64,000 nucleotides of DNA, from positions 17,236,001 through 17,300,000 of the forward strand of contig NC_135768.1 of NCBI RefSeq assembly GCF_052425735.1, given 5' to 3'. The position numbers were made by a program, and so were the translations under genes. Position 1 is the first letter of the stretch. Each line of letters starts with the position of its first letter. This DNA comes from Oculina patagonica. Taxonomy: Eukaryota. Of the stretch, positions 1 through 64,000 are shown in pieces. The notes under the pieces were generated by a model. It saw nothing but the letters and a program-made list of their open reading frames with translations, was not told the DNA's origin and did no database searches.

Positions 1-715
1 ACAATCGTGCGCGCGTTGCTCTTAAATAAACCCTTTCTTGATCTTTGGCTTAAAAACACGTCCAAATGTAGGTTTTTGAACTTTAATCCTTTAGAGTTTC
101 TACTAAAATATCAGACTGATCGTCGTTATCTATGAGAGCGATTGTCAACTCGGCTGCGCCGCCTAAACTATTGTGAGCTACCTTAAACTTGAATTAAATA
201 GACTTCGTTTTCAAAAGTTAAAAATAGCGAAGTATGAAATCAAATTAAAAAATAAGACAGTCTTCTTTCTTTGCATCTATTATTTTAACCATAAAAAACA
301 ATTTTTGTTTTAAATGTCAAAAAAACTAATTTTTGCTTGACACTGTTGGTGTAGCTGCCTTTAGTTCAAAACTGAGCCACCTTTGTATCAAAACTAATGA
401 AAAAAATTCAAATTAAAAAGCACAGCAAATTCATGCAGAACTTCATGCAGAAGCTTTGTATACTTTTGGGCGGGATGAACTGTTATGACTGTCAGTTCCA
501 TTGTAATAAAAAATAATCAATGATGGGAAAAATCAACGCTTATAATCCTTTACAATGGCCTTTATTACAAAAGCCTTGGAGATGAAAATTAAACAAGAAC
601 TAGAGACCAACTCAAAGGAAGCTGATTATTATTGGAAGCGGACGATTTTTTGACCACAACGAAGTTAAAACCAATTTTTTTTTATCAAGTTGGGGTTTTT
701 AAAAGAAGAAACACG

Positions 716-1621
716 ATGGACAACAACACCTTATTAAGGAACAAATCAGCAGCAAGGGATTACTTTGACTTTGAAGAAAATACTCATATTGAAAATATCG
801 TCATCATATATTGCGCTCTCAATGCACCACTGATGATCATGTCTATTGTTGGCAACGCTCTGGTGATAGCAGCAATTTTGGGAACTCCTTCACTTTCTTC
901 GCCGTCTACAACACTGCTCTGCAATTTGGCCTTCACAGATCTTCTTATTGGGCTTGTTGTACAACCCCTTTTCATCTTTAACGAGCTTATGCTCGATCAA
1001 TCTGTATGGTACACTTATGAAATCCCGTCCTACATTTTATGTGGCATTTCTCTTTGCACAATGACAGCCATTAGCGCGGAAAGATTTTCTGCTCTTCACT
1101 ACCACATGAGATATGTTACCATAGCAACTACATCACGTGTTTTGCTCGTGATAGTAGCAATGTGGCTTATCATTTCTTCAGTTTCAATTTTTCTTTACCT
1201 ATGGAAGAGGCTAATATATTTTATAGTAGCATCGGTTTTCATCATAGTGTGTCTGTCGATATCTTCATTTTGTTACATTCGAATTTTCCAAATTGTTCGA
1301 CGACATCAAATACAAATTCATGCTCAACAACAGGCGGTGCAAAGTTCAGAAGTAAGTAATAACATAACCCAGTTGAAGAAAAGTGCCATAAACACTTTTG
1401 CGTTTTATACTTTTCTGCTTTTATGTTACTTTCCAAAGTAAATTGTTTTAGCTCTTGTTGGAATGACAAAAATGGACTGGCAAAGGGTATTTAACTTTGC
1501 TACCACTTTAGTATTCTTAAACTCTTCCATGAATCCACTTTTGTACTGTTGGCGTCTCAGCGAGCTTCGAAGGGCAGTTGTAAAAACAGCAAGAAAGATG
1601 TTATGTACAAAAACTGAGTAA
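716..1621 (+). pseudogene. Class A GPCR, subtype A copy 1 (melanocortin/adenosine receptor-like), with an in-frame nonsense codon at 1439-1441
   Basis: GN..D..ERF motifs; the reading frame continues past TAA (…CYFPK*IVLALVGMTKMDWQRVFNFATTLVFLNSSMNPLLYCWRLSELRRAVVKTARKMLCTKTE*) collinear with the intact paralogs at 12189 and 23489. ATG at 716 aligns with the paralog starts. Confidence 0.85.
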
Positions 1622-2955
1622 AATCCAAACAGCCGAACATTGTTTCTATGCAAGACTGGATGCAGTGTAGGTGCAGTTCTTTCGACTTCTCCGAGGTCAA
1701 GAATAAGTAGTCACTCAACGGAGATATGTAATATCATTTTGAAATATTTTAGTAAAAATTGTCTAGAATCACATTTTTTGCTACTATAATTAGCCCTTTA
1801 GAGAATATTCTAGACCTTGGAAGTGCTTGTGTATAAGAGCGAGAGTTTGAAAAGAAACAAGCTAAATAAAGCTATTATGGTCATCTTCACAACAAATTAT
1901 CTTTGATAAATGCAAAATACTGTCAAGTGCGTTTCTGAAGAAGAGCATCTCGGAAAAAACATATTCACTACCCTTTGGAAGTACGTTAATTTTTATTGCA
2001 GCTTTAAGCAAAACAGGCAATTTCAAGTAAAAAATTTTAGAATGGCACACTTTGCAACTGAGCTCCACATATATGATGATAATATATTACGTTCGTTTGG
2101 TGATTCAACATGCATATAAATGACATTCACATAATGTGCTTCGTAGGTGATGTGCAACGGGATAACCTAAGACATCATGGGTTTTGAAGCAGCTGCGTCA
2201 CGGATTGCTTATTTGAAAAGTTCAGCCTAAATTTTTCAAGTTGGTAGTAACTTTTTCAAAAATGCTTCTCAGTTTTTCCAGGTTAACAGTAAATTGCCGG
2301 GGTTTACATCGATTTAAAGATTATGTTTTGAACCACATTTTTTTTAATTTAAAGATATCGTGACATGGCGTCTTTTATGTTACCAGTGAACAACGCGACA
2401 AAAAAAACACAACAGAAACATAACTACATAACATAATGATATGAGGACAAAAACTGATCTTTGCTTTATGTCGTTATGTCTATGTCGTTAGCTCGTAATG
2501 TCGCTAGTGTGAACTAGGTCTTAGACTCCGTTAACCAGTCATATGAATAAAACAATTCAGTTGTGCAGTAAAGTTAATTTTGAATCTTCGTAGATTGGCT
2601 TATACCAATTTTAATGTCAACGCCACCATTAAGGCACTCAAAAAGTCTCCCCATTGTTTCCGATTTAATTCAATTGCAGGTAGAAAAACTGACATCTTGT
2701 CATACCAGTATGATAAGCTGCAGTTTTAGCAAGTTTAATTATAACAGCCGTGCATTGTTGTGTTTTAAAACATCTTCCTGTGGTATTGAAAAAAAAAAAA
2801 CAGTTTGAAGCTACTGAAATTATATACATGCTAGAATGAATCTGAAAATCCGGCAAACAAACTCAAATGTAAACATTTTACAAAGTTTGATTGGCGACAA
2901 CATTTGAACGACGAATTCATCAGTTTTAAGTTCTACTTTGGTAAAATCTGTCGTG

Positions 2956-3876
2956 ATGCTTAACCATACATTTTCGCTTTGGGATGAATCAGCAGATGGT
3001 GGAGATTTTGACAACGAAGAAACAGCAACTTGTATTACTACTATCGTCGTTGTCAACTGTGCCCTGAATTTTCCACTGATGCTAATATCAATTTTTGGAA
3101 ACACAATGGTGTTACATGCGGTTGCCACAACGTCTTCGCTTCGTTCGCCGTCCTTAATTCTCCTGTGTGGTCTCGCTGTTTCAGACTTGGTTGTGGGTTT
3201 GGTGGTTCAGCCGATTTACATCGCCAAAGAGCTTACATCGGATATTATTCTGCTAGGAGTAACAAGAACTATGGGATTTTCTTTTTGTGGGATTTCCTTC
3301 GCGACAATGGCAGCGATAAGTGTTGATCGTTTTTTGGCACTTCGATATCACATGACGTATAACATGTTTGTTACTACAAGGCGTGTTAAATTAATCTTGA
3401 TAATAATATGGGTTATTCATATCCTGTTGCTGTCCAGCGTTAGCTTTTGGTATCAACCGGTTAATTTTTACATCAGTCGTGTTTTAATTGCCGTTTATAT
3501 CATAGCCTCTACTGTTTCTTACATTGGCATATATCGAATCGTTCGTCGCCATCAGTTGCAGATACTCGCTCAACAACAGGCCGTGGACGTGTCAACTGAT
3601 GAAAATTCGTATAACCTTCTGTCATCAAGCCAAACCGCAGTAAACACTTTCGTGTTTTACATCTGCACAATTTTTTGTTATTTTCCATGGCTGATTTACA
3701 GGATTTTTTACAGTCATATCTACGTCACAAATCCGAACACAGCTTGGGTTTTTACAGCAACTTTCCTATTTGCTAATTCTGCCATTAACCCCTTTTTATA
3801 CTGCTGGCGTCTTCGTGAACTTCGAGTCGCTGTTTTGAAGACAGTAAGAAAAATGTCATGCAAATGCATCAACTGA
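2956..3876 (+). CDS. Intronless class A GPCR, subtype B copy 1
   Basis: 7 hydrophobic segments; GN (TM1), LAVSD (TM2), DRF (TM3), CYFPW (TM6), NPFLY (TM7). First ATG (MLNHTF) at 2956. Confidence 0.9.
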   Translation: MLNHTFSLWDESADGGDFDNEETATCITTIVVVNCALNFPLMLISIFGNTMVLHAVATTSSLRSPSLILLCGLAVSDLVVGLVVQPIYIAKELTSDIILLGVTRTMGFSFCGISFATMAAISVDRFLALRYHMTYNMFVTTRRVKLILIIIWVIHILLLSSVSFWYQPVNFYISRVLIAVYIIASTVSYIGIYRIVRRHQLQILAQQQAVDVSTDENSYNLLSSSQTAVNTFVFYICTIFCYFPWLIYRIFYSHIYVTNPNTAWVFTATFLFANSAINPFLYCWRLRELRVAVLKTVRKMSCKCIN

Positions 3877-4554
3877 AATAGCAAAAGGATTGACTATTAG
3901 CAGAGACAGGTCTTATTTGTTATTACTCCTTAAGATACATTATTCAGTCGACAACAGTCACCTCTGTTAAAGTTTTAATCTTCTAAAATATTGTAAATTG
4001 TTCTTGAACCTCGTCGAATATTATGAACACAGAAAAACTCTATCCAATATGAAAATTTGACGACTATGTGTTTTTCCGATGTTTTTGCGTTTGATGAATA
4101 ATGCATAATATATATTTTTGTCCAACGTTAACGCGATATTGATTTTAAAATCTGAGGGCCTAAGGCATTTCATGAAGTCGAAGATTAGTATAAAATTTCT
4201 CCTGTTCAATGAAAACCACGCAATATTACACTGGCAGTTCTACCCAGTGTTCCTATTTATCTTAAACAGCATTTGGTTGACAGCAACGGCATAGACGTTC
4301 AACGATTCGAAGTTTAACATTTTAAAAATATTATAAAGGTGATTATTTACTATGGTCTGATTGCTTTTGAGAACAAATTTATTTACATAGATGTTCAAGC
4401 AAGGTAAATGTGCATGTGATTTTCATTTGAATATTTTCAATATTCTTTTTTCAAGAAAACAAAGGTTAAGGATCTTCTTACAAGAAGATGATCAAAATAA
4501 AGGTGAATTCTACTATCCTAATAAGAGAACATTTTAAGATACAATTAAAATGTA

Positions 4555-4732
4555 AAACCGCGACGTTTCGAAGATATCTTGACTCCATTATCACGTTAAA
4601 ATGACGGTTGTAGTTTAGAATTTAGTATATTCTAAATATACTCTGTCTCTTTCTATGTATTTAAAATACGAAACTACAACCGTCATTTTTACTTGATAAC
4701 GAACTCAAGAAGGTTTCGAAACTTCGAAGTTT
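4555..4732. repeat. Palindromic element made of two inverted, degenerate hammerhead-like (Penelope pLTR-type) units; paralogous copies at ~16066-16228 and ~27366-27525
   Basis: CGACGTTTCGAAGA..TTATCACGTTAAAATGACGGTTGTAGTTT and its inverse AAACTACAACCGTCATTTTTACTTGATAA..TTCGAAAC flank a short spacer. Confidence 0.55.
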
Positions 4733-5721
4733 AATTTTGCTTATTTTCATTAGTAATTCTACTGTTGTCATAAAAAACACATTGGAGTAAAGGCTTTTAA
4801 GAACTTCAACGAAAGATTAGTAAAAAATCAGCTTGAGGACATAGACATCATTAGCATAAAGCTAAGTGCATGTTTGTGAGATAACAGAAGATTATTTGGA
4901 AAATAAGGGCAAGTCGGAAAAACGATATTGATGGGAGGTCTATTTACCAACTACTGTAATCGTTCTTACTGAAAAGGGACGAGAAAGCATTTTAATGCGT
5001 TGAATAGAGTGTTTTTCGTATATTATTTATTTAAAAGAAAACCAAAATTATCACTCTGGCCAATCTCAAAGGTCACAGATGATACAGTGAACCAATCAAA
5101 ACTTGAAGAAAATACAGGTAGCCGACGCGAAGTGCGGGAAAACGTGTGTAGGCGAGTCACGGGTGATTTTGGTTTCATCTATGATTTGTTGAAGAGATTG
5201 CGCGAGCTTTTAAAACCAATCACAAAAAAAGGTAAAGCAAAACTACTCCAATGCAGATTACTTTCGACATTCAATGGAACTTCTACTGTCCTGTCTATTG
5301 GCGCTGTTGAGTTCGCCTAGATTGGTCTAGATTACTTGCTTTCGAACGGCTGTTGTATGAGCGCAGTAATGAATATTGAATACCATACCAGTCGTAAAGG
5401 TATTTTGACTGGTCTACTTCAAAAGCGTACAGGAATATTAAAGATTCCAATTTTTTGAACGGCAGTGATAAATACTGGTCAAACGAAAAATTAATTATTT
5501 TCGATGTAATTTTAAAAAATAGCGACAGTTATCAATGATAACGTCATAGTTGGCTATTTTGTTGACAGGCCCATACTAATTTTCTATCTGTTTGTACTGT
5601 GCTGTGCTGTATCGTGCTTTCAAATAAGAATGTTATTTTTGTTACTAACAGCTATGGTTCTTTGGTTCATGAAAAGACAAGAAGGTAATGTTAACCACTA
5701 TGAGGCAAAGGGCGACGTTTT

Positions 5722-6672
5722 TGCCCCCGCAGGGTTCCGGCCCAGAGGCCGGAACCCGAGGAGGCACCTTAGAAGTCCCCGCGTAGGTAGGTAAAATGTG
5801 TGCATTTAGTGAACGGTACCGGAAAAAATCTCGATTTTGGTCAAAGCGGCTCGCAAAGGATTGCCCAAATGCTCGCAAAGGATTGCCCTAATGCTCGCAA
5901 AGGATTGCCGGAACGCTTGCAAAGGAGCAACGGAAGTCAGTACCGCAAAGGATAAAAATAGCCGTCGCACTGTGATCACAAGAAACATCAGTTGCTTGAA
6001 AAAATAGCTGAAACGTGTACCTGAAATTGAAATGATACCGAAAATGACATGGAAGGCATAACAGGCATATCATCCGGGGACAAAGAGTTTCTTATTTCAG
6101 TCAGCGACTGAACGTCGTGAAAATAAGTGGAAACCGTATACATCTTACGACGAGTAATAAACAAAAGCGTAAACTTTGTCATGACACGGTAATTCGTTTC
6201 GGTAACAAACTGTCAGTTTATTTGATCCAAAGAGTGGTTGAATAAGGAGTAAAAATTGTTTTTTCGAATCGTTGAATGTGCCATATTTTGTTACTCGTGG
6301 AACTGTTGGGCTTTTTGGCCTGAAAATTATTGCGGTAAGTTCGTTTTGAATGTTATAAGCCCGGACGGAAATAAGCTTGCGTGTTGTCACCACGAATAAT
6401 GTGTTACCATGTGTTATTTCCGCTAGCTAATATATTCGACTTTAACTTGTAAATTTATTAATTAGGACGCAACGGTGTCACACAACAAGAAATTCCGCAG
6501 CAAACAATAACGTGACGTAGATGGCACAGAAAAAAGAAGCCTAATTTATAGTGCAGTTCATCGGCATCAATAAATAAAGGCGACAAAAAGACTCCACTAA
6601 TCTTATTTTAGATTATTGCTGTAAAACAAATTATAAAATGGCGGGGGCAGCTAGTGAGAACTATTACTAGTT
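5722..6672 (+). mobile_element. Non-autonomous Helentron-like element (HINE)
   Basis: Subterminal inverted repeats TGCCCCCGC (5722-5730) and GCGGGGGCA (6641-6649); 3' stem-loop CTAGT..ACTAG (6651-6670); T-rich ends; internal ~22-bp tandem GCTCGCAAAGGATTGCC x3-4 (5849-5926); absent from the paralogous site at ~17160. Confidence 0.7.
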
Positions 6673-6747
6673 AAAATAATTTAGGCGTGTAATCACCCTA
6701 AGACAACCCTTTAACTTTAATTTTTTTTCTGGCTATTTTATCAGTCA

Positions 6748-6908
6748 AATAGCCCAATTTCGATATATTAAAATTCAGCCTAAAACAATAGACCTCAGGA
6801 CGAGGCTCCGGGGACTAAACTATAGATTTCGTGGGGTTTATTCCCCGGAGCCTCGTAGTGATGTCTATTGTTTTAAGCTGAATTTTAAAATATCGAAATT
6901 GGGCTATT
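6748..6908. mobile_element. Palindromic MITE with AATAG...CTATT ends
   Basis: ~65-bp inverted arms AATAGCCCAATTTCGATA..CTCCGGGGA / TCCCCGGAG..ATCGAAATTGGGCTATT; the empty site TCAGTCAAATTAATG at ~17233 implies an AT duplication. Confidence 0.8.
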
Positions 6909-7257
6909 AATGTTTGTTGTTAGCCCATGGAATAAATAAAAACGAAACTCTTAAAACGGCTTATTAACTGTATCAAAACTTTAAGAAAGTGCGAGATAGA
7001 AGTTGTGTTCCCATAATCCTAGCTGTATAAACACAGAGCACTGCACGAGCAGAGAATTCACAGTTTGATAATCGCAATAAAAGAGCGATTTCCTTCCTTT
7101 ATCTCACTTCATCATTTATTAAAGACAGAAAGCACTTTATTGTTTCGTATTTCTATCGATTTCATGAAACTGGGTGAACTCGAAAAAGCTGTGGAAATGC
7201 TCAACTACAGCTCTTGTTTCCACATCATTTCTAATCTCCTCCAAACTTCCACTCTTA

Positions 7258-7795
7258 GGGCCTGTTTACAAGATTCCGGAATGACTTTCATTCCAGAACG
7301 AGTTCCTTCCATCCCCATATATTTCTCTGTATCAGTTTACCGAGACAAAAGTCAAGTCTTTCCGGAATGAGTCCATTCTGGTTTTCATTCCAGAATGGAA
7401 TTTTCGTTCTGGAATGACATTTCATTGTGGTATCATGTAAACACAAAACAACTAATTTACTTCCGAGGTAAAACCGCATCTCATGAATCCGCATACGGAG
7501 TCCACAGTTTGAACTCGAGCGAAAAAACCGTAATAGCATTTCCTGTTTAGCCCAAAGAAGCAGCTCTGTGGTCAAATTATTCGTTAAAATAGTAAATGTG
7601 GTCATAAATGGGCACAATAACATGTTTGCGCGAAACCTGCGCAATCTTTGTTTTTTATCTCGCGCGAAAGCCACGCACGTGAAAACGCATAAGGTTGAGC
7701 CGGTCGACTCTATCATGTGAATGCAGAACGAACTTTATTCCGGAATGAGTTTCGTTCCGGAATGAAAGTCATTCCGGAATCATGTAAACAGGCCC
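7258..7795. mobile_element. PIF/Harbinger-type MITE (partial paralog at ~17586-17870)
   Basis: TIR GGGCCTGTTTACA.GATTCCGGAATGACTTTCATTCC; TTA target duplication at 7255-7257 and 7796-7798. Confidence 0.8.
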
Positions 7796-9226
7796 TTAAT
7801 TTAGCTCTTGTTTATAGAGCTATATAATGCTTTCCATTCCACTCTTAAATTAACTCTTGTTTGTAGAGCTGCATGAAAACATGGAAATGATTTCCATTCT
7901 TAGTCAAAATTGAAAATATATTTTTTCCTTTCTCACTTTTTGGAACTCTCCATAAATTAAATGAAAAACAACTTTAACGTACGTAGAATAATTAAAGGGA
8001 ACCAAGCTGTCCCCGAATTATCACAAGACAACTTGGTTGGGCGATTAAGGTTAAAATATTATTAATATACTGAATTATTGAATATGCATGAAAGATCGCC
8101 GTTATGCCTACAGCGAAGTTTCTAACACGTTGGCGGACAGCGAAAACGCTTAGTTAATTATAGACTCATGAGGTAAATAAACAGCCGTGACGCCTTGTTG
8201 ACTCCTAAGTTGTTAATTTTATGCCCCTGCAAGTCTGCAAGGGCAACTGCAACGAAAGCCGCATTTCACTGCCGAATTTCACTTCTTCTTGTCGAAGCAC
8301 GCACTAGATCTTCAACAATCGGCGTCACATCAAGCTAATGGTTGTTTACCATTTTTCCAGCCGTTTCCAAAAATTCTGGTTTTAGGTGGGACACGAATCT
8401 TTGGTTCATTCCGTTCCGAATGGAAATTCGTTTTGCATCATCTGTATTAGGTCCGCCTTACAGCTTTTACGACCGTGTTAAATTTCGCAGTTAAATTGAA
8501 ATGGCGGGATCTTCAATAGGAATCTTCATATTGAATACATTCTTCATGAACGGAAGTTCCCAACCGAAATTTCCGTATTTTTTTGTAAATGGTAAACAAC
8601 CAAATATTCCCTGGTGGAGTATTTTCCTTGTTCGCTTCGCCTGTCTTCAGAAAAATATATTAACCAAAGAATAATTATGTTTAGTAAATTTTCTCAATGC
8701 TGCAAAATAGTTACATTTAATATGATGTTTAAAAAAATATTTATAATATAAAAATGTCTAAAACTTCAAACTCGAAAACAAAAGTAGCAATCGAAAATCA
8801 TGAGGCGGAACACGTCCTGAGAGTGCAACAATGACGCCAAGCTCTCTTAAGTAAATAACTACTTAAATAGTATTCACAAGGCACTCGCGACAGACGCAAA
8901 CACAATTGCTATTTAGCCTACTGCTGGAAGGCTAATATAAAGTGAAGGTTAAGTTCTTCCTTAAAAGTTTCTTCAGTCTTGTTGAAAGCACTCTCCTAAC
9001 ATAATAAAAAGCTATAATTACACGTGAAAGGGAAACTAGAGACAATGATGAGCTAATTTAAAACCCACGCAATTTGGCATTAAACATGAAACTGCCAATC
9101 GGTGAAAAGCAGCTGTTTTGAACCTGTTTGCTAAAAGCTGTCCAAATTAAAAGCTATTTCTACAAATGTGTGAATACAAATTGACACTATGTAAAACGGA
9201 TGCAGAGACTGCGTTGACACAATATC

Positions 9227-10228
9227 ATGGCTAATGCAACATATTTATTAAGTTCTGTTTCCCAAAACTATACGACGACCAATTCCTCAACCTGCCAAAC
9301 TCTTCAACCTTTTCTGGATATAGAGGCTAGAGAGAATTTACCACAATTCTACATAATAGCGTCAATATCGGCGTGTGCGCTTGACTTCATAATGTGCTTC
9401 ACAACACTGCTTTTTAATATGGTTGTCATTTTGGCAATATGGAGGACACCCTTGCTGCATCAACCGAGAAACGTTCTACTCTGTTCTCTGGCAGTTTCCG
9501 ACTTTTTCGTTGGTTTAACAACACAGCCTTCCTTTCTAGTAGCAGAAATTTCACTTCTTCTTGGAAACATGGAGCTATACTGCTTAGCAGTGTTTATTCA
9601 CTTTTACACTAGTTGGATGTTCAATGGGGTTTCTTTCCTAACGCTTTCAGCCATCAGCTTTGAGCGATATCTCGCCCTGCGTTTTCACCTTCGATATGCC
9701 GAGTTAATAACAAACACCCGCGTGTTCATTACGGTGATTATTTTCTGGTCGATATGGGTTACGTGGATAACGCTTCTGTGGTTTTGGGCGAAAAGCAAAC
9801 TTCTGACCCACATACTTATTGCCCTTTGCATACTGATATCAACAATTGACGCCTGGTGTTATTTTATAATTTACAAAACTGTCAAAAGGCACAACAAACA
9901 AATTCAGGACTCGCAACAACAAACCCATCAAAGCATGGTCCGATATCGACGCACGACAAACACAATGATTATTCTTATTAGCGCTTTTGCCCTAAGCTAC
10001 TTTCCCTTTATCATCACCACGGCAATAAGTGCTTCGCAAGCGAAGGAAGACATGAGGACATCTGCGGCCCACTGTCTTGCGGTTGTGGTCATTTTTGCAA
10101 ACTCTACAGCAAATCCGTTGATTTACTTCTGGCGAGTGGCAGAGCTTCGCGAAACCGCGAAGCAAGCTTTCAGGAAACTCATTCCGAAAAAAGTTAAACA
10201 GGAGGACGTGGAGTTAGATACTAGATAG
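9227..10228 (+). CDS. Intronless class A GPCR, subtype C copy 1
   Basis: N-terminal N-glycosylation sequons; LAVSD, ERY, SYFPF and NPLIY motifs; 333 aa. Confidence 0.92.
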   Translation: MANATYLLSSVSQNYTTTNSSTCQTLQPFLDIEARENLPQFYIIASISACALDFIMCFTTLLFNMVVILAIWRTPLLHQPRNVLLCSLAVSDFFVGLTTQPSFLVAEISLLLGNMELYCLAVFIHFYTSWMFNGVSFLTLSAISFERYLALRFHLRYAELITNTRVFITVIIFWSIWVTWITLLWFWAKSKLLTHILIALCILISTIDAWCYFIIYKTVKRHNKQIQDSQQQTHQSMVRYRRTTNTMIILISAFALSYFPFIITTAISASQAKEDMRTSAAHCLAVVVIFANSTANPLIYFWRVAELRETAKQAFRKLIPKKVKQEDVELDTR

Positions 10229-10269
10229 TTTTGGTGCCAAAGTTTAGGTGTACACATTTGGCACCTTTA

Positions 10270-10494
10270 CAGAGCCGTACCCAGACTTTTAATGTTAAAA
10301 CATAGACGAGGCAAAAGTTGTAAGCTCTGTGACACTATTTTCAGCTTTTTTATGAGGTATTTCTTCCGAAAAATCAATCATGTTCAACGGGGGATCATTT
10401 TCCCACCTCAAAGTATTCTTTTTAAAAAAATATATTGAGTTAAAATCTAGACGAGGCAAGCGCCTCGTCTTGCCTCTTGCTAGGTACGACCCTG
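10270..10494. mobile_element. Small MITE (CAGAGCCGTAC...GTACGACCCTG) with CTTTA duplication; copies at 21564-21788 and 48739-49018
   Basis: Imperfect TIRs with CTTTA on both sides; the empty site TATCTTTAGTCCCC is seen downstream of GPCR C4 (~52630). Confidence 0.7.
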
Positions 10495-10604
10495 CTTTAG
10501 TCCCCTTGTAGAACTTCCCCTTATAGGTATGGGTGTATAATTGAAGTATCTGATTCCCTTGTTGATGATTTTCATTTTTGAGTTATTTTTTTCAAAACAT
10601 AGCT

Positions 10605-10910
10605 CTTAGTCGGCGTGATGGGCCGTGTAGTCAGTCAGTCACTCAGTGACTCAGTCAGCAAAGTATGTTTGTTTGTCACACCAATCAGATTTCAGGTAGT
10701 ATCAGAACCAATCAAATTGTAGTTTATAAGGGGGAAGCAATCTGATACGATACAGTTGTAGTGAGCGATTTCGTTCGAAGATTTTAGGTTTGTAGGAGTA
10801 GGAATTGGTAAGTTGTGAATTAACCCTGGATTAAAAACGTGTTTTTTGTAACGCTCACCTGCTTACAACGCACACGCCGTCAGCAAACGTCCCAACACAA
10901 ACTTGTTATT
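10605..10910 (+). mobile_element. Possible Helentron/DINE-like non-autonomous element (copy at ~21899-22204)
   Basis: Subterminal inverted repeat CGGCGTG/CACGCCG with an internal (CAGT)n microsatellite; boundaries approximate. Confidence 0.4.
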
Positions 10911-11024
10911 CGTCTTATTCGAGCGTTCGTTTTGAAGAGGCTAGCTTTCCTGACCGTGGTAAAAATTACATAAAGCATTTGCACACAGCAGATTTAAAGA
11001 TTAATGTTGTCATTATGATGTTAA

Positions 11025-11628
11025 CCCTTAATATGCTAAGTCCGGATTATTTCGGGATTTGGATGAATGGCCATTCAACCACTTATGACGTCACCAATTT
11101 ACACGTCAGCAGATGTTTGTGACGTGCAACTTATAGAGTTTGGATAGATCTTTCCACAGGAGTGTCCATCTTGAACATTGACTGCATTCCGACAGAGCTA
11201 ATCGAAAAAAACTTGATCAGTTTTTGGTGTAAAATTGGTGCTAAAACAGGCCAATATACCCGTACTTGATCATGGTCTCCTTTCCAGGGTTTCCATTGAT
11301 TAAGATCAAAACTTTTCAGGCCAGTAGAAGGCGTGCACACAGTAAATGATAGAGAGAAGAAGAAAGCATGCATGCAGAGAAAAACGAAAAGCAAAGGAGC
11401 AAGGAAAAAAATCGGAACGGTTCAGCAAAAAAAAACAAATTTTGGCTTATGCGCATGCGCCAAAGTAAAAAGTTGTACATTTTTACATGGAAATGTCATC
11501 AAAAACTTAATGCAGTGTCAGAATGTGCATTCTAGCAAAGTTTAGAGAAATTTAGGACCGTAGAGCCAAGAAAATCGATTAACGGTTAAAAAAAACGCGT
11601 TTTTGGAGTAATTTTAGCATATTAAGGG
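11025..11628. mobile_element. piggyBac-like MITE (copy at 22319-22928)
   Basis: TTAA|CCCTTAATATGCTAA ... TTAGCATATTAAGGG|TTAA. Confidence 0.8.
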
Positions 11629-12188
11629 TTAATACTGCATGTGGGTATATTTACAAAGAGTCAAAGAAATGGAAAGGAATCTTCTTTAAATTCCTAAATA
11701 TTGCTGAAGCTCCCCTACAAATTCGTACTAAGCTTTATCCATCAAAATTGTTGGGTCGGATGCGATAGAGCGCAAAAGACGCAATTGTTTATACCATTAC
11801 GATCCACCTTAAGATCAAAACTGTCGACAAAATTCCAAAATAAAAAAGCACAGCAGATTTATGTAATTATATCTGTTTTGCTTTACTTAGTTTTGTCACT
11901 ATTCTCTCTAACGGATGTTTGTTAACTTTTCTTTGGAAAGCAATTAAAAAATACAGCGGGATAAAATCTTCTGACTGTAAAAAAAAAATCCATAAGGGGG
12001 CAATCAACACTGATAATCTATCACAATGGACTTTATTACAAAAGCCCTGGAGATAAAAACTAAACAAGAACTCGAGACCAATTCAAAGAATGTCGATTTT
12101 TCTTGCAAGAGGACGATTTTGTAACCACAACGAAGTTAAAACAGAACTGATTTTCGTTTTTTAAGTTGGCTTTTTTAAAAGACGAAAC

Positions 12189-13097
12189 ATGCTGAACAAC
12201 AGCACCTTAATCAGGAACGAATCAGGAAGGGATTACTTCGACTTTGAAGAAAATACACATCCTCAAAATATCGTCATCATATATTGCGCTCTCAATGCAC
12301 CACTGATGATCATGTCTATTATTGGGAACGCTCTGGTGATAGCAGCAATTTTGAGAACTCCTTCGCTTTCTTCGCCGTCTACAACACTGCTCTGTAATTT
12401 GGCCATCACAGATCTTCTTATTGGGCTTGTTGTGCAACCGCTTTTCATTACTTTTGAGCTTATGCGAGATCACTCTTGGCAAAATTATGAAATCCCGTCA
12501 TACAGTTTATGTGGGATTTCCCTTTGGACAATGACAGCCATAAGCGCGGATAGATTTGCGGCTCTTCACTACCACATGAGATATGTTTCCATAGTAACTA
12601 TATCACGCGTTTTGTACGCGTTAGTAGCAGTGTGGATTATCATGTTTTCGGCTTCGATTTTTCTTTACCTGTGGAACAGACTGATATATTATATAGTTAC
12701 ATCGGTTTTCATCATAGTATGTCTGTTGATATCCTCATTTTGTTACATTCGAATTTCCCAAATTGTTCAAGGACATCAAATACAAATCCACGCTCAGCAA
12801 CAGGCAATGCAAAATTCAGATGCTAGTAATAACATAAACATAACCCAGTTTAAAAAAAGTGCAATAAACACTTTCGTATTTTACGCTTTTCTGCTTTTAT
12901 GTTACATTCCAATGTTTACTGGTTTAGCTCTTCTTGGAATAACAGGAATGGTTTGGCAAAAGGAATGGAACCTTGCCACCACTTTAGTATTCTTGAACTC
13001 TTCAATTAATCCACTTTTGTATTGTTGGCGTCTTAGCGAGCTGCGAAGGGCAGTTGTAAAAACAGCAAGAAAGATGTTATGTACAAAGACAGAGTAA
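12189..13097 (+). CDS. Intronless class A GPCR, subtype A copy 2
   Basis: 302 aa; GN, LAITD, DRF, CYIP and NPLLY motifs. Confidence 0.92.
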   Translation: MLNNSTLIRNESGRDYFDFEENTHPQNIVIIYCALNAPLMIMSIIGNALVIAAILRTPSLSSPSTTLLCNLAITDLLIGLVVQPLFITFELMRDHSWQNYEIPSYSLCGISLWTMTAISADRFAALHYHMRYVSIVTISRVLYALVAVWIIMFSASIFLYLWNRLIYYIVTSVFIIVCLLISSFCYIRISQIVQGHQIQIHAQQQAMQNSDASNNINITQFKKSAINTFVFYAFLLLCYIPMFTGLALLGITGMVWQKEWNLATTLVFLNSSINPLLYCWRLSELRRAVVKTARKMLCTKTE

Positions 13098-14485
13098 AAT
13101 CCAAACAGCCGAACATTGTTTCTTTGCAAGACTGGATGCAGTGTAGGTGCGGTGTTCACGTCCACTCAGAGGTCAAGGAAAAGTAGTCATTGAACGGTGA
13201 CATGTAATGACATTTTGAAACGTTTAAGTATATGCAATAATTTTGATATAAAATCACATTTTATGCTACCATTAATTATTAGTCTTAGTGTTTGTGTACA
13301 GGAACGAGACTTTCATTCTGATGTGACGTGTGTAATGTTTAAGAGTCAACGTTATGGAATAAACCAGTTTGTTGCTGTTACCAGCTCGCGATTTTGAGGT
13401 CTGTCTGGAAATAATCTGCTTGCTCAACAACGAGACTCGTACTAACACAATATTTCGTAGAATATAGGTCAAGCAACTTATCATATGCGTTAATAGCTGG
13501 TCAATTAAATATGTTTCTAATTAATAAAACAAATATTTGAGCGCTTCTGAACCAGAGGATCATTGAAAAATATATATATTTTTACTACCTTTTGGCAGTA
13601 AGTTTAGGCAAAACAGGCAAATTCTTGTTATAAATTTTGAAATGGCACGCTTTGCTTCTGAATCCCACCTATGTGATTACAGTTTATTGAATTGGTTTGG
13701 TTATACATTACACACACAGATAACATTCACATAATGTGCTTTATGGGCATTTCAGCGCATTAGCAAAAATATCATAAGTTTTGAAGCAGCTGCGTCGCGA
13801 ATGGTCCATTTTAAAAAATTTAGCCTTAATGTTGCAAGTTGGTAGTTAATTTGTTTAAATAGTTTTGACAATTTTTCCAGGTTAGCAGTAAATAGTAGAG
13901 GTTTACAACGATTTGAATTTAATATTTTACAACAGGACATGACAACATAACAGAAAAATAATAACTAAAGCATAACGACAAAAAAACTGATCTATTCTCA
14001 ATGTCGTTATGTCTTCGCCGTTATGTCGCTAGTGTGAGGCAGGCCTTAAACTCCGTAAACCGGACATATAACTAAGACAATTCAATTTCGCAGTAAAGTC
14101 AATTTTGAATCTTCGTAGATTGGCTTATTAATACAAATTTTAATGTCAGCGTCATCATTTAGACACTCCAAAAGTCTCCCCATTGTTTTGATTCAATTCG
14201 ATTGCAGGTGGAAAAACTGACATCTTGTCACATCAGTATGATAAGCTGCAGCTTTAGCAAGTTTAATTGTAATAGGTGTGAGTTTTTGTGTTTTAAAACA
14301 TCTTCCTGTAGCATTGGAAGAAAACAGTTTGGAATTACTCAAATTATATGCATGCTAGACTGAATCTGATAATCCGGCAAACAAACTCAGGTGTAAACAT
14401 GTCACTGCGTTTGAAACGCATTCAAGAATGGCGACAACATTTGGATGACAAATTGCTTAGTTATACCTTGGTAAAATCTGTCGTG

Positions 14486-15409
14486 ATGCTAAACCATACA
14501 TTTTCGCTTTGGGATGAATCGGCAGATGGTGGAGATTTTGACAATTATAAAGAAACTGTAACCCGTGTTACTACTATCGTGATTGTCAACTGTGTCCTGA
14601 ATGTGCCACTGATGCTAATATCAATTTTTGGAAACGCAATGGTGTTAGCAGCGGTTGCCACAACGTCTTCGCTTCGTTCGCCGTCCTTAATTCTCCTGTG
14701 TGGTCTCGCTGTTTCAGACTTGGTTGTGGGTTTGGTGGTTCAGCCGATTTACATCGCCAAAGAGCTTACATCGGATATTATTCTGCTGGGAGTAACAAGA
14801 ACGATGGGATTTTCTTTCTGTGGGATTTCCTTCGCGACAATGGCAGCGATAAGTGTTGATCGTTTTTTGGCACTTCGATATCACATGACGTATAACATGT
14901 TTGTTACTACAAGGCGTGTTAAATTAATCTTGATAATAATTTGGGTTACTCATATCCTGTTGCTGTCTAGTTTTCAATTTTGGTATCGACTGGCAAATTT
15001 TTATATTAGTATTGTCTTAATATGCGTTTATATTATAGCTTCTACTATTTCTTACATCGGCATATATCGAATCGTTCGTCGCCATCAGTTGCAGATACTC
15101 GCTCAACAGCAAGCAGTGGTAGTGTCAACTGATGAAAATTCGTATAACCTTCTGTCATTAAGCCGAACTGCAGTAAACACTTTCGTATTTTACATCTGCA
15201 CAATTTTTTGTTATTTTCCATGGCTTATTTACAGGATTTTTTACAGTCATATCTATGTCACAAACTCGAACACAGCTTGGATATTTACAGCAACTTTGCT
15301 ATTTGCTAATTCTGCCATCAATCCCTTTTTATACTGCTGGCGTCTACGTGAACTTCGAGTAGCAGTTATTAAAACAGTAACAAAAATGTCATGCAAATGC
15401 ATCAACTGA
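14486..15409 (+). CDS. Intronless class A GPCR, subtype B copy 2
   Basis: DRF, CYFPW and NPFLY motifs. Start placed at MLNHTF by alignment to copy B1; an upstream ATG exists at 14348. Confidence 0.88.
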   Translation: MLNHTFSLWDESADGGDFDNYKETVTRVTTIVIVNCVLNVPLMLISIFGNAMVLAAVATTSSLRSPSLILLCGLAVSDLVVGLVVQPIYIAKELTSDIILLGVTRTMGFSFCGISFATMAAISVDRFLALRYHMTYNMFVTTRRVKLILIIIWVTHILLLSSFQFWYRLANFYISIVLICVYIIASTISYIGIYRIVRRHQLQILAQQQAVVVSTDENSYNLLSLSRTAVNTFVFYICTIFCYFPWLIYRIFYSHIYVTNSNTAWIFTATLLFANSAINPFLYCWRLRELRVAVIKTVTKMSCKCIN

Positions 15410-17880
15410 AATAGCAAAAGGATTGACTATTGACTACTCCTGAAGATACCTTATTTAGTCGACAACGTTCGCTTTTTCTCTATTAAAGTTTTAACCTTTT
15501 CGAATTTGTAAATAGTTCTTAAACCTCCAGCGAATATTATGAGCACAGAAAACGCCATTCACTATAAAATTTTGAAGACTGTGTGATGTTTTAGCGCTTG
15601 ATGAATAATGCATTATATATATTTTTGTCCCACATTAATGCAATATTGATTTTAAAATCTGAGAGCCTAAGGCATTTTATGAAGTTGAAAATGATAAGTG
15701 TAAAATTTCTCCTGTTCAATGAAAACCACGCAATATTACACTGGCAGATCTATTCAGTGTTTCTATTTATTTTAAACAGCATTTGCTTGACAGCTGCAGA
15801 ATTAAAGTCCATCGACTAGGAGTTTTACATTTTAAAAATATTAAAAAGGTGATGATTTACTATGGTCTGATTGCTTTTGTGAACATATTTATTTACATAG
15901 ATGTTCACGCAAGGTGCATGTGCATATGATTTTAACGTGTATGTTTTCACTAGCTTTTGTTTCTTCAATGAAACAAAGGTAAAGGATCTTACAAGAAGAT
16001 GATCAAAATATCGGTGAATTCTACTGTTTCAATAAGAGAACATTTAGAGATACAATTAAAAATTAAAACCACGACGTTTCAAAGACATCTTGACTCCATT
16101 ATCAAGTTAAAATGACGGTTTTAGTTACGAATTTAATATATCGCCCTTCTAAATACAAAACTACAACCGTCATTTTTACTTGAAAAGTAAAACTAGAAGT
16201 GAAGATGTCTTCGAAACGTCGAAGTGTTATTTCGCTTGTTTTCATAAGTAATTCTTTTTTTGTCATAACAAAACTTTGGAGTAATCAAAGGCTTTCAAGA
16301 GCTTCAACGGTAGATTAATAAAAAACTCAGCTTGAGTACATACACATAATTAGCATAAAGCTAAGGACGTGTTTGTGAGTTCACTAAAGCTAAAAATGAC
16401 TTGGAAAATATAATAAGTCGGGAAACGATATTGATGGGAGGTCTATGTATGGTATGGTCTTTTCTTACTGAAAAGGCACGAGAAAGCATATTAATGCAAG
16501 CGCTTTTCGTATAAAGGAAAACCAAAGTTATCGATCACAAAGGACACAGACGATCCAGTGAACCAATCAAAGCTCGAAGAAAACATATGTAACGGACGCG
16601 AAGCGCGGGAAAACGGACGTGGCTTTGTTTTCACTTCTGATTGGTCGAGGAAGAAGCGCGAGCTTTAAAAACCAATCACAAAACAAATTAATGCAAAACC
16701 ACTGCAATTAAGGATTACTTCAACATTCAGTTGGAAACCGCTGTTGAGATCTCTTAGATTACTTGCTTTCGCACGGGTGTTGAGCGCAGTAATGTATTTT
16801 GAATGCAAGCTATCTTTAAGTCGTAAAGGTATTTTGACTGGTCTACTTTAAAATCGAAAAGGAATATAAAATTTTAATTTTTTTGACCAGGAGTAATGAA
16901 TATTGGTCAAAGGAAAAATGAATAATTTTCAAGGTAAATATGAAAAAAGCGACAGCTATCAAAGATAACGTCATAGCTGGCTACTTTGTTGACAGGCCCA
17001 CATACTTATTACTAGTCTGTTTGCGTTGTGCTGTATGTTAATTTTATACATCGTGTTTTCAAATAAAAATGCTATTTTTGTTACTATCAGCTATGGTTTA
17101 TTGGTTCATGAAAAGACAAGAAATGTAATGTTAACCACTACGAGGCAAAGGGCGACATTTCTTAAATTAATTTAGGCGTGTAATCGCACTAAGACAACCC
17201 TTAAACTTAAAAAAAAATTACTGGCTTTTTTATCAGTCAAATTAATGTTTGTTGTTAGCCCATGGAATGATAATAAAACTCTTAAAACGGCTTATTAACT
17301 CTATCAAAACTGCCAGAAAGTGCGAGATAGAAGTCGTGTTCACATAATCCCAGCTGTGTAAACACAGAGCACTGCGCGAGCAGAGAATTCACAGTTTGAT
17401 AATCGTAATAAAAGAGTGATTTTCCTTCCTTTACCTCACTTTATCTTTTATTGAAGACAGAAAGCACTTTATTTTTTTTGTATTTCTATCCAGTTCATGA
17501 AACTGGGAGAACTCAAAAAAGCTGTGGAAATGCTCAACTACAGCTCTTGTTTCCAAATCATTTCTAGTCTCTTCCAAACATCCACTGTTTACATAATTCC
17601 GGAATGACTTTCATTCCGGAACGAGTTCATGCCATCCCATATATTTCTCTGTATCTGTTAACTTGATACCGAAACGAAAGTCAAGTCATTCCGGAATGAT
17701 TTCATTCCGGTTTTCATTCCGGAATGAAATTTTCGTTCTGGAATGACACTTTCGTTCTGATATCATGTAAACACAAAACAACGAATTTACTTCCGAGATG
17801 AAACCGCATCTCATGAAACCGCATACGGAAAAAAAGTAATAGCATTTCCTGTTTAGCCCAAAGAGGCAGCCCTGTAGAAG

Positions 17881-18055
17881 CCTCAAATGTAATAATTGGC
17901 CACAAATGTAATAACGCCCTCAAATGTAATAAGGTTTGACCACAAATGTAATAACGCCCTCAACTGTAATAAGGGTTTGACCACAAATGCAATAACACTC
18001 TCTAGTGTTGTTCAGGGTTTGGTCACAAATGTAACAATGCCTTCAAATGTAATGG
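17881..18055 (+). repeat. Short degenerate tandem repeat (CACAAATGTAATAACGCCCT / CAAATGTAATAAGGTTTGAC units)
   Basis: Repeated CAAATGTAATAA cores visible directly. Confidence 0.7.
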
Positions 18056-18656
18056 GCTACAGGTATCAATTGGAAGAATTGAAACAGCTCATTTTATATT
18101 AAGACCTACACTTGTGTAAGCGAATCAGATTGCTTTATTTATTTTACTCTTTCGCCAAAACAGCGCTGTTTACTGTTTTCACTAGATGTTGTAAGCAAAC
18201 GGAGTAATCTAAATGTTGAATTTCTAAAGAGGCATTGTGCTCTATTCTATAAATTTGATTAACACGGAAGTACATGGGGGGTTGGATGCACCTTCTCTTG
18301 AGGTTTTTTGGAGTTTTGAAAAGAGGATTTTCTCTTTTGTGCCAAAATATCAGTAGCTGTTGATTCATTCCTTACGAAATTTTGATATGCCATGAAAATG
18401 CCATAATTACAAGAAGGTCTGGCCAAAAATCTTCATTTGTTGCATTTTTCTTTATTTATCAAGTAATTGTCTGTGATTTCCTTAATTTCAAATTCCATAA
18501 GCATTTCTGACTTGATGTCCGACTTTTTGTTAATGACGAAATCCAAGATGGTGTCGCTCATGACGTCATCTGACGTCACGAGCCTATAAAAAACATGTCA
18601 TCTTGTAGAGTAAGCCAAGGATCTTCACTTGGCACAAAACAATTTCTCTTGGCTTT

Positions 18657-19086
18657 AATAGCGGAGCTCCCAGCGGCCCGAAGGGCCGCAGAGCAGAGCC
18701 CCATACCCATAGAAAATGAACAGACCCATGCTTTTGGTTTTTCATGGTCATCATGGCTAGCGGCATGGCTCGCGGGCGCGTGCGACGACGACGACGAAGT
18801 CGCCCCAACATGGCGGCCATACTCCAGAAATCGTTTAAAGGTTATGGTTAACGCCAGCTTACATCTTTGATATTGGACATCCATGTCATGGTCAATTGAC
18901 AGCTGTCAAAGCAGGGTATCAACTGACCAGTATCACATGACCATATCGCGGGCTCACATATAGAACTCATCGAGGTCGAATGTTTTTTGACGTTTACCGC
19001 TGACCAAATAATGGTTTACATTGGATCGCGGGCTCAAGTGCTATATTTTTCCTGTTATTGGTCAGTAAATCGGGAGCTCCGCTTTT
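18657..19086. mobile_element. MITE with AATAGCGGAGCTCC terminal inverted repeats
   Basis: AATAGCGGAGCTCCC ... GGGAGCTCCGCTTTT. Confidence 0.65.
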
Positions 19087-20523
19087 AGGCTTGGCTAAAT
19101 CTATTTAATAGAACTATAAGAAAACATAGAAACGCTTTCCATTCCACTCTCAAATTAACTCTTGTTTGTAGAGCTGCATGAAAACACGGAAATGATTTCC
19201 ATTCTTTAATCAAAATTGAAAATATATTCTTTCCTTTCCCACTTTTTGGAACTCTCCATAAAGTAAATGAAAACAACTATAACGTGCGTTGAATAATTTT
19301 AAGGAACCAAGCTGTCACCGAATTATAACAAGACAACTCATTTGGGTACTGATTAAGTTAAAGTGTTATAGAATTACTGAATTATTAAATATGCAAGAAA
19401 GATCGCCGTTATGCCTGCAGAGAAGTTTCTTACGCTTTGGCGGGACAACAAAACGTTTAGTTAATTATAGGTTTTTAAGGCAAATAAACCGACGTGACGC
19501 CTTGTTGACTCCCAAGTTGTTAATTTTATGCGCCTGCATGTCTGCAAGATCAGCTGCAACGAAAGTCACATTTTACTGCCGATTTTCACTTCCATGGGCA
19601 ACAGAATAAACCGACTTTCTTCTTATCGAGGCATGTACTTTAACTTCAACAATCGGTGATGCACATATAATTCATGGTTGTTTACCAAAAAAAAAACAGA
19701 AATTCTGGTTAAGATGTAAATGGAAGACAACTTTTTGGTTTATTCCTTTCCAAATAGAAATTCTCGTAGCATCATTTCCACTAGTTCCGCATTTAACCTT
19801 TTTTCAAATTGAATACATTTTTCCTGAACGGAAGTTCCCAACCGAAATTTCCTTATTTTTTTGCAAATGGTAAACAACCAAATATTCCCTAGTTGAGTAT
19901 TTTCCTTGTTCGCTTCGCCTGTCTTCAGAAAAAAAAACATATTAACCAAAGAATCGAAAAGAATGATTATGTTTAGTAAATTTTCTCAATGCTACAAAAT
20001 AGTTACATTTAATACGATGTTTCAATTTTAAAAAAAGATAAAAAATGTTTAAAATTTCAAACTCGAAAACAAAATTAGCAAAATTAGCAATCGAAAATCA
20101 TGGGGCAATCCTGAGAGTGCAACAATATCGCCAAGCTCTCTTAAGTAAACAATTACTTAAATAGTATTCACAAGGCACTCGCGACAGACGCAAACACAAC
20201 TGCTATACATTAACCCACTGCTGGAAGGCTAATATAAAATGAAGGTTAAGTTCTTCCTTAAAAGTTTCTTCAGTCTTGTTGAAAGCACTCTCCTAACATA
20301 ATAAAAAGCTATAATTACACGTGAAAGGGAAACTAGAGACAATGATGAGCTAATTTAAAACCCACGCAATTTAACATTAAACATGGAACTGCCAATCAGT
20401 GAAAAGCAGCTGTTTCGAACCTGTTTGCTAAAAGCTGTACAAATTAAAAGCTATTTCTACAAATGTGTGAATACAAATTGACACTATGTAAAACGGGTGC
20501 AGAGACTGCGTTAACGCAATATC

Positions 20524-21522
20524 ATGGCTAATGCAACATATTTTTTAAGTTCTGCTTCGCAAAACTATACGACCAATTCTTCAGCATGTCAAACTCTTCA
20601 ACGTTTTCTGGATATAGAAGCCAGAGAAAATTTACCACAATTCTACATAATATCTTCATTATCGGCCTGTGTTGTTGTCTTCATAATGTGCTTCACAACA
20701 CTGCTTTTTAACATGGTTGTCATTTTAGCAATATGGAGGACACCCTTGCTTCATCAACCGAGAAACGTTCTCCTCTGTTCTCTGGCAGTTTCCGACTTTT
20801 TTGTTGGTTTAACAACCCAGCCTTCGTTCCTAGTAGCAGAAATTTCACTTCTTCTTGGAAAAATGGAACTGTACTGCTTGGCAGTGTTTATTCATTTTTA
20901 CACTAGTTGGATGTTCAATGGGGTTTCTTTTCTAACGCTTTCAGCCATCAGCTTTGAGCGATATCTCGCCCTGCGTTTTCACCTTCGATATGCCGAGTTA
21001 ATAACAAACACCCGCGTATTCTTTACGGTGGTTATTTACTGGTCGATATGGGTTACGTGGATAACGCTTGAGTGGTTCTGGGTGAAAAACAAACTTTTGA
21101 ACTACATACTTACTGCTTTTTGCGTACTGATATCAACTTTTGTTGCCTGGTGTTATTTTATAATTTGCAAAACTGTCAAAAGGCACAACAAGCAAATTCA
21201 GGACTCGCAACAACAAACCCATCAAAGCATGGTCCGATATCGACGCACAACAAACACAATGATTATTCTTATTAGCACTTTTGTCCTAAGCTACTTCCCC
21301 TTTATCATCACCACAGCAATAAGCGCTTCGCAAGAAAAGAAAGACATGAGGACATCTGCGGCTCACTGTCTTGCCGTTGTGGTTATTTTTGCAAACTCTA
21401 CAGCAAATCCGTTGATTTACTTCTGGCGAGTGGCAGAGCTTCGCGAAACCGCGAAGCAAGCTTTCAGGAAACTCATTCCGAAAAAAGTTAAACAGGAGGA
21501 CGTGGAGTTAGATACTAGATAG
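20524..21522 (+). CDS. Intronless class A GPCR, subtype C copy 2
   Basis: 332 aa; ERY and NPLIY motifs; paralog of 9227..10228. Confidence 0.92.
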   Translation: MANATYFLSSASQNYTTNSSACQTLQRFLDIEARENLPQFYIISSLSACVVVFIMCFTTLLFNMVVILAIWRTPLLHQPRNVLLCSLAVSDFFVGLTTQPSFLVAEISLLLGKMELYCLAVFIHFYTSWMFNGVSFLTLSAISFERYLALRFHLRYAELITNTRVFFTVVIYWSIWVTWITLEWFWVKNKLLNYILTAFCVLISTFVAWCYFIICKTVKRHNKQIQDSQQQTHQSMVRYRRTTNTMIILISTFVLSYFPFIITTAISASQEKKDMRTSAAHCLAVVVIFANSTANPLIYFWRVAELRETAKQAFRKLIPKKVKQEDVELDTR

Positions 21523-23488
21523 TTTTGGTGCCAAAGTTTAGGTGTACACATTTGGCACCTTTACAGAGCCGTAACCAGACTTTTAATGTTAAAACATAGA
21601 CGAGGCAAAAGTTGTGAGCTCTGTGACACTATTTTCAGCTTTTTTATGAGGTATTTCTTCCGAAAAATCAATCATGTTCAACGGGGGATCATTTTCCCAC
21701 CTCAAAGTATTCTTTTTAAAAAAATATATTGAGTTAAAATCTAGACGAGGCAAGCGCCTCGTCTTGCCTCTTGCTAGGTACGACCCTGCTTTAGTCCCCT
21801 TGTAGAACTTCCCCTTATAGGTATGGGTGTATAATTGAAGTATCTGATTCCCTTGTTGATGATTTTCATTTTTGAGTTATTTTTTTCAAAACATAGCTCT
21901 TAGTCGGCGTGATGGGCCGTGTAGTCAGTCAGTCACTCAGTGACTCAGTCAGCAAAGTATGTTTGTTTGTCACACCAATCAGATTTCAGGTAGTATCAGA
22001 ACCAATCAAATTGTAGTTTATAAGGGGGAAGCAATCTGATACGATACAGTTGTAGTGAGCGATTTCGTTCGAAGATTTTAGGTTTGTAGGAGGAGGAATT
22101 GGTAAGTTGTGAATTAACCCTGGATTAAAAACGTGTTTTTTGTAACGCTCACCTGCTTACAACGCACACGCCGTCAGCAAACGTCCCAACACAAACTTGT
22201 TATTCGTCTTATTCGAGCGTTCGTTTTGAAGAGGCTAGCTTTCCTGACCGTGGTAAAAATTACATAAAGCATTTGCACACAGCAGATTTAAAGATTAATG
22301 TTGTCATTATGATGTTAACCCTTAATATGCTAAGTCCGGATTATTTCGGGATTTGGATGAATGGCCATTCAACCACTTATGACGTCACCAATTTACACGT
22401 CAGCAGATGTTTGTGACGTGCAACTTATAGAGTTTGGATAGATCTTTCCACAGGAGTGTCCATCTTGAACATTGACTGCATTCCGACAGAGCTAATCGAA
22501 AAAAACTTGATCAGTTTTTGGTGTAAAATTGGTGCTAAAACAGGCCAATATACCCGTACTTGATCATGGTCTCCTTTCCAGGGTTTCCTCTGATTAAGAT
22601 CAAAACTTTTCAGGCCAGTAGAAGGCGTGCACACAGTAAATGATAGAGAGAAGAAGAAAGCATGCATGCAGAGAAAAACGAAAAGCAAAGGAGCAAGGAA
22701 AAAAATCGGAACGGTTCAGCAAAAAAAAAAAACAAATTTTGGCTTATGCGCATGCGCCAGAGTAAAAGAGTTGTACATTTTTACATGGAAATGTCATCAA
22801 AAACTTAATGCAGTGTCAGAATGTGCATTCTAGCAAAGTTTAGAGAAATTTAGGACCGTAGAGCCAAGAAAATCGATTAACGGTTAAAAAAAAACGCGTT
22901 TTTTGGAGTAATTTTAGCATATTAAGGGTTAATACTGCATGTGGGTATATTTACAAAGAGTCAAAGAAATGGAAAGGAATCTTCTTTAAATTCCTAAATA
23001 TTGCTGAAGCTCCCCTACAAATTCGTACTAAGCTTTATCCATCAAAATTGTTGGGTCGGATGCGATAGAGCGCAAAAGACGCAATTGTTTATACCATTAC
23101 GATCCACCTTAAGATCAAAACTGTCGACAAAATTCCAAAATAAAAAAGCACAGCAGATTTATGTAATTATATCTGTTTTGCTTTACTTAGTTTTGTCACT
23201 ATTCTCTCTAACGGATGTTTGTTAACTTTTCTTTGGAAAGCAATTAAAAAATACAGCGGGATAAAAATCTTCTGACTGTAAAAAAAAATCCATAAGGGGG
23301 CAATCAACACTGATAATCTATCACAATGGACTTTATTACAAAAGCCCTGGAGATAAAAACTAAACAAGAACTCGAGACCAATTCAAAGAATGTCGATCTT
23401 TCTTGCAAGAGGACGATTTTGTAACCACAACGAAGTTAAAACTGAACTGATTTTCGTTTTTTAAGTTGGCTTTTTTAAAAGACGAAAC

Positions 23489-24397
23489 ATGCTGAACAAC
23501 AGCACCTTAATCAGGAACGAATCAGGAAGGGATTACTTCGACTTTGAAGAAAATACACATCCTCAAAATATCGTCATCATATATTGCGCTCTCAATGCAC
23601 CACTGATGATCATGTCTATTATTGGGAACGCTCTGGTGATAGCAGCAATTTTGAGAACTCCTTCGCTTTCTTCGCCGTCTACAACACTGCTCTGTAATTT
23701 GGCCATCACAGATCTTCTTATTGGGCTTGTTGTGCAACCGCTTTTCATTACTTTTGAGCTTATGCGAGATCACTCTTGGCAAAATTATGAAATCCCGTCA
23801 TACAGTTTATGTGGGATTTCCCTTTGGACAATGACAGCCATAAGCGCGGATAGATTTGCGGCTCTTCACTACCACATGAGATATGTTTCCATAGTAACTA
23901 TATCACGCGTTTTGTACGCGTTAGTAGCAGTGTGGATTATCATGTTTTCGGCTTCGATTTTTCTTTACCTGTGGAACAGACTGATATATTATATAGTTAC
24001 ATCGGTTTTCATCATAGTATGTCTGTTGATATCCTCATTTTGTTACATTCGAATTTCCCAAATTGTTCAAGGACATCAAATACAAATCCACGCTCAGCAA
24101 CAGGCAATGCAAAATTCAGATGCTAGTAATAACATAAACATAACCCAGTTTAAAAAAAGTGCAATAAACACTTTCGTATTTTACGCTTTTCTGCTTTTAT
24201 GTTACATTCCAATGTTTACTGGTTTAGCTCTTCTTGGAATAACAGGAATGGTTTGGCAAAAGGAATGGAACCTTGCCACCACTTTAGTATTCTTGAACTC
24301 TTCAATTAATCCACTTTTGTATTGTTGGCGTCTTAGCGAGCTGCGAAGGGCAGTTGTAAAAACAGCAAGAAAGATGTTATGTACAAAGACAGAGTAA
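23489..24397 (+). CDS. Intronless class A GPCR, subtype A copy 3 (protein identical to copy 2)
   Basis: Translation identical to 12189..13097. Confidence 0.92.
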   Translation: MLNNSTLIRNESGRDYFDFEENTHPQNIVIIYCALNAPLMIMSIIGNALVIAAILRTPSLSSPSTTLLCNLAITDLLIGLVVQPLFITFELMRDHSWQNYEIPSYSLCGISLWTMTAISADRFAALHYHMRYVSIVTISRVLYALVAVWIIMFSASIFLYLWNRLIYYIVTSVFIIVCLLISSFCYIRISQIVQGHQIQIHAQQQAMQNSDASNNINITQFKKSAINTFVFYAFLLLCYIPMFTGLALLGITGMVWQKEWNLATTLVFLNSSINPLLYCWRLSELRRAVVKTARKMLCTKTE

Positions 24398-25785
24398 AAT
24401 CCAAACAGCCGAACATTGTTTCTTTGCAAGACTGGATGCAGTGTAGGTGCGGTGTTCACGTCCACTCAGAGGTCAAGGAAAAGTAGTCATTGAACGGTGA
24501 CATGTAATGACATTTTGAAACGTTTAAGTATATGCAATAATTTTGATATAAAATCACATTTTATGCTACCATTAATTATTAGTCTTAGTGTTTGTGTACA
24601 GGAACGAGACTTTCATTCTGATGTGACGTGTGTAATGTTTAAGAGTCAACGTTATGGAATAAACCAGTTTGTTGCTGTTACCAGCTCGCGATTTTGAGGT
24701 CCGTCTGGAAATAATCTGCTTGCTCAACAACGAGACTCGTACTAACACAATATTTCGTAGAATATAGGTCAAGCAACTTATCATATGCGTTAATAGCTGG
24801 TCAATTAAATATGTTTCTAATTAATAAAACAAATATTTGAGCGCTTCTGAACCAGAGGATCATTGAAAAATATATATATTTTTACTACCTTTTGGCAGTA
24901 AGTTTAGGCAAAACAGGCAAATTCTTGTTATAAATTTTGAAATGGCACGCTTTGCTTCTGAATCCCACCTATGTGATTACAGTTTATTGAATTGGTTTGG
25001 TTATACATTACACACACAGATAACATTCACATAATGTGCTTTATGGGCATTTCAGCGCATTAGCAAAAATATCATAAGTTTTGAAGCAGCTGCGTCGCGA
25101 ATGGTCCATTTTAAAAAATTTAGCCTTAATGTTGCAAGTTGGTAGTTAATTTGTTTAAATAGTTTTGACAATTTTTCCAGGTTAGCAGTAAATAGTAGAG
25201 GTTTACAACGATTTGAATTTAATATTTTACAACAGGACATGACAACATAACAGAAAAATAATAACTAAAGCATAACGACAAAAAAACTGATCTATTCTCA
25301 ATGTCGTTATGTCTTCGTCGTTATGTCGCTAGTGTGAGGCAGGCCTTAAACTCCGTAAACCGGACATATAACTAAGATAATTCAATTTCGCAGTAAAGTC
25401 AATTTTGAATCTTCGTAGATTGGCTTATTAATACAAATTTTAATGTCAGCGTCATCATTTAGACACTCCAAAAGTCTCCACATTGTTTTGATTCAATTCG
25501 ATTGCAGGTGGAAAAACTGACATCTTGTCACATCAGTATGATAAGCTGCAGCTTTAGCAAGTTTAATTGTAATAGGTGTGAGTTTTTGTGTTTTAAAACA
25601 TCTTCCTGTAGCATTGAAAGAAAACAGTTTGGAATTACTCAAATTATATGCATGCTAGACTGAATCTGATAATCCGGCAAACAAACTCAGGTGTAAACAT
25701 GTCACTGCGTTTGAAACGCATTCAAGAATGGCGACAACATTTGGATGACAAATTGCTTAGTTATATCTTGGTAAAATCTGTCGTG

Positions 25786-26709
25786 ATGCTAAACCATACA
25801 TTTTCGCTTTGGGATGAATCGGCAGATGGTGGAGATTTTGACAATTATAAAGAAACTGTAACCCGTGTTACTACTATCGTGATTGTCAACTGTGTCCTGA
25901 ATGTGCCACTGATGCTAATATCAATTTTTGGAAACGCAATGGTGTTAGCAGCGGTTGCCATAACGTCTTCGCTTCGTTCGCCGTCCTTAATTCTCCTGTG
26001 TGGTCTCGCTGTTTCAGACTTGGTTGTGGGTTTGGTGGTTCAGCCGATTTACATCGCCAAAGAGCTTACATCGGATATTATTCTGCTGGGAGTAACAAGA
26101 ACGATGGGATTTTCTTTCTGTGGGATTTCCTTCGCGACAATGGCAGCGATAAGTGTTGGTCGATTTTTGGCACTTCGATATCACATGACGTATAACATGT
26201 TTGTTACTACAAGGCGTGTTAAATTAATCTTGATAATAATTTGGGTTACTCATATCCTGTTGCTGTCTAGTTTTCAATTTTGGTATCGACTGGCAAATTT
26301 TTATATTAGTATTGTCTTAATATGCGTTTATATTATAGCTTCTACTATTTCTTACATCGGCATATATCGAATCGTTCGTCGCCATCAGTTGCAGATACTC
26401 GCTCAACAGCAAGCAGTGGTAGTGTCAACTGATGAAAATTCGTATAACCTTCTGTCATTAAGCCGAACTGCAGTAAACACTTTCGTATTTTACATCTGCA
26501 CAATTTTTTGTTATTTTCCATGGCTTATTTACAGGATTTTTTACAGTCATATCTATGTCACAAACTCGAACACAGCTTGGATATTTACAGCAACTTTGCT
26601 ATTTGCTAATTCTGCCATCAATCCCTTTTTATACTGCTGGCGTCTACGTGAACTTCGAGTAGCAGTTATTAAAACAGTAACAAAAATGTCATGCAAATGC
26701 ATCAACTGA
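25786..26709 (+). CDS. Intronless class A GPCR, subtype B copy 3 (DRF->GRF variant)
   Basis: Near-identical to B2; GAT->GGT at 26158-26160. Confidence 0.88.
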   Translation: MLNHTFSLWDESADGGDFDNYKETVTRVTTIVIVNCVLNVPLMLISIFGNAMVLAAVAITSSLRSPSLILLCGLAVSDLVVGLVVQPIYIAKELTSDIILLGVTRTMGFSFCGISFATMAAISVGRFLALRYHMTYNMFVTTRRVKLILIIIWVTHILLLSSFQFWYRLANFYISIVLICVYIIASTISYIGIYRIVRRHQLQILAQQQAVVVSTDENSYNLLSLSRTAVNTFVFYICTIFCYFPWLIYRIFYSHIYVTNSNTAWIFTATLLFANSAINPFLYCWRLRELRVAVIKTVTKMSCKCIN

Positions 26710-27831
26710 AATAGCAAAAGGATTGACTATTGACTACTCCTGAAGATACCTTATTTAGTCGACAACGTTCGCTTTTTCTCTATTAAAGTTTTAACCTTTT
26801 CGAATTTGTAAATAGTTCTTAAACCTCCAGCGAATATTATGAGCACAGAAAACGCCATTCACTATAAAATTTTGAAGACTGTGTGATGTTTTAGCGCTTG
26901 ATGAATAATGCATTATATATATTTTTGTCCCACATTAATGCAATATTGATTTTAAAATCTGAGAGCCTAAGGCATTTTATGAAGTTGAAAATGATAAGTG
27001 TAAAATTTCTCCTGTTTAATGAAAACCACGCAATATTACACTGGCAGATCTATTCAGTGTTTCTATTTATTTTAAACAGCATTTGCTTGACAGCTACGGC
27101 ATTAACTTCCATCGACTCGGAGTTTTACATTTTAAAAATATTAAAAAGGTGATGATTTACTATGGTCTGATTGCTTTTGTGAACATATTTATTTACATAG
27201 ATGTTCACGCAGGGTGCTTGTGCATATGATTTTAACTTGTATGTTTTCACTAGCTTTTGTTTCTTCAATGAAACAAAGGTAAAGGATCTTACAAGAAGAT
27301 GATCAAAATATCGGTGAATTCTACTGTTACAATAAGAGAACATTTAGAGATACAATTAAAAATTAAAACCACGACGTTTCAAAGACATCTTGACTCCATT
27401 ATCAAGTTAAAATGACGGTTTTAGTTACGAATTTAATATATCGCCCTTCTAAATACAAAACTACAACCGTCATTTTTACTTGAAAAGTAAAACTAGAAGT
27501 GAAGATGGCTTCGAAACGTCGAAGTCTTATTTCGCTTATTTTCATTAGTAATTCTACTGTTGTCATAACAAATCTTTGGAGTAAAGGCTTTTAAGAACTT
27601 CAATGGTAGATTAATAAAAAATCAGCTTGAGTACCTACACATAATTAGCATAAAGCTAAGTACGTGTTTGCAAGTTTACAAAAGCTAAAATGACTTGGAA
27701 AATATTAGGAAGTCGGAAAAACGATATTGATGGGAGGTCTATGAATGGATGGTCTTTTCTTAATAAAAAAGGGACGAGAAAGCATGTTAATGCATTGGAT
27801 AGAGCATTGAAACCAATCGCAAAACAAAGAT

Positions 27832-29005
27832 TTTTTAAATTTGACACAACTCTTCGGTCTCACTTAGGGCCTGTCTATATGGAGGAGAGTTGTCCCTGGT
27901 AGGAGGGTTACCCTCTCCCCCGAGCCATCTTTTGCCGAGCGTTTAGATGAGAAAGTTGTCCCTGTTGACCGAGCCAAAACTTGGCCCTCTCGGTTCAAAA
28001 GACTGGCGAGAGTTGTTTTGAAACATCTATTATGGCTGCTTTTTCTAAAATCAGGAACGCTGAATCGTCGACCAAGACCATTTTTTGGACTAATTTACCG
28101 CCGACTTCGTTTCAATTTATCTGCACTTTTGTTTTTGCTGATTTTAGCGTTTGCGCATGCTCCGTATGTGTCAACTTGTCCCTGGTAGGCGAGGCAAAAC
28201 TAACCAAACTGTTTATATGGAAAAAAGTTGGCTCGCTCCCCAGGGTCACCCTCCCTTCAAAGCGAGTGACCCTCCACCCAGGGTCACCCTGCCCCCCGAG
28301 TCAACTTTGCAATTTCTCATATAAACGGTTCGCAGCTATTTATAAAGAAACGTATGAAAAGCTCTCTCGCCCGGGGTGGCTCGGCATGGAGGGTAACCCT
28401 CCTACCAGGGACAACTCTCCTCCATATAAACAGGCCCTTAGTGCGACCGAAAGACTCCCTAGAACCAGGTAAAAAAGACGGTGTCGTTTACAAATTTCCA
28501 TGTGAACGCGGCAAAGTATATATAGGAGAAACAGGGAGAGCGATGCAAGACAGGATAAAAGAACACGACAGAGACATACGGCTTGCTCATACACAAACCT
28601 CCGCAGTTTCGGAGCATGCAAACGAAACGGGTCATTTTCCTTTATGGAATAAAGTCAAGTTTATCGATCGTGACCATCACCGATACACACGCAGGGTCAA
28701 AGAGGGTTTCCAAATAAGACTTCATCCAAATAACATCAACAGAGACAGCGGAATTGAAATTCCTGAAGCATGGATATCTACGATGAGAAAACACAACAGC
28801 CGTTCAACTACAAAGCGGACCTCTGAGAAAACATTGGTCGGAATAATAATGAGGGTCGAAATGCACCAATAGCAGCGAACCAACGTGCATAAATAGCGAC
28901 GAGTAAACAATCGACCTCATCGCCTGATATAAGACTAGCAGTATTGCAGTCGAAACGTCGCGATCAACATCTCAAAGCGATTCTATCGTGAGACAAACGA
29001 ACAAA
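27832..29005 (+). mobile_element. 5'-truncated Penelope-like retroelement (GIY-YIG endonuclease end plus pLTR), split by a MITE
   Basis: FDTTLRSHL|VRPKD...GVVYKFPCERGKVYIGETGR...RIKEH...SAVSEH...H...NRDSG; 3' end carries a hammerhead-like CCTGATATAAGACT..AGTCGAAACGTCG. Confidence 0.85.
27867..28437. mobile_element. PIF/Harbinger-type MITE inserted in the Penelope fragment
   Basis: ~48-bp TIR GGGCCTGT.TATATGGAGGAGAGTTGTCCCTGGTAGGAGGGTTACCCTC; TTA duplicated at 27864-27866 and 28438-28440. Confidence 0.88.
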
Positions 29006-30329
29006 CGGTCATTCCTAATTATTATTTTATTTCTCACTTTTTGGAACTATCCATAAGTTAAATGAAAAACAACTCTAACGTACGTAGAATAATTTAAGGG
29101 AACCAAGCTGTCACCAAAGTGTCACAAGACTACTTGGTTGGGTACTGATTAAGGTTAAAATATTATTTAATAATATTTTAAAAATTACTAAATTATTGAA
29201 TAGGCATGAAAGATCGCCGTTATGCCTGCAGTGAAGTTTCCTACCAGTTGGCGGGACAACAAAAACGCTTAGTTAATTATAGGTGCATAACGCAAATAAA
29301 CCGTTGTGACGCCTTGCTAAATTTATGCGCCTGCCTGTCTGCAAGGGCAACCGCAGCGAAAGTCACATTTTGCTGCCGATTTTCACTTCCATCGGCAACA
29401 AAATACACTATCTTCTTGTTGTCGAGACATGAACTTTATCTTCAACAATCGGTGCTGGACATATAATTCACATATAAAACAGAAATTCTGGTTACGATGT
29501 AAATGGAAGACAACTTTTTGGTTTATTCCGTTCCGAATAGAAATTCTCGTAGCATCATTTCCACTTCTCAGTCCGCATTTCTCCTGTTTTCAAATTGAAT
29601 ACATGTTTCCTAAACGGAAGTTCCCAACCGAATTTCTTTATTTTTTTGCAAATGGTAAACAACCAAGTATTACCTACTTGAGTATTTTCCTTGTTCGCTT
29701 CGCCTATCTACTGAAAAACACATAATTGACCAAAAATGATTATGTCTTCAGTCAATCTTCTCAATGCTGCAAAATAAAGGTTACGTTTAACACGATGTTT
29801 TAGTTGAAAAGATAAAAAAATGTCTCGAATTTGGTTAAAACTCGAAAACAAAATTAGCAATCGAAAATAAATGTCAATGTTTATTTTCATACGTATTTTA
29901 TCCCGTGAGGCGTATCACGTCGAGAGCGTAACAATATCCCCGATATCTTTTAGGTAAATAACTACTTAAGGAGTATTCACGAGGCACTCGCGAGAGACGC
30001 AAACACAACTGCTATATTTTAGCCTACTGCTGGAAGGCTTATACATTAAAAAGGTTAAGTTCTTCCTTAAAAGTTTCTTGCTTGTTGAAAGCACTCTTCT
30101 AACATAATAAAAAGCTATAATTACATGTGAAAGGGAAACTAGAGACAATGATGAGCTAATTTAAAACCCACGCAATTTTGCATTTGACATGAAACTGCCA
30201 ATCGTTGAAAAGCAGCTGTTTCGAACCTGTTTACTAAAAGCTGTGCAAATTAAAAGCTATTTCTACAAATGCGTGAATACAAATTGATACTATGTAAAAC
30301 GGATGCAGAGACTGTGTTAACGGAATATC

Positions 30330-31138
30330 ATGGCTAATGCAACATATTTATTAAGTTCTGCTTCGCAAAACTATACGACGACTAATTCTTCAACCTGTCA
30401 AACTCTTCAACCTTTTCTGGATATAGAAGCCAGAAAGGATTTACCACAGTTTTACATAATATCTTCAATTTCGGCCTGTGTTGTTGTCTTTATAATGTGC
30501 TTCACAACGCTGCTTTTTAATATGGTTGTCATTTTAGCAATATGGAGGACACCCTTGCTTCATCAACCAAGAAATGTTCTCCTCTGTTCCCTGGCAGTTT
30601 CCGACTTTTTCGTTGGTTTAACAACCCAGCCTTCCTTTCTAGCAGCAGAAATTTCACTTCTTCTTGGAAACATGGAACTGTACTGCTTGGCAGTGTTTAT
30701 TCATTTTTACACTAGTTGGATGTTCAATGGGGTTTCATTCCTAACGCTGTCAGCCATTAGCTTTGAGCGATATCTCGCCCTGCGTTTTCACCTTCGATGT
30801 GCCGAGTTAATAACAAACACCCGCGTGTTCATTACGGTGATTATTTACTGGTCGATATGGGTTACGTGGATAACGCTTCTGTGGTTTTGGGCGACAAGCA
30901 AACTTCTGACCCACATACTTATTGCCCTTTGCATTTTGATAACAGCAATTGACGCCTGGTGTTATTTTATAATTTACAAAACTGTCAAAAGGCACAACAA
31001 ACAGATTCAGGACTCACAACAACAAACCCATCAAAGCATGGTCCGATATCGACGCACAACAAATACAATGATTATTCTTATTAGCGCTTTTCTCCTAAGC
31101 TACTTCCCCTTTATCGTCACTACAGCAATAAGCGCTTC
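30330..31138 (+). pseudogene. GPCR subtype C copy 3, 5' part (TM1-TM6), interrupted by a 17.4-kb nested insertion
   Basis: Collinear with C1/C2/C4 up to TAISAS; resumes at 48505 after the CTTC duplication. Confidence 0.92.
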
Positions 31139-31862
31139 TGTTACGGAGAATTTCCCGTATTTAAGTCATTTCTATGTTAAACCGTATTTAGCACGTTATT
31201 CATTTAAAAACACATAAAAGCCAACAGTACCTAATTAGCCAAAAATAACCTGTTGATCTATTATTTTGGTCGTTTAATATAAAAAGGCGTGAGTTAAAAT
31301 AATTGATTGTTCCTTTTTAGTTCCGAAGTTTTTGTGTTATTTATTTTTAGTAATAGCGGTTGTTTTGGTTATTACCGTAGCTAATTACTTAAGAGTTCCG
31401 CGCTTGTCGCATTTCTAAAAAGTGTTACATTTTCTCAGTATTTAATTTAGTTTTCTGATTACTTTACTAAATGAGTCTCGTGCCGATCTCGCCTCTGCTA
31501 TTCACTTGAATAGGAGTAATTAACAACCTGTTGGTCGCTGACTCATCGTGTTTTAACTGTGAATGCATTTGCTGACACATCTAGTTTCTTTAATTAATGT
31601 TTGGTTACTTAATTTACTAGAGGTGAGATCGGTCGGCAAGAAACCGCTCGTTAACACTTTCTAGCTATTCACTAGTTTTAATTTCGTTCGGTAGTTTTAA
31701 TTTAGTGTTATTTTAGTTGTAACTTCCTCCGCCAAGCAACGAACACTTTTGACAATAAACTCGGAAAGTTAAGTTAGAATTTTTATTAGGTTGCGCTATT
31801 CTCAAAGGACTTTATATTACTTTTCACATCTTGGTGTTAGCGCATTTATTATACTCTGTTAA

Positions 31863-32075
31863 ACACACATATACAGGAGTGGTTTTGGCACAAATCGAGA
31901 CAACTCGCTCGGCTCGCCCGGGCTCGCCTCGCTCCTTGTCTCGATTAGTGACCAAAACCACTCCTGTATATGTGTGTACAAAAATAGCGAGCGGCAAACA
32001 AAAATCTCTGCGGCTTGAGCGCTCAAAAATATCAAGCTGAATTGCTGTGCCAGAATTAATTCCTATTGAACAAAT
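31863..32075 (+). repeat. Left terminal inverted repeat (213 bp), starting with a 115-nt hairpin (31863-31977)
   Basis: Reverse complement of 47927-48139; arm ACACACATATACAGGAGTGGTTTTGG-CACAAATCGAGACAA pairs with TTGTCTCGATTAGTG-A-CCAAAACCACTCCTGTATATGTGTGT. Confidence 0.95.
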
Positions 32076-32100
32076 ATTTTTTCTTAGTATATAAGACAAG

Positions 32101-35100
32101 ATGTCTGCTGCAAGTTATTCGCAAGAAGTTTTGCAACAACTCTTGAAGGAAATTCGTGAATTTGAAAGAAAAACTCAAAGAAACGAAACTTTTTTACTGG
32201 CCCAATCCGATTTTAACGAATGGCTACGCGTGTGGAAAATGACCATACCAGAGGGTGGCCGTGCCAGCAAAGACCTTTTTGTATTTCAAAAGAAAACAAA
32301 AGGAAAGTTTATTGATTTGGTAGAGAATGAAATAAGAGATTTGAAAAGCGTAAAAGTAAGTTTTGAGATGAAAATAAAATTTACAAAAGAAAATTTTGAG
32401 ACTGGTTTAACACAAGAGATGGAGCATTATTTTAAAGAAAAAGAACCGCACGTTTTTAACGAACATAATAAACAACAGATAAAACAAGAGTTCGATAGAT
32501 TTATTGAAACAGCAAAGGGCCAAATTGAGGCTTGGTCAGAGCGGGGCTCAGGGTGGGTTCTTGAAAGAATAATGGCAGCGTACTTGAATGTTGCACGCTA
32601 TCAGCCATTGAAAGGAGGAACTTACTTACCCCTCCCAGCCAATTTGGCAAACAAGAAAGCAATCATTAACGTGCGAAACAGGGATAACGAATGTTTGAAG
32701 TGGGCTCTAAGAGCTGCTTTATTCCCACCAAGAGACGGAAAAAACTTGCAAAGAACAAGCAAATATCCGGTTAACGACGGAATTAACTATGAAGGAATTG
32801 TCTTTCCAACGCCTGTAAAACAGATTGACAAGCTTGAGGCACAAAACATAAACCTCGCAATAAATGTGTTCGGCTGGGAAGACAATCGTGTGATTGTGCA
32901 CAGAATAAGCAAAAAAGAAAAAACAATTCCTCGTATAAACTTTATTTTAATTGAGTCTGAAGAAATTCAGCACTATTGTTATGTAAAAAGAGTAAGCGCT
33001 TTACTTTTTGATCAGAGCAAAAGGTGTTGTAAAAAACACTTTTGCATGATGTGCTTGACCGGTTTTTCAAGAGCGGACTTGCTCGAGAACCACGAAAAAT
33101 ATTGCAATGGCATGAACGGCAGGCCGACAAGGATCGAGATGCCGGAAGATGGGGAAAACACCCTTTTTTTCCAAAATCATAACAAACAGATGAGGGCGCC
33201 ATACGTGATATATGCCGACTTTGAGGCATTGATAAGAAAGATTGAAGGCCGCGAGCGTGGCCCAGAAAGCAAACAAAAAAGCTACACAGAAAAGACAGAA
33301 AAGCATGAGGCATGTGGTTTTGCTTACACAGTTGTAAGGAGTGATGGCAGAAACAAACGACCAGTGGTTTACAGAGGTGAAAATGCTGTTGAAGTGTTTT
33401 TGAACTGTCTTCAAGAGGAAGAGAAAACAATAAGAAATAGTTTGTCATTGCCAAAACCTCTTGTGATGACTTCAGAAGATTGGGTAAAATTTAAAAATGC
33501 AACTGATTGCCATATTTGTGAAAAAAGTTTGATAAAAGATTACTTTTTAGACTCACTGCCAGTTTGGGAAATCGAACAAGAATATGCAGAACCTGAATAT
33601 TGCGGCCAATCTCATAAAAAATGTTTCTACACAGAAAAGAAAAAACATTTTTATTGTGAATACGAACAAAAATATTACAATTTTTTCTTAAAAAGGTTAA
33701 CAGAAGAAGAAGACAAAGAAGATGCACAAAAACAGGAAAACTGCTTCTTTTGTGGCAAACCTTTACTTCAGAAAAACTTCAGAGATGTTGTAAAGGATCA
33801 TTGCCACATCACAGGCAAGTACCGCGGAGCCGCGCACAACGCATGCAACCTGAAAATGCGAATAAAACCAAAAACGGACCAAATACCAGTTGTATTTCAC
33901 AACCTGAGGGGCTATGATGCACACCATTTAATGCAAGCGATGTCGAAGCTGTCGCAAGCGACACAGAAAGAGGTGAAATGCGTCGCCAACAACATGGAGA
34001 AATACATTACATTTTCATTTGGTGGTCTGCGTTTTATTGACAGCTTAAACTTTCTACAAGGAAGCCTCGATTCACTTGTAAGCGCAACACCGAAGGAGTC
34101 ATTGAAAATAACAAAAGTCATATCAAAAATAAACAGTGAAAAAAATGCAGAATTTGGGAAAAAATCAGAAAATCATAAAAAAGCAGAAATAGAAAAAAAT
34201 GCAGAACTTCTTTACAAAAAGGGGGTTTATCCATACGAGTACATGGACTCATGGGAAAGATTTGAAGAAACAAGTTTGCCAGACAAAAAAAAGTTTTACA
34301 GTAAGCTAAACGATGAACACATTACTGACGAAGAATACGAGCATGCAAAAAGTGTGTGGAAAACTTTTGGATGCGAAACTCTTGGAGATTACCACGATTT
34401 GTACGTTAAAACTGACGTAACTCTTTTGGCTGATGTTTTTGAGAACTTTCGAAACATATGCCAAGAAAAGTATGGCCTCGATCCAGCTCACTATTTTACA
34501 TCGCCTGGCCTTTCTTGGGACGCACTCTTGAAAAAGACAGGCGTGCAGCTTGAGCTCCTTACAGACTCAGAAATACATCTCTTTGTCGAAAGGGGAATAA
34601 GAGGAGGTATTTCCATGGTAAGCAAGAGATATGCCAAGGCAAACAATCATTATGTTGAAGGCTACGATCCAAGCAAGCCAAAAAAATACATAATGTACCT
34701 CGATGCAAACAACCTTTATGGGTGGGCAATGAGCAAGCCACTGCCAAAAAGTGCTTTTAGATGGAAAAGAGTTATGCCGAATGAAAAAGAAATAATGAGA
34801 AAAAAAGAGTTTGCAAAAACCGGCTGGATATTGGAGGTAGACCTCGAATACCCTGCAGAACTGCATGAAGAGCACAACAGTTACCCTTTAGCTCCTGAGA
34901 AAAAGAAAATAGATAAAGACTTATTTTCTCCTTACCAAAAAAAATTAATAAATGACCTTGATATGGATCCACCTGACAGTGAAAAGCTCGTGTTGACTCT
35001 TGAGGACAAAAGTAATTACGTTGTACATTATCGAAACTTGCAGTTTTATCTGAAACAGGGAATGAAACTAAAACATGTACACAGGGTGTTAGAGTTCGAA

Positions 35101-36171
35101 CAGGAATGTTGGATGGAGCCGTACATCCGGATGAACACAGAATTCAGGAAAAAAGCGAAAAACGACTTTGAAAAGAACTTTTACAAGCTCATGAATAACT
35201 CAGTTTTCGGAAAAACAATGGAAAACCTGCGTAACCGTGTTGACATAAAAATAGTGCGAAGCAATGAAACAAACAAAATAAGAAAAATGGTTGCCAGCCC
35301 ATTGTACTCAAGGCATGTAATGTTTTCAAACGACCTGGTCGGGATTGACATGCGCAAAAGCAAACTGTTTCTTAATAAGCCTGTCTATACAGGGATGACT
35401 ATCCTTGACAACAGCAAGATACTCATGTACGATTTTTATTACAACCATCTGAAAAAGGTATACGGACAACGATGCGAGCTATTGTATACAGACACAGACA
35501 GCCTTTTGCTCGAGATCGAAACAGAAGATATTTACACAGACATCGAATGTAACAAAACTCTGTATGATACAAGCGACTACCGAAAAGAGCATCCACTCCA
35601 TTCATACGAAAACAAAAAGGTCTTGGGGAAAATGAAAGACGAATGCGCAGGAAACCCAATAAAAGAGTGTGTTTGTCTTAGACCGAAAATGTACTCGATA
35701 ATGACTGATGTAGAAAGTGAAAAGGTTTTGAACAAAATAAACAACAAATTTCCCGAAACATACATATCAGAGTGTGATTGTACGGGACAAAAAATATACT
35801 CGATAATGACTGATGTAAAAAGTGAAAAAAAGTTTTTGGACAAAATAAACGACAAATTTACCGAAACCTTTATATCAGATTGCTTTTGTACGGGACAGAA
35901 AAAGTCAACGATAAAGGTGGACGAAAAAAAAATAAAAAAAGCGAAGGGTGTAAAAAAGTGTGTTGTCAAGAAGCAAATAATGCATGAACAGTATAAGGAA
36001 GCGCTTAAAGGACCAAAGCAGCTGTGGCATGGAATGAACATACTTAGAAGCGAGGGTCATGAGATTTACGGAATGCATCTCAACAAGGTCTCGCTGTCGC
36101 CTTTTGACTCAAAGCGATGGATAGCGGATGATGGGATACATACAAATGCTTACGGATATAAGCCGACATAA
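32101..36171 (+). CDS. polB: Protein-primed family B DNA polymerase with putative N-terminal terminal-protein and OTU-like domains and an endonuclease VII-like insert
   Basis: Exo I YADFE, Exo II FHNLRGYD, Exo III YVKTDV; Pol motifs YLDANNLYG, KLMNNSVFGK, YTDTDS; KDHCHITGKYRGAAHNACN (EndoVII-like); DNEC...HYCY (OTU-like). Confidence 0.96.
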   Translation: MSAASYSQEVLQQLLKEIREFERKTQRNETFLLAQSDFNEWLRVWKMTIPEGGRASKDLFVFQKKTKGKFIDLVENEIRDLKSVKVSFEMKIKFTKENFETGLTQEMEHYFKEKEPHVFNEHNKQQIKQEFDRFIETAKGQIEAWSERGSGWVLERIMAAYLNVARYQPLKGGTYLPLPANLANKKAIINVRNRDNECLKWALRAALFPPRDGKNLQRTSKYPVNDGINYEGIVFPTPVKQIDKLEAQNINLAINVFGWEDNRVIVHRISKKEKTIPRINFILIESEEIQHYCYVKRVSALLFDQSKRCCKKHFCMMCLTGFSRADLLENHEKYCNGMNGRPTRIEMPEDGENTLFFQNHNKQMRAPYVIYADFEALIRKIEGRERGPESKQKSYTEKTEKHEACGFAYTVVRSDGRNKRPVVYRGENAVEVFLNCLQEEEKTIRNSLSLPKPLVMTSEDWVKFKNATDCHICEKSLIKDYFLDSLPVWEIEQEYAEPEYCGQSHKKCFYTEKKKHFYCEYEQKYYNFFLKRLTEEEDKEDAQKQENCFFCGKPLLQKNFRDVVKDHCHITGKYRGAAHNACNLKMRIKPKTDQIPVVFHNLRGYDAHHLMQAMSKLSQATQKEVKCVANNMEKYITFSFGGLRFIDSLNFLQGSLDSLVSATPKESLKITKVISKINSEKNAEFGKKSENHKKAEIEKNAELLYKKGVYPYEYMDSWERFEETSLPDKKKFYSKLNDEHITDEEYEHAKSVWKTFGCETLGDYHDLYVKTDVTLLADVFENFRNICQEKYGLDPAHYFTSPGLSWDALLKKTGVQLELLTDSEIHLFVERGIRGGISMVSKRYAKANNHYVEGYDPSKPKKYIMYLDANNLYGWAMSKPLPKSAFRWKRVMPNEKEIMRKKEFAKTGWILEVDLEYPAELHEEHNSYPLAPEKKKIDKDLFSPYQKKLINDLDMDPPDSEKLVLTLEDKSNYVVHYRNLQFYLKQGMKLKHVHRVLEFEQECWMEPYIRMNTEFRKKAKNDFEKNFYKLMNNSVFGKTMENLRNRVDIKIVRSNETNKIRKMVASPLYSRHVMFSNDLVGIDMRKSKLFLNKPVYTGMTILDNSKILMYDFYYNHLKKVYGQRCELLYTDTDSLLLEIETEDIYTDIECNKTLYDTSDYRKEHPLHSYENKKVLGKMKDECAGNPIKECVCLRPKMYSIMTDVESEKVLNKINNKFPETYISECDCTGQKIYSIMTDVKSEKKFLDKINDKFTETFISDCFCTGQKKSTIKVDEKKIKKAKGVKKCVVKKQIMHEQYKEALKGPKQLWHGMNILRSEGHEIYGMHLNKVSLSPFDSKRWIADDGIHTNAYGYKPT

Positions 36172-36180
36172 ACAGAACGT

Positions 36181-37173
36181 TTATAGCTTTTCTGGTGGTA
36201 ACTGTGTATTTGGAGGAATAACAAGCAATTCTTCACGCACGAAGCCGCGCTTGGGACCATCGTGCAAGTAATAAAGCACTGGCTGATCAGGTTTAGTAAC
36301 AGACCTTTCAATGCTGTAGACTTTTAATGACCAAATCGGATCTGTTGCCCTTTTTACACCACCTTCCAGCTCACCAGGTTGGTAGAGATAGCGCACATTA
36401 ATGAGAGAGGGGAGTTTTTTTTCTTTCTTGCCAACAGGTCTTGTATATTTTGAGGACGGTTTTGACGAAACAGCCTTTTCTTTGATTGCGGCAGCTGGTT
36501 TCTTACAAGTAAGACTGGTTACTTCGTTGTTCAGAGCGGCAACAACTTCGGGTAGCCTTTTTACCCACGCTGTCGACCGCTGGCCAGATGGCAGGGTCAA
36601 CTCGACACCGTACTGATAACCAAACAGGCGCTCTGCCAGTGTTTGATTAAAACGTTCAACAATGGCTTGATCTCTGTGGATGTTAACACGCCCGCGCCTA
36701 ATATAGGTTTTGTGATTTTCCATTTCTTTGGTAACAGCGCCCATGAATTCGCGCCCGGGGTCAACTTGCAGCATCTGTGGCCATTTTAGTGCACTTCGCC
36801 TGTAAATTGTCTGAAAACCTTTTGCAACCTCAGTTGAATCTTTGGAGGTCAAAGGCTCGGCCTCTTTGTAACGGCTGGCAACGTCAACAACAGTCAGCGC
36901 GTATTTGTAAACTTTTCGCCCTCGCGGCAGTTTGTCGTGTGGCAGAAAAAGAAGGTCCGCCTGGTGGACCGCGTTAGGAGTAGAAACATCGAATTTTGGG
37001 CGAGGAACGTATCGGGGTGCCGGAAGGTAGATCTGCCAAAGGGCCTGCTTAACGAGCCACTTTTTAGCAGCATCTTCGGAAACCTTGGCAGCCTCGGCTA
37101 ATTTTTTTATCGCGGCAATTCCTTTCCAATAGCCCTGGGGGCTATAGTAGACTTTCGAGATCTTTGCATCCAT
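36181..37173 (-). CDS. Retroviral-type (rve) DDE integrase, 330 aa
   Basis: HQADLLFL (D), LTVVDVASRY, QVDPGREF (D), AIVERFNQTL (E); first ATG (MDAKISKVYY) at 37173. Confidence 0.93.
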   Translation of the reverse strand: MDAKISKVYYSPQGYWKGIAAIKKLAEAAKVSEDAAKKWLVKQALWQIYLPAPRYVPRPKFDVSTPNAVHQADLLFLPHDKLPRGRKVYKYALTVVDVASRYKEAEPLTSKDSTEVAKGFQTIYRRSALKWPQMLQVDPGREFMGAVTKEMENHKTYIRRGRVNIHRDQAIVERFNQTLAERLFGYQYGVELTLPSGQRSTAWVKRLPEVVAALNNEVTSLTCKKPAAAIKEKAVSSKPSSKYTRPVGKKEKKLPSLINVRYLYQPGELEGGVKRATDPIWSLKVYSIERSVTKPDQPVLYYLHDGPKRGFVREELLVIPPNTQLPPEKL

Positions 37174-37198
37174 GCGTATACAAGAAAAAAAGAAAAGT

Positions 37199-37624
37199 TT
37201 AAAGAAACCGAAAGGCAGCGTACCCAAGTGCAAGCGCGCCAGCGCCAACGAACATAAGTTCACCTTGTTTCTGCTGCTCGCTTGGCTGATAAAAATCAGA
37301 AAACTTTGGCTCTTTTGGAGGAATCATTTGCTTGTCAGGATGTGCCTGGTTGTAGAGTTTGAAAGCGTAGTCAGTGTTAGTGAAGTTCTGTTTGGCCTGC
37401 TCTTTTATTTCCGCGTTGGTTTGTATCCAGTCGAGGAGCTTGGTGCGGTCGCGAGAGTATTTCGCGTAAGCTGCCTGGTAAGCCTCGAGAGCTTTGTCGT
37501 GTCTTTCTTTTTCTTTCAAAGCAGCATCATCACCACCACCCAAAGCGCGAGCAAGGTAGTTGCCACCAATGAAAGCAGCGGCGTTTAAGATCGCTCCGCC
37601 AGCCATAATAGCGATGCTTGCCAT
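37199..37624 (-). CDS. Viral hypothetical protein, 141 aa, with hydrophobic N- and C-termini
   Basis: ATG-initiated, tightly packed; TAATATAAGAAC upstream; Gly/Ala-rich hydrophobic N-terminal helix and C-terminal FVGAGALALGYAAFRFL. Confidence 0.8.
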   Translation of the reverse strand: MASIAIMAGGAILNAAAFIGGNYLARALGGGDDAALKEKERHDKALEAYQAAYAKYSRDRTKLLDWIQTNAEIKEQAKQNFTNTDYAFKLYNQAHPDKQMIPPKEPKFSDFYQPSEQQKQGELMFVGAGALALGYAAFRFL

Positions 37625-37659
37625 TGTGTGTCTTTGTTCTTATATTATGCGAATTTTTT

Positions 37660-37878
37660 TTAATTGGTTGGGAGGATTTTTTGGTCCTCGAGATATTGTT
37701 TTAGTGCAAGACTGCCTGTCATGACGGCTGTGAACTTTACATAGTTCATAAAACTGCTGCTTGGGTCGGATGTAAAGTTTTCTTTCACAACTTTTTTGGC
37801 AGCCCAGCCGATTCCGGCGGCTAGACCTGTAATGGTGGCTGCATCCATGAGTGTTTTCACGAGTTTGTTGTCGGACAT
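37660..37878 (-). CDS. Small viral amphipathic/membrane protein, 72 aa
   Basis: Two short hydrophobic helices (ATITGLAAGIGWAA; FTAVMTGSLAL); co-oriented in the packed block. Confidence 0.75.
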   Translation of the reverse strand: MSDNKLVKTLMDAATITGLAAGIGWAAKKVVKENFTSDPSSSFMNYVKFTAVMTGSLALKQYLEDQKILPTN

Positions 37879-37932
37879 GACGGTAGAACTTAGTTCAGTA
37901 TAAAATTAAAAAAAAAACATTTAATTGAAAAT

Positions 37933-38109
37933 TCATTGTTCCCCTTCTTCTTGAGCGCTTTCGCGCACTTTCACGAAAATATCTGGGTTTTTTGCAATCC
38001 AAACGATTGTTTTGACGCACTTTTCCGTGAAATTTATCCAAACCAAGCCAACCGTTGAAACTGCAGCAACGGTTAACATAAACTGTTGGATGTCAGGGAC
38101 TTTCCACAT
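37933..38109 (-). CDS. Small single-pass membrane protein, 58 aa (MWKVPDIQQF...)
   Basis: TAATAAAATG start context; hydrophobic FMLTVAAVSTVGLVWINF; fills the gap between neighbours. Confidence 0.6.
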   Translation of the reverse strand: MWKVPDIQQFMLTVAAVSTVGLVWINFTEKCVKTIVWIAKNPDIFVKVRESAQEEGEQ

Positions 38110-38150
38110 TTTATTATAAAATGATGAAAAAATATTTAATTGAAAGTTTA

Positions 38151-38672
38151 TTAATCCATCGGACGAATTCCTCTTTTTGGTTGCGGAATTTTCGATGATG
38201 CGCTGATTCGCTGCCGCTCTGCAGGAGCCTCTTGAGCTGGCTCGGGTTCTGGTGCCGTGCCTTTGGCTGGGTGGGTTTTGCTCTTGATAAAGGCTTTGAT
38301 GTCTTCGCGTTTGACATAAGTTGTAATAATTGCAACGCCAATGCCCAGCAAAGAGATCCATTGATTTGTGCTTAGACCGCTGGATTCCGGCGGAGACTCG
38401 GTCGGAGCTGGTTCCGTTACGGGTGGAGTTACATTTCGCTTAGCAGCCGCAGATTTCTTTTCCTTTTCTTTTGCAATTATGGCAGCGGCCTCGACAGCAG
38501 CTTTTTTCTGTGCTTCACGAGCCTGTTTTGTTTTTTCAGCTGCAAGCTTGCCAGCAGCCACTCGCTTTGGATTTTTGGCAGGTTTTGTTGCAGGAGTTGT
38601 TGAAGTGACTTGTGGAACGTTTTCTTGAACAACTGCAGGTTCGCTCGGTATTTGTGTTTCAGGGTCCGCCAT
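38151..38672 (-). CDS. Pro/Ala/Lys-rich viral protein with KNPKRVAAGK motif and one TM helix, 173 aa
   Basis: TAATAAATG start; low-complexity basic region; WISLLGIGVAIITTYV hydrophobic segment. Confidence 0.8.
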   Translation of the reverse strand: MADPETQIPSEPAVVQENVPQVTSTTPATKPAKNPKRVAAGKLAAEKTKQAREAQKKAAVEAAAIIAKEKEKKSAAAKRNVTPPVTEPAPTESPPESSGLSTNQWISLLGIGVAIITTYVKREDIKAFIKSKTHPAKGTAPEPEPAQEAPAERQRISASSKIPQPKRGIRPMD

Positions 38673-38786
38673 TTATTAGAAAAAATAATATATTTAAATG
38701 AAAAATGCTTAGCAAACTTTTTTGGTCAGCATTTAATGAGCATTGTTCAGTAATTACTTAGCATTTTCTTAGCATTGCTTAGTAAT

Positions 38787-39346
38787 TTACTCAGGAAGAT
38801 CTTTATGCTCGCTTTCTAGAGTCGCTTGTGGTGCTGTGCTGTAATCAATGTGCTTTGCCGTTATCAAAGCAACAGAAGCTGGAGAAGAAACTTGCCGTAT
38901 TTGAAAGACAAACCGCCGACAAGATTGGAAAGCTCGTTGTTGATGATGTAGTCATTTTTAAGCTCTTTTTGCAAAGCTTCAATATTTTTTAAGGGCACGA
39001 ACAGACTTGCGGCTTTCGTAAAAAGAGTGAGCGCGCTGTCGATAAGATTTTCTGTGGTCTTGGCCCCAACATACGCTTCGTACCTCGTGAAGTACTTTTC
39101 GACGTCTTTGTCGGTCAAGCGCTTTACCTGATCGTGAGTTAGCTGCACACCGATTGCTTCTTTAGACTTGCCTGTTGAAACAAGTCTTGCAAGCTGTTCA
39201 CGTAAAGCTGGAATGTCAGGTCCCGCTGCTTGCATCTCTGACGGCATACTGCCTGGTTCAGGTTCAAGCAATTCCATTACGGACGTTTCTAACATAATTC
39301 GTTCACTTGCAGTGATATCGGTGGAAGTTGCGAACGGGTCAGCCAT
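38787..39346 (-). CDS. Viral hypothetical protein (160 aa as read; probably ~186 aa with a frameshift near 38885)
   Basis: TAATAAATG start; an alternate frame continues PASVALITAKHIDYSTAPQATLESEHKDLPE* to 38787. Confidence 0.7.
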
Positions 39347-39367
39347 TTATTACTCTAAAAAATATGT

Positions 39368-39967
39368 TCAATAAAAAAATTCTGTGCCGTAAGGGTGGCG
39401 ATGAGAAATAACAAGATGCGAAAACTTATTTTTTTTCAGCTTTGAAATGACTTCTTTGTAATCTTCATGGGAAAGTTCGCCAGCGTAATCCTCAAAGATT
39501 GCCTTCGTGGTCTTGGCAGAGGGGGTGTAAAAGAAAACGATTGCCGCAACATTTTCGCGGAATGAGGCTGTAATGCTTGTCATTTTTTGAGTCAGCACCC
39601 ACACGCTCAAGCCTGCATGGCGAGCAGAGAAAGCAAGATTCACCAACTCCCCCGTTCGCCCTTTCACATCTTTAGAAGCAGCGCAGTCGTCGAGGATGAT
39701 AAGCGTGTTCGCACCCTCAAAAAGAAATCTTGAAAGCTTTAACCAAGATTCAACCTCGTGCTGCTCGCAAATGAAAACAAAAAATCGAAGATCTTCCTCA
39801 GCAAAGCGATAATAAGTCTTGTTGTGCGCGAAAGTCGGGCATATGAGCACGATGTAGTCAAACTTGCCTCGGAAAGGGCCACAAAGCTGATTGACCACGT
39901 ACCTTGTTTTTCCTGAGTTTGTTGGTCCCACAATGAGGGCGTTGAAGGGTATATTGGCAGGATCCAT
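39368..39967 (-). CDS. A32/FtsK-HerA-type genome packaging ATPase
   Basis: Walker A GPTNSGKT, Walker B IILDD, then ARH and VLTQ motifs typical of this family. Confidence 0.93.
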   Translation of the reverse strand: MDPANIPFNALIVGPTNSGKTRYVVNQLCGPFRGKFDYIVLICPTFAHNKTYYRFAEEDLRFFVFICEQHEVESWLKLSRFLFEGANTLIILDDCAASKDVKGRTGELVNLAFSARHAGLSVWVLTQKMTSITASFRENVAAIVFFYTPSAKTTKAIFEDYAGELSHEDYKEVISKLKKNKFSHLVISHRHPYGTEFFY

Positions 39968-39998
39968 TTCAGAACAGAACTTCGTTTGCGTTCTTATA

Positions 39999-41252
39999 TT
40001 ATAAAAGCACAGATTCTAACTGCCTGCCAATTATATTCATTTGGGCGTCGCTGATTACGTAAATGTGGCAGTTCAAATTACCTGAGCCGCTTGTTTTCCT
40101 CTCTAGCTCAAGCTGGACACCGTCCTTTGTGTTCACAAGGCGCTTGCCGCTTCCGTGCATCGAGTGGTCAGCCATGGAACGCAGATCAATCAGAAGGCCG
40201 AACTTGTCTTCTGTGTAAAACTTTTGCAGGGTCATGTGCTGCGTTTTATTTTTTTCTTTCATGTAGAATCTTTTAACTTCTTCCCATATGTCCATTCCTT
40301 CGATGCCGTTGTTGTACAGCATGTTTGGCGAGCCGTTGACAGTGACGCTTACTTTTGTAAGGTCTGGGTTAATGTACTTTTCCGAGATCCTTGCACCTTT
40401 GGCATATTGCTCTATAAAAAGTAGCAAGATACCTTTTAGGGACCTCCTCTGAGGGTTGACCTTAAGATTCAGACGTGTGTCGGATCCTTTTGCAAAAGTA
40501 ACAACTTCGGCACGCTGGATGTGGTCGTAAGCGAACTCTTTGCCGCCCGAGTAAGCGCTGAACGCCTCATCTGCAATTTCCTTGCTTCTTATCATTTCGT
40601 ACTCCAGCTGTATGTTTGTCAGCTTGTATTTCAGTTTTGTTGCATCTGAGCCTCTGACAACATGTTCGGCTGCCGCGAGCTTCAGTTCGAAAACAAGATC
40701 GTTGTATAGTGCCTGTGGATAAAATGCTCCGTGGTCAGTTAGAATCTGGTGATCCAGACGGATGCGGTATTTATTTCCATATAGCTCATTCAGCTTTTTT
40801 TCTGCTTCGACTCCTGAAGTTTTCTTATCGCCAGCATTTGAGCGAATTTTGTTGAGGTCCTCGCTCTGAATGCCCTCTGGCACCCTGTCGTCGCGCTCCT
40901 CCTGCGAAAGGGAAAAATCTTCGAATATTTTGTAGATGTCATAGCCAACCGTGTCCTGCATGACGGTGCCTTCGTACTTTACAACAAACTTGTCGACCAG
41001 AGCTCGGCTGACGTTGTCAACCAGAAAGTTGTTGGCATGGCCTCCGCTCAAGTCGATGTTGAAGCGCAGCGCCAGCGAGCCAGGCACAATGACCTCGTTT
41101 TCGTTCAGCTTTGGCACCGAAACATACAGAGTTTCCTCTGGATTGGCTTCAGTGCGGTCAAAAGTGATTCGTTTTACAGCGCGCTCGGCTTTCAGTGCGC
41201 CAAGTATTTTCTCTGTGCGTCCCGGTCGAAGGTTTTCTTGAACAGCAGCCAT
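39999..41252 (-). CDS. Putative double jelly-roll major capsid protein, 417 aa
   Basis: Size, alternating hydrophobic beta-strand pattern (LYVSVP, LALRFNI, LVFELKL, IQLEYE, ILLLF, LLIDL, CHIYVISD) and position next to the ATPase. Fold assignment is inference. Confidence 0.75.
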   Translation of the reverse strand: MAAVQENLRPGRTEKILGALKAERAVKRITFDRTEANPEETLYVSVPKLNENEVIVPGSLALRFNIDLSGGHANNFLVDNVSRALVDKFVVKYEGTVMQDTVGYDIYKIFEDFSLSQEERDDRVPEGIQSEDLNKIRSNAGDKKTSGVEAEKKLNELYGNKYRIRLDHQILTDHGAFYPQALYNDLVFELKLAAAEHVVRGSDATKLKYKLTNIQLEYEMIRSKEIADEAFSAYSGGKEFAYDHIQRAEVVTFAKGSDTRLNLKVNPQRRSLKGILLLFIEQYAKGARISEKYINPDLTKVSVTVNGSPNMLYNNGIEGMDIWEEVKRFYMKEKNKTQHMTLQKFYTEDKFGLLIDLRSMADHSMHGSGKRLVNTKDGVQLELERKTSGSGNLNCHIYVISDAQMNIIGRQLESVLL

Positions 41253-41317
41253 CACTCGAAAGGTTTTATTGTTAAATTGAAAAGTTTAAATTGAAAATAT
41301 ATATATATAATTACGCG

Positions 41318-42681
41318 ATGGCAACAGGTGGTGGTGATTTTGGCTACGAGGACCCTGATTTAGACCGAGATCTTGACCATGACGGTGATAATGACGGTTA
41401 TGATGATGATGATGAACAAGAGGTCAACACAACCGGGCGATTTCAGCCAAATATGGCATCAACATTCTACCATGATGGTGAAGAACATGAAATGCAAACA
41501 ATGCAGCACGAACAGAGCGGGCTGCCTGATACCTCCTACGACGAAACACCTTTGCTTGGCAGTGCGAAATCAATGAGCGAAAAGGCATGGAATGCTCTAA
41601 AAGGGGTATTTCCAGAAAGCTCATCAACAAACCTTGAAGCCTCTTACAGTCATAAAGGGCAGGATTACAAGTAAAAATGGTCGGAGCTGGTAAAAAATCA
41701 TATGACCTTTTCACCACCAAAAGGGGTACAGGTGGTGAACAACAGCTAAATCCAAGTCTTACAAAAGAAATAAAAAATGCACTCGGAAAGTCCATTTTTG
41801 TATTAAAGGAAGAAGTTCAACAACAACTGGCCGAAAAAGAAAAAGCACTGGAACAATCTGTTTCTCTAGCACAAGAACAGGAAAAAGTTAAAAATGACAT
41901 GGAAGAAATCAGAAACCAAATAAGACAAATTGATGAACAGAGAACCGCTCTTGAGGATAAACATGGTAATTTGGATAAAGAAGAAATTCAAAAACTAAAA
42001 CAGCAAAAGAAAGACCTTGAAAAACAACATCAAGAAAAAAGAAAGAAACTGGAACAAATAAGCAAAACAGCAAAACAGACGCCAAAATTAAAAGAAGATA
42101 TTCAGAAGCTCACAGATGAAAATAACAGATTAAATGAAACCGTGAGAGAACTTGAAGAAAAAATGAACACAGAAGCCCTCAACGAACTAAAAGAACAAAA
42201 AACAGAACTGGAGCGCCAAAATGCGGAAGACAGAAAGATTATAGATGATGAGAATGCCTCCACCACTGACAAACAAGCCGCGGAAGAAAGAGTTGCTGAA
42301 AGAACCGAGGAGCTCGCACGTTTGCAAACACAGATTGCAGAAAGAGAAAGAGCGCTTCCACTTCGTGAGAGGATCAAAGAAATCTTCAAAAAAAATGGCG
42401 TGACAGTAACAGCAATCTTTCTTGCTGCTGGTGTCACGATTGGTGCTGTAATTGGTGCCATTACAAACTCTTTGAAGGCTACCGGCAAAGCGTTGGGGAA
42501 AGGCTTAAGTGATGTTGGCTCAAAGGTGGCATCAGCTCTGCCCGGTCTTATTGGCTCGATTGTGAGCTTTCTTTTCAAAACCGCTGGTCAAGTAATTAGC
42601 TTTCTTGCAGAGCACACCTGGCTGCTTATACTTGCTGCGGTTGCTTTTCTTGTTGAAAGATACATCAAGAAGAGACGTTAA
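41318..42681 (+). CDS. Acidic N-terminus, long coiled coil and C-terminal amphipathic/TM protein; read as two ORFs (41318-41674, 41677-42681), probably one frameshifted gene
   Basis: ORFs abut with a 2-nt gap; the ORF2 frame is open upstream (LQVK-M); heptad-rich E/K/Q segment followed by hydrophobic helices. Confidence 0.7.
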
Positions 42682-44393
42682 CGCATAAGGGCGTAGAGCA
42701 AAGCTGCAGCTCCAACCGCACCAACAGCGATAGTTGCTTTGTTTATTTCGTGTGTATCATTGACTTCAACCTTTGTAGCTTTAGCGCTTTGCGCGCTTTC
42801 AGCTTCAGCACCTTCGGTGCTCGTTGGTGCCGTAGTTTTTTTTGTGTCCCTTTGTGACTCCTTGTGTATAGGATTTGAAGGGTGGCTGTTTGGTGGGTTT
42901 ACCTTTGATGGTCCTCCGGCCATCAGTTTAAGAGCTGCTTTTTTTGTTGATTTATTAACATCATTATTCAATCCTATTTTCATTCCTGCTACAGCCTGCT
43001 TCAGCTGATTGTTGTAGCCGACAACGCTTTCTGTGTTTATCACCATACTACCAGGCATCAGCCAGGCACCAGGGCAGACAGCAAGGTTAAGCCGAACCTT
43101 CGCTTCATCGATAGAAAGTTGGTATCTTTGAACTGACTTTGCCAGATCTGGTTGCCTTATAGCGTCTTCAACCAACACGAGGAACTCACTTTGAGCCTCC
43201 TTTGCGCGGCCGCCTGTGCCAAGTATGCTACTTCGAACGTTGACCTGCGAACCCAGAATACAGTAGACAAAAGCCTCTATCGACTGGTTTACTCTCGACA
43301 AACCTGCCTGAGTCAGCCCTTCTGCGGCGTTAGGACAAAACCAGTCTGCCTGTGCATATGCAGCGTCGTCTGGCTCGATATATTGAATTAAGTTACCCTT
43401 GCTTGCAGCTCCCCCTTCGTCCGAAAATTTATCGTAATCGGGGTATTTTGCTCCAGAATTTTTTGGTCCAATGTTAGTAAACCAGATATAAACATCACCA
43501 AGCCCATGATTGGCACCTCTTGTGAAACGAAAATCGCTTGACGGGTCGACACCGAACTCAGCGCATATTCTTTTATACGAAGCCACGTCGTACTTGTTGT
43601 CGAACTGGCTAAACGTTGGGTCGCCTGGCAAGGCGCTTACGCTCTGAATTCCACCCATCTGAAACAATATTCGCCTGATTGTGAAATAAACGTGAAAGAG
43701 GTAAAAATTACGCACAACAGGTGGCAAACTGAGAGCTGAGTGTTCTTCATCAAAAATTTCACGACTTATCCCACTGCCTGTTGTCGCGCACCAGACAGCA
43801 AAGTTAAGTTGTTGAGGCCAGTAGCCAATATTTGGGCTAGCAAGCCACCTTTTTGACTCTTTTCCTGATGTATGCTTCAGTTTTGTTTTTTGAAAAATCT
43901 CTCTTAATTTCGTTGTGAAATATTGATCTGGTGTGACGTAGATGTTGATTTTGCTGTTAAATATTTTTTTCAAACTCGGTGCGGCTTCGTGAAATCCAAC
44001 CGCGGGAATTGGTAAAGATGCGCCTTTTGCGCCGCTTGGTGACAGCTGTTGTGGAAAACCGCCTGAAATTTGATTCACCCCCAGTGCTTTTTTCATCTCT
44101 GGGCTCCAATATTTGCTGTCAGAGCCAAAAACATTTATCAAATGGCCTTGCTCTGCCTTGTAATAAATGTCTGCCGTTGCTGTGTGGTTGTACGCGAACT
44201 CAACCTGTGCAACAAATTTTGTTCGGTCAGCGTTTGGATATTTTGCAAGAAAAGGTTTCCATGCCTTGTCTTTTGCCGCTTCAGAAATTGTAGTTGCTTC
44301 TGGGGTTTTCATCCACTTCATAAAATCTCTTTCTTTGGAATCAAGAAAAATTGATTGAGAAATGTCATCAGCTCTCGGAATAGGCGGAGCCAT
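42678..44393 (-). CDS. Viral hypothetical protein, 571 aa, with C-terminal membrane anchor
   Basis: Long ORF with TATAAAATG start; Trp/Cys-containing core (WPQQLNFAVWCATTGSGIS); terminal IAVGAVGAAALLYALMR. Confidence 0.85.
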   Translation of the reverse strand: MAPPIPRADDISQSIFLDSKERDFMKWMKTPEATTISEAAKDKAWKPFLAKYPNADRTKFVAQVEFAYNHTATADIYYKAEQGHLINVFGSDSKYWSPEMKKALGVNQISGGFPQQLSPSGAKGASLPIPAVGFHEAAPSLKKIFNSKINIYVTPDQYFTTKLREIFQKTKLKHTSGKESKRWLASPNIGYWPQQLNFAVWCATTGSGISREIFDEEHSALSLPPVVRNFYLFHVYFTIRRILFQMGGIQSVSALPGDPTFSQFDNKYDVASYKRICAEFGVDPSSDFRFTRGANHGLGDVYIWFTNIGPKNSGAKYPDYDKFSDEGGAASKGNLIQYIEPDDAAYAQADWFCPNAAEGLTQAGLSRVNQSIEAFVYCILGSQVNVRSSILGTGGRAKEAQSEFLVLVEDAIRQPDLAKSVQRYQLSIDEAKVRLNLAVCPGAWLMPGSMVINTESVVGYNNQLKQAVAGMKIGLNNDVNKSTKKAALKLMAGGPSKVNPPNSHPSNPIHKESQRDTKKTTAPTSTEGAEAESAQSAKATKVEVNDTHEINKATIAVGAVGAAALLYALMR

Positions 44394-44433
44394 TTTATAT
44401 TAAAGATTTATTTTTCAAAAGATAATTATAAAG

Positions 44434-45129
44434 ATGGTTGTGCTCACTGTCACCACAACAGAAAATCCTCACACTGTTTATTTTGACCAGCCTATTCCAA
44501 AACCAAGCTATATCCGGCTTTTAAGTTGTTCTCTTTACAACAGCTGGAATAGTTTGGAAAAGGATGGAATAGTTTTTTATAAACAAGCGAACAAGGAAGA
44601 GAAGGCGCGTTATATACGGCAAGGAAACTACTCACTCGATGACATTGGAAGTATTTTTGAAAAAGGATTTCCAGAGAAAAACATGTTTTCTGTAACAAAA
44701 GGCATTACAGGTCGTTCTTTGATAATAAGAGCAAAAGAGCCCAATTTAAAAACTATTGGACTAAATGAAAGTCTTATTAAGTTCTTTAATTTGCCTGGGT
44801 TTGAGAATCACGCAAGCATTGAAAAAGAATATTTTGAAACATTTGAGATAAATAATGTTTCAAATCCTAAAAATTACTTTATCGACTGTGACCTTATCGA
44901 CAAGCAACAAAGCTTGCTAAATGGTAAGCCAACAAGCCTTTTAGCGTTTTTTGACATACGTGGAAAACCGTATGAAAAAGTTTGTTACCAAAATACACAT
45001 CTTAACGTCTTGCGCGACGTTTCTGCTGAAGAAAATGTATCATCTCTGACTCTTTCGATTAGAGATGAAAATGGAAACCCATTCGATTTTAACGGCACAA
45101 ATCTTACATATGAGCTGGAATTAAATTAA
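44434..45129 (+). CDS. Putative single jelly-roll minor capsid (penton) protein
   Basis: FDQPI..IRLLSCSLYNSW N-terminus, FIDCDLI..LLAFF, and C-terminal LTLSIRDENGNPFDFNG.NLTYELEL pattern typical of Polinton/PLV minor capsid proteins. Confidence 0.8.
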   Translation: MVVLTVTTTENPHTVYFDQPIPKPSYIRLLSCSLYNSWNSLEKDGIVFYKQANKEEKARYIRQGNYSLDDIGSIFEKGFPEKNMFSVTKGITGRSLIIRAKEPNLKTIGLNESLIKFFNLPGFENHASIEKEYFETFEINNVSNPKNYFIDCDLIDKQQSLLNGKPTSLLAFFDIRGKPYEKVCYQNTHLNVLRDVSAEENVSSLTLSIRDENGNPFDFNGTNLTYELELN

Positions 45130-45152
45130 ATTAAATACAAAAATAAAATTTT

Positions 45153-45854
45153 ATGTATACGACCATGTCATCTGCTAATGTTCTCCCGAGTGCCCCTGAT
45201 TATGGTGTTAGCGAAGAAAACAGCGTAAAACACGCGGAAACCCAAACTTTATATCCTGTTCTGCCGCAACAGAATGACTTCCGTTTGCAAAAAGCGAATG
45301 AAGTTTTGAAATATTTAAGCGAAGAAGTTGACCACTATCGGCTGGTTGCAAAAAAATACAAGCGAACAAAGACAATTATCAACTACGCTTGCTTCATTGC
45401 TGGTGGCGTTTCTGGTGCCCTTTCAGCAGGGGGGGTTGGTGCTGCAATGACAGGGATTGGCTTACCTGCGGCTCTTCCGATTGGCATAGTCGCTGCTACG
45501 TTCGGTGCCAGCGCTGCAGTTTTAACCGGTTTTTACAAAAAACTCGAGCCCAAACTTATTAAGCACTGCAAAATCATGGCCCTTGCCATGTCAAAGTTTG
45601 ATACCGTCAACCGAATTCTTTCCAAATCTCTTGTTGACGGCAAAATAACAGATGCTGAGTTTCAGAGCGTTCTTAATGAGAAAGAGAGTTATGAGATTCA
45701 AAAACAAATATTTCGTAAGGGCACACTTCCAAAAGAAAGTAAAAAGCAAAGAAGTCCTGACATTGAACGGCTGAGACAGGAGATAAAAAAACAAGAACTG
45801 CAGAAATTAAAAAAACGTCTTGCAGCCGAGTCGAAATCAGATTTGAGAAAATAA
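45153..45854 (+). CDS. Viral membrane protein with a Gly/Ala-rich two-helix hydrophobic hairpin (start may be 45165)
   Basis: KKYKR precedes ~55 hydrophobic residues; C-terminal DGKITDAEF and coiled coil. Confidence 0.82.
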   Translation: MYTTMSSANVLPSAPDYGVSEENSVKHAETQTLYPVLPQQNDFRLQKANEVLKYLSEEVDHYRLVAKKYKRTKTIINYACFIAGGVSGALSAGGVGAAMTGIGLPAALPIGIVAATFGASAAVLTGFYKKLEPKLIKHCKIMALAMSKFDTVNRILSKSLVDGKITDAEFQSVLNEKESYEIQKQIFRKGTLPKESKKQRSPDIERLRQEIKKQELQKLKKRLAAESKSDLRK

Positions 45855-46171
45855 ACACTGGATTTCATCTGAGTGTGCAAAAAAATAAATATAACATTTG
45901 AGGCTGTGTTCTTTTTTTTCCACGATCCACGATCCACGATTCTGATTTTCCCAAAGTCCAAATCCCCCTCAGCCTGCCTGTCACGCTCTGACTGCGACAA
46001 AATATTTTAGCGGCCGCCAGCGAAAGACGGGTAACACGCATTTATTTAGGTGAGAGCGGGGGGTTATTTGACTTTTTTTTTTTTGCTTGGGAGCCGTTGT
46101 ATTTATTAATATATAAGCAATCAATAAACAAAACAGATGTGCAAAGTAAAAAATAATTTTATTCAGTTGCT

Positions 46172-46694
46172 AAGTTAAATGTTCGTTGACAACGGCGGAC
46201 ATCTATGGCCACGGTATCCAAGGTAAATTGTTCGTTGACAACGGCGGACATCTATGGCCACGGTAACTAAGGTAAATTGTTCGTTGACAACGGGGACATT
46301 CATGGCCACGGACAGGTAAATTGTTCCTTGACAACGGCGGACATCATGGCCACGGTATCCAAGGTAAATTGTTCGTTGACAACGGCGGACATCTATGGCC
46401 ACGGTAACTAAGGTAAATTGTTCGTTGACAACGGCGGACATTCATGGCCACGGTATCCAAGGTAAATTGTTCGTTGACAACGGCGGACATTCATGGCCAC
46501 GGTATCCAAGGTAAATTGTTCGTTGACAACGGCGGACATTCATGGCCACGGTATCCAAGGTAAATTGTTCCTTGACAACGGCGGACATTCATGGCCACGG
46601 TATCCAAGGTAAATTGTTCCTTGACAACGGCGGACATTCATGGCCACGGTATCCAAGGTAAATTGTTCCTTGACAACGGCGGACATCTTATGGC
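46172..46694 (+). repeat. Tandem array of ~11 copies of a 49-bp unit inside the virus
   Basis: Unit AAGGTAAATTGTTCGTTGACAACGGCGGACATTCATGGCCACGGTATCC with few variants; contiguous, no spacers. Confidence 0.95.
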
Positions 46695-47709
46695 AGCGCG
46701 GCGTCTGTCCTTTGATGACTTGACAAGTTTTGGTCAATTCGGGTTACGCGTAACCCATTTGCATTCCAATTAGGCTTGTAACTTGGCCGATTTTTGTCAA
46801 GTTCGGCAAAACGCTTTAGTTGTATCAGGCTATCGTTAGACATCTACAAATGAATCATTTCGATAAACTGAGTTAAATCTTCTTAATTTTGATCGAAAAA
46901 GGTTTGATAAACGTCTTTAAGCTTCCGATATACTTAACCGATTGCAATAAAACTTCACGCGACCAAGCATCTGATTGTTGTCCGTAATTGCTTCGGTTTC
47001 GTGAAGCGAAGGCACGAATAGCTGATGTTAAATATTATAATCGGACCCTCGTTTGTCGTTTCCAAATGATTCATGTCCGTAAGCTGTGTCTTTGCTTCTT
47101 TTTCAATGAAGGTTTGATAAACGTCTTTATACTTCGGCCATGCTTGCTTATGTAATACAAAAAAGCTTATGTGAATAATATAAAGTTATAATTTTAACTG
47201 TGATTGGTCACAAAAGACGTCATTACATCGGGAAATAACCTATTAACTAAAAATAGTAATGACGCTTGGTAAATAAACTTACCGTGATCTTATATTGTTC
47301 TTTTATGTGCTAGAAAGTTCTCAGCTCAATATTTGCATGTGAGTTATATTGTTGTTGAATAAATAATTCGCAAAAACACATGCGATTTGCTTTATTTTAT
47401 CCAAACTTTTACTCCTGCTTGAAAGGAGAATAGCATTTTAAGTCGTTAAAGGCATACGCCAAAAAAAATATATATCCTAGTGCAGGTTTAAAAGTTTTCC
47501 TGCTTGACCAAGCATGACAATATATACACGTCAGGGGGTTTTCCGGTTTCTGCTTGCGGGGTAACCATACATTACGGCTAATTATTCATGTTTCGCTTCG
47601 CGAAGCAGCCGGTTTGATGTCTTCTCTTTTGGACAACCATTTTTTGTGTCTGTAAAATTTCAGTCAAAAAAACGTTTTTGCACTTTGTCAGACAATGATT
47701 TGCATGTTT

Positions 47710-47928
47710 TTAACACGCGTTGTTTGTCAAAAAGTTTGCAAGAAGCTTTTTGTCAACTGATTTTAACAATTCGATGGTTTCTTCTCTTATGAAAAAGTTT
47801 TCCTTTTTTGCATTTTTATGGTAATTAGGACGCATAATGTCTTGTTCTTTTGTGTTGTTTGAGATTTTTTTTGGGCATGTTGATATGATTGATTTCCTTC
47901 CTTTTCCCATTTTATCTTTATTGGGCAT
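47710..47928 (-). CDS. Possible small basic protein (72 aa, MPNKDKMGKGRK...) starting at the inner edge of the right TIR
   Basis: ATG formed across the TIR border; Lys-rich; mirrors the position of polB at the left TIR. Confidence 0.4.
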   Translation of the reverse strand: MPNKDKMGKGRKSIISTCPKKISNNTKEQDIMRPNYHKNAKKENFFIREETIELLKSVDKKLLANFLTNNAC

Positions 47929-48139
47929 TTGTTCAATAGGAATTAATTCTGGCACAGCAATTCAGCTTGATATTTTTGAGCGCTCAAGCCGCAGAGATTT
48001 TTGTTTGCCGCTCGCTATTTTTGTACACACATATACAGGAGTGGTTTTGGTCACTAATCGAGACAAGGAGCGAGGCGAGCCCGGGCGAGCCGAGCGAGTT
48101 GTCTCGATTTGTGCCAAAACCACTCCTGTATATGTGTGT
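47927..48139 (-). repeat. Right terminal inverted repeat (213 bp) with terminal hairpin 48025-48139
   Basis: Reverse complement of 31863-32075, with no mismatch seen by eye. Confidence 0.95.
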
Positions 48140-48198
48140 GTTAACAATAGACGCTTGTACAAATCGTATATAAACAACCGCACTTGTAATGCTTTCTC

Positions 48199-48268
48199 GA
48201 TTACATCTCTTGATTACATCTCTTGATTACATCTCTTGATTACATCTCTTGATTACATCGTCGATTAC
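48199..48268 (+). repeat. 13-bp tandem repeat (GATTACATCTCTT) x4 plus partial copies, in the LTR between the TATA box and polyA signal
   Basis: Directly visible. Confidence 0.9.
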
Positions 48269-48504
48269 GAAGTTAGAAGAATAAACCGCTGTTGGAACCA
48301 AGCTGAGTTGTTGCTGTTGCTGTCCGTTCAGTTCGTGGTTAGATCCCGGTACCCAAGAGTGTAACGGCTCTTCCTTGCAAGCGAGTGCCCCATTTGAGTC
48401 TAATCTTCCCCGCAATTATCGTCGCAGTTGTCTCGTTAACTCAAGTTCAGAGTTCGCCCGTTTCCCCCATCGCACACACAAGAAAAACTCTACCGTTACA
48501 CTTC

Positions 48505-48697
48505 GCAATCGAAGGAAGACATGAGGACATCGGCGGCTCACTGTCTTGCCGTTGTGGTCATTTTTGCAAACTCTACAGCAAATCCGTTGATTTACTTCTG
48601 GCGAGTGGCCGAGCTTCGCGAAAGCGCGAAACAAACTTTTAGGAAACTTCATCCTAAGAATGTGAAGCAGGAAGACGTGGAGTTAGATACAAGATAG
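48505..48697 (+). pseudogene. GPCR subtype C copy 3, 3' part (ECL3, TM7, C-tail)
   Basis: QSKEDMRTSAAHCLAVVVIFANSTANPLIYFWRVAELRESAKQTFRKLHPKNVKQEDVELDTR*, open and in frame with the 5' part once one CTTC is removed. Confidence 0.92.
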
Positions 48698-49034
48698 CTC
48701 TGGTGCTAAGGTTTAGGTGTACACATTTGGCACCTTTATAGGACCGTAACCAGACTTCTTCGTTAAAACATAGACGAGGCAAAAGTCGCGAGTGTCGAAG
48801 GCACTAGCCGCTAGCGGGGCCTAGAAAGAAAAAAAAATGAAAAACAAGAAGCTCAGAGACACTATTTTCAGCTTTTTCATGAGGTATTTCTTCAAAAAAA
48901 TCAATCAGGTTCAACTGGGGATCATTTTCCAACCTCAAAGTATTTTTTCTAACACATATTGGGTTAAAATCTAGACGAGACAGGTGCCTCGTCTTGCCTC
49001 TTGGTAGCTACGGCCCTGCTTTAGTCCCGTCTTA

Positions 49035-49533
49035 GGGCCTCTTCATATGATCCCGGTTGACCGGGCTGGCCCAGGTACCGAGATCTCGGCTCACTCCTAT
49101 TTTCTTGTAAAATTTTGGATGTGTTCATATGAGAAGGTGGGCCAGCCCGGTTACCGATATCTCGGTTTCTGCAACCGAGATCTCGACAACCGGGAAGAAT
49201 ATTTTCCCATATGAACACTCCAGCCCGGTCGCCGGGACGCAACTTTTTTTGAGAAAATAGCTTCCCTTTCGTAATTGGGCGGTCCAAATGGTTTAATTTT
49301 GCCTTGGATCTATTTCCACTTCAGAAATATGCGAATTAGCTTTATTAATAAAGTTACATGGGTCAATAAAGCTACGATAGTCGCGAAAGATGCAACTTTA
49401 TGTGTCGCTATTTTGCCTTCGTTTCTTGAATTTTATCCCCGTCAACCGGGCTAAAATTTTCCATATGAACAGAGGTCAAAATCCGTCCTGGTAACTGAGA
49501 CAGCTCGTAAACCGGGCTCATGTGAAGAGGCCC
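49035..49533. mobile_element. PIF/Harbinger-type MITE
   Basis: TTA|GGGCCTCTTCATATGA...TCATGTGAAGAGGCCC|TTA. Confidence 0.82.
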
Positions 49534-49538
49534 TTAGA

Positions 49539-50079
49539 TAGGGCTTTCCACAAGTTGCTCGGCAACTTTTTGGCAACTTTTCATATTTCGAGCAACTTTC
49601 TTTTCTCCGAAGATTATCCGAGTGTTGTTCAAAGGCCATACGAACGTTTCCGAAGATTTACGAAGTTTGCCGTAGACTTTCGAGGAACATTTGAAGACTT
49701 TTTAACTTTCGGCTCATTCTGCATTAAAACATCACAAAACTCGTCAGCAAACATGACGTCATCGATATGCACGATTTTTCTCATTTAAAGAAATCCTTGT
49801 TATTTAACAAATTTTCCCCTTAATATATTATTTCGATACTTCTTTTTCTGTAAAATTGCATAAAACTGCTTAGAAATCTTACCCTCAAAGGGAAATAAGC
49901 ATATATTTAGAGAAACTCTCTTGATTAGATACAGCGTTTTAGATTTTTTGGAGCAACTTTCGAGCATCTTTTATTATCAGAAGCAACTTCTTTTTATTTT
50001 TGGAGCAACTTTTGAGCAACTTTTTGAGAAATAACGGGCAACTTTTTGGGAAATCTTGAGCAACTTGTGGAATGCCCTA
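49539..50079. mobile_element. hAT-like MITE with internal GAGCAACTTTT repeats
   Basis: TAGGGCTTTCCACAAGTTGCTC ... GAGCAACTTGTGGAATGCCCTA; degenerate 8-bp TSD. Confidence 0.7.
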
Positions 50080-51596
50080 GTATTAAATCTTCCCTTTAAA
50101 GTTAGTGAGAAGTTCATTGTGTTCAAATGCAGTATCTGATCCCCTAGTTGATGATTTTCATCGTCATCATCACCTGTCTGTTTGACAATGTATTGTTGTT
50201 GTAAGGAGAAATTTGTTGTTTACCCTTGATGTTAATAACTATAGTGGGTTAAAAGGAAGTTGTGAAATGCTGAAATTAATGCTGTTCTCGCTTGCCTATT
50301 CTAAAGATTAAGGGAGGCGTTGTGTTTTCTTTAAGGTTTAACCTGTCCTGGCATTGCAAGCACTTAGAGGTCGTTTTTGTAGATAGCAAGAAAATAATTT
50401 GAAACTCAAGATTAACCATACTCTATAGGACGGTCGCACTTTTGAGTGTCATTGTCAGAGAAAGTGTTCCAGACCTTAGAAGTCGGGGTCAACCGATTTT
50501 CCTGCAGTTGGCCTGGATGAGATATTATAATAATAATATTCCAAAATCCATTTGGGTTTGGTTTTCTAACTTTTACTTTTAAAGTTCCAGGGGTGGTCCC
50601 ATATTGAGCCTTCAAATCATGAAAAATCCTGTTTTTGAAGGAGTAAGTTTGCACTTGTATAAAATCAAACACACAAAACCTTTTGACTAACTACTTGTAG
50701 GCTGTGATTCTACTATAAACGCTCTTTCACTTCATATAGGCCGATTTGACATAGAGAGCTCTGAGAGAGTTTTTGTTTTTGATATATTTATTCTAATTGC
50801 CAAAAGAAAAACAAATTTAAAAAAAAAATATCCGTCGGTAAGGTTCATAGCCACCAATCGGTAAAAACGCTCGTTTCTTATGCTGATTAGACAAAAATAT
50901 GATAAAAACAAAAGTTTTTACCTAGTAGTTAGTTTTTAAGTTATTAGCTTCAAAAGGTTGAAAATATAGTATCTTTGACCTTTTTGACGTTTTCATGGCA
51001 AAGAGGTTTCATGTCAATTTCAATTTAATTATTGGTAAAACCTATTATTAATACAAATTTGTACTAAAATCTATTCATCAAAATTATTGGGTTAGATGCG
51101 ATTCCGTGCAAAAGACGCAAATGTTTAAACCATAACGATCCACCTTACTGACGACACAATTGTAAAATTAGAAAGCACAGCAGAATTATGCAACAATATC
51201 ATTCTCTGTCTCTTTTCGTATTTTTGTCACTGTTCACTCTAGGAGATACTTTGTTTACTTTTCCTCAGACTGCAATTAAAAATGCGGCGGGATAAAACTG
51301 TTCTCACTGTTTTTCGTTTTTCCATTGTAATAATCTATCACAATGGCCTTTATTACAAAAGCCTTGGAGATTAAGAGTAAACAAAATCTAGAGATCAATT
51401 CAAAGGAGCTAGGCCAATGAGGCCAATGATCAGCTAATATAAAACCCAAGCAATTTCGCATTGAACATGAAACTGCCAATCGTTAAAAGCACCTGCTTGC
51501 TAAAAGCTGTCTAAATTAAAACCTATTTTTACACTGAATGTGTGAATACAAATTGACGCTATGTTTAACGGATGCACAGACTGCCTTAACGAAACC

Positions 51597-52595
51597 ATGG
51601 CTAACACAACAGTTTTATTAAGTTCTGCTTTGCAAAACCATACGACGACCAAACCTTCAACCTGCCAAAGTCTTCAACCTTTTCTGGATATAGAAGCCAG
51701 AAAGGATTTACCGCAATTCTACATAATATCGTCGATATCGGCCTGTGTTGTTGTCTTCATAATGTGCTTCACAACACTGCTTTTTAATATGGTTGTCATT
51801 TTAGCAATATGGAGGACACCTTTGCTTCATCAACCAAGAAACGTTCTGCTTTGTTCTTTGGCAGTTTCCGACTTTTTCGTTGGTTTGACATCACAGCCTT
51901 CCTTCATAGTAGTAGAAATTTCGCTTCTTCTTGGAAACATGGAATTATACTGCTTGGCAGTGTTTATTCATTTCTACACTAGTTGGATGTTCAATGGGGT
52001 TTCATTCCTAACGCTTTCAGCCATTAGCTTTGAGCGATATCTCGCCCTGCGTTTTCACCTTCGATATGCCGAGTTAATAACAAACACCCGCGTATTCATT
52101 ACTGTGTTTATTTGCTGGTCGATATGGGTTTTGTCGATAACGCTTCAGTGGTTTTGGGCGAAAAGCAGACTTCTGACCTACATACTAATTGCCCTTTGCA
52201 TACTAATAGCAACAATTGACGCCTGGTGTTATTTCATAATTTGCAAAACTGTCAAAAGGCACAACAAGCAAATTCAGGACTCACAACAACAAACCCATCA
52301 AAGCATGGTCCGATATCGACGCACAACAAATACAATGATTATTCTTATTAGTGCTTTTGCCCTAAGCTACTTCCCCTTTATTGTCACCACAGCAATAAGC
52401 GCTTCGCAAGTTAAAGAAGACATGAGGACATCGGCGGCTCACTGTCTTGCCGTTGTGGTCATTTTTGCAAACTCTACAGCAAATCCATTGATTTACTTCT
52501 GGCGAGTTGCCGAGCTCCGCGAAACTGCAAAACAAACTTTCAGGAAACTTCATCCGAAGGTGAAACAGGAAGACGTGGAGTTGGATACTAGATAG
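51597..52595 (+). CDS. Intronless class A GPCR, subtype C copy 4
   Basis: ERY and NPLIY motifs; start MANTT aligned to paralogs (an upstream ATG exists at 51561). Confidence 0.92.
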   Translation: MANTTVLLSSALQNHTTTKPSTCQSLQPFLDIEARKDLPQFYIISSISACVVVFIMCFTTLLFNMVVILAIWRTPLLHQPRNVLLCSLAVSDFFVGLTSQPSFIVVEISLLLGNMELYCLAVFIHFYTSWMFNGVSFLTLSAISFERYLALRFHLRYAELITNTRVFITVFICWSIWVLSITLQWFWAKSRLLTYILIALCILIATIDAWCYFIICKTVKRHNKQIQDSQQQTHQSMVRYRRTTNTMIILISAFALSYFPFIVTTAISASQVKEDMRTSAAHCLAVVVIFANSTANPLIYFWRVAELRETAKQTFRKLHPKVKQEDVELDTR

Positions 52596-54807
52596 ATCTG
52601 GTGCTAAGGTTTAGATGTTCACATTTGGTATCTTTAGTCCCCTTCTGAAACTTCCCTTTAAAGTTGATGAAAATTTCATGCTGTACAAATGCAGTATCTG
52701 ATTCCCTAGTTGATGATTTTCTTTATTATCATAATGTAGTAATGTTGTAATAGGAATTTAGTTGTTTACTCTTGATATAAATAACTATAGTGGTTTAAAA
52801 GGAAATTGTACGGTGTTATAGCCTGAATACAGAGCTGGTTTTCACAATGGTTCATCTTTCTAATGTGATGTGACGTTTGACTGATTTGCTAAACATAAAT
52901 GTAAATATAAAGATAGTGCTCCCTGCTTCTCGATAAAAACACTTCAATTACGTCAGACAACGATAACGAGGACAAAGAAATTTATAGAAAATTGCCGAGA
53001 TAAAGTGTGGTGTAATCTTTCTCGTAACAGGAAGTACACGATGTGTTTGTCAAATGCACTCTCTGCAGTTTTCACAGAAAGATAAAATAAATCAATATTT
53101 TTTGGATATAAATACCGTATGCACGAAAACATTTTTTTTTAACATAACTTATAACTACAGCATCATGTCAAATAAATTAACATTGCATTTTCTTCCTTGT
53201 CCCTGGGGTTAAAAGAGAAAATTATGGAAGTATTCTTTCCTTCCTAATAGTAATGTGCAAAATATACCCTCCCTTTAAAGTTCTATTGATGGAGCTTATT
53301 TGTTTAGATAACTATTTCGCTGGAGGGTACAGGGTGTAGAGTGGGGCGTAAAAGAAGTGGTGGGAAAGGGGGGGGGGGCTAAGTCAGTTAGTTTGCGCGT
53401 AATTAACTACATGAATTCAACCGTCTAATGTTTAGTGCGATATCAAATGTTCATCTAAAATTTTACACTTTCCCACAAAAAAATTAAATAAACTTAGAAG
53501 AAAGCAATAAAACAAAATTAGTGGACACAACTCTTACACAACATATTGTTACAGTTCAAACTAAAAAGAAAGTATGCCAGATAATAATGTAGTGGACAGA
53601 AAATGTTATTACTATAATTATTCCAGACAAAAGTAGGGAAAGGATTACATGGCAAACTACAAATGTATAGTAAGCCGATAACTAAAACATAAATAAGTAG
53701 AATTCAACTAGTATACTCATGCAAATGCTATCATCTGATTGGCTGAGATGTCGTACACTATCAGCCGCGTTATTGTTATTGTGCAATGGCTGAAGGTGAA
53801 TGGTAATCTCGAGCTCATAATCCAATTGTTAAATATAATTACCTGTAGATAATCGTTTTCCTGTTTTTGACATTTTTTTGAGTTACCAATTTAGCAGGGG
53901 GTGAAAGATAAGAGATATAAATTCGTTTACAAAACTATGTTACAGACTAAGGAAGGGTGGGGGTTTGGGGGGGGGGGTGTTAAAGAGAACGCTGTGATCG
54001 TATTCGAATCAATTAATACCGTTATCGTTACATCCGTCACATCCGATAAATACCACTATTGTTATTAACATCCCTTGTTCCCGCAAGTGCACTTTACAAT
54101 ATGCCCCATCTTCCAATGTATTATAATTTAGTACCCATTGTACTGAGTTTACTTTAGTCTTGAGTTTGGAATTAGAGTAGATTTAAGTTTACGGTCTGTA
54201 GTTCAGATACATGTATATCAAGGTAAAAAATAATTATCAAATAAGTACCCCTTTTCCAATAAGTGCCCTGTCCCCCCAAAAAAGTGCCCTCTCTTGATTT
54301 ACCAAAAATTTAACACGCCTCGACCCAGGCGCTTAATCAATATTTTTTACTGTAAGAAATAATTGTATTGCCAGTAATTATTCTTTGTATAACAAGTGTT
54401 GCATTTGCGCAACATTTGTCGCCCAATTTTAAATTTATTGGCTAAATACCTAACAACTGACATAGATTACCTCAGTTACGCCACCTTTGAAGGCACAGGT
54501 ATTTTTCCAAGTAGCTACAATACTTATGATTAACTGTATACATCGAGGCAAGGGCGAGGGGAAAGAGTTAAGAGTTGAGGGTTTTTGGACTTCGCCATGG
54601 CAAGAGCGTGGGTTCGGACAGTCATTCACTAGCCACAAAAGCGCATGCACCCAACAGAAACCCGCTGGACAAGTAGCTATATACTGGCTCATATTATTGG
54701 AGATTTGAGTCAATCTCTTCTTATTGTTCATTTAAAAAGTTTAGAGGACTTCTTCTCAATTGAAGCCCCAGGAAAGTGATCTTATCATTTTGTCTCTTCA
54801 TAAATCA

Positions 54808-55100
54808 TGGGAGGCGCGGTGAGCTAACGGTTAGCGGGCTGGACTCCGGATCTAGCGGTCCGGGTTCGAGCCGTGGCCGGGGTCATTGTTTTGTGTTCTA
54901 GGGCATGACACTTTACTCTCATAGTGCCTCTCTTCACCCAGGTGTATAAATGGGTACCGGCGAATTTAATACTTGGGGTAACCCTGCGATGGACTAGCAT
55001 CCCATCCAAGGGCGAAAAGAAATACCTCAAGTCGCTTCATGCTACGAAAAACGGATAAGCCACTAGGCTCGTATGCAGACTTTACCTTTACCTTTTTTAC
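54808..55100 (+). mobile_element. tRNA-derived SINE with 14-bp TSD
   Basis: Pol III A box and B box (GGTTCGAGCC, 54863-54872); (TTTACC)n tail; TSD CTCTTCATAAATCA at 54794-54807 and 55101-55114. Confidence 0.88.
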
Positions 55101-55440
55101 CTCTTCATAAATCAACTAATAACTCGTAACAAATTAACGAACGCGATGCAAACACCATGTTTTACAATGATACAATGATATACTTTACACTCTACAGTAG
55201 AGTTAGGAATAACAGCATACTATAACACAGCAATCCCTGATGGTGGTGGTTTTCGTTACAATTAACAATATATTTTTAAAAAAAAAAAAAAAATCAATAT
55301 TTACACAAACCATGGCACTTTTACCAAGTCTGCCACGTTCTCTCTCTCACAACAATCCCTGCAAAACACTAGCGTGACACAAATTATCAATGTCACGACA
55401 TCTATTTACACAAAAGGGACATCTGACGTCACGTAAGACG

Positions 55441-58400
55441 TCACACCATGCCAGGTTTGGCATACATGGGTAAGTGATTGGAATTGTAATTGAGAAATCC
55501 CAGCAATCTTTGCTCGATTGCTTTCTTTGCAGTTGAAGCGACGTACGAGTCCGTGAGGACACGGCGCTGGTCTTTGGATAACTAAAATTAAAAAAAATTA
55601 CAACATAAGATTCGTTAAAAACAAACCCCAAGTTGAAAATCTGATTAGCAATTACAATTCTTTACATGTAAAACTCTTAGAAAGAGAAAATTGTATGAAC
55701 TCTTAACTCCCAAACACAATTCTCGATAAAATATAAGTCTGTTGAAGAAGACCTTTTATGTAATCACTCCAACGAAAGCTATTGAGCAGTTCTTTTTATA
55801 TAGTGCTTTTTAATATGCTGCAGAAGGTGTTCTAACTTTAACGTTTGTGGATGAAACCCTAGTGTATGACTCTTTAAATTAAAACTATTGAGCATTACTT
55901 TGGTATGTGGTACTGTTTTATGCTATGAGCAAAGTTGTTCTAACTTTCAAGTCTGTGGATGAAACCCTAGTGTGGAAAATTAAATAAAGTTTGCAAAGTT
56001 GTTCTAACGTTTAAGCCTGTGGATAAGTCTCTGATGTGTCACCATTCAAATGAAAGCTATTGAACGTGATTTTTCTACTAGTGCTGTTTGCTTTTCAACA
56101 GTTTGCAAAATGATTTTTTCAATTGCGACTGTGGCACTCTTGGGTGAGAAGTTGTTAAGGTATATTAAAAATTGAAATGAAGAGAATAATCAAAAGGAGT
56201 AAGCCAAGTAATGGCACTGAACAAAAGCAAGAAAGAAAAAGGAAAAGCAGTATCTCCAAGGCACTCACCACTAAGTCTTCGTCGATCATCTTTTGTACTT
56301 TCTCCTCCAGGGACGGTACGTCCGCCGACTAAGGGGATAGGGGGATAGGATACGTTAATGTCCAGCATAACAGACTTCCTTTTAAATAAGCTCTTTGCTC
56401 GTTAAATTTGTCTTGTAAAACATTAACCAAAAAATAGACCCTTTGCATAAATATGCATTTGAATAACAAATATATACATCTTAAGCCTCCCATTCACATA
56501 AAAATTCCTTTGTCTGTAAACATCCACATGAGGCTAAGGATGTACTAAGTATTATTTGCAATATGCAAATTTGCACGCCATTTATGCAAAGTGTCTATGG
56601 TCAACGGAAAAAGTTCCTTGGGCTGTCAAAAGAGAAGAAGGTAAAATAAAGTTCTCGTGTTCGAGTATAAAGTAACAATATATCGTTCCAGACGTTTCGG
56701 GCTAGACACTTTATCGGTGGAGGTCAAGTTGCAAAAAGTGGTCGCAAAAGCTATAAACGTTATGATTACACTTGCCTTGTGTCTTTTTTCTTTTTCCATA
56801 AACAGTCCACAAAAGAATAGCGCTTACACATAAGTTAATAAAACAGATTGTCAACCTATCAATATTGCAATGTCTACTCACAGGTTTTGCCACAAGGAGT
56901 TCCCTGATTTCATCCCTGAAATCTTTGAATCTGTCGTGGAACACAGCAAGGCACCAGGACTCGCGGAAAAAGCTGCAAAGTATTCAGGTTCAACCAATTC
57001 ATTCAAAAACTGAAAATCTCATTTCTCCCTACTTATTACTAGGCATTTGTTTAATGTTTATTAAAAGAATTTCTTGGTGTATCAAGGCAATAGCCTCTAC
57101 TAAATGGTTTTTATTTCACGCGGAGCGTGCTTAAACGAAAGAAATCGTTGTGAAACTGCTAAAGGTAATTTAACAAATTTTCAGTAACACAGTCGGTTGG
57201 TCGGTCGGTCAAAATTACACCCGCTTTCAGTGTTACGTGCATAGCGGCTTTCTGTCGACATCCATCTTTCGACGTGCTAAACAAACAACACGGATCGAAA
57301 TCCGCCAATCACAGCCCACTAGCATGACCTTCTGACCTTTTCGCACATTTGCATGAAACCAACAACGGTATGTATAGGTTTTGATTGGCTCATTTCAAAC
57401 AGCACGTCGAAAGACGATGTCGAAAGATGATGTCGAAAGATGGATGTAGAAAGATAGCTATGCACGTAACACTGAAAGCGGGTGTAAATATTCCTAAAAT
57501 ACCTCACAAGTTTTTTACTCGTAAAAAATAGATGTTTAAAAGATTATACAATAAACTAAGGCAAAACTATGAACATTAAACTTAAGTATAAATTGAAAAG
57601 ACTAGATAAAAAATTAAGGGGGCTTTTAAAAAAATTTCAATAAGTAAGTAAGCAAGCAGAAAGTTCTTTCCACACCAAGACACATCAGCTAACCAACAAT
57701 GGTTTCCAGCAAAACCAAGTCATATCCGTGATCTGTTAATTGTCTTTCAAATTACCTGTAAAAATCACTTATAAGCCCTTCGTCGTATCGTTGAAGCAGG
57801 TTGTTGAGGTATCGTTCATGAAGACCATACAGACACACAAGATTACTTGTGTCAAGCACCTTTGGGCAAAAGAAAACAAACAAAACACTTCAGTAACAAA
57901 AAAAAAAATAAAAACCCTTAAGGTCACGAAGTAATAAAGATGAAATGTTCATTATGTCACGAGCGTGTGACAAAGAGAAAAATCTGAGACCCTGACAGGA
58001 ATCGAACCCATGGCCTCCACGATACCGGTTGGGCGCTGTAACCACTGAGCAACGAGAGACTCGTGGTGAGTTAAGTCTGAAATGTCAGCCGTCCTCTCGT
58101 CCCCTCCCCCAATGGAGATTAGCATAGTGAGTTGGGTAATTTACTAAGTATTTTAATGCTATAACCAGTCACTAAATCAAAACTTGTCATGCCCTTGATA
58201 AAGGCAGCTGTTACAAAAAGCTCCGATGAAGGGTTAACGCTCGAGACGTCAGCTTTTCAAAATTCGCTATGGCGGTTTATTTACCTTTATCAACTTCCAG
58301 TTAAAAATCAATCACCGACGCAGCACAAAAGTTTGTTTAGAAACTAATGTATATTTAGGGGTTTGAACTTAGTTTAATACACTACATGTACGTGCTGATA

Positions 58401-59586
58401 CTGAAATTGAGTATTTCAGATTTGAATTGAAACAAATAAGCGTCAACAGCGTGCCATGCATTTTTTGTGGAATTAAAGGAATTCGAAGAACAGGTTGTCG
58501 CCAGCATGAAAGAAATCATTTGTATGATCACGTGCTAAAGACGCGTACCAGACGAGTGTAACACGTGATCGTCTCAATAGAATGGTGCTGATTCACGTGC
58601 AGGCGGAAGTAGCCCTGCTCTTCATCTGGGTTAAGGGCGCTGCCTGTTACAAGTTCCCTTCCCTGTGGAGAAAACAAAACCAGCACTGTTAAGTTATCAA
58701 ATAAACTTAGAATTCTGCAAGTCATTGGTTTCGCTATGCTAACATTTCTTAGCTCATGCTGATATTACAAAGAACATTTCGTTTTAAACTATCCTTAACA
58801 ATTTTACTTCACCCTGAGTGCTTGGCGTTGAAAAAATAAAAAAGCGCAAGTTTAAACTTCTCGTTAACCATTTACACGCTCCTTTCTGATGCTTTTTTTT
58901 TACTAACTGATGGCCGAATAAGAAACCAGCAACAATCGCACGTGTTTACTGCAAGCCCACGCCGTGCAAAAGAAAAAAATATCATGCAATTTTCTATCTA
59001 TACATCGTAGATATATGGTGGCAATAAAAATGGCCCGAAAGTGTTATTTTAAAGTACTGAAGACACGGGTGTACGGGGTGACGGCTACTAATGCTTTGTA
59101 CACTTTGTGTTTCCACACTGCATTCCAAGCCGTAGTATGTACTTACATATTCAGGCTGCACCATATGAGCATCCAGCGGAATATTGAGGCCTGGTTTACC
59201 AACTTGTAAGTAATTATATCCACCTGCAGGGATAAACACGGAGTCAAAAATGTCTTAAAGGTTCCACCAGTTAAGTAGCACATGGCTTTGTGCGTGTCTG
59301 TTCTGTTATCAGGGTAGGTCTTCACTAAAGTCGGTGTCTTTTACTTTCATCATAAGTATAAATATATCAAAATAATAATTTGATTGAAAAGTTGATTGTA
59401 AACGAGATAAACCATCTTCGTGCGACTTCGCTTTGTTTTTCTTTATTTTTTTAAAGATGTGAATAATAGGTAACAGAACATCGTGTCTTGATTTTTTTTT
59501 ATTTGCAATACGCACGTTACAAACAGTACAAAACTTAAAATACAACACTAATGCTTACAATACATACAATATATATAAAAAATATA

Positions 59587-59647
<61 letters not shown>

Positions 59648-62600
59648 CATCGTGTCTTGATGTTGTTTTAAGTTTTACGTTTTAGCATATGGCTCTGTGA
59701 TTACATTGGGTGTAGTTCAAAGACAGTCATGAGAAAATTTTTCCAAGCTACCCAATGCTGTTGTGCTTGCCTTACCTGGCAGTACAGTGCAGACTGTCTT
59801 TGGTTTGGTGTATATGGGGATAAGTAGCTGCTGTTCCTGTGATGTCTCCGCGTCAAGGAGCATCCCGTCCAGGGTGGGGTCAAACAGGGTCAGCAAAGAC
59901 TGCGCCAGTTCCTCGCCAACCTCTTTGGAGTTGAAGTTTCCATGAGTCCTTAAACGAAAAGAAAAGTAAAGAGAGAGTCAGGAAGAAATATACAGAAAGG
60001 TCATTGCAAGAGCATTTCACACTATCACCTTGATATTTTTGGAAGGTGGACAACACTACCAATACTGAAACACCAACCCTTAGCCTTAGGAAAACTTAAC
60101 ACTTTTGCTAAATGTCAGTAGCTGTTCCAGTCAAATTGGAAATAGAAAATACCACTGCTTCACGCAGACCACTAAAGATAACTTTAAAGAGGTTCTAATA
60201 GATTTATCAGAAAATGGTCTTAATTTGGTCTGATTGAGTGCATGACTACCCGATAATATTTTTTTGGACGGCTCGTTCCATTCAGTGAACTTGGAATAAG
60301 ATCTCGACGTGGATTGCCTGAAATTCAACCTAAGATATGCTTACTTTTAGACGATACGGAAAATGGGATTTTCAATGCCAAAATCGACATTTAGATTGGA
60401 AAAAAGAAACGCTAACTTCATAATTTATTGGAAACAAGATAGTTATTTAAATTTATGGCAATTTTTTTTATCATAGTTAATGACTGACTTACCAAGATTC
60501 TGCGTGATATCTTCGTTGGAACTTCGTAAGTGGTCCAGCAGCTCTGATGCATGGATCATTTGTGTTAAAGTCTGCATCAATCACCAGTCTTCCGTCAAAC
60601 ACCAAACAGCTGTCGTTAATAGCTGTTCAAGGGAAACAAAATAAAATAAAATAAGGATTACTGATTTTTATGCGCAGTTGAAGCCTTTATGTATCACTGC
60701 AGCTGGAAGGTAAAAAAAAGCTTGTCGCCAAGTAAAGCCTCTAATTATAACCATAAAAAGAAAAAAAACTACCTTTAAAAGCGTCGTAGTCAACCTTTTT
60801 CGCTTGAAAGCAGAAGAATGCCTGTAATAAAATCAAACGTCAAGATAAGTAAAATGAAAATACAAAGCCCGTCACCATAGATCTGCTTCCTTTCCAGTGC
60901 TTTCCCCCCCCCCCCCCCTTTTTATTTGCTCAATCTACACTTCAAAGAACGGAAGCAAACTTATAAACTGAAGGCGGTACTTATTCCCAACACCAACTCT
61001 TATCCCCCTTTCCCCACAACCCTCCCATTCCCCTAAATAAGCCAATCAATCGATCAAGCGATCAATCAATCAATCAATCACTCAATCAATCAATCAATCA
61101 ATCAATCAATTAAACCATCATTACTCTTTCAATCAATTTTATCGCAGAATCAATAAGTTAATCAAATCTTATGACCATTATGTTTCTTGCTGTTACTCGA
61201 GAAAGGGGTGCGAGCTCTGCATAAATTTTTTTTGCTGAGAATGAATCGAATCGTCAGACACTTGTGTCGACTTGTGGGCAAAAAGAACAAAGAAAACTAA
61301 TAACAATAAAATAACAACAAAGTGTCCTTACTTCACAATCCACTCTAAGCGGTTTGTTTTCTGACGTAAATGTGGCACACGACAGAGGCTCGTCGACCTT
61401 CCCGTCATTCCACTGAGCGAGTGTGAAGCCGACATGGCACGCCACCCCTATAGTGAGAGAAATCAACCAACCAAACAATTAGCTTTCGATCATCTCAATT
61501 TCTTTTAAATTATCGACGCATTATCAAGCACATGAGTGACGGATAATAATGAAAATCATCAACTAGAGGGTATTGTTTTATGACAGAACTGGTAAAGAGC
61601 GATTTTCACTTGAGTTGACACTGAAGGAAGTTCGCCTTTGCTTTGGTTTTGCATAACTACGTTCAGTGATTGGCTTAAAAAACTCACGCTACTTTTTCAA
61701 CCAATCAGAAGTAAAACGAAAACCAATCGTGACTTATTCACACACGTTTTCCTGCGCTCCTTGCCAGCTACATGTATTTGCTTCGAGTTTAGATTCGTAC
61801 ACTGGATTGCCTGTGTCCTTTGTGATTGACCAGAGTGATCACTTTGGTTTTGGTTTTACCACCCTCGATTGAAAACAGCTCTAAAAAGAAATGAATTCCT
61901 TGCTGACCTTGCAAACGAAATCAAATCGTTTTCAAATCAATAAGAAAAATAGTCGGGGATCAAATGCCGCTTATCGGCAAATCTTCGTTGAAACGCTCGA
62001 CTATTTTCCAATTTATTATCCAATCAAAAAAATAGCATGAAGACTAACATGTGCCCCAAACATTTTCGCCAGCGTGGCGAATGAGAACACGTATTTACTA
62101 AGCAACCGGGGAGAAAACCGGGGGGTTTCCCCAAAAAAATGAGATATAAGATATAAGGAACCTACCGCATTCCTTGAGTGCAGCGGTAACCGCGTCCTCG
62201 ATAAACGGGTTGTTAAAACAGGTTGGCACCGAAAGTGGAGGCTGCACGAGGACAACACGTGACCCAGGCACTCCTACAGCGAGTAGAGTTTGCACCATGG
62301 AGAAGGCTTCCAGGGTGTTTCCATACACGAGAGCATTACCTGAAAAAGGTTTGATATGCAATTTTTGAGTTATTTTTGTTGAATCAACTTACCTTGATGT
62401 TACACATTATTTTCTTCAGAATAATACAGATCTCTATTTTGAATTTGTTCTGACCTGCAAACAACAACAGCAGTGAAACAACGACAATGTTCTGTACTTT
62501 TCAACTCGGAGTTGGTAATAAACAAGGTGTTTGAGATGTCCTGTCACGTAACATAGCAGTTTCTTTAGAAACTAATCACCTTGGCCATTTGGCTCGCTGA

Positions 62601-63217
62601 CCTTCCCCGTCTTTCCGATTTTCCGATTTTGATTAAACTTGACTAAGGCAGTGAAATATTTAAATGATTTTCCGTTCGTGAACTCAGTAATTCTTCGTTT
62701 GGGCAAAATGTTTCGTTGTTTGAAGAAGTGGTGCACGATATACAGTGCACAATAAAATTGTCTAACATTTTTTCTCAATTTTCAGCTATTAGAATAAAAG
62801 GAAGGTAAATGTAGGCTCTTTCTCAGAAATAAGCACCCCCTTCCCGCTTTTTTGTAAGCAACTTTTTTTGTAAAGTCCCTCTTCTCTCAAAAATCTTAAG
62901 CCCCTCTCCTGTAGCTACATATAGAATTCACGATAACAAAGTTATACAACGCCGACCTACCTTGCCCTGTAAGGAAGTCTCCCCGGATAAAATTCAACAC
63001 GTTCTCACAGTCTCTTTCAGTGGTGATAGTGAAGACTGTTGATGGCAGGGGGCCGGTATACCGTGACACTTTAGGCATTGTCACCTCACTGGTCGTGACC
63101 AAAGTGGAGATATCTGCGCCGGTTGGAACTGGGACTTGAAACTGTTGCCCAGTGCAGAGGATGAGGTAATCATAAGGAACAAACGCTCCCCCGGTCACCT
63201 TGATTACTTTGTTGGTC
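55441..63217 (-). CDS. CFAP61: Cilia- and flagella-associated protein 61, 3' portion (12 exons; the gene continues beyond the window)
   Basis: GT-AG exons with consistent phases: 63217-62961, 62339-62166, 61447-61332, 60821-60773, 60622-60493, 59948-59776, 59223-59147, 58662-58549, 57859-57756, 56972-56882, 56328-56269, 55581-55441. Peptides [63 protein letters not shown] and terminal [15 protein letters not shown] match the CFAP61 C-terminus as I know it. Confidence 0.9.
55703..56158. repeat. Degenerate minisatellite-containing repeat (…GAAAGCTATTGAGCAGT…GTGGATGAAACCCTAGTG) in a CFAP61 intron
   Basis: 3-4 diverged copies of the unit, bounded by TTAA. Confidence 0.6.
56433..56599. mobile_element. 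MITE with AATAGACC-type TIRs
   Basis: AATAGACCCTTTGCATAAAT ... ATTTATGCAAAGTGTCTAT. Confidence 0.6.
57215..57487. mobile_element. MITE with ~30-bp TIRs
   Basis: TTACACCCGCTTTCAGTGTTACGTGCATAGC ... GCTATGCACGTAACACTGAAAGCGGGTGTAA. Confidence 0.8.
57935..58072 (-). mobile_element. tRNA-derived SINE fragment
   Basis: Minus strand reads GCTCAGTGGTTACAGCG...GGGTTCGATTCC (A and B boxes); no intact cloverleaf. Confidence 0.65.
59588..59643 (+). repeat. (TAA)n microsatellite
   Basis: Directly visible. Confidence 0.95.
61043..61110 (+). repeat. (ATCA)n microsatellite
   Basis: Directly visible. Confidence 0.9.
61595..61883. mobile_element. CCAATCA-rich MITE-like repeat; related diverged copies at ~5000-5280 and ~16500-16745
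   Basis: AGAGCGATTTTCA ... TGAAAACAGCTCT ends; internal TGATTGG/CCAATCA motifs shared with the other copies. Confidence 0.6.
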
Positions 63218-64000
63218 CTGCAAATAGTCAACAAAAAGGTACAGTGAAAGATCGTTACACGATAATCACACCTGAAAGACTGCGATAATGTTCTATTGAT
63301 AAGACATATTCCAGACGCGGATGGCCATTTCAAGATTCCCTGATTATCCGCCGAAGATTTCATGCAGACGTTAAAGGAAACGGACTTTCGTTTGATTTTT
63401 CTAAAAAAAGATTTAGTGAAATTGACGCATCTCAGCCAAACGCCCCGCGTTTTCCTCTCTATACCCTTGTTTTCTCTCGGTTCATTCATTTTTCTAATTG
63501 AAGTAAATTTTTCGAAGAGGGCATCACTAAGTCAATATGAAAAAGTTGGATGAGGAAAGACCTACATCCGGAGTGGCCTATAACCGACTAAATTATTTTC
63601 GTTCGTAAGCTTTTAGGCCTAAAGCCAAGTGAGATGGTAAAGGGGGGAGGGGGGGGGGGGGGGGCAGGGTTAAAAAAGTTGAATTTCAGCTCGCCCTTCA
63701 GACAAGCAGCTCTCAATTTTTTCTTGCCCTAGGTAGTTGCTTGATGGTCTTAGTTCAGCCTTTACGAATCAGTTGGCAGATAATTTGCCTGCGTCCTTGC
63801 CCATCGGGCAGGTGGTCCTGGACGCCCGGATGGCACTTTTTCGAACCCTGGGAGGAGGCTTGTAACCAGTATTTAAGTCCAACAAAACCTAAAACACTTA
63901 GTTCTCGAATAATTTTCTAACCTGTCAAGTGCAATTAGTTTGCCTTCAACAATCTTGACCCAAGTCCCTAACGCCATGTGAGCCAAATCTTCTTGAGTAT

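What the first reader, a model, noticed from the sequence alone, without database searches (positions are those of the whole stretch)
31863..31977. Each TIR starts with a 115-nt fold-back hairpin whose loop is a (CTCG)n array, reminiscent of parvoviral ITRs
Seen: the terminal 41 nt are repeated in inverse at 31936-31977 (one mismatch, one bulge), enclosing CTCGCTCGGCTCGCCCGGGCTCGCCTCGCTCC. The mirror copy is at 48025-48139, so the terminal ACACACATATACAGG sequence occurs four times. Known: protein-primed replicons need only a short terminal repeat for slide-back, whereas AAV-type ITRs are hairpins with GCTC-repeat binding sites. Inference: the hairpin may allow self-priming or rolling-hairpin replication, cruciform resolution (the pPolB carries an EndoVII-like domain), or give a second internal integrase/origin site. 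It could bear on links between pPolB elements and ssDNA bidnaviruses/parvoviruses.
Basis: partly seen in the sequence, partly recalled or inferred. Interest (0 to 1): 0.85.

Follow-up and report, generated by a model that had tools for sequence, protein, structure and literature searches.

The report
Conserved terminal hairpins in coral Polintons
Each end of a 16-kb virus-like transposon (Polinton/Maverick) in a coral genome begins with a 115-base palindrome that can fold into a hairpin. Dozens of related elements keep the same structure in one fixed orientation, which points to a role in copying the element's ends and argues against parvovirus-style hairpin flipping.

Summary
The element at 31863-48139 has perfect 213-nt TIRs. 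The first 115 nt of each TIR is an imperfect palindrome (DNA fold -45.6 kcal/mol, z = -12). The element is a Polinton/Maverick of the coral Oculina patagonica, with a pPolB carrying an EndoVII-like domain, an rve integrase and an A32-type ATPase.

The hairpin is a clade feature. At least 24 distinct relatives (pPolB 50-90% identical) carry a 105-190-nt near-perfect palindrome at the element terminus, 19 of 32 usable upstream windows against 14 of 761 background windows. Stem sequences turn over with two-sided changes (26 of 86 and 7 of 47 pairs). Four features stay constant:
- a terminal short tandem repeat, usually (AC)3;
- a TT(C/T)TGG box at nt 21-26;
- a 1-3-nt bulge found only on the inner arm;
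- a pyrimidine-rich apex with GCTYG motifs.

Polarity is fixed. No whole-hairpin flip/flop was seen, only three apex-only inversions, and no Rep-type nickase was found. Parvovirus-like rolling-hairpin replication is therefore not supported.

The best reading is a cis-acting telomere/origin structure for protein-primed replication, in which single-stranded ends refold into a duplex origin. A 2026 preprint reports similar terminal palindromes in protist virophages and PLVs, so this is a new variant of a known kind.

The parts
31863..48139 (+). Complete Polinton/Maverick element, 16,277 bp
   Evidence: Bounded by perfect 213-nt TIRs. It carries pPolB, rve integrase and an A32-like ATPase. Its GC content is higher than the flanks. 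The closest proteins come from Oculina patagonica.
31858..31862 (.). Left target-site duplication GTTAA. It could be a 6-bp TGTTAA at 31857-31862 if the last T of the right TIR is counted as target.
   Evidence: Read directly. A TSD of 5-8 bp is accepted for Polintons (PMC10748475).
48140..48144 (.). Right target-site duplication GTTAA
31863..32075 (+). Left TIR (213 nt)
   Evidence: 100% complementary to 47927-48139.
47927..48139 (-). Right TIR (213 nt)
31863..31977 (+). Left terminal palindrome (hairpin), 115 nt, 40 bp
   Evidence: Homologous hairpins in L001 and L002 show compensatory changes.
48025..48139 (-). Right terminal palindrome. It is identical to the left one and has the same polarity relative to its terminus.
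31863..31868 (+). Terminal (AC)3 short tandem repeat. The mirror copy is at 48134-48139.
   Evidence: Most relatives keep ACACAC at the terminus, and others carry (TA)n or ACT repeats.
31883..31888 (+). Outer copy of the conserved box (TTTTGG here, TTCTGG in most relatives) at nt 21-26 from the terminus
   Evidence: The box is found in both arms in 18 of 24 hairpins, mostly at nt 21-26.
31952..31957 (+). Inner, inverted copy of the box (CCAAAA)
31951..31951 (+). Single-nucleotide bulge on the inner arm, next to the box. This is the conserved asymmetry.
   Evidence: A bulge of 1-3 nt lies on the inner arm only in 15 independent hairpins.
31904..31935 (+). 32-nt pyrimidine-rich apex with GCTCG/CTCG motifs and two GGCTCGCC copies
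   Evidence: Across 22 hairpins the apex holds GCTYG and CRAGC at 23:2.
31978..32049 (+). Spacer carrying the complementary motif (GCRAGC type)
   Evidence: In spacers GCTYG and CRAGC occur at 7:20, the opposite bias to the apex.
32050..32075 (+). Conserved block at the inner end of the TIR. A TATA-like sequence follows near 32087-32096, just upstream of the pPolB ATG.
   Evidence: Invariant columns in the alignment of window, L001, L002 and L003. It is recognisable in L004, L088 and L006. The promoter role is inferred.
32101..36171 (+). pPolB gene (1356 aa). It aligns over its full length with relatives.
   Evidence: Relatives carry PF03175 and PF02945.
33706..33855 (+). Endonuclease VII-like (His-Me/HNH) domain inside the pPolB, residues 536-585
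   Evidence: A DHCH...RG..H..CN motif is visible in the query lines.
36181..37263 (-). rve-type integrase
   Evidence: PF00665, E = 2e-6, 28.5 bits, below the 32.6 cut-off.
39368..39967 (-). A32-like packaging ATPase
   Evidence: PF04665, E = 1.5e-10.

Best explanation
The 115-nt fold-back is the conserved cis-acting telomere of a clade of cnidarian pPolB Polintons.

Shown:
- It is a terminal palindrome whose pairing starts at nucleotide 1 of the element.
- Base pairing is preserved while the sequence turns over.
- It has a fixed polarity relative to the end.
- It carries three conserved primary-sequence features: a terminal (AC)3-type repeat, a TT(C/T)TGG box at nt 21-26, and a GCTYG-rich apex. 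It also carries an inner-arm bulge.

Inferred mechanism:
- The element replicates by protein priming from its ends. The (AC)3 repeat would serve slide-back or jump-back of the primed product.
- The box at a fixed distance from the end would position the priming complex.
- When a strand is displaced or otherwise single-stranded, each end snaps back on itself. The 3' end is then again part of a blunt duplex identical to the genuine terminus.
- In effect this is an intramolecular mini-panhandle. Complementary-strand synthesis can be protein-primed there without the two ends, 16 kb apart, having to find each other.
- The folded ends are also protected, and the inner arm holds a back-up copy of the terminal sequence.
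- Because priming copies each strand faithfully from the end, the hairpin is never inverted. That fits the fixed polarity.
- The apex and bulge are probably recognition features in the folded state, as hairpin loops are in Streptomyces terminal-protein telomeres.
For: - Structure: -45.6 kcal/mol, z = -12. Pairing reaches the first nucleotide defined independently by TIR and TSD.
- Conservation of position: an ungapped inverted-repeat score of at least 23 occurs in 19 of 32 700-nt windows upstream of pPolB. The background is 14 of 761 windows.
- Four further contigs start inside the inner arm, where the assembler broke at the palindrome.
- Hairpins of 105-186 nt with 40-86 bp occur in at least 24 distinct elements with pPolB 50-90% identical.
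- Covariation, family of six: 94.5% Watson-Crick cells against 26-37% when the partner is slid. 26 of 86 pairs changed on both sides, against 2-6 when slid.
- Covariation, window family: 95.7% against 20-44%, and 7 of 47 pairs against 0-1.
- Pairing conserved along 40-86 bp is more than a protein site needs, so the folded state itself appears to matter.
- Fixed polarity: the bulge next to the box is on the inner arm in 15 independent hairpins and on the outer arm alone in none. Apex motifs favour the pyrimidine orientation in 24 of 29 copies.
- Both ends of the window element and the right end of L088 have the same polarity relative to the terminus.
- Terminal short tandem repeats and the box at nt 21-26 are seen.
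- Vertebrate Mavericks likewise have (AG)3 or (AGT)2 end motifs (PMC8097293).
- A 1-3-bp terminal repeat is the published argument for protein priming in Polintons (PMC4196379, summarising Kapitonov and Jurka 2006).
- Precedent: Streptomyces terminal-protein-capped replicons fold their 3' ends into palindromic hairpins. The telomere-associated protein binds the hairpin loops to place the protein primer (PMC4513846).
Against: - No direct evidence that the hairpin forms in vivo or that this clade uses a terminal protein. No terminal-protein domain was identified.
- Other protein-primed replicons, and other Polintons as described in the papers read, manage without terminal palindromes. The hairpin is therefore not a requirement of the mechanism.
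- Three apparently intact relatives (L009/L010 at about 51%, L030 at 61%) show no palindrome within 560-750 nt upstream of pPolB.
- A blunt 3' hairpin is also an excellent self-primer, so the same structure fits hairpin priming.
- Near-perfect arms could be kept alike by arm-to-arm copying rather than by selection for pairing.
- Counts of polarity are not phylogenetically independent.
- The Halocafeteria preprint finds such palindromes preferentially with non-pPolB replicases (10.64898/2026.07.28.741278).
Confidence: 0.45

Rival explanations
1. Hairpin-primed (rolling-hairpin-like) replication. The folded 3' end primes DNA synthesis itself. The resulting closed turnaround is opened by a nick, for which the EndoVII-like domain of the pPolB is the candidate, and is then copied back.
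For: - The blunt, fully paired 3' end is a natural primer.
- A nuclease domain sits in the polymerase.
- The same idea was put forward for terminal palindromes of protist virophages and PLVs (10.64898/2026.07.28.741278).
- Three apex inversions exist: L025a, L033 and L084.
Against: - Hairpin transfer inverts the whole palindrome. Here the bulge never changes arm (15:0).
- The apex inversions leave the bulge on the inner arm, so they are internal inversions between the arms, not flip/flop.
- No HUH/Rep nickase or RuvC-type resolvase was detected.
- The element encodes a protein-primed polymerase and has a terminal tandem repeat, which self-priming does not need.
- One-orientation ends are known from my own knowledge in some parvoviruses, so fixed polarality weakens this model without excluding it.
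Confidence: 0.12
2. Structure-guided release from the chromosome. In the integrated duplex the terminal palindrome extrudes as a cruciform whose base lies exactly at the host-element junction. The EndoVII-like domain cuts this four-way junction, exposing an end from which the pPolB can copy the retained hairpin strand. This would restore a complete end without inversion.
For: - The palindrome's outer boundary coincides with the element boundary.
- The Pfam family hit is that of a junction- and cruciform-cutting enzyme, and the domain is present in hairpin-bearing relatives L004 and L005.
- The model predicts fixed polarity, as observed.
- It would answer how an integrated Polinton obtains free ends.
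Against: - Purely inferential.
- A weak EndoVII signal is also found in L030, which has no palindrome within 640 nt, and in L013.
- Nuclease domains are fused to pPolBs of nematode, oomycete and mollusc Polintons, and to insect Mavericks, with no hairpins reported (PMC10748475, PMC5803895).
- A 32-nt unpaired centre and interior mismatches disfavour cruciform extrusion (own knowledge).
- No footprints such as solo hairpins at empty sites were found in the limited DNA available.
Confidence: 0.13
3. Integration signal. The palindrome supplies two inverted copies of the integrase end-binding site (terminal repeat plus box), or a folded end that the rve integrase prefers.
For: - The box at a fixed 21-26 nt from the end, in both arms.
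- The preprint notes an association of palindromes with particular rve integrases (10.64898/2026.07.28.741278).
Against: - Pairing is conserved over 40-86 bp, far beyond a binding site.
- The variable nt 7-20 and the deep stem show two-sided changes, which selection on a duplex protein site would not demand.
Confidence: 0.1
4. A by-product without function. The palindrome arose by fold-back synthesis or template switching at an end and persists because arm-to-arm copying keeps it perfect.
For: - Inverted duplications do arise at these ends, as in L025: a hairpin followed by a truncated second copy.
- Coral DNA contains many unrelated fold-back hairpins.
- The preprint mentions accidental annealing as an alternative (10.64898/2026.07.28.741278).
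Against: - The feature is retained in lineages down to 50% pPolB identity, with conserved length class, box position, bulge side and apex motif.
- A neutral palindrome would lose its asymmetry or decay.
- Enrichment is about 30-fold over background.
Confidence: 0.08
5. A regulatory or RNA element, such as a transcribed hairpin giving small RNAs, or a promoter or insulator element for the terminal genes.
For: - The TIR also contains a conserved promoter-proximal block and a TATA-like sequence for pPolB.
- There is a sub-threshold hit to a miRNA precursor model on both strands.
Against: - The Rfam hit scores 32 bits against a cut-off of 65, appears on both strands and belongs to a plant family. 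That is a generic long-hairpin effect.
- The hairpin lies upstream of the TATA-like sequence, at the extreme end, where no upstream promoter belongs to the element.
- The terminal repeat and the exact end-registration are unexplained by this model.
Confidence: 0.07

Closest known systems
Terminal palindromic repeats at the TIR extremities of endogenous virophages and polinton-like viruses of Halocafeteria seosinensis (bioRxiv 10.64898/2026.07.28.741278, July 2026)
   Same: - The palindrome lies inside the TIR, directly next to the TSD.
- The elements carry rve integrases and belong to the same virus supergroup.
- A replication role for a terminal hairpin is proposed.
   Different: - There the palindromes are about 52 nt in the example given and occur in a protist.
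- They are said to be preferentially associated with non-pPolB replication genes.
- Here they are 105-190 nt, occur in animal (coral) elements that all encode pPolB, and have a demonstrably fixed polarity, a conserved box, a bulge and an apex motif.
- The preprint gives no covariation or flip/flop analysis in the text I read.
Canonical Polinton/Maverick termini (Kapitonov and Jurka 2006, as summarised in PMC4196379; vertebrate Mavericks, PMC8097293; nematode Polintons, PMC10748475)
   Same: - 13-25 kb elements with TIRs of 46-1500 bp and TSDs of 5-8 bp.
- A short tandem repeat at the very end, (AG)3 or (AGT)2 in vertebrates and (AC)3 here.
- pPolB plus rve integrase.
   Different: - None of the papers I could read mentions a terminal palindrome or hairpin.
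- The published model uses a racket formed by pairing of the two TIRs, not a fold-back within each TIR.
- The founding paper itself is not held in the library.
Streptomyces terminal-protein-capped telomeres (PMC4513846)
   Same: - Protein-primed end synthesis on a 3' single strand that folds into stable palindromic hairpins.
- The hairpin loops are the binding sites of the telomere-associated protein.
- The end sequence pairs with an internal palindrome.
- Fold-back extension of the 3' end is observed as a side reaction.
   Different: - Bacterial replicons with an internal origin and end patching only.
- Several short, tightly packed palindromes rather than one long one.
- Unrelated proteins (Tpg/Tap).
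Adenovirus-type protein-primed origins with a panhandle intermediate (own knowledge)
   Same: - A terminal short repeat used for jump-back.
- A conserved box at a fixed distance from the end.
- The displaced strand regenerates a duplex origin by pairing of inverted repeats.
   Different: In adenovirus the pairing is between the two distant ITRs. Here each end could do it alone.
Parvovirus terminal hairpins and poxvirus hairpin telomeres
   Same: An imperfect terminal palindrome of similar size, with asymmetric unpaired bases.
   Different: - Those systems are self-primed.
- They need a site-specific nickase or a resolvase.
- They typically occur as flip and flop forms. Poxvirus telomeres are called 'flip-and-flop' in the title of Shenouda et al. 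2022, cited in PMC11296320.
- Here there is no such gene, no whole-hairpin inversion, and a protein-primed polymerase is encoded.
- Bidnavirus ITRs are stated not to form hairpins (PMC4061559).

Membership tests
Polinton/Maverick (element as a whole) | [quoted passage not shown] | tested here: met
   A 1356-aa ORF. Relatives carry PF03175 (L030 PF03175 E = 3.5e-17). The window protein itself gave only the PF02945 hit at E < 0.01.
Polinton/Maverick (element as a whole) | Retrovirus-like (rve) integrase | tested here: met
   PF00665 E = 2e-6, 28.5 bits, below the curated cut-off of 32.6. It occupies the same position as in relatives.
Polinton/Maverick (element as a whole) | TIRs, a TSD of about 6 bp (5-8) and a short terminal tandem repeat | tested here: met
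   213-nt perfect TIRs. TSD GTTAA, or TGTTAA. Terminal (AC)3.
Polinton/Maverick (element as a whole) | Virion module (A32-like ATPase, double jelly-roll capsid, penton, protease) | tested here: inconclusive
   The ATPase is met (PF04665, E = 1.5e-10). The other ORFs gave no Pfam hit, and no structure prediction was run. Gene order matches relatives.
Parvovirus-type rolling-hairpin terminus | Terminal palindrome that folds into a hairpin | tested here: met
Parvovirus-type rolling-hairpin terminus | Element-encoded HUH (Rep/NS1) nickase with repeated binding sites in the hairpin | tested here: not met
   No such Pfam family in 17 ORFs scanned. The GCTYG motifs have no identified binding protein.
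Parvovirus-type rolling-hairpin terminus | Flip and flop orientations of the asymmetric hairpin | tested here: not met
   Bulge side 15:0. Both ends of the window element and the right end of L088 have the same polarity. Only three apex-only inversions were seen.
Parvovirus-type rolling-hairpin terminus | Single-stranded packaged genome | not testable with these tools
   Only integrated or assembled DNA is available.
Poxvirus/ASFV-type covalently closed hairpin telomere | Covalently closed ends, concatemer junctions and a RuvC-like resolvase | tested here: inconclusive
   No resolvase of that family was detected. An EndoVII-like domain is present. Closure of free ends cannot be tested. No head-to-head junction was seen in the loci fetched.
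Streptomyces-type terminal-protein telomere | Terminal protein on the 5' end, and a 3' strand folding into palindromes whose loops bind a telomere protein | not testable with these tools
   Fold-back is met. The conserved apex motif and polarity are compatible. The proteins are unrelated. This is an analogy of mechanism only.
Terminal palindromes of endogenous virophages/PLVs (2026 preprint) | Palindrome within the TIR, adjacent to the TSD | tested here: met
Terminal palindromes of endogenous virophages/PLVs (2026 preprint) | Association with non-pPolB replication genes | tested here: not met
   All hairpin-bearing elements here were found through their pPolB.

The most novel reading that the evidence does not exclude
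The terminal palindrome and the EndoVII-like domain fused to the polymerase form one device. The palindrome extrudes as a cruciform whose base marks the host-element junction. The polymerase-borne junction nuclease cuts there. The same polymerase then copies the retained hairpin strand to regenerate a complete, non-inverted, protein-primable end. This would be a structure-guided way for an integrated Polinton to obtain free ends, and the first concrete answer to how these elements leave the chromosome.
Probability: 0.12. Interest if true: 0.85.

Novelty: new variant of a known kind. Interest (0 to 1): 0.58.

Why it matters
How Polintons/Mavericks replicate and move is still known only from models, because no animal system has been worked out.

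This work shows a conserved, co-varying terminal hairpin in a whole clade of pPolB-encoding animal Polintons. The hairpin has fixed polarity, a box at a fixed distance from the end, and a conserved apex motif.

Three consequences follow:
- The models gain a concrete cis-element.
- The simplest parvovirus-like scheme is ruled out for this clade.
- Very recent observations in protist virophages and PLVs are extended to animals and to pPolB replicons.

There is also a practical point. These palindromes break short-read assemblies at element ends: four contigs here start inside the inner arm. Polinton termini are therefore probably under-reported.

Tried and rejected
Searches and look-ups that gave nothing:
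- The search for related loci on viral contigs found no relatives.
- The look-up of encoding contigs returned no DNA for P0078, P0084 and P0123 because the files were too large. P0108 is not on record. More distant pPolB clades, and a 17.8-kb contig that might have held both ends, could not be examined.
- Sequence search of the EndoVII-like segment against solved structures gave no significant hit, best E = 0.24. The domain call rests on Pfam only.
- Kapitonov and Jurka 2006 (PMC1450207) is not held. Its statements are taken second-hand.

Readings considered and rejected:
- Rfam gave only a sub-threshold plant miRNA-precursor hit on both strands. I rejected it as a generic hairpin effect.
- The sigma-70/terminator scan is irrelevant for a eukaryotic element and showed nothing above shuffles.
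- Whole-hairpin flip/flop was looked for and not found.
- The three inverted apices first looked like flip/flop. They are apex-only inversions, because the bulge stays on the inner arm.
- I rejected the idea that the hairpin is a MITE inserted near the ends. It is part of both TIRs and is registered to nucleotide 1.
- The 1.39-kb palindrome beside L004 was tested as a possible head-to-head junction. It has no similarity to the element.

Left undecided:
- L006 and L007 contigs start in G-rich repeats close to the terminus, so they cannot show the end.
- L003 (79% pPolB identity) lacks the hairpin. Homology to the window TIR begins only at TIR position 189, so the copy is taken as truncated at that end.
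Full report
**1. What is at the coordinates**

The window holds a 16,277-bp element at 31863-48139, bounded by perfect 213-nt terminal inverted repeats at 31863-32075 and 47927-48139. It is flanked by the direct repeat GTTAA at 31858-31862 and 48140-48144. This could be read as TGTTAA if the last T of the right TIR is counted as target.

The first 115 nt of each TIR form an imperfect palindrome:
- 31863-31903 pairs with 31936-31977, giving 40 bp.
- The outer 26 bp are perfect.
- There is one A/A mismatch at 31892/31947 and one bulged A at 31951.
- The arms surround a 32-nt pyrimidine-rich apex at 31904-31935.

As single-stranded DNA it folds at -45.6 kcal/mol, against -12.6 +/- 2.7 for shuffles (z = -12.1, 0 of 200). 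The terminal 20-mer occurs four times in the window and nowhere else. Only '(CTCG)n array' is loose, because the apex has five CTCG and two GGCTCGCC copies but is not a regular array.

**2. What the element is**

The ORFs encode three recognisable proteins:
- a 1356-aa protein-primed-type polymerase with an Endonuclease VII-like domain (PF02945, E = 1.1e-6, residues 536-585);
- an rve integrase (PF00665, E = 2e-6, just below the curated cut-off);
- an A32-like packaging ATPase (PF04665, E = 1.5e-10).

The closest proteins are annotated from the coral Oculina patagonica. One is 100% identical over 770 aa, and paralogues are 73-90% identical. This is a Polinton/Maverick integrated in a coral chromosome. 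At the level checked, I saw no break in the pPolB, integrase, ATPase or the large capsid-region ORFs. The perfect TIRs suggest a recent insertion.

**3. Relatives**

I fetched these loci:
- three O. patagonica paralogues (L001-L003);
- ENA assembly loci (L004, L005, L088);
- two contigs binned as a bacterial MAG (L006, L007);
- 80 coral-metagenome contigs (L008-L087).

The closest paralogues carry the homologous hairpin. L001 (pPolB 90% identical) and L002 (85%) have an almost invariant inner stem and apex, and an outer stem changed on both sides. L003 lacks that end.

More distant elements have a hairpin at the same place with unrelated stem sequence. Examples are L004 (164 nt), L005 (137 nt), and L022, L025, L043 and L059 (about 185 nt, up to 86 bp).

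Among contigs reaching at least 600 nt upstream of pPolB, 19 of 32 have an ungapped inverted-repeat score of at least 23 in the 700 nt upstream. Elsewhere in the same DNA the figure is 14 of 761 windows. Four more contigs begin inside the inner arm, which is what a short-read assembler does at a palindrome.

Some relatives show no palindrome in the 560-750 nt available upstream. These are L009/L010 (about 51%) and L030 (61%). The feature may therefore be limited to a sub-clade, or in those elements it may lie further out.

**4. Covariation**

| Alignment | Watson-Crick cells | Same, partner slid 1-3 columns | Pairs changed on both sides | Same, slid |
|---|---|---|---|---|
| Six members of one family | 94.5% | 26-37% | 26 of 86 | 2-6 |
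| Window, L001, L002 | 95.7% | 20-44% | 7 of 47 | 0-1 |

Pairing along 40-86 bp is thus maintained while the sequence changes. That is more than any duplex protein site would require. It implies that the intrastrand fold, as a hairpin or a cruciform, is the state that matters. The alternative is that the arms are regularly copied from one another, which also requires the fold to form.

**5. What stays constant**

(a) The terminus is a short tandem repeat. It is ACACAC in most hairpins, and (TA)n or ACT repeats in two families.

(b) A TT(C/T)TGG box lies at nt 21-26 from the end, with its inverted copy in the inner arm. It is present in both arms in 18 of 24 hairpins, and nt 7-20 are variable.

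(c) Directly after the box, 15 independent hairpins have 1-3 extra nucleotides on the inner arm only. None has them on the outer arm alone. The remaining hairpins have a 1x1 mismatch there.

(d) The apex is pyrimidine-rich with GCTYG motifs on the strand read from the terminus inward. The count of GCTYG to CRAGC is 23:2 in the apex. The spacer between the hairpin and pPolB has the opposite bias, 7:20.

(e) The inner end of the TIR is a conserved block, followed by a TATA-like sequence just before the pPolB start.

**6. The flip/flop test**

The hairpin is asymmetric in both bulge and apex, so an inversion of the whole palindrome would be visible. None was found:
- Both ends of the window element are identical.
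- The right end of L088 has the same polarity relative to its terminus as the left end of its relative L004, with a compensated outer stem.
- The bulge side is 15:0.
- Apex motifs favour the same orientation in 24 of 29 copies, with 4 opposite and 1 tie.

Three copies have a clearly inverted apex. L084 is inverted relative to L065, L046 and one other family member. L025a is inverted relative to six family members. L033 is the third. In L025a and L084 the bulge is still on the inner arm, so these are inversions of the segment between the arms, as can happen at any inverted repeat. They are not hairpin transfer. These counts are not phylogenetically independent. However, the bulged bases and stems differ between lineages.

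**7. Genes that a rolling-hairpin scheme would need**

No HUH/Rep nickase or RuvC-type resolvase was detected in 17 ORFs. The only nuclease signal is the EndoVII-like His-Me domain inside the pPolB. It is also present in L004 and L005, and weakly in L030 and L013. Nuclease domains (HNH, VSR) fused to Polinton pPolBs are already described (PMC10748475). A weak EndoVII hit was noted in insect Maverick POLB (PMC5803895). The domain is therefore not specific to hairpin-bearing elements as far as I can see.

**8. Literature**

- Summaries of the founding paper give 6-bp TSDs, 100-1000-bp TIRs, a 1-3-bp terminal tandem repeat and a racket-shaped single-stranded intermediate formed by the two TIRs (PMC4196379). 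The paper itself is not held.
- Work on vertebrate Mavericks (PMC8097293), adintoviruses (PMC8502044) and nematode Polintons (PMC10748475) does not mention hairpins or palindromes.
- Bidnavirus ITRs are stated not to form hairpins (PMC4061559).
- One July 2026 preprint (10.64898/2026.07.28.741278) reports palindromes within the TIRs, next to the TSDs, in endogenous virophages and a PLV subtype of a protist. [quoted passage not shown]
- Streptomyces terminal-protein telomeres fold into palindromic hairpins whose loops bind the telomere-associated protein (PMC4513846).

**9. Interpretation**

Shown: a conserved, co-varying terminal palindrome of fixed polarity, with conserved sequence islands, in a clade of coral pPolB Polintons.

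Inferred (confidence about 0.45): it is the telomere/origin structure of protein-primed replication.
- The terminal repeat would serve slide-back.
- The box at a fixed distance would position the priming complex.
- On single-stranded DNA each end refolds into a blunt duplex identical to the true end.
- Complementary-strand synthesis can then start without long-range TIR pairing.
- Faithful end-to-end copying explains why the hairpin is never inverted.

The rivals are hairpin self-priming with a nick, cruciform cutting by the EndoVII-like domain at the host-element junction, an integrase signal, a functionless by-product, and a regulatory or RNA element. Each is listed with its evidence in the rival explanations. 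The cruciform model is the most novel reading not excluded.

**10. Verdict**

The parvovirus-like reading is not supported. The kind of feature has just been noticed in protist relatives. The present case is a new variant: animal host, pPolB-linked, long, polar, and with defined conserved sub-elements.

Noticed in passing
window 46172-46694: A 49-bp unit repeated 10.8 times (93% matches) lies inside the element's right part. That region has no long ORF between 45854 and the right TIR.
   Followed up: no
window 48195-48259: A 13-bp unit repeated 5 times lies in the host flank, about 55 bp outside the right end of the element.
   Followed up: no
window 6748-6908 and 57215-57487: Two unrelated fold-back inverted repeats lie elsewhere in the window. 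The first is a 161-nt near-perfect hairpin (-69.6 kcal/mol with flanks). Neither has the Polinton terminal motif, and both look like fold-back/MITE-type repeats.
   Followed up: partly
window 31978-32049 (and relatives' spacers): The spacer between hairpin and pPolB carries the complement (GCRAGC type) of the apex motif: 20 against 7 in spacers, compared with 2 against 23 in apices. The two could pair in single-stranded DNA, or they could be inverted sites for one protein.
   Followed up: partly
L025 1124-1423 (same in L083): A complete terminal hairpin with an inverted apex is followed directly by a second copy of the hairpin. The second copy is truncated on its outer arm and has the normal apex. 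It looks like a fold-back or template-switch rearrangement at an element end.
   Followed up: partly
L043, inside the pPolB match: The pPolB of this relative is interrupted once by an insertion. The insertion carries a terminal-type hairpin of a different family (CACTACTATA-type terminus, normal apex polarity). This suggests nested insertion of a related, possibly non-autonomous, element. Its boundaries were not determined.
   Followed up: no
L004 7758-9149: A 1.39-kb almost perfect palindrome with a 16-nt centre lies about 0.5 kb outside the element's left end. It has no similarity to the element. It is either a large fold-back repeat or a long-read assembly artefact.
   Followed up: partly
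L006 1-120; L007 1-30: Two contigs deposited under a Flavobacteriales MAG encode a Polinton-like gene set (pPolB 53% identical). They are evidently misbinned eukaryote-associated DNA. No rve integrase appears in the gene list of L006. The 16.4-kb contig starts in G-rich GAGTGAGCC-type repeats about 300 nt upstream of pPolB.
   Followed up: no
L005 1913-2047: An unrelated fold-back hairpin in the host flank has an apex (CTCGCTCCGCTCGG) much like the Polinton apex motif. The motif may therefore not be exclusive to these elements.
   Followed up: no
L008, L042, L073, L086 (contig starts): These short-read metagenome contigs begin inside the inner arm of the terminal hairpin. Assemblers evidently break at these palindromes, so Polinton ends are likely to be missed in such data.
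   Followed up: yes

Follow-up and report, generated by a model that had tools for sequence, protein, structure and literature searches.

Conserved hydrophobic proteins and no detectable adenain in a high-copy Polinton of the stony coral Oculina patagonica

A set of capsid genes surrounded by predicted membrane proteins and lacking a maturation protease raises the question of what kind of particle these genes would build. The genes lie at 37199..45854 of the 64,000-nucleotide stretch of DNA analysed here (the window) and are part of a 16,277-bp Polinton in the stony coral Oculina patagonica, whose genome contains at least 100 near-identical capsid genes. The features of the window copy, two genes of which are broken, are collected in Table 1.

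Table 1. Features of the element, in positions of the window
Feature	Position	Strand	Description
Left terminal inverted repeat	31863..32075		213 nt
Family B polymerase ORF, 1356 aa	32101..36171	+	motifs read in sequence
rve integrase, 330 aa	36181..37173	-	PF00665 E 1.6e-6, under the cut-off
141-aa ORF	37199..37624	-	Gly/Ala-rich hydrophobic helix at the N-terminus, anchor helix at the C-terminus
72-aa ORF	37660..37878	-	two amphipathic helices, not clearly transmembrane
58-aa ORF	37933..38109	-	N-terminal hydrophobic helix
173-aa ORF	38151..38672	-	N-part disordered/basic; a single short hydrophobic helix inside, then basic residues
160-aa ORF, truncated in window copy	38864..39346	-	two moderately hydrophobic helices
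A32-like packaging ATPase, 199 aa	39368..39967	-	PF04665 E 1.5e-10, over the cut-off
Double jelly-roll capsid	39999..41252	-	predicted model, Foldseek, fold comparison
~454-aa gene	41318..42681	+	acidic N-terminus, long coiled coil, C-terminal module, basic tail
571-aa ORF	42678..44393	-	folded body, disordered linker, C-terminal anchor helix
Likely minor capsid (penton) protein, 231 aa	44434..45129	+	profile homology
233-aa ORF	45153..45854	+	SLATT-like two-helix membrane protein
49-bp tandem repeat array	46154..46735		
Right terminal inverted repeat	47927..48139		

The terminal inverted repeats (TIRs) are perfect over 213 nt, and GTTAA stands before the left repeat and again after the right arm as a 5-bp target-site duplication, which 4 of 10 sister copies also show clearly. 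With its polymerase, integrase, A32 ATPase and capsid, the element is a Polinton/Maverick in the broad sense, a group whose polymerase is a protein-primed family B enzyme, as the 1356-aa ORF is by its motifs. Against Pfam this ORF matched PF02945 only (E 1e-6, an endonuclease VII insert) and not PF03175; it weakly resembles the polymerases of co-resident Polintons, whose integrases are 28-30% identical to that of the element (E 1e-15 to 1e-18). The 231-aa protein is likely a penton, its profile matching a capsid-adjacent 252-256-aa ORF in four co-resident Polintons (E 1e-6 to 2e-3); a PDB sequence search with it gave no match.

The initial annotation had reported that no stand-alone adenain ORF is present, and this was borne out by profile search: among 15,550 six-frame fragments (636,388 bp) of the family the best adenain match had an E of 2.1, with a profile that, when tested across families, recovered 2 of 2 controls (E 7e-6) and, clearly, 2 of 4. 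Absence from 636 kb points to a lineage-wide loss. It is hardly credible that the protease was deleted in the window copy only and that the hydrophobic ORFs are due to chance, even though two genes are broken there and single-sequence shuffles leave chance possible for four of the seven ORFs. Fifteen polymerase-to-penton loci contain no unexplained gap of more than 581 bp, one broken gene excepted. All 10 of 10 sister copies bounded by TIRs have the same gene order, as do metagenome relatives with 59-73% capsid identity, and pN was below pS in every pair tested, indicating purifying selection on the ORFs. By pN/pS the 72-aa gene (0.16, the lowest of the ORFs tested) and the 141-aa gene (0.20) are more conserved than the capsid (0.26). 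Sister copies, relatives, the adenain search and purifying selection together rule out a deletion confined to this copy. Failing helices, unconserved ORFs or a protease retained by relatives had been named beforehand as results that would speak against the proposal; none occurred in full, most helices surviving, the ORFs and their order being conserved and the relatives also being protease-less.

Maturation cleavage could nevertheless persist, through adenain supplied in trans by co-resident Polintons, a host protease or a Cys/His domain of the element's own polymerase. This would be compatible with any of the readings discussed below and seems improbable. Six elements of two other Polinton families in the same genome do encode adenain-type ORFs; however, the capsid profile found no match among their capsids at E 0.05, which makes shared protease substrates doubtful. 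The polymerase N-terminus has a conserved pair, C198 and H291 (of 15 loci, all have the Cys and 14 the His), that agrees with the description of the vOTU domain and marks a candidate OTU-like domain, but the substrate suggested for vOTU is the terminal protein (PMC11161782). A Gln/Cys/Cys/His cluster is also conserved in the 571-aa family, although the model of this protein gave no papain-like match in a whole-protein search, which is poorly suited to a small domain. In any case, the lack of a protease and the presence of an internal membrane are logically independent: Polinton-like viruses are protease-less (PMC4642659), and a protease is encoded by many NCLDV (PMC4028283). The absence therefore adds little to a membrane reading.

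The seven ORFs for which membrane helices had been proposed were all recovered in place. Helices were called from hydropathy scans, scored on the Kyte-Doolittle scale as the best 19-residue window (KD19) and compared with shuffles. The peak was 1.89 for the 141-aa protein (reached by 0 of 300 single-sequence shuffles and by 13 of 2000 column shuffles of the family alignment), 1.21 for the 72-aa protein (70 and 479), 1.70 for the 58-aa protein (25 of 300), 1.23 for the 173-aa protein (28 and 24), 2.29 for the 334-aa part of the ~454-aa gene (1, and 1 for the 454 alignment), 1.69 for the 571-aa protein (56; 5 with 45 rows and 165 with an 11-row set) and 1.92 for the 233-aa protein (17 and 42). 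As controls, the polymerase, integrase, ATPase, capsid and penton candidate peaked at 0.41-1.12, and 1862 of 2000 column shuffles reached the peak of the capsid alignment. By these counts the 141-, 58-, ~454-, 571- and 233-aa proteins are good candidates for hydrophobic or transmembrane helices and the 173-aa helix is short yet conserved, whereas a transmembrane 72-aa protein is unsupported, its helices being amphipathic only. The 160-aa ORF, which is 186-214 aa in sister copies, is an eighth, weak candidate that the initial annotation had overlooked (297-398 of 2000 column shuffles). The 141-aa protein is very conserved. The 58-aa gene is accessory, being at the same position in 20 of 28 gap-spanning loci and missing or replaced in the other 8. 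The ~454-aa gene is split in the window copy (41318-41674, 118 aa; 41677-42681, 334 aa) and intact as one 405-493-aa ORF in 8 of 10 sister copies, with a conserved C-terminal hydrophobic/amphipathic module of ~95 aa that ends in a basic tail.

The excess of membrane proteins over an internal control is real: 5 of 14 ORFs are hydrophobic in the protease-less element, compared with 1 of 15-17 and 2 of 20-21 in the six adenain-bearing Polintons. The SLATT-like 233-aa protein also occurs in protease-bearing Polintons.

The 571-aa protein has a confident predicted model with a folded body, a flexible linker (499-547) and a terminal helix (548-570), for which structure searches gave no fold match. 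Of 97 near homologs, 92 reach a KD19 of at least 1.6 at the C-terminus, as do 83 of 90 distant ones (about 32% identity), against 0 of 114 capsid homologs. Sequence and model together characterize it as a conserved, putatively tail-anchored protein, and its family numbers 2,741 clusters (50% identity, E<=0.001), many of them partial.

The anatomy, the double jelly-roll capsid, the lineage-wide lack of detectable adenain, the conserved hydrophobic helices and their excess over co-residents are observed. Our best reading, to which we assign a probability of roughly 40%, is that of a high-copy protease-less Polinton of the Polinton-3_NV lineage whose end-anchored proteins would couple capsid assembly to a host membrane, giving an iridovirus-like particle with an internal membrane. 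The conserved end-anchored set would likely tie the capsid to that membrane. The 571-, 454-, 173- and 141-aa proteins would enter the membrane through helices at or near their ends, with no signal peptide involved, and owing to this mode of insertion their bodies would face the cytosol or nucleoplasm, the site of capsomer assembly. The 454-aa coiled coil and the tethered globular 571-aa protein might serve as scaffold and anchor from membrane to shell, like the anchor/zip proteins of iridoviruses, while the 72- and 160-aa proteins may help to shape the membrane and the ATPase would fill the particle. Entry would then occur by membrane fusion or exposure and not by protease-released lytic peptides. 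The SLATT-like protein probably has a separate pore or egress function.

Several observations count against an internal membrane. The 72- and 160-aa helices fail against shuffles, the 58-aa gene is inconstant and no Met-Gly (myristoylation) start was present in the 11 frames checked. Holin-like and SLATT proteins occur across polisuviruses, where a role in egress or defence has been proposed (bioRxiv 10.64898/2026.10.13.758929).

The capsid might instead be naked, with the hydrophobic or amphipathic proteins acting as internal penetration factors similar to adenovirus protein VI (the 'Macc' class), together with a coiled-coil cement, and being released without proteolysis. The 141-aa N-terminus and the 72-aa protein do form Gly/Ala-rich amphipathic rather than strong transmembrane helices, membrane-active accessory proteins are described for adintoviruses in a section of PMC8502044, and the structural top ten of the 571-aa model holds three adenovirus capsid chains, at noise level (Z 4.4-5.3). 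We nevertheless regard a naked capsid as unlikely: the conserved terminal anchor helices of the 571- and 454-aa proteins, with their basic tails, would be hard to keep soluble in a lipid-free shell, and one such ORF is enough for the co-resident Polintons that bear adenain.

Rather unlikely, too, is a non-structural role of the membrane proteins, or an outer wrapping of the capsid by them; they would then remodel the ER or nuclear envelope to serve replication, exit from the nucleus, budding or lysis. A tail-anchored topology with cytosolic bodies would also suit egress machinery, as exemplified by the herpesvirus nuclear-egress proteins. The class to which the 233-aa protein is similar has been proposed to act in egress or abortive infection (bioRxiv 10.64898/2026.10.13.758929). 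However, the genes are interleaved with those for ATPase, capsid and penton, in an order kept from the coral to the abalone record, and there is no signal-peptide glycoprotein for an outer envelope, unlike in the nematode Mavericks as presented in the relevant part of PMC10748475. Unlike envelope glycoproteins, the 141-, 72-, 173- and 454-aa proteins lack cysteines and, by inspection, signal peptides. Nor did inspection of the element reveal a large, cysteine-rich ORF that begins with a signal, as the enveloped nematode type with its fusogen would have.

Should the membrane be internal, a 16-kb genome would contain a minimal membrane-assembly system, with a bearing on the origin of the giant-virus inner membrane. 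We put forward only tentatively that the Polinton-3_NV lineage comprises animal-infecting, integrating viruses of ~16 kb that form an internal-membrane virion with a structurally new assembly kit of their own, including a tail-anchored protein of unmatched fold. They would then be the first small double jelly-roll viruses of eukaryotes to contain lipid, and a minimal link from tectivirus-like ancestors to giant viruses with inner membranes. No Maverick-Polinton virion has been seen so far (bioRxiv 10.64898/2026.06.19.733378), and a membrane in elements other than those of nematodes is called an open question in a passage of PMC10748475. The coral family, high in copy number and recently spreading, has a fixed membrane kit that two protease-bearing families beside it lack. 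This allows a comparison set up by nature and yields a clear prediction that applies to coral virome material. The 571-aa protein is of interest for its large family and confident model of unmatched fold.

The initial annotation had compared the element to tectiviruses and corticoviruses, which have a double jelly-roll capsid, an A32-type ATPase, several small membrane proteins and no protease; PRD1 has a genome of about 15 kb and a protein-primed polymerase. The proposal is partly supported by the excess of membrane proteins, but these phages are not the closest systems. The low-confidence capsid model (pLDDT 59; Foldseek E 3e-13) scored Z 16-20 against PBCV-1 (20.1), faustovirus and ASFV, compared with 12.2 for PRD1 and 11.0 for PM2, and is thus predicted to be closer to giant-virus than to tectivirus capsids. 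An NCLDV-like capsid fold is general to Polintons. PHROG gave only weak coiled-coil and holin matches in place of PRD1/PM2 membrane-protein homologs, small membrane proteins diverging fast, and tblastn with the 334-aa frame gave no match to such homologs. Unlike PRD1 and PM2, the coral element has a eukaryotic host and an integrase.

Iridoviruses, PBCV-1 and ASFV have the nearest capsid folds, and their transmembrane minor capsid proteins join shell and inner membrane; in SGIV, three such proteins are predicted to be membrane-associated and one was seen in the inner membrane (PMC10090177, in the portion on these proteins). These viruses have far larger genomes, many with a maturation protease. 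Homologs of their anchor proteins were found in the coral element neither by sequence nor by fold, and it lacks the myristoylation start of the iridovirus ones. Searches of Pfam, PHROG, PDB and BFVD for known inner-membrane proteins gave nothing significant; poxvirus families were absent from the Pfam matches of 18 intact 160-aa ('Ayleven') homologs, the idea of A11 stemming from the name alone.

Adintoviruses and Mavpol groups 1 and 2 (PMC8502044; co-resident L117-L134) likewise have an rve integrase, ATPase and penton-like and SLATT-like ORFs, and an OTU-bearing polymerase to which that of the coral element, with its Cys/His pair, may correspond, but they carry adenain and one strongly hydrophobic ORF. 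Membership is contradicted by the lack of adenain in the coral family and by its capsid, as judged on co-resident capsids and BFVD (<=13% identity among the matches listed).

The capsid is plainly homologous to that of the Polinton-3_NV/Polinton-N1A_NV clade of Nematostella vectensis (PMC4028283; PMC11296320), with 35 of 58 residues identical to Polinton-3_NV in an N-terminal stretch, counted by eye from the printed alignment. Polinton-3_NV is 16,575 bp long and has an ATPase; Table S1 of the 2014 study (PMC4028283) marks its protease as absent and lists no penton, for which the coral element has a candidate. Its capsid is placed beside PgVV/Gezel-14T, outside the Mavpol groups, and membrane proteins go unmentioned in the passages of both papers on this clade. 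Capsid sequence, lack of a protease and a size of about 16 kb assign the coral element to this lineage.

The same module, by shared motifs and order as judged by eye, is found in Meld6842 (BK066732) and MeldLC027333 (abalone) in the supplement of PMC11071296, with the names Titinmem, Cah, Hexon, PacK, Penton, Fus, Ayleven, Lardeb, Nispumem and Slatt. By eye, the 141-, 173-, 160- and 454-aa proteins correspond to Fus, Lardeb, Ayleven and Cah and the 72-aa protein probably to Nispumem; a shared motif identifies the 571-aa protein as Titinmem. Both records, unlike the coral element, carry 'Glycot' genes in addition, and their Titinmem is shorter at the N-terminus; no gene is named Adenain among all 13 names of Meld6842 and 15 of the 16 of LC027333. 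The main text mentions neither record, and in the relevant portions of the paper no claim of a membrane particle was found for them. The lineage and the missing protease are thus on record already, and the membrane kit appears to be undiscussed; novelty is limited by the match to Polinton-3_NV (protease-negative, 2014) and by the 2024 supplement.

Polinton-like viruses/Aquintoviricetes (PMC4642659; bioRxiv 10.64898/2026.06.19.733378) are, as here, protease-less with a PgVV-related capsid; the coral element differs in its polymerase and rve integrase and in being integrated at high copy in an animal. Animal elements outside the main groups are limited to those of Octocorallia, Hydrozoa and Bivalvia, whose ATPases lie near Aquintoviruses (bioRxiv 10.64898/2026.06.19.733378), and the coral family may be this very group.

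The initial annotation had placed seven predicted membrane proteins around the capsid genes of an element without maturation protease and had suggested, by analogy with tectiviruses and corticoviruses, a particle perhaps enclosing a membrane. This was mostly right, with five firm membrane candidates instead of seven. Protease loss itself is already known for the lineage. What is new and testable is a conserved kit of predicted tail-anchored proteins, the contrast that it forms with the other Polintons of the same genome and an unmatched fold in the 571-aa protein (ORFs are named by length).

The element is a 16,277-bp Polinton flanked by a 5-bp duplication. It lies within ~1 kb of other inserted DNA, which interrupts one copy in a tandem array (repeat unit ~11.3 kb) of single-exon GPCR-like genes. 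The genome, that of the stony coral Oculina patagonica, has 403 candidate capsid loci, and the best 100 of these are all at least 96% identical. At C11:13.08-13.10 Mb (L007-L009), three capsid genes spaced 4,785 bp apart show that part of the element has been amplified in tandem. Two metagenome contigs, L048 and L060 (14.3 and 15.1 kb), begin and finish at terminal repeats and are either free linear genomes or the result of assembly breaks at multicopy ends.

Features of the element and its surroundings (window coordinates)
Feature	Position	Remarks
Flanking sequences	30292-31138; 48501-48702	Polinton lies within ~1 kb of other inserted DNA
Inverted repeats	31863-32075; 47927-48139	213 nt, perfect; bound the element
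Outer part of repeats	31863-31980 and mirror arm	first ~117 nt read as near-perfect palindrome, which would form a long terminal hairpin
Family B polymerase		1356 aa
Endonuclease VII/HNH insert	33700-33860	polymerase residues 536-585
rve integrase, A32 ATPase		element-encoded
Capsid protein		417 aa
Further ORFs		eight, besides polymerase, integrase, ATPase and capsid
571-aa protein	42678-44393	conserved Gln/Cys/Cys/His cluster in first half
Penton candidate and SLATT-like gene	44434-45854	231 and 233 aa

Hydropathy peaks of the enzymes and capsid proteins range from 0.41 to 1.12, compared to 1.69-2.29 for the 233-, 141-, 58- and 571-aa proteins and the 334-aa frame, the C-terminal part of a ~454-aa gene that is split in the window copy (where the 160-aa gene is truncated as well). 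When columns of the family alignments were shuffled 2000 times, the peak was attained once for the 454-aa family, 5 times for the 571-, 13 times for the 141-, 24 times for the 173- and 42 times for the 233-aa family, but 479 times for the 72-aa and 297-398 times for the 160-aa protein. Thus five of the seven proposed membrane proteins stand as firm candidates, while the 173- and 72-aa products are, like the 160-aa protein, intermediate between both groups, and the 72-aa protein does not beat its shuffles. Within the 454-aa family, conservation is highest in the hydrophobic module at the C-terminus. An ESM Atlas search with the 233-aa protein returned unnamed clusters at 0.93-0.94, below recognition level. 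One subgroup of relatives (L042, L051, L059, L064, L095 and others) carries a conserved aromatic-rich ORF of ~96 aa between the ATPase and the 160-aa gene.

At the same threshold, 5 of 14 ORFs are hydrophobic here, whereas the adenain-bearing elements have 1/15, 1/16, 1/17, 1/16, 2/20 and 2/21. The latter share one hydrophobic ORF of SLATT-like character, a relative of the 233-aa protein (E 4e-5 to 7e-5 in 4/6). They belong to the two other Polinton families of this genome (loci L117-L134), which have adenain-type, DUF5679 and SLATT-like ORFs.

The ORFs and their synteny are retained in relatives. Ten sister copies picked from the top-100 capsid list are bounded by terminal inverted repeats (15.3-17.0 kb) with identical gene order. 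From 327 metagenome stretches carrying a related capsid, 80 were retained, and the longer ones have this order too, at capsid identities of 59-73%. pN was below pS for every gene tested and in every pair, with pS near saturation and 4-56 pairs per gene (a single pair for the 58-aa gene, an accessory found in 20 of 28 loci); by this measure the 72- and 141-aa genes are conserved above the capsid. Among copies with neighbours 97-100% identical (window copy against L011-L030), both the penton candidate and the SLATT-like gene fall into swapped classes, with class identities of 46-48% versus 92-100% and 42-50% versus 100%, which points to module exchange.

The reported absence of the protease was borne out. 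A profile of adenain, the adenovirus-type maturation protease, built from six co-resident elements found no match in the element, the ten sister copies or the 80 metagenome loci (best E 2.1). When profiles were tested across families, 2/2 controls were recovered at E 7e-6 and 2/4 at E<1e-6, the remaining two being a weak match and a miss, so that a very divergent protease could have escaped. The polymerase-to-penton span offers little space for a protease in fifteen loci. A hidden adenain in the variable gaps was rejected, the extra ORFs there being a hydrophobic one of 45-128 aa, a 124-aa and a 96-aa ORF; deletion in the window copy alone was also rejected, as sister copies and metagenome loci equally have no adenain match. 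PF00770 gave no match in the coral's own genome, though adenain-type ORFs exist there and score under the cut-off; we therefore made no use of this insensitive search. These ORFs occur in six elements of two other Polinton families, and maturation cleavage might be supplied in trans, which we consider quite improbable. The polymerase retains a Cys/His pair like that of the vOTU domain, for which cleavage of the terminal protein has been proposed (PMC11161782, available text). Polinton-like viruses are described as generally lacking a protease (PMC4642659, available text).

The strongest case for a membrane anchor among the candidates is the 571-aa protein. After removal of shorter matches, a C-terminal window scoring 1.6 or more was present in 92/97 near homologs (at least 520 aa) and 83/90 distant ones (at least 400 aa), compared to 0/114 capsid homologs. 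In its model (pLDDT 87), a disordered linker joins the folded body to a terminal helix. Fold searches with the whole protein gave nothing above noise (best BFVD E 0.019; best Z 5.3 and 4.5), and a small known domain may consequently have gone unmatched. Adenovirus chains, which we take to be protein IIIa, were at ranks 1, 3 and 10, within noise; the ESM Atlas gave no usable match, and cluster records of distant homologs yielded neither names nor hosts. The Gln/Cys/Cys/His motif, found in 80/90 distant homologs, may bind a metal or constitute an active site not yet recognised.

For the capsid, a model of modest confidence (pLDDT 59) matches double jelly-roll capsids, with E 3e-13 for SGIV and Z scores of 20.1 for PBCV-1, 18.4 for faustovirus, 16.4 for ASFV, 13.2 for mavirus, 12.2 for PRD1 and 11.0 for PM2. 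By profile comparison, the 231-aa ORF is homologous to the ORF next to the capsid gene in other Polintons and hence is probably the penton. Profiles of the capsid, 571-aa, penton, 454-aa and 233-aa proteins had no significant match among PDB sequences, and complex prediction without alignments for the capsid and residues 100-495 of the 571-aa protein gave no usable answer (score 0.00). A naked capsid equipped with penetration proteins would also accommodate such a gene set, and seems unlikely to us.

Membrane topology of the kit proteins is inferred from hydropathy. The candidate anchors are terminal or nearly so and come with no signal peptide, cysteine or myristoylation start. Because of this placement without signal peptides, the protein bodies would face the compartment of capsomer assembly. 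The same features speak against a fusogen-bearing outer envelope of the kind that nematode Mavericks are proposed to have (PMC10748475, available text). The kit might instead serve egress or remodelling, a reading that we hold to be rather doubtful. A virion with an internal membrane is our tentative preference, with a probability of roughly 40% judged from the genes.

Tectivirus kinship found no support in any test here: PRD1 and PM2 have the lowest of the six capsid Z scores, tblastn against phages was empty for the 334-aa frame as well as for the ATPase, and the tectivirus was rejected as nearest model. The element adds a member to a lineage that is known but has been neglected and is, strictly speaking, no adintovirus. 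Its capsid is of the type of Polinton-3_NV from Nematostella vectensis (35/58 identities, counted by eye), which a 2014 table scores as positive for capsid and ATPase and negative for penton and protease (PMC4028283 supplement 1) and whose capsid falls with that of PgVV, not within the Mavpol lineage (available parts of PMC4028283, PMC11296320). IMG/VR scans with capsid and ATPase detected no relative. In the PMC11071296 supplement, both Meld6842 and an abalone record have the whole module annotated under neologistic names; the main text mentions neither. The supplement 1 table lists a pig muscle-cell RNA-seq run (8x coverage) as source of Meld6842. Meld23486 (Figure 7 of that paper) was rejected as a relative, being a different element. 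In the accessible text of the stony-coral survey PMC11131425, 'membrane' has 0 occurrences and 'protease' one, unrelated. In the literature covered, mostly outside subscription titles, we came across no proposal that the Polinton-3_NV lineage has an internal membrane.

Holin-like and SLATT genes are reported across the polisuviruses (bioRxiv 10.64898/2026.10.13.758929, available part). The HNH insert in the polymerase, treated as unique to oomycete and nematode pPolB2 in the available text of PMC10748475, is in contrast present in the coral family and the abalone record. In SGIV, membrane-inserted minor capsid proteins connect the shell to the inner membrane (PMC10090177, available text), an arrangement that the end-anchored coral kit, known here from its genes, would fit.
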